64,000 nucleotides of DNA, taken from Yuukianura sp. NJ FZ-2021 (taxonomy: Eukaryota). The stretch spans positions 3,658,001 to 3,722,000 of the forward strand of contig CM102285.1 of NCBI GenBank assembly GCA_046563655.1, given 5' to 3'. A program made the translations under genes and the position numbers. Shown here one piece after another: positions 1-64,000 of the stretch; position 1 is the stretch's first letter; every line of letters begins with the position of its first letter. Below the pieces are notes generated by a model. That model did no database searches. It saw nothing but the letters and a program-made list of their open reading frames with translations, and had not been told where the DNA came from.

Positions 1-578
1 GTAATCCCGTACTTACTACCGTAATTTTTGGTCTCCCACTTGCGTTTCTGAGCCTCATCTTCTACTCAATTTGCTGTGCTGATTTCATGGATGCTTCGGA
101 CGAGGATGACGGTAAGTTAACTAGTAATGTTCATGTCCAAATGGTTCCATGCGAAATCGTAGAATGAGTTACTGCGAAACTAATTCCATCGAAAGTCAAC
201 TTACTTCAAATAGTAGTAAACAAAACGTAACCTTAATGATTTCAAGTTTAATCAAACTTAACCTAATGGAAGCTAGCCTAACTAATCCTAGCTTTATGAT
301 TTCACAAATAACCTAACTTAATTTTACTTTAAAATAAGCTTTCACAGTAATTCGCTTCGCAGTCGTTCATTCGACGAAATGGCATGATACCATTTGAGTA
401 GTAATAAGCTTTCGAACTGTTATGCGAGCTTTAGTGCGAGTTGACAAAGAATTAACAACTAGTAATTGAGGATTTAACAATTAATTTCTTCTTTTTGTAT
501 TATGGTTATGGTGAACTAATAATCTTTTTATTTTTAATAGATCCAGCAACAAGATCCCCACATGAGAAGCGTGATTAA
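1..578 (+). CDS. TMX3: 3' end of thioredoxin-related transmembrane protein 3 (PDI family); exons <1-111 and 541-578
   Basis: Spliced translation NPVLTTVIFGLPLAFLSLIFYSICCADFMDASDEDD/DPATRSPHEKRD* across a GT-AG intron at 112-540. The TM helix with FGLPL, the acidic tail and the dibasic ER-retrieval-like end match TMX3 C-termini. Confidence 0.8.
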
Positions 579-1273
579 ACTTTTCTGGAACATGGTCGTT
601 CGTGCTTCCGAATCCGAACGCGACACTGACGAATTCCACCGGTCACTCCTGTTTCGCAAGTGTATTCATCCATATCTAGTCACAAATTTTGTTCCAAGCA
701 TTATATACGTAGCGTTGTTTAGTAATTTGAGTGACAATCGATCTTAAAATAACGTTGAGCTTGACGCATGCGTGCTTATCATTTTTCAATGTGGTAACTA
801 CATCCTTATTTTACCGAAATCTTGTCTTTTCTTTTTCGAATTTCGTTACGCAAACGATCGCAGAGGACCAAAATGATTTGGTTTCTTTTTTCCCTAGTCG
901 TTTTGAGAAAATAAAAGACCAATTTAGGAAATTCTGAATCAATCAAAGCAAAACTAATTCCGAACGAACAATTTATTTAGTTGAGGCTCCCATTTCTTTG
1001 ATACATTTCCAACAAATGGTAAACAGTTTTCCTCTTCAAGTAATTACTATCCCCTAAAATTTGACTAATTTTACGTAAGGTTAATAACGTTTATTTGACA
1101 TTTGGCAATCTTTTTTGTTGCACTTTAGTGACGACTTGAGTTTAAGTTCACTTGATTTAACAATTCTTATAGTCTATTTACAGTCTATTCTTTCATGATT
1201 TGTTTACCGCCCAAGCTAACTAATTAATTATTGATATTCCTTGTATAAATGATTTCTGTTACTTCTTACCCAG

Positions 1274-2572
1274 TACTCCTGTCTAGAATGCCTATCAAAA
1301 CCGCGCACCCATCAGAAATATCTTCAGTCTCGCGAAGTAGGTACATGATTTACAATAATATAAGTTAAGATTAATATTTAATAAAAGTTTAATATAATTT
1401 TCTCTCTTTTCAGATTCTGTGAGCCCCATTCTTAACATTTGCCATCGAAGATCAGTCTCCACCGAAGCTTTCTAAACCGATATAAGATTCACCAAAAATA
1501 AATATAGGTAACTGCATCCCATGGCGGGATATTTTAAACTCTTATCGAACAATTTGTCAACAAGTTAATGCATACTACACGTTTTGATTTAAATTCTAGG
1601 CCACTAACATTCCTTTGTTCGATTACCAGCGGACCAATGGAAGGAAAAACTATTCGTTTACATGAAGCAGCGATTTGTCGCTGCTGGTGCTACAGCTGGA
1701 AGACATCTCGCTAGAACACAAGCTGAAGAAAGTATAAAAGAAAGGACAAACAGATACAATTTCTGTGCTTGACAAGGTAAATAAAACTAAAGTTTAATAG
1801 CAGCGCACCATCAGTTTGAGCTTCTCGTGAGAATATAGTGTAGAAAATAATTCCAATTGAAATTAGTAGTTACGTTTGTAGCGACTTTGTGTAAAACTGT
1901 TTCTTTTTTCCAGGACATGCGAAGCCTGTATTGGAAGCAACGACGTTTTCCTTCTAGAACCACATATGATTACTCCATGGATCATCAGGGCTGTTGCCGT
2001 ACAAGGGGGGATAGATGGAACTGCTATGGAAGGACTCTTGCGGTCCACTGGTGCCTACAACACAGTGGAACAAGTAATCGCATCCGCAGTTGTTGTCCCA
2101 GAACTGTTCTCCTTTGCAGTGAAATCGAACGGCCAGAATAATTCGAGAACCGATTTCAACCATTTCCGGCTTCAAATGGACTATGAATTCAAAACGATCC
2201 GAGAATCCATCGCACGAACCGTTGACATAAGTAGCCTAAAATGGAAAATGGACTTTGGTTAGTCAATTGATAATGATTGAATTAACTTAATTGTTCATTC
2301 AGAGTAAGTTTTAACTATTTTTTTTGCGCAGGGTCAAATGCACATCAGCGGCGGTTTGAATAAATGAACGAACTGTCTAGCAATCCCTGTTACGTCTGCG
2401 CAAGCGCTATGTCCACTTTACATCTTATTGTCACAAAAAGACGAGTGTCACTATCACTAAGGCTGACTAAAATGTTGTGGGTAAGTGATGCAACATTTTG
2501 AATTTCTAAGAATCTTACAGTTCAATTTTGTTTTTGTTTATAAACAAAAATAGAATAGATGATTGAATTTGA
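1274..2572 (+). ncRNA. Putative spliced non-coding transcript antisense to the Gbs-76A 3' end
   Basis: Five consecutive AT-rich GT-AG introns (1341-1413, 1508-1599, 1777-1913, 2258-2331, 2481-2553) with pyrimidine tracts. No long ORF after splicing. Confidence 0.35.
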
Positions 2573-4503
2573 GGTAACCTCGTCTGGGTCTTATCATCGG
2601 CGTCTGTTTACTTCAAAGAAAACAAACAGAAGCCGAGGTTGTAGTGACGTAGATGGCAGCGCGTGTGCAAGCAGTTGCCATGCACAGAGATGAAGATCGT
2701 ACGTCATCGGCATGGACTTCGGGATTTAGAAAGAAAAAATTCGGCAGAATGAAAAACATGCCCAGTCCGATAAAGGCTTAAGTTGACTTGACTTTCGATT
2801 TGAGCAAAACATGATTAGAAAGCGCTTGTACATTGCAAAATACGTTTCAAAATGTTTACAACTGTTGAAAAAAATGTACCTGAAAGTCGGTAAAAGTCTT
2901 CCATTCATCGTATGTGTAGCGAATATAAACTGATTTGTGAAAGTCCATGTTCAAAACACGAACGGCCCCTTTGATTGTAAAGTTGTCACTGAAGTATGCA
3001 TTTTCCAGCAAAACCTAAAATGACAAATCAGTATTTCAGTTTAGCTTTTTATTCAAAAGTTTCCCAAACTTGAAAAAAAAATTTTTTTTTAGTTTGATTT
3101 GACTTTTGACTGACCTTGTTATCGCGGATTCTGTCAAAGAAATCTGGGCATGTAGCCGGTTGATGAAATGTCGGGACCAAAATTTTGTTAACTGCGCATG
3201 TTTTTGGTATGTTGGCAGTTGGAAGTGACAACGGGCAGTAGTTGAAAGTTTCCAGAGGATAATCCAAGTCACTGTTTCAAACAATTTAGTTGTTTAAATT
3301 TTTAATTCTAGTACTTTTTTTTATAATTTTGAATTTTGTTGACTTTTTTCAGCCATTTTTTGAAGCTTACTCGAATGCAGATTTTGGGACTTTTGGAACT
3401 TCGTCCTTAAAAGTTCGAACTGCAGTCAGATCCAGGCCAAGAGAATCAGCGAATCGAACAATTTTCTTCGTCGCTGGAGTTCCTGGCGGAGTTTTTCCAG
3501 ATTTCAAAGATGAGCATCGTATGATTCGTGGTATTCTTGGCATATTATCTTCCTCTTCACTTCCGCTGTCTCCAGCATCAAAACTTCCAATTTTGCTCAG
3601 TAGCTGCTTCATGTCCTCAATAGTAGTGACGGGACTCAAACCTTTTTTGTTGCTAATTGCAGGTCGTGGGGAGACATCGGAGAGTTTGACTTTTTGCAAT
3701 TCTGGAAGCAAGAGTGTCTCTACTTCTGGATGAGGGGATGACGGGAACGTCTCAACGTCGTAGTAAATGCTACAATCCGAAGCTTCGCTCGTACAGTCAT
3801 CGGCAGAATTCGAGTGCTGGATGTTGAAAACTGGGAGAAGAACGTTCATGTCTCCGTTGGGACTCATTGTTTCAGGAGACGTAAAAATGCAACCAGATTC
3901 TAAGCCATTGTCTGCATTTGAGCTGACATGTCGCCTGAAATCCTCTGAACTGCTGCTGATACCGTTTTGGAGGCAGCCTGTACAGTAGAGGTCATCGCAG
4001 GTATTGACCGTGTAGCAAGAGGACCCACCCTCCACTGGACTTCCTGGACTGCTGGGACTGCCAATGCCAAAGTCATAGAATATGTCGCTGTCCTGAGAGG
4101 TATTTGCTGATGGATTTCCATTTTTTCCATTTTCAGCAGCATGGGAGTCTGAAGATTGTCGTTCTGTTTCGGATATCTCCGATGCCACGGCAGTTTTTGA
4201 GTTTGTCATGCTGGATGTTAGATTAAATTGATCTACTGTGTTTTTGATTTCAGAACTTTCGGGCATGTGCTTCCGACGAGCCAGATGAGAGTCGAGACTG
4301 AGGGCCTTCCAAGATGGTTCTGTCAATGATATCGATGAGGAATCGACAACATCTCTAAGTCCATCGAAACTTCCAAGTGTTTTCAATTTGATTTGCAGTG
4401 TTCGGGCGAAATCTTCGGCTCGAGTTCGACAACTGAACGAAAGGAAGCTAATGTCACAAGCTAGAGTGCTCGTTGTAGTGGATCCAGCAGCATCTGAGCG
4501 CAT
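1954..4503 (-). CDS. Gbs-76A: Protein phosphatase 1 glycogen-targeting subunit (PPP1R3 family, CBM21 domain); exons 4503-3371, 3271-3115, 3014-2880, 2235-1954
   Basis: PP1-binding RVxF context KKIVRFADSLGLDL. Downstream exons join in frame via GT-AG introns and give CBM21 motifs (GAVRVLNMDFHKSVYIRYTYDEW; AVRFHCKGEQFWDNNCG). An acceptor just upstream of ATG 4503 implies further 5' exons. Confidence 0.9.
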
Positions 4504-4600
4504 GTCTAGTGAGCAAATCGGGAACAAAACGGTTATTAGTACTTCCGGAAAATTCTCAATTTTTTTTACGTTTTTCAAAATTTCATTTCTTAATAGCTAG

Positions 4601-5040
4601 CCAGGACATTAAACTCGCGTCAGTATTCTGGATACGGTTCGGTACCCAACAAAAGTAGTTTGTCTAGTATTCCACAGTATTGAACTAGAAAAATTTCAAA
4701 AAATTTGAAATTTGCGTTCTAAAATTTGGCATTTCAGTAGTTTCAACTACTTTTCAAGGTGCCCAGGATGCTAAATTCCTATCGTAATTTAGTATTCCTC
4801 AAAATCTACAGTTTGAACTAAACCCTTGGACTTTTCAAGAATCTTGACGGGGCACGGTCTCATTTCTTAGCGTAGAATCGATTAAAACTTACTGGAAAAT
4901 TGTTTGACGCACGGCACGCCTGCGCTTGGGGTACCAAACTCGGTACTGGAGGATACAACCTTAGGTATCTTGGGTACAATAGTCGGTATCTTTTCAGGGT
5001 ACCAAATTTAGTATCCAGGATACCGAGTTTAGTGTCCTGG
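4601..5040. mobile_element. Non-autonomous TIR element (MITE), degraded
   Basis: Inverted termini ccaggacattaaactc / gagtttagtgtcctgg. No clear TSD. Confidence 0.5.
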
Positions 5041-8000
5041 GCACAATGTTAATTAAACTGTGAAACTCATGATTACCTGCTCTTAAAAATTTTTGCTGCA
5101 AAGATTGTGGAGACGCCAAATCCATACTCACCTTCAATTTTTTTCTAGTCTCGTCTTGTAAGTGGCTTCTCGGAATTTGACTTTTCTCTGACTTTTTCTT
5201 CGGGAAATCAACGAGAAATAACGGGTCACTCCTCTCTGGCATGAAATCTAAAATTAGACCAACAAGATCATGGTTAGCCAAAAACTTATAAACTTATGTA
5301 GCCTATGCTAAACCTAATTCATTCCCTTCAACGGTTCTATTTCTAGCCAAATTCCTCCTAAACGTATAGCTACTCTATCGGAATCATCCCAGAAACCCGG
5401 AATCGGAATTAACTAAAAAGATTATCACAATGCCAAAAAATATTTCTGACCTGTTTCTACTTGTCCGTGACGCTGGTAAGAAACTTCTGTTCTTTTCTTT
5501 ACACAAAAAAAATTTGCAAATGTTCACTCCTCAGAATTTGCCAAAAATTTTAAGTGTGCCTTTTTTCACAGAGCGCTGTTTGGACTATTGCCGAAACGCA
5601 GAAAAACCAGAGCAGATTTTTTTGTGCTGCTCAAGCTCGGCTCGTCTGCTACGAAATGATTCGTGCTACGAAGCTTCAACTTCAATAGGAAAAAAAAAGC
5701 TCTTGGCTTTTTAAAAGTTGAATTGAAATTTGGAGTGGTCGTTGTGCATAAGTCGAGTATGAGAGTCCGCTGTTCTGAACAGAAACGCTTATCCTCAATC
5801 GCCTAGAACCTTTTAGTCACTGTGGTGTTAAAAATAAGCACAATCTTTCTTTATACTTTCCACGACCCCATGCTATCATGTCGCAAGTTTTGGTCTTAGC
5901 TTGGCTTCTATTTACTAACTGCCTAACTCAAACAACCGACCATTGATAATCTCCTTATTGGTCCCTATTCATTATGACGTATGTTCTTCTTCAACAAGTA
6001 TTATTGTGCAGGACAGCTTTCAAAATAAGCGACAAGGCGCAAAACAACTCATTAACGCCAACTTTGTTATGTCTGTACAGTCTGTCGCAATACTTTAAAA
6101 GTTGCGAAAGTAACGGTCAGGGTAATATTAGTTCTCTAAAGACTTTCTGCGTCGCGCATGCTTCATAGATGCTTAATTGACGTCATGAGCTGCGCTACTT
6201 GGCATTTTTAAGCTCATCAGGATCGCTACTTATCAAAGCTTGCGACCTGTCGCAAGTCTATCGCGCGTCGCAAATTCACAACAGCTAAGAATAAATATTC
6301 TCCAAGGTTAATATCTCCCTAGACGGCTGAAATAATGTTCAAGCAGGAGCAAATGCAAATGTAAGCAGCGCATGCGCCAATGGTATACGTGTCCACTGTC
6401 ACAGCCAGCTTCGTATGTCAATTGCGGCACGCCATCGATAATCGATAGTCATGCTACATTTTAGTGTTCATTTCAATTGGTTTTTATCATCTACTATAGA
6501 AGTAGTAGAACATGAAGCCTAGGAGTGACAGAAATACGAATTGTCAAAAGGGGATTGGTTGACATTCGTAGCCTTCTTGAACCAAAGATACTAAGCGGCT
6601 CCTAACTATGTACATCGTACGACTACACACATATACACCAATAGCTTCTTAAGAAGGATAATGCACTCTGTCGGCGATTAAGCGTTAATCACTGGCTAAA
6701 CTTGAGCACAGAAGGTTATCCAGTGGACATGAACCATGATGAGCCTCCTTGGATGTTGGAAGGTTTGGACCAATCGAGAGACGCCGTTTTTGGCCAGTGG
6801 GAGATGAAGCCAATTCAAATCACTTAATCCCTATGTCCTTATCCTTGTTTACGTTTTAAAAACTTTCGTAAATGTTTTCATACTTATTTAAGAGGTTTTC
6901 ACGTCAATAGCAATTTATCCTAAGCCAAGCCTCCTTCGATTGACTTTGGAAGTGCACTTGAACTTATATTTGCGCAACAACTGATCCTTAAGTTGCAGCG
7001 ATAGCACAAATAATGTCAAACTTTTCTTTGCTTTTAGTTAAAGTCAGGTTCATATTTTTCTATTTTAAGTTGACACATTCAGACGTCCTTGATTTTAATT
7101 TGGTTTTAAAGTGGTCTGGACACGGGAAGTTTTTTTTTCTCAATTTAGATTTACTTTCTATGCTATTCTGGCCTTCAAAAATCCAAAACACATTCCGGTA
7201 TCGACTGGTCAATTCTAAGACTCAGACTCTTCAAGTTGAGTTGAGTTATAGTTTAATTAAAGTTAATCTTAATTTAGTACAGTATTCTCAAGCTTGACTT
7301 TTTTTAAGTGCCAGTGCCAGAGCACGAGGCCGTGCCAGATTGCTTCGCAGATTGCAGATCTAGATTGTTCGTTATTTTTTTTAAAGGTCGGTGACTCATA
7401 TACACAGCTTATACTTAAAAAAAGTTTCTGTAAGTAGATTAAGCAAAGAAAACAATCAGAACAACGTTTTAAATTGAAAAAACCTCACGAGTTATTTGTG
7501 AGTCACACTGCTTAAAAATGCAATGCTTTTGAAATTTTTATCCCCATGGGTTGACCTTTGTGGCACAACTTTTTTAGTTTAAAAAATTTTCTTGAAAATT
7601 GGACAATGACAATTGACTTGAAGGTTCCTACCAATGTATTCTTGCTCCTGCGAGAGAATGTTTAAAGTCCAAAACTAAACAATTTTTGAAAAGGAAAATC
7701 TATTTAAAAATTGTGTGAAGGCTGGGAAAAATATGAATCACTTTTTTTTTTAAAATTGAAAACCCAAAATATAGCTTGAAAGGCGGCAGTTGTGGTTTAG
7801 CTGATATCGCTTTTAGTAAGAAATAACAAATTGCTTTTTTTTTAGTTCTTTCTACATGAGCGCAAATTTAAAATTTTCGCAAAAAAAAATTTGTACCCTC
7901 TCGTATACTTGACACCCCAAAGGTTATGTGCTAATCATCATTATATTGCAATAGTAACGCGTCATTCGTATCTACAAAGCAGCCTCAGCCTCTTCTACTT

Positions 8001-11000
8001 TCTTTAGTTTTCCAGACTGTTCTAGCAGTTAGGGATAATGAAATTTGCAATAAAAAAAAAATGAGCTACATAAATAGAGAACGGGATTGGTTGTGAATTC
8101 AGGCATTCTGCATTCAGCCACAACGTGAACTATTGGTGTTAGAGGAGCACGAAACGACCGTGTGTTTTACATATGCAAAAATGCTGCACACTTTTATAGA
8201 CTCCCATCAGTCAACAAATTGGCAAACTCTAATTCTACTGAACTAATAAATGCAATGTTAAAGGCGACAGATTTTTTGCTGCAGTTTGCGGTCACTGCTC
8301 AAAAAAAGTCTTAAAAACCGCAAGTATTTCTCCAACTTTAACGTGATCAGCGTAATGATTGACAACTCAAGGTTAAAAATGTTTTTGCAAGTAACTAAAA
8401 TTTGCTGTAGATTTTTACAAATATGAGTAACTAAAAAGGGAAAAAAATTATTTTTCCGGATACAATTTTGCTTTGGGAAAAAAATGACACAGTTTGGAGA
8501 AATCAGAAAAAAAGTGAAAAACTCACATTTCGTTAATTTTAGAGAGGATTTCCAAAACTTAAAAAAAAATGCTTTCGCACGTGTCTGTGTTTTTCGACCT
8601 TCAACGTTATTAAAGTTAAAGTAACAACAGAAAAGAAAAACAAAGTTATTTAAAAAGCAGTCTAAACACATTTTTTTTCATTTTCCTAAGTGCGGAAATT
8701 TTTTCTTCAAATTAAACGACCTACTATGAAGCGTTTTTTTATGATTCAAATAAAATTAGAGTTATAAAATTTTGAAATGAGTCAAATTTATGAGTTCTGT
8801 CTGAAATTGACTAACCCTCAGACATCGCCCTTGACATGCACACATTTAAATGGAACAATGCCAAAAATAGCTTAAGTTAAAATTTTGTAAAATTTTGAAA
8901 AATTCTAAAAATGGATATTTACCGTTAAGTGTTGATAAGTCCGCTGCTAGTTAATTCCTTCGTTGTACTTCCTAGTGTGACATTCTTCTCAACCAGGCTA
9001 ATGTTGACTTCTTGTCGTATGAGGAAAACACATTACGGAAATGTCGTTGAAATTTCGTAAGTTGTGCTGGAGTTACTAGAAGCTCTGAAATAGCCGTATG
9101 CTTAGAATGAACCAGGAACACATGACCATTTCCTAGACTTTGGCAGGAAGTTGCTGAATGTTTTGGCTAGACGGAGAACCCGTTTCGGCGTAGTCGGAAG
9201 AAATCGATATTTGCACAGAAGCTCTGGGTGGACTTTCTCCTGTTGCTAAAATTTGCCAAGGTTGTGGCGTGTGGGTGGTGTTTTGCTTTTAAGTAAGACA
9301 GGAGATATACGACGTGTTGACTTTTGTAGCGGAGTCTTTCTATCCTTCATGTGTGCGTGCTAAAGGCTGAATGAAGGGAAGAGCTTTCATGCTGGACATT
9401 TTTCAATTGTCTTCCAAACGCATTCGATGAAACCAAAGCAAGAGGTTAAACTTAAGGGGGAGAGCGTTTCAGTTACCATTAGGTCAACAACCAACACCTC
9501 AACTAGTAAAATGTCCAACAAGTACTTATTTTACTTTCTATTCTTACTTGACTACTGTACGTAAGTGTTTGCTTTTTAATTAGCGTTGAGTTGTCAATTT
9601 ATCAGTAAAGTAAACACCACAGTCTGTCTTTTTTTTTTTGGATTTTTATGTCGTGTTGATTTCAATTGTTGCATAGCAAAGGTAAACATGCACTGTGATA
9701 AATATTTAAAAAAAAAATGCAAACAAAAAATTATTTTGATTTTTTAGTGTTTGTAAAATTAACAAAAAAATGAAAGTCATTCAAACTACGTTCTCCCTCA
9801 GTTTGTTTCTTTTGTATTCGTGTTGACATTTTCTTAGTTGCTCAAAGTTGCATTAACTGGCGGCGATCTCTGATAGAGGAAGGAGACTTTTCGGATGTTC
9901 TCCAATTTACTTGTCCCATGTACATATAGGAATGTGGTTTTGGAAATGAAAATTTTGACAGGGCACGTAGTCGTCTGGGTGTGGGACATAAGCATCTCGG
10001 AGTTATGGACAAGAAAGAAAAATACTTGAATTGTTTCGAGTGTTTTTCTATTCATGAGAGGCTTTCAAACTTAAAAAACGAATAAGGGTCCTTAAAAAGA
10101 AACAATACAACCACGTTTGCATCAGGCGGCTTCATTCGAAGGGGGAATCATTTTAAAACATACTTTGACCTGAATTAATGACTTCATGACCAAGAAGGGG
10201 TGGACGATGTATGACTTACTGAAGCCCCAAGGGCCCATGGCCCCTTTGGAAAAGAATGCCTAAGAAAATTCCACCGAGAAGCTCACAGTCACAATCCCTT
10301 TGCTACCAATATTCACTTGAAGCCAGTAGATTTCAAACCAAAATTTAAAATCTGTTATAAAAGTTGATCATCGTAAACTACATTTTATTTTCAAAAAAAA
10401 AATTGAAATGTATTGGCAAAAGAGTAGCCTAGTGTAGTTTTTTTAAAAAAAATGTAGGAAAGGACAAATTTAAAAAATTTAACAATTTTAACATTTTGAC
10501 AAAAAAAATTGACAATTTTAAAAAATTTAGTTTAAATTTCAAACAATTAGGACAATTATAAGAAGATAATATTTTTTTTATCATTGTCAATGATAAAAAA
10601 AAATTATGTGATAAGAAATAATTATTATTTTCCATTACTTAATTTAATTAGTTATTGAATTACTTTTGATGTGCTAAAACAATCTGTACTCTTGTCTAAT
10701 GTTTTCAAAAGACGTTTCTTCGCCTTGACCTTGACAAAAACAAAACTAATTACAAATACGAATCCATTTTTTTTTCTTAAGAAAAGCCTGATTTTTGTAA
10801 TAAATACCCGCAACAAAGTCATTAGTTTTAGGCAAATCTCATAAAAAAAACACAAGTTTTTAATGTCAAATCAGTTCGCCCCTGCTGTCAGTTCAGATTG
10901 TCCATGTCACCGCTACTACTGTGTTTCTATGGCATGACATGAAAGCAAAATTGACTTAACTTACATGAAGAAGAGACGATGACCCTGGAAGTAGAACACA

Positions 11001-11838
11001 AGGTCGTTAGTTCCAGAGCGGCTTTACTCACAGAACTAAATGCTTTGCATGCATGTGGTCGTCCAGTGACGATTATTTCATCACTTCGTTTCTTTTATCA
11101 ATTCGATTCAAGAATCCAAGGCACTAGAAGCCTATTGACTTATGTTGGTTTAGAAATCGTATTCGTCGGATCATATATCATCACAAATTGGCAATCAAAA
11201 GCATGCTCTGAAGCAGTGGAACGATTAGTGTCAAAGATGATATTCTATACTCCACTTAATCTAACTCCATTGACGTCACGCGTCGGCCACTTCCGATATA
11301 TCCAGAGCTCAACTTCATCCAGCTTAAGTTAAGTCCACTCGGACAGATATGGATTAAGTGTGCAACTGGCAAACAAGACTTGCTTACTTAAAATTGACAA
11401 GAAAATTTGACACTGCAACGACCTACTGGCGACATAACCGACCAATCTGTAGTTAAACCTTGGTCCATATGCTTTCTCCCTTACTTCACTTTGTTTACAA
11501 TTCTGTGATTGGAGAAAAAGACTAAGGTTAGGTTAGGCCATGAGATTACTACATAATAGGGTATCTAATTTCAGCTTGGGGTCACAGATTTGAGGTCAAC
11601 TTTTGCAGATCACGCATACCTTTGATGTTAAAGCTGTTGACGCTGTCAACCCATTTATGATCTGAAACTGATTTTGAACAATATGAACACCATTTGTATC
11701 AGCCAAGGACCAGAATTTTTCAGTTCTGCTCCACGTGAAGTTCCAATGACCTATAATGTACTTAAAGTCTCGTAATTTACTTTTACAAGAAAGCTTACGC
11801 TTACCAACATCAACCAGACATCAACATAAACTCTCTTC

Positions 11839-12741
11839 CATAGATGGGCGTCCTCACTCAAAAAATCCTCAAAGAGGACGAAATCCTCAAAGAGGACGCG
11901 ATTTTGGATGAGGATTGAGTATAGATGATTTGAGGACCGATGGCCGGAAAGAGTATAGAGGATTGAAGTTTTGAGGATTGACTTTGAATGAGGATAGAGG
12001 TTTTGAGTATTTAAGGATACAGTATGAAGTGAGGATAGAGGATTAGAGTAGTTGAGGATTCAAATTTACTTGAGGATTGAGTATTTGAGCACTCCTCAAT
12101 TTCGCAATTCCTAACAAATTGAGTCAAATGAGACATCCCCAGACATCCCGCTAACACCCGCGGTTGTTTCAAAGTTGAGCATGAGCTTTGATCCTATTTC
12201 TTCTCTTCACTATTATTCTTTTGTATCATCAGCTGCCACTGCCAATAGTATAGTTCGAAGTGGTGTGTATCTAATTTAAATTAGTTAGTGAACAACATGT
12301 CGTCGAACTTAAAACAGGCAACACCCGAGTTTGTCCTGTCTGATTAATGACGAGGAAGTTACAAGAAATCGAATCTTCGTCATCTGCAAAAGTTATCAAC
12401 CGTCTACGTTACAAGAAAGTTACTGGTGGTGTTCCTGACGCTGTTAGGTTAGGTTAATTAAATTGAATATTTAGTCTGAAATAAAATTGACTTGGTGAAC
12501 CAAACTTTATATATAGTTATTTTCACTTAATTGAGGATAGAGGTTTAAGGATTTGAGGACATTATTAGGATTGAGGATAGAGGATTTGAGGTTTTAAGGA
12601 TTGGGATACCAATGAGGATGAGGTTTTGAAGATTTGAGGACTAGAAATCGAGTGAGGATAGAGGAGAAGAGTATTTGAGGATCGGGAATCGATTGAGGAT
12701 AGAGGATTTGAGGACGTCCTCTTTGAGGATGCCCATCTATG
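11839..12741. mobile_element. MITE with CATAG..CTATG termini and 8-bp TSD (P/hAT-like), copy 1
   Basis: TIR catagatgggc(g/a)tcctca. TSD ctctcttc at 11831-11838 and 12742-12749. GAGGAT-rich subterminal repeats. Near-identical inverted copy at 42054-42896. Confidence 0.9.
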
Positions 12742-13559
12742 CTCTCTTCATTTTCAAAGCTAAACAACCAAAAATTGAAACTACTCCGTGAAATAACGGC
12801 AGAACGACATTGCTCTGAAGCGAATTGCTTCCAATGAATTGCCACGAAACCAATTGTGGCGAAAGGGAAATTGCTCCGAAAAACAAGTTTTCCCACACTG
12901 AATAAACTTACGATAATGTACTAAGCGTGAAGTATAGTTTAGGTTATAAATCATAAGGTTTGGCCATCAATCATGACATTACACTTGGTTGAGTTATAAG
13001 TTTACAATACTATTTTCAGAGCAATCTGACTTTCGAAGATATTTACGTTTCGGAGTAAATGGTTTCGCAGGAACTTATTCGGAGCAATTGCATGGAATCA
13101 TGAAATAACTAATAACCATCCACGAGGCTGACTTTTACATGAAAAAAATGAAGAAAAAGTCTTTGAAACTAAAAATCTAAAGAAAAATCTCAAAAAATTG
13201 ACTTAAGAGCAGAAAAAAATCTCCACAAAATTGTTTAGCTACAATTTCCAAAAAAAAGTCGTTTAGAACAAGATGCTTGAAGAGTTGGATTTCTTTTTGT
13301 CATTTTATTTTGATTTTTGAATAGAAAAAGTTAAAGCCCTTGTAGGCATGACATATTTGACGCAATAAGCTTAGCACTGGATAAATTTAAAAAACGATTC
13401 AAAAATTACGAAGTTTAAAAAAAAATGAAAAATTAAGAAATGAATAAATTAGGTTTGAAAAAATATGTTTAAGAGTGTTTAGCATACTGAGCATAGGTTT
13501 TTGACGGATTAGCATACGAACGGACAAGACAAGTAACAAAATGTCGTTCAATTCCAGTT

Positions 13560-14798
13560 TTACTCCTCCGTGTCCATGTCCTCCTCATTCTTCTTTTTCT
13601 TTCCCTTCTTCTTTGGCAAAAGTTCCGGAGCAATGTGCGGCACAACGCCACCTTGTGAAATGGTCACGCCCTGAAGAAGCTGTTTGAGTTCATCGTCATT
13701 TCGAATGGCCAGTTCAATGTAGCGCGGGGAAATTCGCCCTCGATTGTTATCCTTGGCAGCTTCTCCAGCAATTTCCAGTACTTCAGCTACCAAGTACTCC
13801 AGTGTAGCAGCCATGTACACAGCAGCGCCAACTCCAATACGTTCAGCGTAGTTGCCTTTGTGCATCAAACGCCGAATCCGACCAACTGGAAATTGGAGAC
13901 CAGCTCTGTCGGACTTGGTTTGCTTCTTCTTTGGCGGTTGCTCAGCGGCGCTGGGGCCGGCAGTATTTGGCACTTCTTCGTCCGTTTCGGTATCCATGGC
14001 AGCAGCAGCGGTCGATGCAAAAACTTTTTGTTTCCGGCCACGCTTTTTCGGCTCAGCATTGTTGACCTTGGAGCCGCTTGGTTTCTGTGACGTCTGGCTC
14101 TTCGGATCTGCGTTTTTTGCTTTCCCTGACGCACTGGACCCCTTCGGATCTGCGTTTTTTGCTTTCCCAGAAGCGCTGGACCCTTTCGGATCGGCGTTTT
14201 TTGCTTTCCCTGAAGCGTTGGGCCCCTTCGGATCGGGGTTTTTCGTTTTCCCAGCGTCGGACCCTTTCGGAGTTGCGTCTTTTGTTTTCCCAGAAGTGCT
14301 GGACCCATTTGGAGGCGTAGTTTTCGTTACATTAGGCAGAACGGTAGCAGTTTTGGACGGACGCTTGTCGCTTGGCTCACTCTCTGGAGAAGGCGTTGCC
14401 GAGTCGAGTCTGCGAACCTTCAATTTTGGACCAGTCTTTGCTCCTCCTGGGCGCTTCGGTGCAGCAGTTGACGGTTTCGGATTGTTGTTTACCAAGGGCA
14501 AAGTGTTTCCCTCCTCATCAGATTCGGATTCGGAACCACCGCCAGTCTCTTGCGAGGACTCCAAAGCAGTGTCATCTCTGGAAGCATTCGGCTCGTTATT
14601 TTCTTCATCTTCATCGCTCTGTTGTTCTTCTTGTGTCCCTGTGACTGCTTCGTCGTCCAAATCCATTTGGCTCGTTTCTGTCACTTCCGTACTGTCCACT
14701 TGCTCTGGCCCAGTTTCGTCAGCGACCGATCCGTCTCCAGGTTCAGTATCTTCAAAAATGGTTGAGTTTCCTTCATCTTGTTGACTTTCGTCCTCCAT
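13560..14798 (-). CDS. Histone H2A variant with a very long acidic/basic N-terminal extension (~412 aa, coding region intronless)
   Basis: C-terminal histone fold [64 protein letters not shown] at 14798 follows a probable 5'UTR intron (14814-14872). Confidence 0.9.
14098..14310 (-). repeat. Coding tandem repeat, ~42-nt unit, about 5 copies ([14 protein letters not shown]) in the H2A variant tail
   Basis: Repeated ttcggatctgcgtttttt(g)ctttccc units, also visible in the translation. Confidence 0.85.
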
Positions 14799-15807
14799 GA
14801 TGTTCAGCAGGAGCTGCAAAAACAAGCAAACAATTCTTATAGTGCTGTGAACGCTAACTTATGTGTGTAAACCTACACTACGGACGCGCAACTTTGAAAC
14901 ACGAATCTGATTACAACGAAATACATACGTTTTGTTGACCGTGCATAAACGGCACGGTTCATTACGTAAACATTAGTTAAAAGGTTATGGTTACCAATGA
15001 AATGAAGAAATTCGACTTTGGCTTGACGATACGAGTAACCTCGGAGTGACCTTCCGCTGCTGACCTTGCCACTGCAACGTGTGACACCGTCGGAACCTGG
15101 ACGTGGACTGAAGGAAATTTGTACAAGGAACTGACAAATACACCTTGTCCCTCCAAGACGTCCGCCCAATGTCAGATTTTTACTAACCAAGGTCGAGGCA
15201 GGGAAATCCATGATACTTTACTGTGAAGGTTAAGTTAACGTCCTACAAAACTTTATCATTCGAGTTCAATGCTCTTTTAGACGTTCTTTCATTTGCTTCA
15301 ATTACTAGTGGTTGTTACAACTAGGGTTTTCCTTGAAAGCCAACATTTCATTTATTAATCTTTCAAAATCATAGCATAAAGATATTGATGACACTGCTAA
15401 CTTACATAATTAACATGTTAATTTACTCATTAAGGTTAGCTAAACTAGAACACATTTCATGTGCATAACGAAAACATCTCAGCGTGCCTTGCAGATGTCC
15501 GATCCGTTAGTTCCCAGGATTAGTCTCCCCTTCAAAGTTTTGAATCAGGATAAATTTTTGTACATAAATTAATTTCAAAATGATTGTAAACGAAAAGGAA
15601 GTTAACATTGCAACTGTGCAAGACATTTGTCATTTCTAATTATAAATCAGCATGGATTAATCGATCGCTTGAACATAGGTTAGTGGATTCTTTGTTCAGA
15701 ATGTGACTTACTCGCTCGAATGAGCGCAAGGGTATTCGGAGTGAAAATTTGACCTCGGAAAAGGTGGTTGGCCCTTAAGCAATAATACTTGGAGCTAACG
15801 AACAGAC

Positions 15808-17895
15808 ATGTCAGGGACTACAGCTCAATCGTCATCAGACGAACTAGTTCCCAATGTGATAAGTATCAGGCTTGTTCGTGACCATTTGAACGTCGTTGGA
15901 CTCCAATCGTCACAATACCTGGATGCTGTTCAGGTACGATTGATGTCTAATGTTATGAAAATGAAGTTCTAAGAAATAGAGTTTTGTTTTAATAATGTTT
16001 GCTAATGGATGAATATGGATTTCAATGTTACAGGCTCACTTGGCTGCATTTATTAACTCGGTCAATGCAAGAGCATCTCTAGCATACGCAAATACTATTC
16101 GATGGATCGATGACCTTGATATTGGCCAAAGGAGTTCGGTGTACTGGGACGTGGTTGTCCAGAAAGTTGATAATCTTTTAATCGCCTGTAGAAACCTTGA
16201 AATCTATGATCATCTCTCTCCTTTTGTGACGAATGCCAGGGCATTCTTTGGAAACGACGGTGAGAAAGGAAACGTATTTAAATAGAATCATGTATTTTAT
16301 GTTCATTCCTAAGTTTTTTTTCCTTTTACAGTTTACAAGCAAGCGATTTATTTTGGATTTGCTGGCCTTGTGACGGGTGGAATGATTGGGCTCTGCATAG
16401 GATACACAGCGAAGAAAACATCTAGTCATTACTTTCCTTCGCCTGGAAATACACCGCCAACTCTCATGAGAGCAATTCTATGCAGCAAGTCTCGTAGAGG
16501 CATTGACGTATGTATTTAAATCAAGTTAATTGAGTAGATAATGACACGCCTTGTTTTTCACAGGGCATTACCCTCGGGATGATACCCGTACCAAGGCAGA
16601 TTGGAAGTCACGAAGTGTTAGTCCAAGTGAAGGCTATGGGTCTGGACAACATTGATGTTCGAATAACTGGGGGATACGGACATTTGCTGAGGCGTCATTT
16701 GTTTCATAGATCGGTTAGAATCAAATAAACTAGAGACAGAAAAAGCTAACGAGGGAACAGGTTTAATTGTATGTAATAATTGTGTTTTTCAGATACATGA
16801 ACCGTTTGTCCTAGGAAGAGAATGCTCAGGAGTCGTCCTGGAAGTTGGAAGTGAAGTTAAATCCTGCGCGGTCAGTGACCGTGTGTGGATCACCGTGCCC
16901 CTTTGGGCTCCAGTCGGTCTCATGTCAGAATACACCGTAGTCTCTGAAAAATACGTGGGGCTTATGCCAAGAAACATTAGTTTTGAAGGTGCAGCAACAC
17001 TACCTTACGCCGCCGTTGTAATTTGGAATCAAATTCTACCAAAGTCTGATCTCCGTCTACACAACTCCAAAAGCAAACGGGTTCTTGTTCATTTGGGGCC
17101 TACAAGTAAAAATGATGGAGTAGGGTTGCTAGTAACCCAAGTCTTGAAATCATGGGGGGCTCGAGTCACAATTTCAACTGTAGAAACCACACGAACAGTA
17201 ATGGATCATGGTGACGAAGACGATGAACTAAAAGATTCTGGTTCAGGATCAAGCGTAGCACAGATGACGTTCCTGCGTACTCTTGAATCTCTCGGTGCAG
17301 AAACACATCTTTTTTTACCGAATGATTCCGAATTACTTCCAGATCTGGCGCAGAGGTAAGCCATTCCTTAAAGTTTTTTTTTTTGAGTAACTACTGGTTT
17401 CTTTTTCTCAGTATTTTTTCTAATCCATGATTCTAGGATCTTCGACGTTGTTGTGAACACTGATTCTTCAACAGTTACACCGCTCTTGGCAAATTTTCTC
17501 AAGGATCCCAACGACCGCGTGATTGAAAGTAACCCACAGCATTTGACTCGGAGATCTTGTTGGAACTTGTTTTATCTTTTAGAATCAGCCATAAGCTACT
17601 TCTTTAAAACGGTGAGCAACACCTACTAAAAAGTACGTTACTGCTTTTGTTCGTTTGTTTAAATAATTTCCATATGTTGTTGCACTATCAGGCGGAGGAA
17701 GAATCCTACCATTTTGCGCTTGAGGAATGTCGACGGTTAGTGGAATTGGGATTCGTCGTTCCAGTGGTTTCACGATCTTTCCTCATGAGTCAATACGATC
17801 AAGCATTTCGCCATGTTTCCAATACTTCGAATTCTGCCTTAGCTCATGTTGGAAAAAGTGTTCTAGTATTGAAAACCTTGCCATCACCTGCATGA
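15808..17895 (+). CDS. RTN4IP1-like MDR/quinone oxidoreductase family protein; exons 15808-15933, 16034-16259, 16332-16507, 16564-16713, 16793-17355, 17437-17611, 17692-17895
   Basis: In-frame spliced motifs HEVLVQVKAMGLDNIDVRITGGYG, FVLGRECSGVVLEVG, PRNISFEGAATLPYAA and GKSVL, typical of the RTN4IP1/zeta-crystallin family. Confidence 0.75.
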
Positions 17896-18213
17896 CCAGT
17901 TACAGTAAATAGGGTGGAAGATGGTCCCAAGTAAGCAAAGATTAAGTTACTTACACTATAACGGAATAATTGTTAAAAGTTAGACGTTTAGTTGAAAGTG
18001 AAACCGAATAAAGAAGAATATACTACGTATACCAACATGACATTGTTTTTTTTTCAAGCGATAACCTTGTATTGTTTAAAAAGAACAATTCCGATTGCCA
18101 TATTAGTACCTAGTTAAGTAGTTAATAATTAGCTTAACTAAAGTTTGGTTAACCTAAAGCTATTAGTACAAATTAGTATAAAAACGAATCAGAAATTGGC
18201 TTTAACATTAAAA

Positions 18214-19718
18214 ATGAACTTGCACTTGATGCATGTCGTGTGTATCGTTTTGCTGAGGTGCAAGTATAGTGCAGGCGTAGAAGATCCCACCATAGATCCT
18301 CGAGTGGTTAACGGAATTCCAATCACAATTGAACAGAGACCATTCCAAGTGCTAATTCGTATAGAGCAAGTTGGTGCCAATAGATGGTATTTATGTGGAG
18401 GTACGTCGGGGTTCGGTTCATTTAATGTACTATTATTTAACGCTAAAGAAGAACTTAAGAGGTCATTTTTTTCCGTTTAGTGTAACGCTAATTGCATTAT
18501 GAAATACTTTTTAAGCAGTAAGTTAAAAAAACAAATGTATTTCGCTTACGAATTCCAGGCGTCATTTACAATGAAAACCATGTTTTGACTGGTAAGCAAC
18601 GTTTTACATTGAAATGCTTTTGTATAACGGCCGTACTACGGCCTGAGTTTTCCGTAGTCATTGCCTAAACTGTTACTTACGCTTACGCACCTACATATTA
18701 AAACAGAGCGTTCGATGCTCTGCTTATATTCAATGTAGTGTCATGTACTCTAATGTTTAGCGGCTCACTGCTTCTTTCCCGACGGCGACATAGTCGTTGG
18801 ACCTTCCAGCGTAACAGCCTATGTCGGTAAAACACATATGGACCAACCGGACCCAGAAGAGCAGCGGTTTCAAGTGGCTCATATTTTGCTGCACGAATGT
18901 TACAACATACAATCGAATGCATACGACATTGGAATCGTACGTCTAAAGGGATGTTTGACCTATAATAAATACATTCAACCCTTGGCCATAACAGATAAAC
19001 ACCCTTCGGAACTGCCCCGTAAGTTGGAATTTAAAATTTAACAAAACTAGTAAAATTGTATCGCAAAGAAAGCATTGTATTCGCGCTGGGGCGTCGCCAT
19101 TTTAAGTCTTGGTTTTCTTTAGCTGGCTTTCCAACAACCATATCCGGATGGGGGCAAATGCGACAGATTTATGTTTATGATTCTCCTCCTACGTTTCCAA
19201 TTATTCGGTAAGGTTTTTGTTTCATTAGAATAGAATTCTTCAATTTTTTAAAACTTTAAATTTTAGATTTTTAACACAGTAGCAGTTTTAAACGCGTAAC
19301 CCATTTCTTAAGCTTTCATTACTGTTATTATAGGCCGAAACCATCTCCTAACCAACTTCAGTTCGCCACGACGCATTTCGTTGACCTCGCTACATGTCGA
19401 GAGCAGCATAGGAATTCCAAGAACGAAAGCATTTTTGCACCAGGAACTCCGCCGGAACTCATTAAGGAGTACCGAGCAGCGACGGTTCCCGACACGGCAA
19501 TTTGTGGAACCTCAGCAGGAATTGGACCTTGCTTTGGCGACAGCGGTGGGCCTTTCGTTTGTGAGGTTCCCGATTCGAAACCTGTCCTTTGCGGAATCGT
19601 TTCATTTGGAGTTGGCTGTGCCGTAGGAATTCCTGCTGTATATACCGACATTAAGCAGCTTGAAACCTGGATACATAAACACACGACGACTACTGATTGC
19701 CTACAAAGCGTGAATTAA
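18214..19718 (+). CDS. Secreted S1A serine protease (chymotrypsin-like); exons 18214-18400, 18559-18591, 18761-19018, 19123-19207, 19334-19718
   Basis: Signal-like N-terminus, activation site DPR/VVNG, and the triad motifs TAAHC, YDIGIVRL and GDSGGP. Gly at position 189 (GPCFGDS) argues against trypsin specificity. Confidence 0.9.
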
Positions 19719-19932
19719 GCCCATTAATTAAAAAGTCGTTTCGTGATTTAAATAAAAAGTGATTGTTAGTTGTAATACCGCAGAATAGCAAGAGCCACGA
19801 TAATACTTTTCTTCCTGGATTTATTTTTTTCGAAGCAAATCATGCTGAACCTGATGTCGCTAATGAATGACATACAAATACGTTCGATGAACAATATCCA
19901 CGAATTTGCTTAGGGAATTCGAAGTCCCGGAA

Positions 19933-20614
19933 GGGTTAGATTGTCGTTGTTGGGGCAGTGAAAATTTTTTGTTTTTTGGTCAAAATTTTTGAATTTTTTT
20001 TTTCGTTTTTTTCACTTTTTATCATGTTTCAAACGTTTTTGGAACGTTTGGAGCAAAAAAAATTTTTGACCCTAAGGGTCCCCCCTTCCCATTTTTTGAA
20101 AATCTTGACTCGAAAATTTTCAAAGTACGAAAACTGAAGTGGTCACCCCTGACAACCTCAAAAATGACCCTTACGAAAGTTGTTTAGAATCATGAGGTGA
20201 GTATTTTTTGTCCTATGGACTATGACCCTACGACCATTCGTTGAGGTCAGAGGTCAATGCGAACATTTCCCCAATTTTTCTTTGTGTTGACCTCTGACCT
20301 CAGGGAGTGGTCGTAGGGTCATAGTCCATAGGACAAAAAATACTCACCTCATGATTCTAAACAACTCTCATAAGGGTCATTTTTGAAGTTGTCAGGGGTG
20401 ACCACTTCAGTTTTCGTACTTTGAAAATTTTCGAGTCAAGATTTTCAAAAAAATGGGAAGGGGGACCCTTAGGGTCAAAATTTTTTTTTGCTCCAAACGT
20501 TCCAAAAGCGTTTGAAACATGATAAAAAGTGAAAAAAACGAAAAAAAATTTTTTCGAAAATTTTGACCAAAAAACTTAGAAAAAATTTTCACTGCCCCAA
20601 CAACAATCTAACCC
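19933..20614. mobile_element. Palindromic (foldback) MITE with GGGTT..AACCC ends and 6-bp TSD
   Basis: The two halves are near-perfect inverted repeats over ~330 bp. TSD ccggaa at 19927-19932 and 20615-20620. Confidence 0.85.
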
Positions 20615-23136
20615 CCGGAAGTGTAACTCAAGGCTTCCGTGGATATGTATTAAAATCCTCAAGAAAAATTGCTTTTCGATAGCAGCATCAATTTAGTACG
20701 TTTGAAAACAAGCATCAAACTTGTCAGAATAAATCCGGATGTAAATAGGGGTGGGTGTAGGAAAGAATTAGCGAAGGAAGGAGTTGTTTCGCAAACTGCT
20801 GTTCTCTCATATAACATTCAGTTTTTATTTTTAACATTTTCTTAGAAATTTCAATGTCTACATTTCTAGTTCTATCATTAACTACTAGTTTGATAAGACT
20901 AATGAGTTAATAATAATTAATTATACCTATTAATTCACGTTGACCAAGTGAATAAGTATGGCATTATTGTACCTAGACAATTTGTCTAACTAAAGACAAA
21001 CCGCATTCGGGATATCTGATACTGGTGAGGATTAGTAGCACCCTTTGGAGTTCACAATAACAGCTGTTATATGAATTGTTTGTTTTGGTTCGTAAAGCAA
21101 AGCAATATGCTTGTTGATTTTCGTTTGAAAACTATGAAGAAGAAGAAATAGGTAACGTTTTTATTGTTTTCAATTTTTTTTGCCTGCTTTCTAATATAAG
21201 GGAGCAAGAAGTTAGCCCCAACCCCAAAAACCTGAAGTTAGCCCCATCCCCAAAAACTTGAAGTTAGCCCCAACCCCAAAAATCCCCAAAACAGCCTAAA
21301 GTTAAACTTCAGCCCCAAAAATATATTGTTCTACCCCCAAAAAAGTGTTGTATCCCCAAAAAACTTTTTCTAGCCCCAAAAAACTGTTCTATCCCCAAAA
21401 AATTGTTCTATCCCCAAAAAACTGTTCTATCCCCAAAAAATTGTTCTATCCCCAAAAAACTGTTCTATCCCCAAAAAATTGTTCTAGCCCCAAAAAAGTG
21501 TTGTATCCCCAAAAAACTGTTATATCCCCAAAAAATTGTTATAGCCCCAAAAAAACATTCCAGCCCCAAAAAACTGTTCTAGCCCCAAAAACCTGAAGTT
21601 AGCCCCAAAAAAACTTTCCAGCCCCAAAAAATTTTTCTATCCCCAAAAAAATGTTCTATCCCCAAAAAATTGTTCTAGACTCCAAAAAATTGTTCTAGCC
21701 CCAAAAATTTGTTCTATCCCCAAAAAATTGCTCTATTCCCAAAAATTTGTTCTATCTCCAAAAAATTGCTCTAACCCCAAAAAATTGTTCTAGCCCCAAA
21801 AAAGTGTTGTATCCCCAAAAAACTGTTCCAGCTCCAAAAAACTGTTCTATCCCCAAAAAATTGTTCTAGCCCCAAAAAAGTGTTGTATCCCCAAAAAACT
21901 GTTATATCCCCAAAAAATTGTTCTAGCCCCAAAAAAACATTCCAGCCCCAAAAAATTGTTCTAGCCCCAAAAACCTGAAGTTACCCCCAAAAAAACTTTC
22001 TAGCCCCAAAAAGCTGTTCTTGCCCCAAAAAAATGTTCTATCCCCAAAAAATTGTTCTAGCCCCAAAAAATTGTTCTAGCCCCAAAAATTTGTTCTATCC
22101 CCAAAAAAATGTTCTATCCCCAAAAAATTGTTCTAGCCCCAAAAAATTGTTCTAGCCCCAAAAATTTGTTCTATCCCCAAAAAATTGCTCTATTCCCAAA
22201 AATTTGTTCTATCCCTAAAAAATTGCTCTATCCCCAAAAAATTGTTCTAGCCCCAAAAAAGTGTTGTATCCCCAAAAAACTGTTCTAGCTCCAAAAAACT
22301 GTTCTATCCCCAAAAAATTGTTCTAGCCCCAAAAAAACATTCCAGCCCCAAAAAACTGTTCTAGCCCCAAAAACCTGAAGTTAGCCCCAAAAAAACTTTC
22401 CAGCCCCAAAAAATTGTTCTAGCCCCAAAAAATTGTTCTAGCCCCAAAAAACTGTTCTATCCCCAAAAAATTGTTCTAGCCCCAAAAAAGTGTTCTGCCC
22501 CCACACTTGATGAAACAGTTGTATTTCCACAACAGATCCATATTTGGATGCATCGTGAGTGAAATAGAACATCATTCACGAAAATGCAGGCAATTTCTGT
22601 TTACCCTTTAAAGTATTCAACTCTGCCTTGAGAACGTGACCCTTAAGCATATCAACAAAAACGTTTTAAATTAGGCCTAACTGCACGCGTGAAGCGGATT
22701 TATTTAACACAAGATTTATTCAATTTATTCAGTTCGATTTATTCAGTTCAAGTTTGGACAATATTTTCACTGTTCTGAATTTAACTCTAGCGCTACTTGG
22801 AAGATGGCATTGATCGTCGTCAGGAAAGTATGTCTGTCGTTGGCGTAACGTCTTTGAAGTTTTCTCCTTAACTTCCTCTCTTTGTTTAGGCGCATGCCTC
22901 GTTCGATTGAAAGATCTGTTAACATGAACAATACTTGATTCTTTCCAACTATTTAACCTTACTCACAATCGCCATACTTCTCGCTGCAGTCAGCCGTGTT
23001 TGTAGGCTTTCTATAGTCCTTGTTAAGTTGACTAAGTCATCTGTCGTACCTGACAGACAGCATAAATCAATACACAGTTACGCATAAACTAAACGCCTAA
23101 TGTGTTTACAACATGGCGTGTTCGAAAGTATCGGAT

Positions 23137-23339
23137 GATTTGAAGAGGGCTGTTCAAGTTCCGGTGCCAGAAACGGAAGGGAACTTATATCCGGTGTCGT
23201 TTCGTCTCCGTTTCCTTATTTTTTGGAAACAAAGTTTCGGTTCCGGTTCCGTTTCGTATCCAGCTCCATGGTACGATGGAACTGTTTCCTTGAGGAAACG
23301 AAACTGGAACCGGATGAATTGATTTTTGCAACAACCCTA
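23137..23339. mobile_element. Small hAT-like MITE remnant in the foldback loop
   Basis: agggctg..caacccta ends and internal inverted ccgg-rich repeats. TSD not resolved. Confidence 0.35.
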
Positions 23340-23551
23340 GAACAATTTTATGGGGATAGAACAGTTTTTTTGGGCTAAAACAATTTTTTGGGCTAGAACT
23401 ATTTTTTGGGGATAGAACAATTTTTTGGGGCTGGAAAGTTTTTTTGGGGCTAACTTCAGGTTTTTGGGGCTAGAACAGTTTTTTGGGGCTGGAATGTTTT
23501 TTTGGGGCTAGAACAATTTTTTGGGGATAGAACAGTTTTTTGGGGATGGAA

Positions 23552-23805
23552 CAAGGTAAATAAAATACTACAGGTAGTGCGAACAGAAACTTTATTAGGT
23601 TACCACGGCATTTTTTTATGACGTCACTTGTTGAAAAATACCGTAATCGTCAGCATATTATCCGAGGCGCGTATCTAAACATCAAACGGTAAATGGGTTT
23701 CTATAGGATACCATCATTATTCCCCGAATACCGGTATTTTTCAACGAGTGACGTCACAAACAAACGCTGGCGTTGGTTGCTAAGGGGGCTGAACGCAGGG
23801 GGCTG
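23552..23805. mobile_element. TIR-less short element with 9-bp TSD, copy 1 (nested in the foldback arm)
   Basis: caaggtaaat...cagggggctg flanked by gggatggaa (23543-23551, 23806-23814). Confidence 0.8.
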
Positions 23806-24327
23806 GGGATGGAACAATTTTTTGGGGCTAGAACAGTTTTTTGGGGATAGAAAAATTTTTTGGGGTTAGAACAGTTTTGTGGGGATAGAACAATTTTTTG
23901 GGGATAGAACAGTTTTTTGGGGCTGGAATGTTTTTTTGGGGCTGGAACAATTTTTTTGGGGCTGGAACAATTTTTTGCGGATGGAACAGTTTTTTGGGGC
24001 TAGTACAGTTTTTTGGGGCTAGAACAGTTTTTTGGGGCTGGAATGTTTTTTTGGGGCTAGAACAATTTTTTGGGGATAGAACAGTTTTTTGGGGCTAGAA
24101 AAAATATTTGGGGATAGAAAAAATTTTTGGGGCTGGAACAATTTTTTGGGGCTGGAACAATTTTTTGCGGATGGAACAGTTTTTTGGGGCTAGAACAGTT
24201 TTTTGGGGCTAACTTCACGATTTTGGGGTTGGGGCTAACTTCAGGTTTTTGGGGATGGGGATAACTTCTGGCACCCCTAATATAAATTAAGTTCAAATTC
24301 GTTTGTAGAAAAGTTTGAAGACAAGCG

Positions 24328-25553
24328 ATGAAGGAGGTTTCATATAAGGAGATCGGAAAGATTAAATGCAACCAAGGAGCACTAAGAGCTGTACGATACA
24401 ATGGTTTGTCATTTTTCATATTCATTTCAATTTTTGGGTGTTAACGATTTAGATTTTATCGAGCAGTCGAAATAATGCTTTACATTTTACTGAACATAAT
24501 TGTTTTATACTTGTAGTGGATGGAGACTATGTGATTACTTCAGGAGCAGACAGAAGTGTCAAGTTATGGTCTGCAGGACGAGAAGTACTTTTATTCACTT
24601 ATTCCGGACACTCGGGAGAAGTTTTGGATTGCCGAAGTTCGTGTGACAATGCGTAAGTCTTAAGATTGATGTTAATCATTCACGGTTCATCTTAGAGCAA
24701 AAAGGTAGTTACTTTTTACTTTTTACAACCACATCGACTTAGCAATTCTGTTGACACTTGATAATTTTTCACTTTCGCCTAACGCATAGAAAAGTTTTGT
24801 AGATGTTTAATAAGTAATTCTTCGTTTTTTTTTAGACAGCTCATTTCGTCATCTACTGATAAAACAAGCACACTTTGGGATGTAGAAACTGGCCGTCCTC
24901 TTCGTCGCCTCCGTGCACATGCTTCTACAGTCACCACTACGGTATTCAACGAAGAGTCCACCTTGGCTGTATCAGGTTCCCGGGATAACACCGTGAAAGT
25001 TTGGGATCTCAGATCGAAATCTAATACACACCCAATCATGACCATGGAAGAGCCAACGGATGGAATCACTAGTATTCAAATCAACAACAACGGAATTCTT
25101 GTTGGATCTGCGGACACATTTGCTAGATTCTACGACATCAGACACGGAACGTTATCAGAAGATTGTATGGGAGAAGCCATCACTTGCGCATGCATAAGTC
25201 GAGACAACGCAAGCCACCTATTGTGTGTAGCTGACGGTACTTCAAAGCTAATTGACAAGGATACGGGTCAACTTTTAGCCACATATAAGGGATATACCAC
25301 TCCCAACTTCCATGATTACAAAATTGAAGCAGCGTTTGACTATACTGATGAGCTCATATTCGTTGGAAGTCCCCTTGGAAAAACGTACATCTTCGAGTTG
25401 ATCAGCGAAAAAGTTTGTCAAGAAATTCCATCAGTAGGTCCTGTTGTTAGCTTAGCATCCCACCCTTCGAAAGACGAGTTTGTTGTAGCGGGGGGTGGTT
25501 TCACCTATATTTACAGTGGGGATGCTGAATCAGTAGCAATGACAGAAGCATAA
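24328..25553 (+). CDS. WDR83: WD repeat protein 83 (MORG1); exons 24328-24403, 24517-24652, 24836-25553
   Basis: CNQGALRAVRYNVDGDYVITSGADRSVKLW..YSGHSGEVLD..LRRLRAH..FNEESTLAVSGSRDNTVKVWDLRS matches the WDR83 pattern. Confidence 0.88.
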
Positions 25554-25852
25554 CCAGTTTGCAATATTTTTATTTAAATATCAATAATTTATGTTTTTTT
25601 TCCCACACTTATCAACTTCTGTTTCGAGCATCGAATATCTATAATTAGTACTATTTAATATATAAATATTACACAGGATATAAAGCGAAATTTACAGGTT
25701 AAGGAAATAATTCTACTTATTAGTTTTAGTGATAATAGCATATATTGTCATTGAACCACATCATAAAAAATTTGAATTTCGTATGAACCCTCTATTACCT
25801 TTTGATGTTACTTAAAGTAAGGTCAGTGTTCCGAGCAATGCAAAGCTGTGCG

Positions 25853-26253
25853 TAGGGGTCTAAATCCGGATTTTTTGAACCGGATTTATCCTCGGATTTT
25901 TTACGGATTCGGATTATCCGAAATCCGGATTTCAAAATTTTGAATCCGGATTTTTTGATGTATTTAAGGGCATTGGCGGCAGTGGAAATTTGGATTTTCA
26001 AGAAAAAAGATTTAACCAGAAATTTGAAAAAAAAAATGATTCTCTTGCGAAAAAGGACCATTTGTAACCTCCGTAGTGAATATTTACGGATTGGTGTTCA
26101 AAACGCACATCTTTGATCCCAGTATAAAATTCAAAAATTTCCTTATGGAAGTTAGCATGTATTCTAAAAATCCGAAACCGGATTTGACCAAGAGAAATCC
26201 GGACAAATCCGAAATCCGGATATTTTTAAAATGATACGGATTTGAGACCCCTA
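25853..26253. mobile_element. hAT-type MITE
   Basis: TIR taggggtct..agaccccta. 8-bp TSD gctgtgcg (25845-25852, 26254-26261). Internal atccgga repeats. Confidence 0.88.
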
Positions 26254-26744
26254 GCTGTGCGACATGTTGCGGTTTTTGGACAATAATGGTACTTAAGTTG
26301 GGTTAACGTTCTTACATTGTTGATTGAGAATTCAAGGTACATTTGTATTCAAAGGTTGTGTAATTCCAGAAAGAATTGTAGTAAGTAGTTTGCGTTGATT
26401 TCCTTTTCAGTTCATTGAATCATTCTATGCGTTTTCTCATTGTATCGAACAGTATCCTGCTCATCAACTCTTTTACATAAACTGAGATTTTTAAAAATTT
26501 TAATGAAGCAGTAATTGGCAAAGTATCATGTCACGTAAGTTTATGAATGGACAGTTCACGGACATGGAGAGTAGCATCATGCAAATTTGTATCAGCCCAC
26601 CAAACAGAGCAAATCTTTTATCATCTAGACTATTTTTGCGTAATAGTTAAAATCAAAAAGATTGAAAAAAAAAGCTGAAATATAAAACGAAAGACACGAA
26701 GTAAAAGAAACTGGAGTGGCTTCGATTGGAAAACGTCTCTCATC

Positions 26745-28442
26745 ATGACGTTAGAAAATTCCAGTGGTAGTGTACTACCTGCTGAAAGTGATTTTCAGCC
26801 AGAAGGAGAAGTCAAGATTACGAGTGCTGCCAACACAAACGACAACAATTTAGCCAACATTGAAGGTGAAACATCAAGATCGTTGTCCGCGTATGCTGGG
26901 ATTCTTTTGACTCTCGTTGCGAGTTTATTTTTCTCTATTGCAGTAAGTATAACGCCAGGTTTTTCTAAAAATTTCTTTTAAAAAACACTTTATAATACCT
27001 AATTGTTTCTTCGATGTTTTCTAGACTTTGATCGTCAAAGTTCTAAACGATGAAAAGCATGGATTCCATTCATTTGCTAGTTCATTTTGGCGGTACCTCG
27101 GTGTTGCGGTACCCTCACTTCCGATACTAATTTTTATGGAACGGAAACGACAGCAGGAGAAGAAAGACTCCATCTTTACCCCCGTATGGCCACTGTTCAG
27201 CGGTGGACGTAACCAAATTTCTGCAAAGTGGTACACTGTCATAGGCTTGCTGGTAAGGTCAACCTCATTAAATATTGAAAGTCACAAAATGTTAACTTAC
27301 TCTAAAGTTTGAAATTTTAAAGATAAGAGGCGTTTTGGGAGCTTCGGCGGTCATACTACGCTACCATTCCCTGCATTACCTCAACATTGCGGACGCAACT
27401 GTATTATCTTATTCGACGCCGATTCTCGTGACGGTATTGGCCTATTTTTGTCTCGGTGAGAAACTGGGAGTTATTCCAGTAGTTGGAATTTTCTTAAGTC
27501 TTGTCGGTGTTATCGTCATGACTCGACCTCCGTTCATCACAGGAGCAGAGAGTTACGACTCAGAACATTTGGTAAGTGAATTAAAATAGATTCAAGAATC
27601 TGAAAACGGAAATTGAAAAAAAAGCGTAGTTAGTCGAAGACATTGAATTTATCGGTTTTTGACAGATTGGAATAGCTATAGCACTGGGTTCACTCGTTTG
27701 TTCCTCCTTGGTGGTCATCCTCACGAGACAAATTATTCACAAAGTTCACTACTCACTGATGACTCTAGCATTTGGTTGTATTGGATGTTTCCTAGCGTTA
27801 GCACTAGCGTACGGCTTTAACGTTTTCAAATTTCCCGCAACTTTGTACCAATGCTCATTAATTGGCGGGCTGATGGGTCTATCGTTTCTAGGACAATTGT
27901 CAATGACATTGGCACTTAAATTTGAACAGGTAAAGTTTTATGTAAACGTTTGCTTAGAAAAACAATATGCTGATACAATACAACCATACTTTTTGCTAAT
28001 GCTTTCTAGGCTGGACCAGTTTCCATAATTCGATCTTGTGATGTTATTTTTGGTAAGAAGTAGTGGTCAACAAATATTGGCAAAACTATCAAATACGATT
28101 TTATACTAATTTGTTTGAATACAGCTTTTGCTCTACAAATTATATTCCTTGGCGTCACTCCCGATGAGTTGAGGTACAATGCGTAATAATACTAGTATAC
28201 AGCTTTCCAAAATAGTAAATATACCACACATATACTTTTAAAACAATACAGAGTGCTAGTCTAAATGGTTCTTGTAATGTTCTTCTTTTTGAAATATTCC
28301 ATTGTTCTTATTTTTTTACTTTAGCATTTTGGGTGGAATCGCAATTGCGTCTGTGATTTCCCTCATTGGAATTCGTAAATGGTTGATAACTCTGGATGAG
28401 CGGGATTCGATACGACGAAAACTCCGGTTCTTCCTGCTCTAA
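26745..28442 (+). CDS. SLC35G1: EamA/DMT transporter, SLC35G1-like; exons 26745-26942, 27025-27252, 27323-27571, 27666-27929, 28010-28052, 28125-28173, 28325-28442
   Basis: Many TM helices, with motifs IRGVLG..YLNIADATVLSYSTPILVTVLAYFCLGEK and ALKFEQAGPVSIIRSCDVIFAFALQ. Intron phases are consistent. Confidence 0.8.
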
Positions 28443-28756
28443 ATTTAACCCCAGTTTAATCTTATTTTTGTTTACTCCAGTTTAAAATATTCAAAATATT
28501 TTCATGCTATTTACATAACATCTACTAAATATTTACACTATACAGACCTAACATTTACATTATATTTATACGGCTAACTATTTATATTTATATAAGCTTG
28601 TTTATTAGTATAAACAAGCTTTCCTGCGAAAGGTTGTTTATACTAGTATGTAATGCACGGTATTTGGGAATAAGAAAAATTTTTGGTTGATTTTACTTGA
28701 GAATAAACAAAGTATCTCTAAGAAGTTCTCAAACATGCCTCAATATCGTGAATTTC

Positions 28757-30058
28757 GGGCGGGCGAGTAGCTCAGTGGTTTAGGCTCCCATCCTTTTCCA
28801 CTGTCTACCTGAGATTGTATGCTAAGCCTATGAAAAAGTCAACGCAGGGAGATGGACTCGATCCGTCGTCCTGCCGCGTCAAGTAATAGTATGCAAGGCA
28901 GCAGTCCCTCGCAAGATTATAATATGTTGATGAGCGGAGGCAATTCGTCTGTCTTATGAGAAATAAGATAATTTAAATACGAAATGCCAGAAGCTCGAGG
29001 TGGAGGCAGTTTCTCGCTCTTTTCCTGTCCTTCCCCTCTCAGACTGCTGAATACCCAGTGAAAGAAATAGAGGTGGTAGCCTGCAGGTAAACCTGCGCAG
29101 GTTGCAGGCCAACCTGCAGCCCGTGCAGGCGGGCTCAACCTGCGGTGGATTTTTGCAGGCTGCAGGCGTGCAGGTTTTCATTTGGAAATGTTGCAGGCGG
29201 GCGGGTTCAGCCTGCAATGCTCTGCAGGCGCCTGCATTTGGCCTGCAGCCTGCGGGTTGTGATTTTTGAGAGATTTATTCTCAGAAACTTCAAGAAAAGA
29301 TAGAAACGAATAGAAAAACTACTTTGGAATGTTGAAGAATTAAAGTCAATGGAACTATGCAAACTTTTTGCTGCACATTAGTTGCACTATAGGGCCTTTA
29401 AACAATAAATAATGGAATCCTGAGGCAGAAGGTTAAGTAAAGTTGGCGTTACACTTGCCCGTGTAGACAACGCAAGATTTGACAGTATAACTTTTGCGGA
29501 TTTTTTTTATGTGCAAGGATCAAGAATTTTTAAAAGTTAAACAAACCAAAAGTAAGGCAGCAGTGTCGTAAAACAATTTATTACTAAGAATTTTTCTCCA
29601 TACCTGTTTGGAAAGGACAACCGACAGATAATCGAGGGTGATTGAGTAATTGCCATTATACGCAAACGAATTTACGCAGTAGTTGTAAGTGTCTACTAAA
29701 ATTTTCGCAGATTACAGTTCGTATAAAAAAAATTGCAGGCTAACTGCAGGCAGCCTGCGCAGGCTGCAGGCTGGCCTGCCGAAGAGCCTTGCAGGTGCAG
29801 GCGTGCAGGCTGCCGATTTTCGATAATTTTGCAGGCTGCAGGCGTGCAGGCTAAAAATTCCTGCAGTGCAGGCGGGGCAGGTTGGGGAAAATAGTTGCAG
29901 GCTACCACCTCTGGAAAGAAATGATAACCGGTTAAAGGCAGCCCGAACTCAAACAGTATGTCCCTAATGGAGTTACTGAAATAGGCCCGTCTAAGTGCGC
30001 CTCATCGGTGCGGGCTAAGCCTCGGCGTAGCCCCCTCCTGAAAAACATACATACATAC
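28757..30058 (+). mobile_element. tRNA-derived SINE with (CATA)n tail, interrupted by a hAT MITE
   Basis: A-box-like tagctcagtgg at the 5' end, B-box-like ggactcgatcc near 28855, 3' catacatacatacat tail, and 12-bp TSD atcgtgaatttc (28745-28756, 30059-30070). Confidence 0.75.
29068..29913. mobile_element. hAT-type MITE nested in the SINE
   Basis: TIR (t/c)agaggtggtagcctgca. 8-bp TSD gaaagaaa (29060-29067, 29914-29921). gcagg/cctgc subterminal repeats. Confidence 0.9.
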
Positions 30059-31082
30059 ATCGTGAATTTCAAAAGTTAAAAACTCACATTTTAACCAGAT
30101 TTCCTAACCTTGTAGTCGATTTAATTTCTACATAGTTAACTTTGAAGTTCTTGAATTTGAAACCACTCGTGTATCACTCACAGGAGAATTCGTATGGAAA
30201 TCCCGTGAAATTCTTAAACCAAACCCACGACGTAGTTTTTGTTTCTAGCCTAACTCCAAGCTAGGTTAGAAATTAGTATGTCTACGTGTAGTAATTAACT
30301 AGTAACAAGTGTACTGACACAATTTGCCAAAAAGCCCTTTGAAAATGCAGGAAATTCAGTGCCAATTTGATAGGCACCAGACCATGGCAATAATGCTTAG
30401 ATTTGATAAATTAACACTAGGTTAAAACCGTTTCGAGTAGAGGTTAGCATATTTGCCGACGTTTAATAAAAATCTTCAGTTTTTAACGAAAACATTAGTT
30501 TTTGTTCCTTTTCTCGACATTTTTCAGATAAGACACGTCTTATAGGCGCAAAAATACGGTAGTAATTTTATGGTCACACCGGATGCAACGTGTCCTTAGC
30601 GCAATGCATAATTCATGTTGGAAATCTGGTTAGGGTACGCCTGTACTGTTTCTGTTGTAATCCGTCGGTGTGTCGACAGCAGCCGCCATCCACTCAACCA
30701 TCTAGTTCTGTAATTCGTAGTTGTAATCAAAGGTTTTTTTTTAAAACAACCATTATAATACTGTAACCACTCGTTTATTGAAAAAGGTTGGGGATTGATT
30801 CGTTTCAAAATGTATGATTAGAAAGTGTTTACAATCAATTCGATTTGGTCCACATAAACCGTGATCTTGAATTTCACATATGCTGCGGTACTTGTAGTGT
30901 ATCTGCTATTTACGTGGAATAGTCAATCCAAACATATTGTGGCTTCAATTTGTTTTGTTTATCAATTTATATTTACTGTAAACGCGGAACGTTTGTTTCA
31001 ACGTAAGTTTAAGCGGTATAGTGACTCGGTTTTTAGTTTTTTGGGTAGTTATCAGTAACAAGCTCATTTAAACGATCCGGAG

Positions 31083-32183
31083 ATGGCCAGGAATAGCGAG
31101 AAAGCAATGTATGTCTACGATACCTTTTCACATTTTACTCGGTTACTAGGTTAAGGTAAAGCTTGTTTGGGTTATGTACGATGATGTACGAATGTTATAA
31201 CTCGTCGTCGTCACATTAACGTTTCTGTAATAAAATACTAGGACTACCCTTGCGCGATGGCATCAAATGAAACTGGACGAGGAACGTGGGGGACCAAAGG
31301 AAGAGCGGCGTCCATACCTTTCTACGCTTTGCGACAATTTACGTGATGCCGAAAAATGGAGAATGACAATAATCCGTGATATTGCCAAGAAAGTCAGTCA
31401 AATTCAAAATGCTGGATTAGGGGAATTCAAACTCAGGGACTTGAATGACGAAATCAACAAATTGTTGCGGGAAAAGGTAATTAAACCGATGTGACATTTT
31501 TCTTAGCTTCTAGTACGCTTCCCTGTTTGATATTTCATTTATTTGGCATTCATATTTTGATAGGGTCATTGGGAACGCAGAATCCGACAGCTCGGTGGTC
31601 CGGATTACCCGAAATACGGTCCTCGTATGCTTGATAATGAAGGCAAAGAGATTCCTGGAACCAGAGGCTACAAGTATTTTGGTGCTGCTAGAGATTTACC
31701 AGGTGAGACTTGGTCTGGCCAGTCAATTAGCTGAGTTATTGAATATGTTTTAGTATCTTTATAATTCTTGAAGGTGTTCGAGAACTGTTTGAACCTGAAC
31801 TTCCCGGTCCTACACGGAAGACGCGCGGCGAATTGATGAGAGACGTGGATGCTGATTACTATGGATATCGAGATGATGACGATGGGATGCTGGAACCACT
31901 GGAGCGTGAAGCAGAAATTAAGGCTATCGAAAAGATAGAAGAAGCTCTTAGGCAAAAACTAGAACAGAAGGGTAAAACGCTCATAGAAGTCGACGAAGAT
32001 GCTGACGACGTTGCAAAGCCCGCTGTTGAGGTCGTTAAGAATTACTTTGTGCAAGTACCCACTCAAGACGACATTGAAAAGAGGATCATTGACCACAAAA
32101 AGCGTAAGCTATTAGAAATGTATGTAAGCCCAGATATAGTGGAGAAGGAAACGGAGTCTAGAGAGTTGTTGGGTTTAAAGTAA
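31083..32183 (+). CDS. ISY1: Pre-mRNA splicing factor ISY1; exons 31083-31108, 31242-31476, 31564-31702, 31774-32183
   Basis: MARNSEKAMTTLARW..ERRPYL..AEKWR..IQNAGLGEFKLRDLNDEINKLLREKGHWE..GYKYFGAARDLPGVRELF..DADYYGYRDDDDG. Confidence 0.95.
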
Positions 32184-32510
32184 ATTCACCTTTGATATAA
32201 AATTGTACCCAAACAACCAAAAACCCAAAGTACTGTTAAAGTTGTTGCATTTCTTCCCAAGGCTTTGTGGAAACAGTACACCAATTGTACTGGGAAAAAA
32301 TTATTTTCAGATAGATAACCAGTAAATAGTTTACTTTTTTCAACTTCTTTGATCACTAAACTAATAAGTACCTACCCTAGCAGTTTTTATATTCATTTTA
32401 AAGTCAATAAAACTGACACTTATCCCACTGGCACTGTGAATCTCATTTTCTTACGCTGAATTGATTTAGAAATTAAGATTTTATAGTTTGAGCTCAACAA
32501 GCGTTGGGTG

Positions 32511-35427
32511 TTAGAAAGTTGGCACGCGTGGTTTGACAAGAGCGTGGAAAGGCTGTGGACTCAGCGTGAATCCAATCAGAGGCTCAGTGCTGGGCAGAGG
32601 GTGCGACGGCGCTTGCTCGAAAGTGAACTTCTGGAACATCGTCGTGACGAACGTGAATATTGACGCCTTTGCTAACTGCTCACCCAGACACATCCGTTTT
32701 CCTGTATCAACAATATCGGTTAAGTGTGGAACGGAATTCTACCAGAGATTTCCGTAACCACCTGATGGTGATTGTTATGAATGAAACTATCGTTAAGCCA
32801 TTTAAATATATCGACTTTCCAACGGAACTGCTTGGTCTGGTTACAAATACAAGGTTTGTGTAGTCCACGAAATGTTCGTTACACAACAGCGATTTAGCGA
32901 GGTTTACACCCAGGCGAACGCGAATACATCAATTAAACCACAGTATTTTTTACCGCCAACTTCCCTAAAGCTTTTAAATGCATCGATTTTTTAAAATGCA
33001 ACTACTTGATCTAGTTACAAATACAGGGCTTGTAGGGCCCATGAAAAGATGGTTACACTTACACTACTGCGAATGGAATGCAATTCCGTTTTACCGCATA
33101 GCCCAACGTCAACACATCAATTACATTACTATCACGTACTTTGGCTACTATTTTTACCGCCAAATTTAAAAACAAGTCCTCACCTGCTCCAAACGTCAGA
33201 ATTTTGTCGGCATTGACCACTTGACCCTTGGGGTTAAGAAATCGGTCAGGTCGAAAAGCCAATGGATCACCCCACATCTTCTCACTCATGTGCATAGCGT
33301 GTAGGTTGATCATAGCAGCACACCCCTTTATAATGAAAATTCGTCAACACAAACATGAGACTGCCATTTCCACCAATCAGTGTTCTGATTGGTGGAATGT
33401 AACGTTGGATCTCGGTAGACTTGCCTTAGGAATTGTGTAGCCACGGAGTGTAGTTTCTTTCACTGGAGCACGGACGTCAATCGGAATTACAGTCGCATGT
33501 CTACAACGAAAAAGAAGCATAACAGTGCCCTCTATCTTTGATTCTTTTGTCCGAAGTACATAACTACTGTGTTACCTCTGTATTTCCAAAATAGTGGCTT
33601 CGCAATAAGGCATTCTGTAATGACAATTTTTTTTCACTGAATGTGTCACGGTTAAGTCAAGGATAAGTAAATCATGTTACTTGGGTTTGTCTGAAATGCA
33701 GGGACAACGTTTGAAACCTACTACGGCATCAATCTCAGCCTGTACTTTTTTCTGTACTTCGGGATACTTTATCAAGTAGAAAAAGGCAAATTCAATTGAG
33801 TTTGCTGTCGTCTCGGAACCTGTTCATTTCGTTTTCAATATACAAAATACAAGTTAACATGCAGCATATCAGATAAAAATCTTTTTAAAAACCAACCTGC
33901 CGTGAACAAGTCCATGGTGACTGTCACGAATTGTTCATCTGAAATCAGTTAATTCAGAACTTTGTTTATAAGAATATGGGGAAGCACGGCTTCGTCGGAA
34001 TTTGAAACGGAAATTCTTTATGTTGTAAAATTCTTAATTATAAAACTATGGGGTGAATTCATTTATTTTGAAATATCTAGTATGTGAATTAATTTCTTCC
34101 GAAATTTTAAGCTGAGTTTGCTTTTTGAAAATTTTGCCTGAATTCATTTTTTGTGAAATTCTTACTTAAATGTATATTTTGTGTACTTACCAGTGTAAAC
34201 GTTAGTTTCAGGGTTATCTTCTCGGTGTGCGTCAATTTGAGATAGAAAAACGTCAACGTAGTCGCGCTGTTCCGTTACATAACCTCCCTCAGCTCGACGT
34301 TCGTCCAATGTATTCTACGGCAATAATACGTTTAATTCCTACGGCTTAGTAAATTTAAAATCTTGGATACGCTGCATAGAATAAAAAAGTATAACCTGGA
34401 AAAAAGATTGTAGCCGATGTACGTTCTCAGCCATGCGAACGTCGTATGTCGAAAATAGCGGCATTATTTTGGCCAAGAACGGGAATGCGGAGTACAAGTA
34501 CACTGGGGACGTCAATTCTCCAATGGAATTCATCCTCGCTTCTTCTGCAATTACACTGAGCAATTGTTTCAATTTTTTGTCGTCATGACAGAACCGTCTT
34601 CCGGCAATCATGGACCAGAGAACATTAAGTACTGACACGGTAAAGAGTTGCTTCATGGCTACAATTCCGCCTTCACCAATGTCACTCTGGAGTCGACTTG
34701 TCAAATCCACTAATTCCTCCTCTAACACGCTCTTCATGCTTTTCTGTTTCCCAAAACCAAAGTCCCGCAGCGTCCTCATGCTGAATCTTCGCATTTCCTT
34801 CCACACTGGGCCACTAATCATTGTAACTCCTGTCAATTTTTTTGTTAATTAATTTTGTTAATCTAACTCAACGTAAGAAGCATTCATTTGAAATTAATCA
34901 AGGTGCAAATAAATTTGTTTTTCTGACCTAGAATCTTTCCGTAGGATTTCTTGGTCATCCACTTGCTGTAGTAGCGGTCAACCCAGACGTCGTCGGTGAG
35001 CACTTCCTTGATGATGTCGTAGTCCTCCAGTATAACTGGAATAGAACAAATGTGTTAAAGTAAAAATTATTTGCGCCAACCGAACCAAAAACTACCGGTG
35101 AATGACAGTCAAATAACAAGCGTCAAATTTAAAAAAAACGGGGTCAGAACGAAAAACTTGAAAGACTAAAGAAACTGGATTTTGTTTGCACTTAGACTGA
35201 CTTTGGTATATGACGCCCAATTGGATGAACGTGATTGGTCCGTATCTGGCTGACAGTTCATGGAATGTTGCAAACGGCGTGTCCTTCTTCCACAAACCAA
35301 ATTGGACTACGTTCCCAATTCCAGGAAGTCTCCATGGTCCAGGCGGAAGATTCTTCGGTAACCTAGTTCTAAGTTTAAAACAAATTAGAGAAAAGATGGC
35401 TACCAGGATGAGAACTACGTTCAACAT
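32511..35427 (-). CDS. Cytochrome P450, CYP2 clan (CYP15/303-305-like), copy A; 10 exons
   Basis: N-terminal anchor plus LPPGP, WKEMR, AGSETT, EIQR, FRPDRF and the heme motif FGAGKRMCLG. The frame is intact if intron 33326-33424 is GC-AG. Confidence 0.92.
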
Positions 35428-36447
35428 TCCAAGCGGTCGGATGCACTTTGTGTCGGTAAATATTGTCGACGGATAAAGTGAATTGGAAAAGCAGTGCTGT
35501 CCCAGTTGTGGATTGAAGCCTGTTTTTCTATCTTCCACTTCTTTTATATTGGGAAGCGCAGAGAGTCATACGAAGTATGACCATATTACTATAATTACGT
35601 CCGCTGGGCTATTACTACATCAGTTTCCATTAAATTAAAAGTAAAAACATCAAAGGAAATTTATATTAGTTTCAAGTCGAGATCGTGGGACTAATCTGAT
35701 AGGGTTATTCTATATCGTTATATCGTAAATCAGGTTACGTTGGATTGACGTACATTTTAACATTGACTAATTAATGACGGCCTAATTACTTTAAATATTT
35801 TGAACCGATAGAGCGTCATTGGCGTAATACGTCAACGTTGGATGTTGAAAAATTGGAGATAATTTCATCCAGTTGGCCAAATACTGGATTATGCACTTTA
35901 TGACCGTGGTATAATTCCCAACATATCATCGCTTTAGATCAGTGTATCATCAAGATCACTCGGAATGAAGTACCTAGTAGTTTTGTAGAAGTCGAAGTTT
36001 CCAGAAGGAGATGGTTTGCCATGAGCTATATAAAATTACATTTTGGTTCTAGGAACATAAAATGTGGAACGAGACGAACACTTCTACATTGTAGGTTTGA
36101 AATTCAGGACATATTAATTTTTTTTTGCCTGGTTCGAAAATTCTAATTAGTACACATATAAATTATATCATATGTGTTGCGCTGGACATGGGCGTCGCCC
36201 AAAATAATATTGTGTAACAACAAAAACCTTGTATGCTCTTACTATACAAATGACAAGAAAAGCTAAGGAGAAGAGCTCCGTTCAGGATAAGGTTTTTATT
36301 GAGACTGCTTGTAGCTATACATATTTTCACTTATCCAAGCAATTTTTGTGTTTATGTTAAAATCAATAAAAGTGACACTTATCACCATATCACCTTGGTC
36401 CGATTGAAATTAAGATTTTATAGTTTGAGCTCAACAAGCGTTGGGTG

Positions 36448-39353
36448 TTAGAAAGTTGGCACGCGTGGTTTGACGAGAGCGTGGAAAGGCTGTGGACTCA
36501 GCGTGAATCCAATCAGAGGCTCAGTACTGGGCAGAGGGTGCGACGGCGCTTGCTCGAAAGTGAACTTCTGGAACATCGTCGTGACGAACGTGAATATTGA
36601 TGCCTTTGCTAACTGCTCACCCAGGCAAACCCGTTTTCCTGTATCAACAATAATTCTATGGTTAAATAATCGGTTAAATAACTTAACAGAATTCTATCAT
36701 AAATATTTATGTAACCACCGCCATATCTGCAACCACTTGATGTTGTTGGTTTATATAACTATGGGATAGTGATGTGTTCCCTTAAAGCTTTTCAATACAT
36801 CGAGTTTCTAAATCGAATTACTTGATATCGCTACAAATACAGGTATGCATAGCCCACGAAAAGATGGTTACGCTTAAACTACTTCGAATGGAATTTCGTT
36901 TTACCCCAGCCGAAGGGCAACACATGAATTATATTGCAAGCACATACTTTGGCTACTATTTCTACCGCCAAATTTAAAAATAAGTCCTCACCAGCTCCAA
37001 ACGGCATAATTTTGTCGGCATTGACCACTTGACCCTTGGGGTTAAGAAATCGGTCAGGTCGAAAAGCCAATGGATCACCCCACATCTTCTCACTCATATG
37101 CATTGCATGTAGGTTGATCACAGCAGCACATCCCTTTAATAACGGAAATTCGTCAACACTAACATAAAACCACTATTTCCACCACCGAATCTTCTGATTG
37201 GTGGAATGCAAACATTTGACCTCAGTAAAGCTTGCCTGAGGAATTGTGTAGCCTCGCAGTGTAGTTTCTTTCACTGGAGCACGAATGTCAATCGGGACTA
37301 CATTCGCATGTCTACAATAATTAAAAAACATAATTGGTCAAATAAACTCAAATTAAATTCTGCGCCCTCTACTTTTGATTTTTTTCTGTCCGAGGAAGAT
37401 ACTGATACTACTGGCTTACCTCTGTATTTCCAAAATAGTGGCTTCGCAATACGGCATTCTGCAATGACAAAAATTGTTTTCGTTGAATGTGACACGACAG
37501 TCATTGACACGGTTATGTCAAGGTTAGCGTAAATGATATTACTTGGGCTTGTCTGAAATGCAGGGAGCACGTTTGTAACCTACTACGGCATCAATCTCAG
37601 CCTGCACTTTTCTCTGCACCTCGGGATTCTTCATCAAATAGAAAATTGCAAATTCAAGTGTGTTGCTTGTCGTTTCGGAACCTGTTCGTTTTGTTTTCAA
37701 CATAAGTCACATTAATAGATTTTTATTTCATCTTTTATTAAAAACCAACCTGCCATGAACAAATCCATGGTGACCGTCACGAACTGCTCATCTGAAATCA
37801 GTCATGTCAAAACCATGTTTATAAGAATAGGCGGAAGTACAGTTTTCTCAGAAGTTAAAGCGGAAACTCTTTTGCGGAATTAATTAGTAATTTCATGTGA
37901 AATTCTTCAAATCACGTGAAATGTAAATTTTAGTTCTGAAATTCGCATTTATTCATAAATGCTTGGATGAGTTCATCTCTTGAATTTTCTTTTTATGAAT
38001 TCACTTGTTTTTTTTTTTGTTTTTTTTGTTTGTTTGTTTGTTTTTTTTTTTTTGTAAAATTGCTTGGTGAACTTGCGTCTTATGTTGTATATTGCTTACC
38101 AGTGTAAAGGTTAGTTTCTGGGTCATCGTTCTTGTGTGCATCAATTTGGCACAGAAAAACGTCAATGTAGTCGCGCTGTTCCGTTACATAACCTCCCTCA
38201 GCTCGGCGTTCCTCCAACGTTGTCTGAAAATAGTCATGCGTGTACTAGCTACGGTTTTAGCAAGTTTGAAGTCTTAAATGAGTTAAACGGCTTCGAGCCA
38301 CATCACTATATTTACAAAAATTATTTTTTAAATATACCTGGAAGAAAGTTTGTAGTCGGTCTAAGTTCTCAGCCAAACGAATTTCGTGTGTCGAAAAGAG
38401 CGGCATAATGTTGGCCAGGAACGGAAATGAGGAGTACAAGTACAATGGGGACGTCAATTCTCCAATGGGATTGTTCCTCACTTCTTCTTCAATTACAGTG
38501 AGCAATTGCTTCAATTTTTTGTCGTCATGACAGAACCTTCTTCCGGCAATCATGGACCAGAGAACATTAAGTACTGACACGGTAAATAGTTGCTTCATGG
38601 CTACAATTCCACCTTCACCAATGTCACTCTCGAGTCGACTCGTCAAATCAAGTACCTCCGCCTCCAATTCGGTCTCCATGCTCTTCTGCTTCCCAAATCC
38701 AAAGTCCCGCAGTGTTCTCATGCTAAATCTTCGCATTTCCTTCCACACTGGGCCACTAATCATCAGAACTCCTGTCAAATTTTTTTGTTAATTAATCTAT
38801 CTCAAGGTGAAAAACATTATGTAGTTTTTCAGTTAATCAAGGTGCCAATAAATTTGTTTTTGTCTGACCTAGAATCTTGCCGTAGGATCTGTTCGCCATC
38901 CACTTGCTGTAGTAGCGGTCAACCCAGACGTCGTCCGTGAGCACTTCCTTGATGATGTCGTAGTCCTCCAGTATAACTAGAATGGAACAAGGTTTTAGCA
39001 TACCAATTGTTTGCACATCAAAGCAAGCCAAAAACTAACACTTCATGAAAAAAAAAAGCGCCAAATTTAAAAAAAAAATACGAAAAACGCTGGAAATACT
39101 TGACATTTTGTTGGCAGTTGCACTGACCTTGGTAGATGACGCCCAATTGGATGAACGTGATTGGTCCGTACCTGGCTGAAACTTCATGGAATGTTGCAAA
39201 TGGCGTCTCCTTCTGCCACAGACCGAGTTGAACCAAGTTCCCGATTACAGGAAGTCGCCATGGTCCAGGCGGAAGATTCTTCGGCAAGTGGGCTTTAAAT
39301 TTGAAGCAAATTAGGAAGAAGATGCCTGCGAGGATTAGGATTTCGTTCAACAT
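36448..39353 (-). CDS. Cytochrome P450, CYP2 clan, copy B; 10 exons
   Basis: Same exon structure and motifs as copy A (FGAGKRVCLG). GC-AG intron at 37134-37235. Confidence 0.92.
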
Positions 39354-41795
39354 TCCAAACCGTCCGATGCACTTGTTGCTTGTTATTGTTGATGTTGACA
39401 GATGAAGTGAAATGGAAATGCAGCGGTGTATCCGAGCCCAGTTGTTGATTGAAACTGGTTTTTTATCTTCCACTTCGTTGATGATGGGAAACGCAGAAAG
39501 TTATGCGAACTTTGAGCAGATGAATTCCCTGGCATTATAGTAGGTTTGTTACTATCTTTCCACAACTCTCGAGAACATATCAGTGGATTCACATTTACAC
39601 CCAATGGCCGTTGACCTCTGGAGGATTTAACCCCCTCACTCCAATCCTAATCTAATCGACACGTAGCAACGACACGTCGAAACTCATCTTGGTTAGGTTG
39701 GAGACAAAATACGCAAAATTCAAAAGCGGAGCAGGTTAGTGAGGTAAAGGTTAGGTTTGGTTAAGGTTGGAAAACTGGAAATGTTATGGTTCACTGCAAT
39801 CTCCCCTACCAAGGGCATGTGACCAGAATTTTTGACAGTGTAGCATGCACATCATCATTGTCAATTAAAGCTACCCATGTTTTTCACCACACAAACATTA
39901 AAACTCCCTATTGCTGTATAACCGTCCTAAATTACGCGCATGCACTTCACCAAGGAATCTCCTAGATCAGATAGGAGAAAGGTTCCTTACAACAACGGTG
40001 CTTTCTCTGATTCCCAGCATTTGTTCCAGCGTCAGCATCAACATGAAGCCTGATAAATGATATATCATTTATGTTTGTATAGGTGCGAACTTCGTAGAAA
40101 AGTATCTCCCTAAGTTGTAATACGTAGCGTCCGTATTTGAAATCGGCACATTTCTCGTAAACTGCTGAAATTATTATGGCAGTACACAGGAATTTACTCG
40201 TAGGAGTCCAAAAAGCAGTGTAGAACCTCACTCCTTCAGGGTTACATTAAAATGGTTTAACTTCACGCCATTTTAATTGGATTTGAGTGCTGTTATAAAA
40301 GAGAAACGAGAATGTTATGAAAAAAGAATAGTAAGTATTTTATTGCCACGTGGGAAATAACCAAAACTCAGATTGTTCTCACGATGCAGGGTTTAACTTT
40401 TGAATAAAAATTTGATTACGGCTTTATGCTAACATGTCAGCGTGCGAGTAAATCTTTTGTCAATGAGCCGTTGGCGTATAATGTGAACCTGTTGTCCAAT
40501 TAAAAATAGTTTCCAGTTGACCAAATACTGTACTCTGTAGTATGAACCCATGGTTAAATTCGCAACGAATTCCAACAATCACTTTAATGGAAGTTAGACG
40601 TTTGTAGAAGAGGTGGATTTTCTGCCCGAAAATATAAAACCTTGGTTATGTACAAAAAAAAATTCTTTTGCCTGAAGAAGCTTTAAAATGGTTCTACGAG
40701 TATAAAACGTGATAGAATTAAAATGAACATTCTCTTATATTACGATTGTAATTTTGAAATTCAGTTATAATTAATTAATTACATTTGAACAGTGTAAACG
40801 TTTTGCCAGGTGTGAACATTATAATTACATTTAATTAATTGTAAGATGTGTTGCGTTTGCGCTGGAATTGGACTTTGTCCAAAAAATAATTTTTAGCAGA
40901 AACTTTTACACCCTGTATGTCGAAAAAATTAGCACCACAATTCGAAATAAGAAAATTCTATTGAAAAGCCAATGTAACTTGTTGGAGGTTTACAGGATCA
41001 AAAAACGTATAAAAAGTTGTAAAAAGACAAAAATTTGGACTATGAGCGTTTTTTTTTGTTGCAGTACTAACAGAACATTCTCTCGTTCAAAAAAGTGTTC
41101 CACCTTACAAAGTTTTATGAGATAAAAACACTTTGAAAATGGTTTCTGTAGACAAAAAAATACATAATGGACCGTTTCAGCTTTTTTTCATATCAAAAAT
41201 AAAAAATATCTACAATAATTATGACATTTAACCTTACGTGACCAACAAACATTACTTACATTACATTACAAAAAATCACGTTAATTTTTATATAGGTATG
41301 TTAGTTCATAAAAATTTACTCCTTAAAAGACTTTTGCCGGAAATTAAGCCACAAATCTTGGTTTATCATTGCGCGTGAGTACTGAACATAATAAAACTAT
41401 TTTTTGTTTTGATAGATTTTATCAAGACAAAAAATATTGATTTTTTTGAATACATTGACCCTTTACATAAAATAAAATCTTGGATTTTAATTTTCAGCAA
41501 TTAGTTGTTCTAATTTGTCTTAATTAATCAATGAGTATGAACAAATTTCCTTGTACTTCCAATAATCAGGCGCTAATTGATTTGTAAATTTACTGGGAAT
41601 GAAAGTGTCACTCCTAATTTTATATAATAATGTCTGGTTAGTTTAGTTTGACAAATTCATGAACAATTATTTGCACAAGGTGAAAGTACTGCCATAACCT
41701 TTTCGATTTCTTCCTGATGTAGTGAAAATGGCCTATTGGCCTAAAAAAAAAGACAACCCACTACAAAGTTTTGTTTTGCCTTCCTTGGTGGAAGG

Positions 41796-42051
41796 CAGCC
41801 CCCTGCGAACAGCTCTCTTAGCAACCAACGCAATTTTTTGTTTGTGACGTCACCAGCTGAAAAATACCGTAATCGTGAGATTGGAAGCCCCTGGCATTTA
41901 TGTAAACAAGATGTGTCTTACGGGTTTCTATAGGACACCACCAATAACTGGCAGAATTCAGGTATTTTCAGCGGGTGACGTCATTTTTTTTCCACATGGC
42001 AACCAAACAAATTTTCCATTCACACTACCTAGTAGTATTCTATTTACCTTG
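41796..42051. mobile_element. TIR-less short element with 9-bp TSD, copy 2 (inverted relative to copy 1)
   Basis: cagccccctg...tatttaccttg. TSD ggtggaagg at 41787-41795 and, beyond the nested MITE, at 42903-42911. Confidence 0.8.
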
Positions 42052-42053
42052 GG

Positions 42054-42896
42054 CATAGATGGGCATCCTCAAAGAGGACGTCCTCAAATCCTCTATCCTC
42101 AATCGATTCCCGATCCTCAAGTACTCTTCTCCTCTATCCTCACTCGATTTCTAGTCCTCAAATCTTCAAAACCTCATCCTCATTGGTATCCCAATCCTTA
42201 AAACCTCAAATCCTCTATCCTCAATCCCAATAATGTCCTCAAATCCTTAAACCTCTATCCTCAATTAAGTGAAAATAACTATATATAACGTTTGGTTCAC
42301 CAAGTCAATTTTATTTCAGACTAATATTCAATTTAATTAACCTAACCTAACAGCGTCAGGAACACCACCAGTTACTTTCTTGTAACGTAGGCGGTTGATA
42401 ACTTTTGCAGATGACGAAGATTCGATTTCTTGTACTTCCTCGTCATTAATCACGACAGGACCAAACTCGAGTGTTGCCTGTTTTAAGTTCGACGACATGT
42501 TGTTCATTAACTAATTTAAATTAGATACACATCACTTCGGACTATACTATTGGCAGTGGCAGCTGATGATACCGCGGTTGTTAGCGGGATGTCTGGGGAT
42601 GTCTCATTTGACTCAATTTGCTAGGAATTGCGAAATTGAGGAGTGCTCAAATACTCAATCCTCAAGTAAATTTGAATCCTCAACTACTCTAATCCTCTAT
42701 CCTCACTTCATACTGTATCCTTAAATACTCAAAACCTCTATCCTCATTCAAAGTCCATCCTCAAAACTTCAATCCTCTATACTCTTCCCGGCCATCGGTC
42801 CTCAAATCCTCTATACTAAATCCTCATCCAAAATCGTGTCCTCTTTGAGGATTTCGTCCTCTTTGAGGATTTTTTGAGTGAGGACGCATATCTATG
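42054..42896. mobile_element. CATAG-ended MITE, copy 2 (inverted relative to 11839-12741)
   Basis: TIRs as in copy 1. 8-bp TSD accttggg (42046-42053, 42897-42904). Confidence 0.9.
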
Positions 42897-43329
42897 ACCT
42901 TGGGTGGAAGGTAGAAAATTGAACTTTTATTTTCAAAAAGTTAAATGTGAAATTCAGTTTGACCTCGCAGAGGTCACACTGACGAGTAGTAAAGTCTCAT
43001 GCTCCAAGCAGAGCAGAAGGAAGAAGTTGAATGAATTGCAAGTACAGGCGGCACTGGGTCCTTTTATAGGGCCCAGACCGGAAACCACAGGAGTAAGACA
43101 AGAGTCAAAGTTACTCCAAATTACAATAGTTGCAAATACAAATCTAATTTTACACATTGGGTCAATGAACTTACACTAGTTCTAAATTACATTGTTGTAA
43201 AAGACAAAGGTTCTAATTAGAAGAATTGCATATGCAGATTGATGTGAAGTTGGAGTCGCTGACTGGAGATGTGTTGGTCTCATCACACTGACTTCACTTT
43301 TCACGCCTCAGCATCGGCAGACTTTTATG

Positions 43330-43660
43330 GGGGGAGATCACCAGCAAAAACATTTGAAAAAATTTGCAACGAAAAAAATTTTCTACGTCGACTTTATTTT
43401 TTGCAGCAACTGAAAAGTCGTTGCAGAAAAAAAGTCAATGCAAAAAAAAGTCGACGTAGAAAAAAAGTAGTTGCAGAAAAAAAGTCGACGAAAAAAATTG
43501 AGTTGCTGCAATTTTTTATTGCAGTAAAAAAAAGTAATTGAAAAAAGTTTTTTTAATATAAAATTGAAGCGCGGTAAAAATTGAGACGGAGATAATTTTC
43601 AGTTGCAGAAAATTTCCGATGTCGAAAACTGACATCGGGATTTTAGTTGAACTAGTCTCT
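43330..43660. repeat. Degenerate repeat, possibly a MITE, with gtcgac/ttgca-aaaaaa units
   Basis: Short reiterated motifs and weak inverted ends (gggagat../..agtctctc). Confidence 0.35.
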
Positions 43661-43707
43661 CACAGATGGAGCACGCGGCCTCATAAACTTTCAATGCATG
43701 GATCCAT

Positions 43708-43978
43708 GCAGAAATCAAGGCGATCGAAAAGATAGAAGAAGCCCTTTAGGCAAAAACTAGAACAGAAGGGTAAAACGCTTATGGAAGTCGAGGAAGATGC
43801 AGACGACGTTGCAAAGCCCCCTGCCGAGGTCGTTAAGAATTGCTTTGTCCAAGTGCCCACTCAAGACGACATTGAAAAGAAAATCATTGACCAAAAATAG
43901 CGTAAGCTATTAGAAATGTATGTAAGTCCAGATATAGTGGAGAAGAAAACGGAGTCTAGAGAGTTGGGTTTAAAGTAA
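43708..43978 (+). pseudogene. ISY1: Duplicated, decayed fragment of the ISY1 last exon
   Basis: Highly similar to 31911-32183, but with an extra base (gaagccctttagg vs gaagctcttagg), a premature TAG near 43898, and no upstream exons. Confidence 0.9.
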
Positions 43979-44310
43979 ATTGACCTTTGAGATAAAATTG
44001 TACCCAAACAACCAAATAGGGAGGTGCGACATGCTGTTGTAGTTGTTGCATTTTTCCCAAGACTTTGTGGAAACAGTGCACCGGGGTTAGGTTAGGTTAC
44101 CCGTACTAGAAAAAAAATTATTTTAAGAGAGAAAACCAGAAAACTAATAAGTAATAACCTACCCTAGCAGTTTTTGTTTTCATTTTAAAATCAATAAAAG
44201 TGACACTTATCACATTGGTACTGGGGTTGTGTACATCTCAATTCTCTTTATAATGAATTAATTTGGAAATTAACTTTTTACAATTTGCGCTGAACTAACT
44301 TTGGCTGCTA

Positions 44311-47300
44311 CTAGAAAGTTGGCATGCGTGGTTTGACGAGAGCATGGAAAGGCTGTGGACTCAGCGTGAATCCAATCAGGGGCTTGGTGCTTGGCAGAGG
44401 GTGCGACGGCGCTTGCTCGAAAGTGAACTTCTGGAACATCGTCGTGACGAAGGTAAATATTGACGCCTTTGCTAACTGCTCACCCAGACATACTCGCTTT
44501 CCTGTATCAACAAGATTGGTTAAGTGTGGAACAGAATTTTACCAGATATTTATGTAACCACTGCTATATCTGTAGTAACCACCGGATGTTGTTTCGAAGC
44601 ACGCCATTACATCGAAAAAAAAGACATCGAAGGAAAAGACATCGGAGAAAAAGACATCGAAAAGAAACACATCGAAAATAGAAACACATCGAAAATATAA
44701 ACACATCGAAACAAAAGACATCGAAAAAAAAGACATCGAAAATGCAAACACATCGAAACAAAAGACATCGAAAACTAACCTCAGCCAGCCAAACTACGCA
44801 CGCAATCACTATTGCGTGCTTTACCAAACCTAGCGCCAAACCTAAAGTTTTCATTTTTAGACTGAAACTGCACGCACAAATTTCGTTGGAATTTCCGCGC
44901 CGAAGGCGCGGCGTTAGGTTTGGTAAAGCACGCAATAGTGATTGCGTGCGTAGTTTGGCTGACTGAGGTTAGTTTTCGATGTCTTTTGTTTCGATGTGTT
45001 TGCATTTTCGATGTCTTTTTTTTCGATGTCTTTTGTTTCGATGTGTTTATATTTTCGATGTGTTTCTATTTTCGATGTGTTTCTTTTCGATGTCTTTTTC
45101 TCCGATGTCTTTTCTTTCGATGTCTTTTTTTCGATGTAATGGCATGGACCCTGTTGTTTATGTAACTATAGGCTATGTTGCCTTAAAGCATCCAAAATGT
45201 GTCGATTTTCCAGAATCAACTACTTGATCTGGTTACAAATACGGGGTTTGTATAGCCCACGAAAAGATGGTTACACTTACTCTACTGCGGACACACCAGC
45301 CGAACGTCAACACGTAAATTACATTACAAGCACTTACTTTCGCTAATATTTTTACCGCCAACTTTAAAAATAAGTGCTTACCAGCTCCGAACGGCAAAAT
45401 TTTGTCGGCATTGACCACTTGACCCTTGGTGTTAAGAAATCGGTCGGGTCGAAAAGCCAATGGATCTCCCCACATCTTCTCACTCATGTGCATAGCAGGT
45501 AGGTTGACCACAGCAGCACATCCCTTTAATAACGAAAATTCGTAAATACTTAACACATAGAACCACTATTTCCACCACCGAATCTTCTGATTGGTGAAAT
45601 GCAATGTTGGATCTTGATAGAGCTTGCCTGAGGAATTGTGTAGCCACAGAGTGTAGTTTCCTTAATCGGAGCCCGGAGGACAATTGGCACAACATTAGCA
45701 TGCCTACAATTACAAAAGCACATACCAGCGCCGTTTATTACCTTTGATTTTTTTTTCTCCGAAGCTGATACAACATTGTTACCTCTGTATTTCCAAAATA
45801 GTGGCTTCGCAAAAGGGCATTCTATAATGACAAAAATTGTTTTAATGAATGTGCAACGACAGTCTATGGCGCGGTAATATCATTGTTACTGTAAATCATG
45901 TTAGTACTTTGGTCTGTCTGAAATGCATGGGCAACGTTTGTAACCTACTACGGCGTCAATCTCTGCCTGTACTTTTCTCTGTACCTCGGGATTCTTCATC
46001 AGGTAGAAAATGGCAAATTCTAGTGTGTTGCTTGTCGTCTCGGAACCTGCTCATTTCGTTTTCAACGTACAAAATACAAGTTAACAAGCAACACATCAGA
46101 TTATAAAAAATCTTATTAAAAACCAACCTGCCGCGAACAAGTCCATAGTGACTGTCACGAATTGTTCATCTGAAATCAGTTAAGTCAGAACCTTTGTTTG
46201 TAAGAACATGGGGAAGTACGGCTTTGTCGGAATTTGAAACGGAAATTGTTTGGGGAATTCTTAGTATGTTGTTGAATTCTTAATCTCAACCAGGGGGCGG
46301 CAAAAATGCCTTAGCGACCAAAACCGATTCTTTATTTGTTTACAATTTCACTCACAGTGACGTCACTCCGAGTGAAAATACAGGTTCATCCGAGTTTTTA
46401 AGCTATGTTTAAGTTTGCGGCGAAAGTATTGAGACTAAAATGATGAAAATTTTGAACAACACTGTAAATGAGTGAACTCGGAGTCAAAGAGATCCCATAG
46501 CAACTCAGTTTTGAAAAAACAATTTTAAACAACCGTACCTATAAGTATTCTATTTACCTTGAATCTCAACGTGTTTCTCGTGATTTATAAAATTCTGGAA
46601 TGAATTCTTTTTTTTTTTGAAATTTTCAGACGAATTAATTTTTTCCGAAATATGAGTTTGCTTTTGACAATTCCGTATGAATTCATTTTTTGTGAAATTC
46701 TTACTTAAATTTGTTGCACCAACCCGTTCGGCCCCCTTTTGAAAAATTTTCAGGAAAATTTTCAAAGTATCGAGTTAATGATCCCCCAAGACAACCTCAA
46801 AAATGACCTCTACGAAAGTTATTCAGCTCGATGAGGGGAACATTTTTTTGTCTTTGACCCTGTGACCTTCCCCAGAGGTCAAAGGTCAATTTGAAGGTCA
46901 AACTAGAAAAAAAACTTTTTTCATACTTTTTGACGAAACGAACGATTTGGTTGCGATGACCTCCGTGACCCCAAAAAGGACAAAAAATCATTTTGCTAAC
47001 TTTTCATAAAAATGACTTGGGGAGTGGTAATAGAGGTAACGGAGGTCATCGCAACCATAAATATCGTTCGTTTCGTCAAAAAAAATGAAAAAAAGTTTTT
47101 TTTTTAGTTTGACTTTTAAATTGACCTATGACCTCTGGGGAAGGTCACAGGGTCATAGGTCACAGGACAAAAAATGAATCCTCGCATTAAGCTGAATAAC
47201 TTTTACTGAGGTCATTTTTGAGGTTGTCTGGAGTCATCAACACAGTACTTTGAAAATTTTCGGGAAAATTTTTCAAAAGTGGGGCCGAACGGGTTGGTGC

Positions 47301-48550
47301 AACCCTTAAATGTTATATATTTTATGTACTTACCGGTGTAAAAGTTAGTTTCTGGGTTATCGTCCCGGTGTGCGTCAATTTGACATAAAAAAACGTCAAT
47401 GTAGTCGCGCTGTTCCGTTAGGTAACTTCCCTCAGCTCGGCGTTCGTCCAAGGTATTCTAGGGTAATAATACGTTTAATTCCTACGGCATAGCAAAAATC
47501 TTGGATACGCTGCATAGAATAAAAAAGTATACCTGGAAAAAAGATTGAAGTCGATGTACGTTCTCAGCCATACGAACTTCGTATGTCGAAAATAGCGCCA
47601 TAATTTTGGCCATGAACGGGAATGAAGAGTACAAGTAGATTGGGGACGTCAATTCTCCCATAGAATTCATCCTCGCTTCTTCTTCAATTACAGTGAGCAG
47701 TTCTTTCAATTTTTTGTCGTCATGACAGAACCGTCTTCCGGCAATCATGGACCAGAGAACATTAAGTACTGACACGGTAAAGAGTTGCTTCATGGCTACA
47801 ATTCCGCCTTCACCAATGTCACTCTGGAGTCGACTTGTCAAATCAAGTAACTCCTCCTCTAGCACGCTCTCCATGCTCTTCTGTTTCCCAAATCCAAGCT
47901 CCCGAAGCGTTCTCATGCTAAATCTTCGCATTTCCTTCCACACTGGCCCACTAATCATTACAACTCCTATCAATTTTTTATTGTAAGTTAATCTCAACGT
48001 AAAAAGCATTTTCATTTTGGAATTAATTTGGGTGTAAATAAATTTGTGTTTTTCTGACCTAGAATCTTTCCGTAGGATATCTTGGTCATCCACTTGCTGT
48101 AGTAGCGGTCAACCCAGACGTCGTCCGTGAGCACTTCCTTGATGATGTCGTAGTCCTCCAGTATAACTGGAATAGAACAAATTTGTTAAAATTACAATTA
48201 TTTGCGCCAACTGAATCAAAAACTACCGCTGGATGAAAGTAAAATAACAAGCGTCAAATTTAAAAAAAAACGAGGTCAATAGAACGAAAAACTTGAAAGA
48301 CTGGATTTTGTTTGCACTTAGACTGACCTTGGTACATGACTCCCAATTGGATGAACGTGATTGGTCCGTACCTAGCTGACAGTTCATGGAATGTTGCAAA
48401 CGGCGTGTCCTTCTTCCATAGACCAAACTGGACCAAGTTCCCTATTCCAGGAAGTCTCCATGGTCCAGGTGGAAGATTCTTGGGTAACCTGGCTCTAAAT
48501 TTGAAACAAATGAGGAAAAAGATGGCTAGGATTAGAACTAAGTTCAACAT
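44311..48550 (-). CDS. Cytochrome P450, CYP2 clan, copy C; 10 exons, introns expanded by three TE insertions
   Basis: All P450 motifs are in frame (AGSETT, EIQR, FRPDRF, FGAGKRVCLG). GC-AG intron at 45524-45627. Confidence 0.9.
44595..45151. mobile_element. Palindromic MITE with (acatcgaaaa)n arms in the last intron of CYP copy C
   Basis: Near-perfect inverted arms of ~240 bp, flanking duplication tgttgttt, and absent from the paralogous introns of copies A and B. Confidence 0.85.
46291..46561. mobile_element. TIR-less short element with 9-bp TSD, copy 3 (diverged subfamily)
   Basis: cagggggcg...gtattctatttaccttg. TSD aatctcaac (46282-46290, 46562-46570). Absent from the copy A intron. Confidence 0.8.
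46711..47305. mobile_element. Palindromic MITE related to 19933-20614
   Basis: Inverted arms ending gcaaccc, TSD ttaaat, and the shared internal gacaacctcaaaaatgacc. The empty site is visible in the copy A intron (~34165). Confidence 0.8.
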
Positions 48551-49403
48551 TCCAAGCGGTCGGATGCACTTTGTGCCGGTAGGTTATTGTTGACAGATGA
48601 AGTGAATTGGAGAAGCAGTGGTGTCCCGCAGTTGTCGATTCAAGCTTGTTTTGGTATGTTCGACTTACTTTATATGGGGTTAGGTTAGGAACCGCAGAAA
48701 GTCATTCGAACTTTAAGCAGATACTACAATTACGTCCGTTCGTTTGGCTATTACTTCAGTTGCGATTACATCAGAAGTATAAAAGACCAAAAGCAATTAG
48801 GCTAGGTTGCGTTGACGTACTTTTTAACATTGACTAATTAATGGCAGCCCAATTACTTCAAATATTTTTAAATGAACGTCATTGGCGTAATACGTCAACG
48901 GCGGATGTTGCGAAAATGTCCAATGGGAAATAATTTCATCCAGTTGACCAAATACTGGATTACTCAAGCATGACTTCGTGCTATAATTCCCAGCATATCA
49001 TCGCTCTAGATCAGCGTATCACCAAGGTCACTCAAAATAAAATAGGGAATAGTTTTGTAGAAAAGAAGTAGAAGTTTACAGAAGGGGATGGGTTGCCATG
49101 AGCTATATAAAATTACATTTGGGTTCTAAGGAGCATAAAATGTGGAACGAGACGAACACTTACCTACATTTGTTGGTTTTAAATTCATGAAATCTTAATT
49201 TTTTTTTGGCCGGGTCGACCATTATAATTAGTACATAAATTATAGCATGTGTTGCGCTGGACATGGGCGTTGCCCAAAATATATTTTGTGACAACAAGTT
49301 AGACCTTGTATGTCGAGAAACTTGTTATTATCACAGCTGGTAATAAAAAAAGATCGGTCGAAAACCCATTTTATGTCATGTCTGGTTTATGGTTTATATC
49401 ATA

Positions 49404-50964
49404 CTGTTACTGGTAAAAAAGGACATCCAAGACTTTTTGAATTTGTTTTTAGAAAAAGAAAAAGAGTGACACGTGGGAAAAAGTTAAAGTAAATGCTCTA
49501 ATATAAGCGCGCGCTTATAAGAATTTTCGACCTTTCGGACGCGCCTCTATTAGAACACTATTTTTTACCGGAATAATTAATAAGTTTTAAGTGAGCCTGA
49601 ATTCAATTAATAGTGATTTCCTTCGTCGCTGGTGTCACTGTTGCTTTCTTCAAAGCTTTCAATATGCTCCATTTCAGAGTCTTCGCCTTCACTGTCAGAT
49701 TCCAAAATGACGATTTCGTTTTTTCATGCAACCGTTTTTTGCTGCTTGAAATTTCTACGTCTTTAAATTTCGTCTTCAGGACTTGGACCTCACGGATTCC
49801 TTGTTTAAAAACAACGTATGGTTTTAATTTTACGCCATCAGCACGAGGAGCGAGAACAACAGTGGCATGAACCTTTTCATTTCCTTAAAAAATTAAATTT
49901 GAAATATGAAAAGTCGACAATTGCAATATTTGTAAGTACTTAACATACCGGTAGTCTTGAATGAAATACATTTCGTTCCAACTGTTTACTTTAGTGTTAC
50001 TTGGCATGTCAAAACATATTCCAGTCTCGTTCATGGCAATAATATTTGGGTTGGAAAATTTATTCGTAACAGCGAGGTTGGAAGTGTACATAAAGAACTC
50101 GAGTCGAAAGTTAAAATTAGTTAATTTTTTACGGATTTTATCATTTTGCTTTAGCCAACTGAAGACTTGTTTCGGTGTATTTCGACGGGAGCTGCGGTAC
50201 CATCCTTGGTATTAGTAGAAGCGTACTGAACCACTTTTAATTTAAAACTGAGATCAAACGATCGTCTTTTAGGTTTCACCATTCTTAAAACGTGTATTTA
50301 AGTGCTACAATTTGATCTGAATCAAATTGGCAACGTAGAAGTTAAACAGATGATGTCACTTTGCTCTAGGCTCTGTTTTAAACTCAACTTAGCTACCGCG
50401 CTTATATCGCAATTTGCCCCCGCTCAAACCGCGCTTGCATTAGAGTATGCGCTTATATTAGAATACGCGCTTGCATTAGAGCATTTAAGGCAAAATTACC
50501 AAAATGTCCAAGTTCACAGCTCTCCTTTATTGCATAGGTGTGATCTTCCAGTGATCACTAAATAATAATCTGTGACTATTAAACACTTTTTAATGTTCAC
50601 TGAAAATCATCACTGATCACGGAAAAGTCTTCGGTGGTCACTGAAAAATCAGTGATCGATCACTTTAAAGTTTTTAGTGGTCACTGAAAGATCATCAGTG
50701 ATCACTGCTTAGTTTTTGGTGGTTACTGAAAGATTCTTAGTGGATGCTGAGAAATCACCAGTATTACTGAAAATTTTCTTCAGTCAGTCAAAATAGTCAA
50801 TGATCAATGGAAACATTTTGATTACTGAATAATCATCAGTGAACATTGACAATTTGATAGTTGTGAATGTAAAATTTACTTAATCTAAACTGTCTGATTT
50901 GATTAATTGAGCGGGAAAATTTTCTAAAAGAAAGGTCTTGGATGTCCTTTTTGACCAGTAACGG
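49404..50964. mobile_element. TIR element (Tc1/mariner-like ends) hosting a nested pogo remnant and tcactgaa repeats
   Basis: ~30-bp TIR ctgttactggtaaaaaaggacatccaagac / gtcttggatgtcctttttgaccagtaacgg. Confidence 0.7.
49487..50490 (-). mobile_element. Internally deleted pogo/Tigger-like transposon with a decayed DDE transposase fragment
   Basis: TIR-like aaatgctcta..tagagcattt. Minus-strand peptides IIAMNETGICFDMPSNTKV and KTTG/NEKVHATVVLAPRADGVKLKPYVVFK (DDE_1 type). Confidence 0.75.
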
Positions 50965-51998
50965 TTATATGGTTTATGTCGAAACAACGTAAAACAACAA
51001 GAAATTGGAAAAACAAAATAGTTTTGCTGAGATAACAGAAGATTGTCCGGTTAAAAATAATTTTCAGTTTTTATTAACGTTCAACGATGCAAAAATCACT
51101 TTCAAAAAGTTTCTGCGGACAAAAATGTTACAAACGAGCGCTTTCAATATTCGCAATTTACAAAAATAACATTTATTTTATGTATACTAGTACGTGAAAA
51201 TTTACTCCTGCAAAGAATATCCCCAATCGTGTGATTTTGGCTTGCTAGTATGAACTAGCTAGTCTGTGCTAAACTCTCATCACAACAAGTTTTTTAAATA
51301 AATCTTTTGATTTGGAAGATTTGGATCCTAGTTTCACAAGTTTCATTAGCATAATCTAATCTACCTCTATAATTTTGCTTTTACCTGTTGTCGGTTGGGT
51401 TATGGTGATCCAGCCAATGTGTGCAAATCTGTTAATCATATGTGAAGAATTGAAGAAAATTGGATATGGCAGTCGCATTTGCTCTTGCAGAGCGCATGGC
51501 GTCGAGAAAGGAAAGGTTTTGAGGATATCCATCATATCATGGCAAATGCTAGCTACTCATGTACCCGTTTTTCCCATACACAGTTAGCACAATGCCGCAA
51601 TTTCTGGACGAATGTGTTGACAAAACCATCATACTTTTGCTTGGACTTTAAGAAGACTCGGTTTTAATGCTACTCGTCGACGACATATTGCTTGGCGACA
51701 TAAAGATGTAGGACGCTTTTTTTTATAATATTGATAGTAAGAAATTTTTATTCAAAGTCAGATATTCATTTTGCAGAAATTTGCCCAGCACATGCACAGT
51801 TTTTACAACAACAATCACGCGCTAGTTTAGAACAGAATTTTGAAACTTTAATTGCTTCTTTTTTTAGTTAGCCATGTTTAGAGCATGTTGGAACAGATAG
51901 TGCTCAGAGTTTGCTTCAAGTTGATCTCATGGCTACAGATTTTGAAAATACAATCTTTAGTTGCTCGAATAAAATGTCAAATGTTGAAATTCCAAATT

Positions 51999-53764
51999 TC
52001 ATATGATGACGAGTTCAGAGTTTGCACGGCCGTATTTGGCACGATGTGCGTAGAACAAATCTGTAAGTGCTGTCATGTACTTGGCATGAACTTCCTCAAT
52101 ATATTCTTGGCTCGGATTGGCTTGTAGCTCAACAGGAATTGGTGCGCCGACTAAAAAAATGGAATTTTGATGCAAGGTTTCTCAATAATTGACATTTATT
52201 CGAACTTCATTTTTTTTTTTTTGAAAAATCATACCGACTGAAGTAATTGGGCGCCGTCTTGGAAGAAGTCCAATTGAATACTGAAATATTCCTCTACCAA
52301 AAACCAAATTTGGCAGAACACCGAACAGATCAACGGATTTATCCTGGATATTCCTAACCCAAGATCCCTTCGGGTTCTTCAGTTGAGAGTAAACGTCGGT
52401 TTCACCAAAACTGTAAATCGGGACTAATGGAGCTCTGAAATGCGAAATTTTGAATTTTGAAACTGTCGAAAACGTTAAGAATTTTCAATTTCAGGTTTCA
52501 TGTGGCGGCGTACCCATTTTGAATAGCGACCCTGATAAATCCTTTTCGTTTTTTCAAGTAAACGATGTCTGTTCCGGGAGAGGAGCAGAGCACTATAAAG
52601 TCATGTGACAAAACTTAGTTTAAAAAAGGTTCAAAATATCTTAGAAAATCAAATTTCAAAAAAAGGTTTTTGAAAACTGTTTTAAAATTGCAGTTACTAA
52701 CATTCACGAGCTCCCCCGGTTGTAATTACCACGCCGTTCCCGACGCCGCTTTTACTCAACAGAAAATTCATACTTTCCCGCGATACGGAACATGCACCTA
52801 AAATAGTAGGTAATGTTAAAAAAGTTATGAACCTTTGTAAATCAAAATTTTGCATTGAACTTAGTAATTTAACTTACCACAAGCTAGTGCGATATGACGA
52901 AATACTGGAATTCGAAAAAATCCGTCCATGGTGAGCATGGTTATTTTGATTCCGGGGAAAACTTGACTGATGTTGGTGCCCTCAGAAGCAAAATTTCCAT
53001 ACTGACCTTCACATTTTACACAGATTGAAAGTTCAAAAAATGTCAAAAATTATCTTTTTCGCAAAACAATTGCTCTTACCGCAACTGAGTATTCCATGAG
53101 GGTGGCACGCCATTAAGTAGTTCCTGGATGGATCCAATTCCGCAGTTTTCACTAATCGAATTGGAAAGTAATTGCAGTACAATTTCCACAGTTTAGAGTT
53201 CCTCCACAAGTCAGACCTTCAAAAAAACAACAACAATTTTTGAACTTTTTCAAAAAATAAAATTTTGAAAAAGTTTTGTATACCTTCGTCCCCCTGTTCT
53301 CCCAATGTTTCTATCGTAAATCATCCAAGTGATGTAGGCAAGTCCGAAATACCAGTAACTGGTGTACAGTAGAACGTAAATGAGCAATAATGGGCCAAGA
53401 ACAGGAAATGACCAGAAGAACAGCCATGACGCAGTGCCAAACTGGAATTAGTTGTAATGATTATTACAATATTTTATATAAATTATACAATAGAATATTA
53501 TTACTTTATATGAATTTATATAAATTATATAAATTCTTTCTCTGTACCGTTTCCAAACGCCTTGACCATGGAATCCACAGCGGAGCGAATTCAACCAATC
53601 TAAGAAAAAAAAATTTTGCAAATTAATTTTGAGAGCATAAATTTGAAAACCATAAACGCCGAAACCAAAGTTCAGAAAATTGTTTACATTAAATTAAACA
53701 ACAATAACAAAACTAAATCAGACCTTTTTCGTTGTACGGAATGCTTAATTTCAATTTCACTCAT
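51999..53764 (-). CDS. Monoacylglycerol/diacylglycerol O-acyltransferase (MOGAT/DGAT2 family), 347 aa; exons 53764-53724, 53599-53548, 53441-53284, 53216-53080, 53006-52878, 52797-52702, 52592-52514, 52434-52235, 52150-51999
   Basis: Exons sum to 1044 nt in frame. Motifs [82 protein letters not shown]. Confidence 0.92.
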
Positions 53765-54342
53765 CGTTTTTTTTTCCTGTTCCAATGTTCTATATTTTTA
53801 AAAATTTGACTTTTTGCAAATTTTTGTTCTTCTGTCAAGGAGGTTGTAGCAGCTCCTTCCAAGGAATATGTCAATTGCTTTTGACGTTTTTGTTCCTCCG
53901 ACTTAATTACGACTGACGTAAATGCTTCTGATGTATTTTTGATTTATATAAATGTCGCAGACGTAATTGAACCGATGTAATGACGTGCTACGTTCTATCA
54001 AGTGTCTATCTGGAGCTAAGATTCGAATGATTAGTTTTTTTTTTGTTGAGTCCACAACCTTTGTAATTACAATGCTGGAGCAACATTTATGCTACGTGCG
54101 AAGGAAATGCAAGGTTTTCACACCTAAAAACTTTTATTCGGAAAATTTTCATTTATATAGAAATTGTTTCATTTATACTGACGGTAAGGAATTCCATGGA
54201 ATACTAATTACTTATGTACCGCCGATTTTTTTGCGTACAAAGTTAGCACAATGCATTAAGCACATTGGACACAGATGTTGACAAAACCATTACACTTTTG
54301 CTTGGAATTTAAAAAAAAACGCGGTTTTACTGCAGTCGCGGT

Positions 54343-55329
54343 CATCGTCCGAATGGCTCAATACAAATTTTCATTTCCCTTGATTTTGACGTTGCCACAT
54401 TTCTATGGAAAAACACTAGAAAAAGACCAGAGATCGCAAACTCACCTGTCGTGTCAAAGGTCAAATTTTCCAATATTTTTTTTTAATTGTGAAATCTATG
54501 TTATCACGCTTGCTGAACTCGAATATGATAATTAAAAAATTCAAAAATCGATTCCTAATTAGTTAATTAATTAAAATCGTTAATTAACATTTTCCTAATT
54601 AAGACTGCAATACATGCATTAGGGATGAAATTTGGTTGCTGAAAACGAATTTGACCTTTAAAATGCTGAAAAACCGATTCCTAATTAGTTAATTAATTAA
54701 AATCGTTAATTAGCATTTTCCTAATTAAGACTGCAATACAAGCTTTAGGGATGAAATTTGGTTGCTGAAAACGAATTTGACCTTTAAAGTCCTGAAAAAC
54801 CGATTCCTAATTAGTTAATTAATTAAAATCGTTTAAATTCGTTTAAATCGTAATTAAAATGTTAATTAACGGTTTTTCAGCAATTTAAAGGTCAAATTCG
54901 TTTTCAGCAACCAAATTTCATCCCTAATGCATGTATTGCAGTCTTAATTAGGAAAATGTTAATTAACGATTTTAATTAATTAACTAATTAGGAATCGGTT
55001 TTTCAGCAATTTAAAGGTCAAATTCGTTTTCAGCAACCAAATTTCATCCCTAATGCATGTATTGCAGTCTTAATTAGGAAAATGTTAATTAACGATTTTA
55101 ATTAATTAACTAATTAGGAATCGATTTTTGAATTTTTTAATTATCATATTCGAGTTCAGCAAGCGTGATAACATAGATTTCACAATTAAAATAAATTATT
55201 TGAAAATTTGACCTTTGACACGACAGGTGAGTTTGCGATCTCTGGTCTTTTTCTAGTGTTTTTCCATAGAAATGTGGCAACGTCAAAATCAAGGGAAATG
55301 AAAATTTGTATTGAGCCATTCGGACGATG
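54343..55329. mobile_element. Foldback element (CAT..ATG ends, 8-bp TSD) with internal ~126-bp tandem repeats; Galileo/P-like architecture
   Basis: The whole element is a near-perfect palindrome. TSD gtcgcggt (54335-54342, 55330-55337). Confidence 0.9.
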
Positions 55330-56340
55330 GTCGCGGTTGAGGATGACCCAGAAAAAAATACAAATGAACTTTATTAAGGGAAAAATGTATTTTTCATTCC
55401 CTCCTTGAGTGAAAAATGAACATGTTACGAAACCGGTATCGTTTTGGAACATTTATCTGACATATTTTGCTCCGTTTGACCAGAAGACGTTGACCTTTGA
55501 CTCGTCCGACCACAAAATTTGTTTCCAAAACGATACCGGCCTCGTAGCATATTCATTTGCAACCTCAATCTTTCGACAACATTCTTGTTTGGCACAAATG
55601 GCTTCCGAATCCGCTTGAAGATTCGCAATTTCTTTTTATTGTGCGCCACTAAATGCTGTATTTTTTCACACTCATCACATGCATGTGATGCTTATTCTTA
55701 AACTGATGGTATGGTGTACTTCTGCGCGTAAACAAATTTAAACAACATAACTTTCCAGTTTCTGCAGGCGTGGGAAGATTACACATAAGATAAAGGACCT
55801 TACCGGATTTCTATTGAGCTGGGCCACATGGAGGGAATTGTGTGTGTTTTTGGAGGGGTTTTGGAGGGAAAAAAACTCCCTCCAAAACACCAGTCTGTGC
55901 CCTTATCACATTTTTGGAATTCGGCGTGTAGGACGAGGCGCGCGAAAAAATGCGAAAATGAATGAAATGAATGAGTTTTTAACTCATTCATTGAACATAT
56001 TTTAAATTCCAAGTCTTTCATCTTTCAAAATTTTTCAAAATCGAGTTCATTCTTCAACAAACTCTCGAGAGGTAAACATGTTGCTCTCGTCAATGTTAAA
56101 ATGCGCTTCTAACCTAAGCTTGCCTTAATTAACCCTGCTTTTAATTGCAATTAGAACCCTGGATAGAGTGGTTGCAACGGTAACCTAGGATTAGCCACCG
56201 AGTCGTCAAGCGACGTCAAAAAACTCGACCTAGCTGGTTACCGAATACACTCCGGGACACCCGTCCTGCAATCCAGGAAGCTCTGAGGGAACTCAGTGTA
56301 GATAGGCAGGCAGGCAGGGATGCGTAGGGTGTTAGGTCAT

Positions 56341-56670
56341 TTGAAACTTGAAACATTAAATACTTAAAGCAATAACGATTTTGAAACTAATCAAATTAAA
56401 TATTTAAAGCAATAACGAATTTGAAACTTAAAACATTAAATACTTAAAGCAATAACGAATTCGGAACTTAAAACATTAAATACTTAAAACAATAACGAAT
56501 TTGAAACTTAAAAAATTAAATACTTAAAGCAATAACGAATTCGGAACTTAAAACATGAAATACTTAAAACAATAACGCATTTGAAACTTAAAAAATTAAA
56601 TACTTAAAGCAATAACGAATTCGGAACTTAAAACATTAAATACTTAAAGCAATAGCGAATTCGCAACTTA
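56341..56670 (+). repeat. 40-bp tandem repeat, about 8 copies, upstream of the transposase
   Basis: Unit ttgaaacttaaaacattaaatacttaaagcaataacgaat at 56341, 56381, 56421 and onward. Confidence 0.9.
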
Positions 56671-56741
56671 AGACAGTAGCGTACTTGTAACATTGATGAG
56701 AGCAACTGGATTTTGTAGTGTTTTGGTGAAAGTTAAAGACA

Positions 56742-58633
56742 ATGGCGTTTCAGTGCAGTAAAGTGCCAGCTTCTGAAAGGAAGTGTTGTATCTGCGGTAG
56801 TGCTGATGGCAGAGGTCGTCTTCCAAAGACAGCAATAGCGGACTTGTTTGCTAGGGAGAAGATCCTCATACCCTTCGAGAATCGGTGCTGTCTTCAACAC
56901 TTGGAGAATTCAGTCCTGAACAAAGATGCAATCGATCTGGTGAAGCCGAAGACTTTGGTCGCGATGATGACGGCTGATGAAGTATACGAGGTATCGAAGA
57001 GTCTCATCGAAGCCATCACGAAGACTGGATCTCCTAAGGCTTCTCCCAATTCTCCTCAGCAAAACTGCTTGAATTTCGATAACCGGGGAGTTCCAGCTTC
57101 TTCTTATGATGTTCTACTTGGGGTGAAGAAACAAAACTTCGACGAGCTGCTGACGTATTTGGATGGTATGCACGACTCGAAACACAGGAGCAGAAGAAAC
57201 GCGCTTGCTGTGACGCTTTTCCACTTAAGAACTGGATTGTCGCAAGACCAAATAGCAGCCATCTTCAATATCCCACAGCAGCGTGTCTCAGAGGTCATAA
57301 CATCAGTCCTTTGTCATCTGGAGACCAATTTTGTTCCGCGCCATCTGGGTTTGGACCACAAGACCCGAGACCAACTGATCCAGGAGCACGGGACAATTTT
57401 GACACGGGAACTGCTTGGTGCTGGGAATCCCAACAAGTTGATAGTAATCATGGACGGGACGTACTTTTACATCCAGGCGTCTCGGAACCATGAGTTTCAA
57501 AAGCGGACCTTCTCAGCACAGAAGCATCGGAACCTTCTCAAGGCGATGATGATTGTGATGCCAGATGGGTACATTGTCGACTGTTTCGGGATGTACTTGG
57601 CGGACGGCAAGAATAACGACGCTTCCATCTTAAATTCGCTGTACGACTCGGAATCCGGCATACAATCCCTTCTGGAGGAAGACGACATCATAGTCTGTGA
57701 CCGCGGCTTCAGGGATAGCGTAGAAGTTGTCAATGGTTTTGGGAACGAAGTTGTAACGCCTAAGTTCTTGACCAAAGGTAGCCAACTGGATGCTGTCGCC
57801 TCCAACCAGTCACGGCTTGTGACGAAGGGAAGATGGGTGGTTGAAAGCGTGAATGGGCGTCTGAAGCTTGTGTACCATCTTCTGCGGAACATCATCTCGA
57901 ACCACTACGTCAACAACAACAAGCTGCGGCAAATACTCAGAGTCGCTTGTGCTTTGCTGAACGCCTACCATCCTGTTCTTTGCAAAGACAAGGCGGACGA
58001 CATGCAGTGGGCTCGGGAGATGTTGGACCGTAGTGAACTGCCAAACTTACTGGAGGATCAGATAAAGGCGTCTGGTTACTTGACAAGTCGTGTGACATGG
58101 CGAAATGTTGAAGATCTTCAACAAGAACTACTGGACTTCCCAAGGCTTGATGCGGACGACTTGTACAAGTTAACCATTGGTGTTTATCAGATCAAGAGGG
58201 CTCCGGAGTACGCGGCCTGCTTTGTACCTAATGGTTAGTGTTAAATTATTATTTAAATTATTTTACACAATTGCAAAGTCTTAGTGTTGGCGTATTTGTA
58301 GATGGCGAACAGCAACAACGTTCTGTGTTCTACCACATTATCAGACCCGGTCTGCTGAAGTTTAGGATTACCAGCCGGTTCAAGTCAGGGACAGACCACA
58401 AGTCCTTCATTCAGTACGACGGAAGCAGACCAGGGTTTGACGCCATTTTAGGGTACTACTGCACCTGCAAGGCTGGAGCCAGGATCGTTGGCTGTTGTTC
58501 CCACGTTTCTGCCATAGCGTGGTACTTGGGGCACGGCCGTCATCAAGCGAAGATGAAGATACCAGCTGAAGGGATTAGTAAGCACATCTTGGACGCCGCC
58601 AAAGGTATGGGTATTGATTGCGGGAAGTTGTAA
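56742..58633 (+). CDS. Transposase (~607 aa): THAP-like C2CH finger, HTH, DDE_Tnp_4-type core, C-terminal SWIM-like finger; exons 56742-58233 and 58302-58633
   Basis: CCIC..CCLQH; GLSQDQIAAIFNIPQQRVSEVI; MDGTY, CDRGF, VVESVNGRLK; CTCKAGARIVGCCSH. A phase-1 GT-AG intron at 58234-58301 joins the two ORFs. Confidence 0.88.
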
Positions 58634-60930
58634 GCCAAAAGTAACAAAACTTTGTAATGTAGGATTTCCTTTGGAGCACTAACATCTCACTGGCGCATTA
58701 TGGGGAAAGTTTGAAAGTTCCACCCCATATAAAAAAAAAAGGTAATGGGGTACGATGGAGAGATCGGTTCACGTCCGGTACCCTGTTTCAACAGAATTCT
58801 CTCCAAACGGTTGTTAGTTCTAGGAAAAACAGTGCAACACATATGATATTTAGCAACAGTATACAAATATGAGTGAAATAGTTATGACTTATGACTTAGA
58901 CTATCCACGTACAGTATTATATTTACTTATTTATATGTAAGATACTTATCAATTTAGTACCTACTTATTAGTACATTATATATAATAAATATGAAATATG
59001 TAATGAATTATAGGATTGTAATTATTAATTTAATTCTTAAATAATTATGATAAAATACTACTACATATGTTAAACCTTAACTTTAAATATTAAATTGTCT
59101 AAATGTGTAAAAAAGATTGTCTTTGGTAAAATAAAAAAGTTGTTAATAACTCTTGACACTTTTGCTCATTTTGTTTAAAAGAATTTTTTGGTACAAAAGA
59201 AAAGTATTTTTTGAAGTTTAAAACATCGAAATTGTATTACGCTAAGCGTAGCCGCAAACCGCACGGAGCGGCTGTTTGGGGTGGTTGGGCACAGACTGTA
59301 ACCCCGCGCGTAGTCTTTTTTCCCTCCCAACCCATTTTTCGTCCCCTTTTCTTCCCCACACAAAATCCTCATGTGGCCCAGAAAGTCTCTTTCTTATGGG
59401 AAATCCGGTAAGGTCCTTTAAAATTTATGTTTAACTTAATAAAGGATTTTTTAGCAAGGAAATTAATGTGAGGTTGGGTGTTGTTTTTTGTTGGCCATTA
59501 CACCATGTTTCTAATTCAAATGCTGGAACAATATTTATTTACAAGGTTCCTTGACAACAGAGTTGCATTTCTACAACAGATTATGTAATAACTCTGGATT
59601 TTCAAAAATCTCAAAAAAAAACTTATAATTTCTTGTCTCCAGTTTGTATTACTTAACTTGTAAATAATGACCATAGAAAGATACAGGAGAAAATTTCTCA
59701 CGAATTTTATAAGAATTCTGAAAACATTAAATTATTAGACAACCTGGTGTAGAAAAAACTTTTCTGTATTCCTTGAACCTTGAACATTTATGCAACGTGT
59801 GAAGGAAATACGAGTTTTAAACCTAAAAATACATTTATTCGAGGCCTAAGAGTTTGGATCACCACATTCCCCGTTATTCTGAGGTTCTTCAGTTTGAGCT
59901 AACTTGTTTATTAGTCCCGGGGAATTGTTCATTCCGTTAGCTTAAAAAACCGCGCTATCGCTTGAACTACTTTTTTATGTGCGATTTACATCCGGTTTAT
60001 TTCATTAAAACGTTGTTAAGGCTATCCCTGCTAAAGCACTTCAACAGTAAATAACTTGCGCGCCATTTCATACGTGTTATGTTAACTGTATTTTCCCTTT
60101 CCCTCTAAAGAGCATAGGTAAGTTGAAGAATATTTAAATTTCTATGACGAAATACTTTAAGTTCATATTTTATGAAATAGCATTGAATTTTTAATTCTAA
60201 TTCTACTAATTTTATCCAGCTCCCCCTCGAAGAAGTAATCTGTAAACAACAGTGTTGCTGCATACCCACTTTTTCGACATTTCGTCCACGGCTGGATATC
60301 CAGTGGAAGAAATGGACGAAATGGATGAATCCAAAAGAGCGGAGCTTTGCTGTGTTTGAAATAATTAAATACAAAAAATACTTAAACAATTCAAAATACC
60401 ATACAAAGACGAAGGAAAAACCGTTTTCGTATAAGTTTTAAGTAAATAATTAATTCTGACAATAAAAGAAACTCTTTAGAACATTTTGTTTTGAATTTCG
60501 AGCTAAATTCTGAATTTCTTCCATCCATTAAAAGTTTCATTCATTTCATGGGTATTTCCTCTAGTGAAAGTGACAATTAAGTCACTGAACGTTTAAACTT
60601 CCAGCAAAACTGGTAAACAAGTAATCAAGCTCGACTTCTTAGAATACACTGCAGCCTGAGATTCTCCGAGAAGAAAGGCGTTGAACTTATGATTTATTAA
60701 TGTACTTTAATTAAGTAAAAACCAGTCGAAGCGTGTTCAAAAAGATCAAATCAAAAGAGATGAAATGAAATTTAATACGCAACTTTCCTAGTTTTCGCAA
60801 AAATTTTCCTTCATTAGGGTAATTTCCGTAGTGTTGACACCTTCCAAGTGTGGATCGACGTACCCGACATTCCAGGTTATTCTGGGGTTCTACCTCATGA
60901 AATACTCCGTTTATTAGCGATGGGACGTCA

Positions 60931-60994
60931 ATAGCCAATGCAATGCAACCAGAGCATAACGTACGTTATGCTCTGGTTGCATTGCATTGGCTAT
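60931..60994. repeat. Perfect 64-bp spacerless palindrome
   Basis: atagccaatgcaatgcaaccagagcataacgt|acgttatgctctggttgcattgcattggctat. Confidence 0.9.
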
Positions 60995-61402
60995 GGAAAC
61001 CGCTCTATCGTTAGAGCTAACTTCTTTATGTGCAGTTTACAACCGGTTTATTTCATTTCGGTTGATTTCAAAATTATACGTCTTTCCCAAGGTTGCTATA
61101 GCAACGAAATTGTTTTGCTTTAAGAGGTTTGGCAATAACTCCTGCTTACGAAAAAATTCGCTCCAAAAAATTTTTTGTCACAATTTTTACCCAATCCCAT
61201 TTGATTGCATATAAATCATTACCATAGGAAGGCACGGTGAACCAAGTTTTGCTAATTTTTAAAGAAAATTTAAAACGCTTGAGTTATTGCCTAACCTGTT
61301 GAACAAAAAACTATTTTCTTGTTTACAAACCTTGGTCTTTCCCAACAAAAAAACAACGAAAATGTTGGAAATACTTGACTTTTTGTTGGCAGTTGCACTG
61401 AC

Positions 61403-61628
61403 CTTGGTAGATGACGCCCAATTGGATGAACGTGATTGGTCCGTATCTGGCTGAAACTTCATGGAATGTTGCAAATGGCGTTTCCTTCTGCCACAAACCG
61501 AGTTGAACCAAGTTCCCGATTCCAGGAAGTCTCCATGGTCCAGACGGAAGATTCTTGGGAAAACGGGCTCCAAATTTGAAGCAAATTAGGAAGAAGATGC
61601 CTGCGAGGATGAGGATTTCGTTCAACAT
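61403..61628 (-). pseudogene. CYP copy D: exon 1 and upstream region only
   Basis: Near-identical to exon 1 of copy B ([19 protein letters not shown]..), with upstream homology 39353-40815 vs 61628-64000. Homology stops near 61340 and no exon 2 is found downstream. Confidence 0.8.
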
Positions 61629-61916
61629 TCCAAACCGTCCGATGCACAGTTGTTGCTTGTTATTGTTGACAGATGAAGTGAAATGGAAATGCAGCGGTGT
61701 ATCCGAGCCCAGTTGTTGATTGAAATTGGTTTTTTTTATATCTTCCGCTTCGCTTATGGTGGTGGGAAACGCAGAACTCTCGAAATGAAATTCGAACACA
61801 TATCACGGGATTCACATTTGTCATTTATATCCAATGGACCTCTGGAGGCTTTAACCCCTTCCCAATCAAATTAGATTAGAACAATCGTTGCTAACCTAGC
61901 CAAAATGAGTTGGACG

Positions 61917-62825
61917 CAGGGTTGGCAAAATGACGTCATTTTCGTGAAAATGACGTCATTTTGCCAAATTTGCCGTTTAAAACGTTAAAAACGCGTCAGA
62001 AACGTCACAAACGTCAGAAACCTTTCCTCCAAAAATTAAAATCTTTAATTCTAAATTGCCGGTTAACCTACATTGTAAACTTGATAACTAATTTATAACG
62101 TAAACAGCTGTCAGTTCTGCATGTTCAGCATGTAAGAATGGCGTATTCGTAGGGCACGTAAAATACGTATTTTTCCCAATTATACAAAAAAAAACGTATA
62201 ATTTGTATTATACCGTATTTTATGTATTCTACGTGGCATGACGTATTGCGCTACTGCAGTGGTGCAGTAGTTTGTAGTGTCTCCAAAAAGAAATTCGAAG
62301 GAAACGGCGCAGCAGCAGAGCAATGTGACAGCAATATTGGCAGGAATTCTTCGTTAATTTCTCTCAAACGTCCAAACCCGATTTCTTGTTCTTCTGGAGA
62401 CAATCGCTCACCACGGAATCTATGGTCAATCAGATTGGCCAAAAAATGACTTGGTGTCAGAGCCATTGCCTTGCGACGGATCACTGGCTGCGGATTTGGT
62501 TCTAGATCAAAGTGTTCCCAGATTTGGTCTTTTCCCCGGGGCATAACGATAAAGTAATTACTACACAATTTACGATTGACGGAAAAGTCAAAAAAACAAA
62601 AGGATAATTAAAACTATCGACGACAAAGTAACGACTTCTTTTGTTTGTTGTGAATTCCGCTTTCAAACCATCGAACCCCACGGGTTTTACTTGAAAATTT
62701 GAGCGCGAATGCACGGTTTTATAAAAAATGAATCTGACAAAAATGACGTTTCTGACAAGGGGTCTTGTCAGAAACGTTTATGACAGACGTTTTTGACTGA
62801 CGTCATGGTCATTTTGCCAACCCTG
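61917..62825 (-). mobile_element. Internally deleted hAT transposon
   Basis: TIR cagggttggcaaaatgac. 8-bp TSD gttggacg. The minus-strand ORF fuses a BED-like start (MPRGKDQIWEHF) to a hAT C-terminal piece (HFLANLIDHRFRG). Absent from the paralogous copy B upstream region. Confidence 0.88.
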
Positions 62826-64000
62826 GTTGGACGTGTCGACATGTCCAAACTCATCTGCCAAAATACGCAGAATTCAAAAACAGAGCAGGTTAGTGAGGTA
62901 AAGGTTAGGTTTTGTTAAGGTTACAAAACTGGAAGAGTTATGCTTCGCTGCAATCTCCTCTACCAATGGCATGTGCCCAGAATTTTTGGCAGTGTTGCAC
63001 GCACATCATCATTTGTCAATTAAAGGTACCCATGATTTTCATGACACAAATATAAAACAAAAACACCCTATTGCTATATGACCGTTCTAAATTACGCGCA
63101 TGCGCTTCACCGAAGAATCTCTTGGTCAGATAGGAGAAAAGTTCCTTACAACGACGCTCTAATCTACAGTGCTCTCCAGCACTGTGTTCCAGCATCAGCA
63201 TTAACATCAGCACCGGCCATAAATACGCTAACTCGAATAGTAAATCGTATAACTTAAGTTATAACCATTATGCTGCATAGGTTCGAACGTGATAGAAAAG
63301 TATCTCCATAACTGGCAATACAAAGCGTCCATATTTAAACTCCCACTTTTCTTGTAAAATGCTGAAATTATTATGGCAGTACCCAGCGATTTACTCGGAG
63401 GAATTCAAAAAGCAGTGACGAGCTTCACAGCGTCAAGGCTACATTAAAATGGTTTAACTTCACGCCATTTTAATTGGATTTGAGTGTTTTTATGAAAAGA
63501 GAAACGAGAGTGTTACGTAAAAAAAATAGTATTTTATTGCCACTTATAAAATAACCAAAGTTCTCACGATGCATGGTTTAAATTTTGAACAAAAATTTGA
63601 TTACGGCTTTATGCTAACATGTCAGCTAAATAAAATAAATCTTTTGACAACGTGTGTGGCAATGAGCCGTTGGCGTATAATGTGAACATGTTGTCCAATT
63701 AAAAATAATTTAATCCAGTTGACCAAATACTGCACTATGCAGTATGAACCCGTGTTTAAACCAACGAATTCCAACGATGACTCCGAATGTAAGTTTAGTT
63801 TGTAAAAGTGGATATTCTGCCTTAAGCTGTAAAACTTTGTAAGTTACGTATACGAAAAATTCTTTGCCTGAAGAAACTTTAAAATGGTTCTACGAGTATA
63901 AACGTGATAGAATTAAAGCGAACATTTTCTTCTGCGATTTTAACTTCGAGATTGAGTTATAATTAAATTAATTACATTTAAACACGTTTCGGCAGGTGTG

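What the first reader, a model, noticed from the sequence alone, without database searches (positions are those of the whole stretch)
13560..14798. Giant histone H2A variant with a ~290-aa acidic-then-basic repeat N-terminal tail and an acidic C-terminal tip
Seen in sequence: an uninterrupted 412-aa ORF whose last ~120 aa are an H2A fold. It keeps the acidic-patch positions (LEY, AEV, LEI, NDDE) and the K118/K119 region ([11 protein letters not shown]), then ends EEDMDTEE. The N-terminus has ~100 D/E-rich residues, a P/K/S/T-rich segment, about five 14-aa [14 protein letters not shown] repeats and a PKKRGRK motif. Established knowledge: it lacks the H2A.X SQ(E/D)Phi end, the H2A.Z signature and a C-terminal macro domain, so it fits no variant class I recognise. 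It is solitary, has a probable 5'UTR intron and shows no histone stem-loop, consistent with a replication-independent gene. Inference: it may combine a linker-histone-like DNA-binding repeat tail with a built-in acidic chaperone-like domain, possibly for germline or specialised chromatin.
Basis: partly seen in the sequence, partly recalled or inferred. Interest (0 to 1): 0.85.

Follow-up and report, generated by a model that had tools for sequence, protein, structure and literature searches.

The report
Orphan giant-tailed histone H2A gene
An unannotated arthropod genome carries an intact gene for a histone H2A about three times the normal size, with a 290-residue floppy acidic-then-basic tail on its front end; no described H2A variant looks like it, but whether it is expressed or shared with other species could not be checked.

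Summary
A 412-codon ORF lies on the minus strand at 13560-14798. Its last ~120 residues are a clear H2A fold (Pfam PF00125 and PF16211; E~1e-43 to solved canonical H2As). The acidic patch, docking domain and LLPKK lysines are kept.

Residues 1-97 have 36 D/E and 1 K/R. Residues 98-258 have 35 K/R, five 14-residue repeats and KKRGRK. The tail matches no Pfam family and AlphaFold2 predicts no secondary structure in it.

The tail looks translated:
- It stays open in 0 of 25,000 shuffles.
- Its codon usage matches real exons of the window.
- Two repeat units differ by 5 bases, all synonymous.

No histone 3' stem-loop and no other histone gene was found nearby.

The fold sits on a long orphan branch. 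It has no SQ end and no macro domain, and it is less like H2A.Z than like canonical H2A. No orthologue turned up in 5.8 billion protein clusters, 1.84 billion representatives or two metagenome scans. No RNA run was listed.

Best reading (about 0.55): a lineage-restricted, replication-independent nucleosomal H2A with a disordered bipolar tail. The DNA-binding, self-chaperone and germline ideas remain untested.

The parts
13560..14798 (-). Complete single-exon coding sequence, 412 codons plus TAA stop (43.5 kDa, pI 5.1)
   Evidence: open in 0 of 25,000 shuffles of the first 289 codons
14508..14798 (-). Acidic segment, aa 1-97 (36 D/E, 1 [12 protein letters not shown] runs; one aromatic in an acidic context, STIFEDTE)
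   Evidence: codon-usage score +0.374 bits/codon in frame, negative in the other five frames; no secondary structure, pLDDT 42-52
14025..14507 (-). Basic P/K/S/T/G-rich segment, aa 98-258 (35 K/R, 11 D/E). It includes KR-x10-KLKVRR at aa 115-130, which resembles a bipartite nuclear localisation signal (my reading of the pattern, not tested)
   Evidence: codon score +0.144 in frame, next best frame +0.087
14100..14313 (-). Tandem array of 42-bp (14-aa) units, 5.2 copies, consensus peptide [14 protein letters not shown]
   Evidence: Units at aa 197 and 211 encode identical peptides but differ at 5 bases, all synonymous
14031..14051 (-). PKKRGRK, aa 250-256: basic cluster, NLS-like or imperfect AT-hook-like (RGRK rather than RGRP)
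   Evidence: no Pfam AT_hook hit
13932..14024 (-). Acidic/neutral linker, aa 259-289 (6 D/E, 0 K/R). It contains the internal Met268 (codon at 13995-13997) and the diverged remnant of the canonical H2A N-tail
13608..13931 (-). H2A histone fold and docking domain, aa 290-397 (predicted helices 295-298, 305-313, 325-350, 358-367, 369-374; acidic-patch positions kept; LLPKK)
13563..13607 (-). C-terminal tip, aa 398-412: KGKKKK then NEEDMDTEE; no SQ motif
14814..14832 (-). Pyrimidine tract plus CAG, a splice-acceptor-like site ending 15 nt upstream of the ATG (unverified)
   Evidence: read from the sequence
15040..15134 (-). Candidate non-coding first exon: two TCAGTY initiator-like motifs (15134, 15111) followed by donor-like sites (exon ends 15065, 15051, 15040). 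No ATG between them by my reading of the sequence (unverified)
13304..13309 (-). AATAAA, 251 nt downstream of the stop codon; candidate polyadenylation signal

Best explanation
This is a real, intact, replication-independent protein-coding gene of an unannotated arthropod. The best named match of a neighbouring gene is a springtail. The gene encodes a lineage-restricted, fast-evolving H2A variant.

Shown here:
- The C-terminal ~120 residues are a full H2A fold with acidic patch, docking domain and LLPKK lysines.
- The 290-residue N-terminal part is in the same frame, shows coding-type constraint, matches no known domain, and is predicted to be disordered.

Inferred:
- The fold pairs with H2B and enters nucleosomes like any H2A.
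- The tail leaves the particle where the normal H2A N-tail does, between the DNA gyres.
- Its histone-proximal basic half (net +24, K-rich 14-aa repeats, KKRGRK) binds nucleosomal or linker DNA and carries nuclear import signals.
- Its distal acidic half (net -35) folds back on the basic half or on histone surfaces before deposition, or recruits basic partners afterwards.

My odds:
- Full-length protein is made: about 0.7.
- It is nucleosomal: about 0.55.
- The bipolar tail works by DNA binding plus acidic masking: about 0.3.
For: H2A identity:
- Pfam and PDB matches.
- 66.7% identity to a canonical H2A over 105 aa.
- The query keeps the common residue at 60 of the 80 columns where at least 90% of 27 comparison H2As agree. 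The 15 fold-region differences (from residue 295 on) are mostly between similar residues, such as H/R, L/M, L/I, R/K, H/Y, Q/E.

The tail is coding:
- Its 289 codons are open in 0 of 20,000 and 0 of 5,000 shuffles.
- Codon-usage log-odds are +0.244 bits/codon in frame and <=+0.024 in the other five frames. Nine real exons of the window score 0.17-0.32. Four non-coding stretches are negative in all frames.
- The repeat unit is 42 bp, a multiple of three.
- Two units differ by 5 synonymous and 0 non-synonymous changes. P is about 8e-4 for a random pattern, but this was one pair picked post hoc out of 10.

Tail disorder: AlphaFold2 gives no secondary structure in residues 1-290, with pLDDT 38-53 per 10-residue block. 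Pfam finds 0 families at E<=10.

Replication-independent type: no histone stem-loop, solitary in the window, AATAAA downstream and a splice-acceptor-like site upstream.

The extension is unusual:
- In 80 metagenomic H2A loci the frame is open for a median of 33 codons upstream of the fold, and none has a real extension.
- The 21 long H2A-containing proteins cover only 20-29% of the query.
- The 25 of the best 150 representatives that I read all match it through the H2A fold only: tandem or partial fold duplicates, or ordinary H2As behind unrelated leader sequence. P0028, a divergent two-fold protein with its own ~100-aa acidic leader, is among them.
Against: - No expression evidence of any kind could be obtained.
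- No orthologue was found, so conservation of the tail and dN/dS are untested. A gene seen in one genome could be young or dispensable.
- Annotated springtail proteomes should be in the databases searched (my assumption), yet no long H2A relative appeared. The gene is therefore not broadly conserved, or it is missed by annotation.
- The tail is low-complexity. The opposite strand also carries a 310-codon open frame over the same DNA, so openness alone is weaker evidence than the shuffle count suggests.
- The codon score for the basic segment beats the next frame only narrowly (+0.144 against +0.087).
- An internal Met268 in a GCCATGG context could give a 145-aa H2A if a transcript started inside the ORF.
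- The fold lies on a terminal branch of 1.42 changes per column, against a median of 0.074. That could reflect relaxed constraint rather than specialisation.
- AlphaFold2 confidence for the fold itself is only 51-75 per 10-residue block.
Confidence: 0.55

Rival explanations
1. Only a short H2A is made. Transcription or translation starts inside the ORF (for example at Met268, giving 145 aa), and the upstream 267 codons are leader sequence or belong to a separate product.
For: Met268 sits in a GCCATGG context. The canonical H2A start aligns near residue 279. No transcript data exist to exclude an internal start.
Against: The upstream codons show coding-type codon usage in the same frame and synonymous-only differences between two repeat units. 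There is no stop for 289 codons. In the candidate first exon I saw no upstream ATG, so Met1 would be the first AUG (a model only).
Confidence: 0.12
2. A young chimeric or decaying gene copy with no lasting function. An H2A copy landed in frame behind a low-complexity exon, or lost its own start, and has not yet been broken.
For: No orthologue in any search. Very long terminal branch. The query differs at 20 of 80 near-invariant H2A columns, more than any of the 27 comparison sequences, whose maximum is 16.
Against: That much divergence without a single stop or frameshift in 412 codons argues for selection. Structural positions are retained. Repeat differences are synonymous. Codon usage is exon-like.
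Confidence: 0.13
3. A histone-fold protein that is expressed but not a stable nucleosome subunit, for example a soluble H2B-binding or histone-storage factor, or a regulator that uses the H2A fold as a binding module.
For: The whole protein is acidic (pI 5.1), unlike core histones. The canonical N-tail lysines are lost. Tetrahymena H2A.Y shows that chimeric H2As can have regulatory roles (passage and reference list of PMC3380720).
Against: The docking domain, acidic patch and LLPKK are all retained, and these matter mainly inside a nucleosome.
Confidence: 0.15

Closest known systems
Canonical (replication-coupled) arthropod histone H2A
   Same: The fold, L1 region length, acidic patch, docking domain and LLPKK are shared. 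Identity is 60-70%.
   Different: Canonical H2A is about 124 aa, sits in clusters and has a 3' stem-loop. This gene is solitary, has no stem-loop, and codes 412 aa. The SGRGK-type tail is replaced, there are 20 changes at near-invariant columns, and the C-terminal tip is acidic.
Tetrahymena H2A.Y (chimeric H2A with a non-histone N-terminal domain; Song et al. 2012, seen only as a citation and one passage in PMC3380720; the paper itself is not held)
   Same: An H2A fold at the C-terminus of a much longer protein whose N-terminal part is not histone-like.
   Different: The H2A.Y N-terminal part is a folded leucine-rich-repeat domain with phosphatase-regulating activity. Here the tail has no detectable domain and is predicted disordered. 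The organisms are a ciliate and an arthropod, so independent origin is almost certain.
Brown-algal H2A.N (PMC12459048, passages read)
   Same: Defined by an elongated N-terminal tail. Its C-terminal tail is rich in K, D and E. AlphaFold gave no trustworthy structure for its tail.
   Different: The H2A.N extension is about 30 aa against about 290 here. H2A.N has a QSLRA alpha-N motif, whereas this protein has [12 protein letters not shown]. The lineages are unrelated.
macroH2A and bdelloid H2Abd (PMC2642717, passages read)
   Same: H2A variants enlarged by non-histone sequence. The bdelloid tails are lineage-specific.
   Different: Their additions are C-terminal (a macro domain, or long C-tails with SPKK-like motifs). 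Here the addition is N-terminal and the protein ends 15 aa after LLPKK.
Sea-urchin sperm H2B/H1 N-terminal SPKK-repeat tails and long CenH3 N-tails (mentioned in PMC2642717; PMC2995078 abstract listing)
   Same: Repetitive basic N-terminal extensions on a core histone, thought to bind linker DNA. The tails are lineage-specific and unalignable.
   Different: A different histone (H2B, H1 or H3). This tail has no S/T-P-K-K motif. Its unit is [14 protein letters not shown], and it is preceded by a ~100-aa acidic block.
Acidic-tract histone chaperones and auto-inhibited chromatin proteins (nucleoplasmin, HMGB1 acidic tail; recalled, not searched)
   Same: A long D/E tract next to a bipartite-NLS-like element and basic sequence. 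Conceptually this allows charge masking of histones or of the protein's own basic region.
   Different: No nucleoplasmin core or HMG box was detected. No binding was shown.

Membership tests
Histone H2A (Pfam PF00125 + PF16211) | Histone-fold match above the curated cut-off | tested here: met
   PF00125: 41 bits against 26.4, residues 255-366
Histone H2A (Pfam PF00125 + PF16211) | H2A-specific C-terminal docking segment | tested here: met
   PF16211: 61.2 bits against 20, residues 369-403, full profile 1-35
Histone H2A (Pfam PF00125 + PF16211) | Acidic-patch residues and the LLPKK lysines | tested here: met
   LEY, AEV, LEI, NDDE and LLPKKK align with the canonical positions
Histone H2A (Pfam PF00125 + PF16211) | Dimerises with H2B and is incorporated into nucleosomes | not testable with these tools
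   Needs reconstitution or ChIP
Replication-coupled histone gene | 3' stem-loop (Rfam histone 3' UTR stem-loop) and clustering with other histone genes | tested here: not met
   No such match at E<=10 in 12000-16000; no other histone in the 64 kb
H2A.X | C-terminal SQ(E/D)-hydrophobic motif | tested here: not met
   The protein ends ...NEEDMDTEE
H2A.Z | Groups with H2A.Z rather than canonical H2A | tested here: not met
   55% identity to the H2A.Z doublet P0025 against 63-68% to canonical types. In the tree the two P0025 copies form their own starred pair without the query. Only one H2A.Z protein was available, so the test is thin.
macroH2A | C-terminal macro domain | tested here: not met
   No Macro family in Pfam; only 15 aa follow LLPKK
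Short H2A variants (H2A.B/L/P/Q) | Truncated docking domain and C-terminus, eroded acidic patch (definition recalled) | tested here: not met
   Docking domain and acidic patch are intact
H2A.W | KSPKK C-terminal motif (definition from PMC12459048) | tested here: not met
   No SPKK anywhere in the protein
H2A.N (brown algae) | About 30-aa N-extension with a QSLRA alpha-N motif | tested here: not met
   The alpha-N region reads [12 protein letters not shown]
H2A.Y (Tetrahymena) | N-terminal leucine-rich-repeat domain | tested here: not met
   0 Pfam families in residues 1-290 at E<=10
Linker histone H1/H5 | Winged-helix globular domain (PF00538) | tested here: not met
   No hit; no secondary structure predicted in the tail
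Nucleoplasmin/NPM chaperones | Nucleoplasmin core domain | tested here: not met
   No Pfam family in residues 1-290; no strands or helices predicted

The most novel reading that the evidence does not exclude
This is a self-contained 'histone plus accessory' module. It would be a nucleosomal H2A that carries its own linker-histone-like DNA-binding repeats and its own acidic masking or chaperone segment. It would be used by one soil-arthropod lineage for a specialised chromatin state such as gamete packaging, maternal histone storage, or chromosome elimination. It would then be the first animal H2A variant defined by a long N-terminal non-histone tail, an animal counterpart to Tetrahymena H2A.Y that arose independently.
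Probability: 0.15. Interest if true: 0.8.

Novelty: new variant of a known kind. Interest (0 to 1): 0.55.

Why it matters
In the papers I could search, H2A variants are defined by changes in the fold or the C-terminus. The longest N-terminal extensions I found described are about 30 aa (algal H2A.N) and the folded leucine-rich-repeat domain of ciliate H2A.Y.

If this protein is made and enters nucleosomes, it would put roughly 290 disordered residues, with a net -35 block and a net +24 block, at the point where the H2A tail passes between the DNA gyres. That would be a natural experiment in how tail charge and length affect nucleosome stacking, linker DNA binding and histone chaperoning.

It would also add an arthropod case to the pattern of fast-evolving, lineage-restricted histone variants. 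If it is not expressed, it is simply an unusual orphan ORF.

Tried and rejected
- **Whole genome of the window:** none is held, so paralogues and the species' own canonical H2A could not be examined.
- **Earlier notes of this scan:** nothing by place, sequence or words.
- **RNA evidence:** no RNA holder was listed for 13300-15300, so read laying could not be used. This says nothing about expression.
- **Exact protein look-up:** not in the 15-billion collection.
- **Orthologue searches:**
  - Whole protein among proteins of 226-721 aa: 21 hits, all covering only 20-29% of the query. Those with source names are models from fungi, nematodes, a snake, a fish and a beetle.
  - Residues 1-290: none of 8000 candidates at E<=0.01.
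  - Exhaustive HMMER on 1.84 billion representatives: 9720 hits, best 150 listed. I read 25 of them. All match the query through the H2A fold only, as tandem or partial fold duplicates or H2As behind unrelated leaders. Fragments of an orthologue made mostly of the fold could be hidden inside canonical H2A clusters.
  - 'Shorter' and 'longer' length classes were not searched, because the third search went to a neighbouring gene for taxonomy.
- **Metagenome scan 1:** six exact 8-residue motifs gave 129 stretches and 0 relatives.
- **Metagenome scan 2:** The best 80 are all 60-70% identical, the same as canonical H2A.
- **ESM Atlas:** the whole protein gave only H2A clusters at <=0.82. Residues 1-290 gave no usable hit.
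- **Tree:** 48 rows were used. These were the query, 14 hits (P0076 was dropped because my motif filter missed it), 6 half-copies of three doublets, and every third of the 80 metagenome H2As (27 of 80). The query pairs at 87 (unstarred) with a gecko H2A variant (P0046, named). Both are long branches, so I treat the pairing as attraction, not kinship.
- **Complex prediction:** fold 290-400 plus an insect-type H2B stand-in from locus L034, with acidic residues 1-100 as the partner. Result: no verdict, score 0.00 against a mark of 0.34, controls not run. This is no evidence either way.
- **Papers:** six searches found no description of an arthropod or springtail H2A with a long N-terminal extension. 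A Folsomia candida genome paper reports an H2A gene-family expansion in one strain without describing such a protein (PMC10087712, passages). Supplements were not available and might list such genes. Song et al. 2012 on H2A.Y is not held.

Full report
**The observation**

The minus strand carries an uninterrupted ATG-to-TAA ORF at 13560-14798 encoding 412 residues.

Pfam places the core-histone family at residues 255-366 and the H2A-specific C-terminal family at 369-403. Both are above their curated cut-offs.

Against all PDB chains, 209 distinct sequences match at E<=0.001. The 60 shown are all H2A (canonical, H2A.X, H2A.J), aligned to query residues about 290-401 with E near 1e-43. Drosophila nucleosome H2A is among them.

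The N-terminal part is strongly bipolar:
- Residues 1-97 hold 36 D/E and 1 K/R.
- Residues 98-258 hold 35 K/R and 11 D/E.
- Residues 259-289 are again acidic.
- The whole protein is 43.5 kDa with pI 5.1.

Tandem Repeats Finder reports a 42-bp unit in 5.2 copies at 14100-14313. The units begin at residues 170, 183, 197, 211 and 225. PKKRGRK is at 250-256.

**Is the extension coding or accidental?**

Four lines of evidence say it is coding:
- The 289 codons upstream of the fold stay open in 0 of 20,000 mononucleotide shuffles and 0 of 5,000 dinucleotide shuffles.
- I trained a codon-usage log-odds score on nine recognisable exons of the window (4155 nt). It gives the extension +0.244 bits per codon in the ORF frame and at most +0.024 in the other five frames. 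The training exons score 0.17-0.32 (they were not left out). Four non-coding stretches are negative in every frame.
- The repeat period is a multiple of three.
- The units at residues 197 and 211 encode the same 14 residues but differ at five bases, all synonymous. Only 30 of 126 possible single-base changes would be synonymous, so P is about 8e-4. This pair was picked after looking at 10 pairs.

Caveats:
- The sequence is low-complexity.
- The opposite strand has a 310-codon open frame over the same DNA.
- The basic segment's codon score beats the next frame only narrowly.

**The fold**

Among 80 alignment columns where at least 90% of 27 comparison H2As agree, the query keeps 60 and differs at 20. 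That is more than any comparison sequence (maximum 16). The differences inside the fold are mostly between similar residues.

The canonical SGRGK-type tail aligns to residues about 279-296 but is almost unrecognisable.

AlphaFold2, run with a 28-row alignment, predicts helices at 295-298, 305-313, 325-350, 358-367 and 369-374. It predicts no secondary structure in residues 1-290, where pLDDT is 38-53 per 10-residue block. Fold confidence is only 51-75 per block.

Residues 1-290 match no Pfam family even at E<=10, and there is no usable ESM Atlas cluster.

**Gene type and context**

- No match to the histone 3' stem-loop family appears at E<=10 in 12000-16000.
- No other histone motif or H2A-like tblastn hit occurs in the 64 kb.
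- An AATAAA lies 251 nt after the stop.
- A pyrimidine tract plus CAG ends 15 nt before the ATG.
- Further upstream there are two initiator-like TCAGTY motifs (15134, 15111) and three donor-like sites (15065-15040), with no ATG between them by my reading.
- A divergently oriented gene with an ADH_N domain begins near 15811 on the plus strand. This bounds the promoter region to about 1 kb.

All of this fits a replication-independent gene with a non-coding first exon. None of it is verified by transcripts.

**Which organism?**

No genome is held for the window, and the protein is not in the 15-billion-protein collection.

A neighbouring WDR83-type WD40 exon has unnamed metagenomic or metatranscriptomic best hits at 89, 81, 76 and 68% identity. 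Its best named hit is the springtail Allacma fusca at 53%. Insects score 40-45%.

The window also holds a tandem P450 cluster, a trypsin exon, an Isy1 exon and a Harbinger-type transposase.

I conclude that it is an unannotated soil arthropod, probably a springtail or a near relative. This is an inference.

**Relatives**

No orthologue was found:
- The word-indexed search over proteins of 226-721 aa returned 21 H2A-containing proteins. All cover only 20-29% of the query, and those with source names come from unrelated taxa.
- The tail alone returned nothing.
- The exhaustive HMMER search returned 9720 H2A relatives. Of the best 150 I read 25. All match the query through the H2A fold only: tandem or partial fold duplicates, or ordinary H2As behind spurious leaders.
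- Two metagenome scans found no relative above the 60-70% identity that any canonical H2A shows.
- In the 80 loci kept, the frame is open for a median of 33 codons upstream of the fold. The single long case (L027, 265 codons) is the antisense of a divergent H2B gene.

In a quick maximum-likelihood tree of 48 rows the query has a terminal branch of 1.42 changes per column, against a median of 0.074. It does not join the H2A.Z pair. It pairs without strong support with a gecko variant that is also a long branch. I read this as an orphan long branch.

**Classification**

Tested and not met:
- H2A.X end.
- Macro domain.
- Grouping with H2A.Z (only one H2A.Z protein was available).
- Short-H2A features.
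- KSPKK of H2A.W.
- QSLRA of algal H2A.N.
- Leucine-rich repeat of H2A.Y.
- H1 globular domain.
- Nucleoplasmin core.

These rest.

In six literature searches I found no arthropod H2A with a long N-terminal extension. The closest described ideas are:
- Tetrahymena H2A.Y, a chimeric H2A with a folded N-terminal domain (passage in PMC3380720).
- Brown-algal H2A.N, with about 30 extra N-terminal residues (PMC12459048).
- The C-terminally extended bdelloid H2Abd variants (PMC2642717).

Supplements were closed.

**Mechanism**

Shown: an H2A fold with all nucleosome-facing features, fused in frame to a constrained, domain-free extension that is predicted to be disordered.

Inferred from established nucleosome structure: the tail would emerge where the H2A N-tail passes between the DNA gyres.

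Inferred from charge and motif patterns only:
- The proximal K-rich repeats and KKRGRK bind DNA.
- KR-x10-KLKVRR (residues 115-130) and KKRGRK serve nuclear import.
- The distal acidic block masks the basic half or histone surfaces, or recruits basic partners.
- [12 protein letters not shown] runs resemble casein-kinase-2 sites.

A complex prediction for the acidic block against the fold plus an H2B stand-in gave no verdict and is not used as evidence.

**Verdict**

It is an unclassified, probably replication-independent H2A variant with a giant tail. The functional ideas are untested.

With no orthologue and no expression data it remains a well-supported lead rather than an established variant.

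Noticed in passing
window 34342-35565, 38260-39500, 45236-48108, 61326-61802 (minus strand): At least four tandem paralogous cytochrome P450 gene copies. Their exon peptides are near-identical (for example [25 protein letters not shown]). One exon was confirmed as PF00067.
   Followed up: partly
window 56730-58630 (plus strand): An uninterrupted 502-codon open frame (stop to stop) for a Harbinger/PIF-type transposase (DDE_Tnp_4 plus HTH_Tnp_4), with a cysteine-rich N-terminus. It is directly followed by a 133-codon frame with a CxC...CxH pattern and no Pfam hit. This may be a recently active element.
   Followed up: partly
window 14799-15811: The H2A-variant gene and a plus-strand gene with an ADH_N (zinc-dehydrogenase-like) domain are arranged head to head about 1 kb apart. 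This suggests a shared bidirectional promoter region.
   Followed up: no
protein P0028 (376 aa, MetaClust record): A protein with two different, strongly diverged H2A-like folds in tandem behind a ~100-aa acidic leader (43% identity to the query over matched stretches). Unlike the other double hits, its two copies are not identical, so it may be a real H2A-H2A doublet rather than an assembly duplicate.
   Followed up: no
protein P0032 (264 aa): A second doublet of two diverged H2A-like folds (45% identity to the query). The copies are distinct from each other. Source not looked up.
   Followed up: no
proteins P0173, P0176 and relatives: Intron-free full-length WDR83 sequences at 68-89% identity sit on 1.1-1.4 kb JGI contigs. 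This suggests that environmental metatranscriptomes contain transcripts of close relatives of the window's organism, and they could be mined for the H2A variant.
   Followed up: partly
window 13852-14781 (plus strand): A 310-codon open frame antisense to the H2A-variant tail. It is best explained by the tail's biased codon content: the corresponding frame scores only +0.024 bits/codon on the tail against +0.244 for the sense frame.
   Followed up: yes
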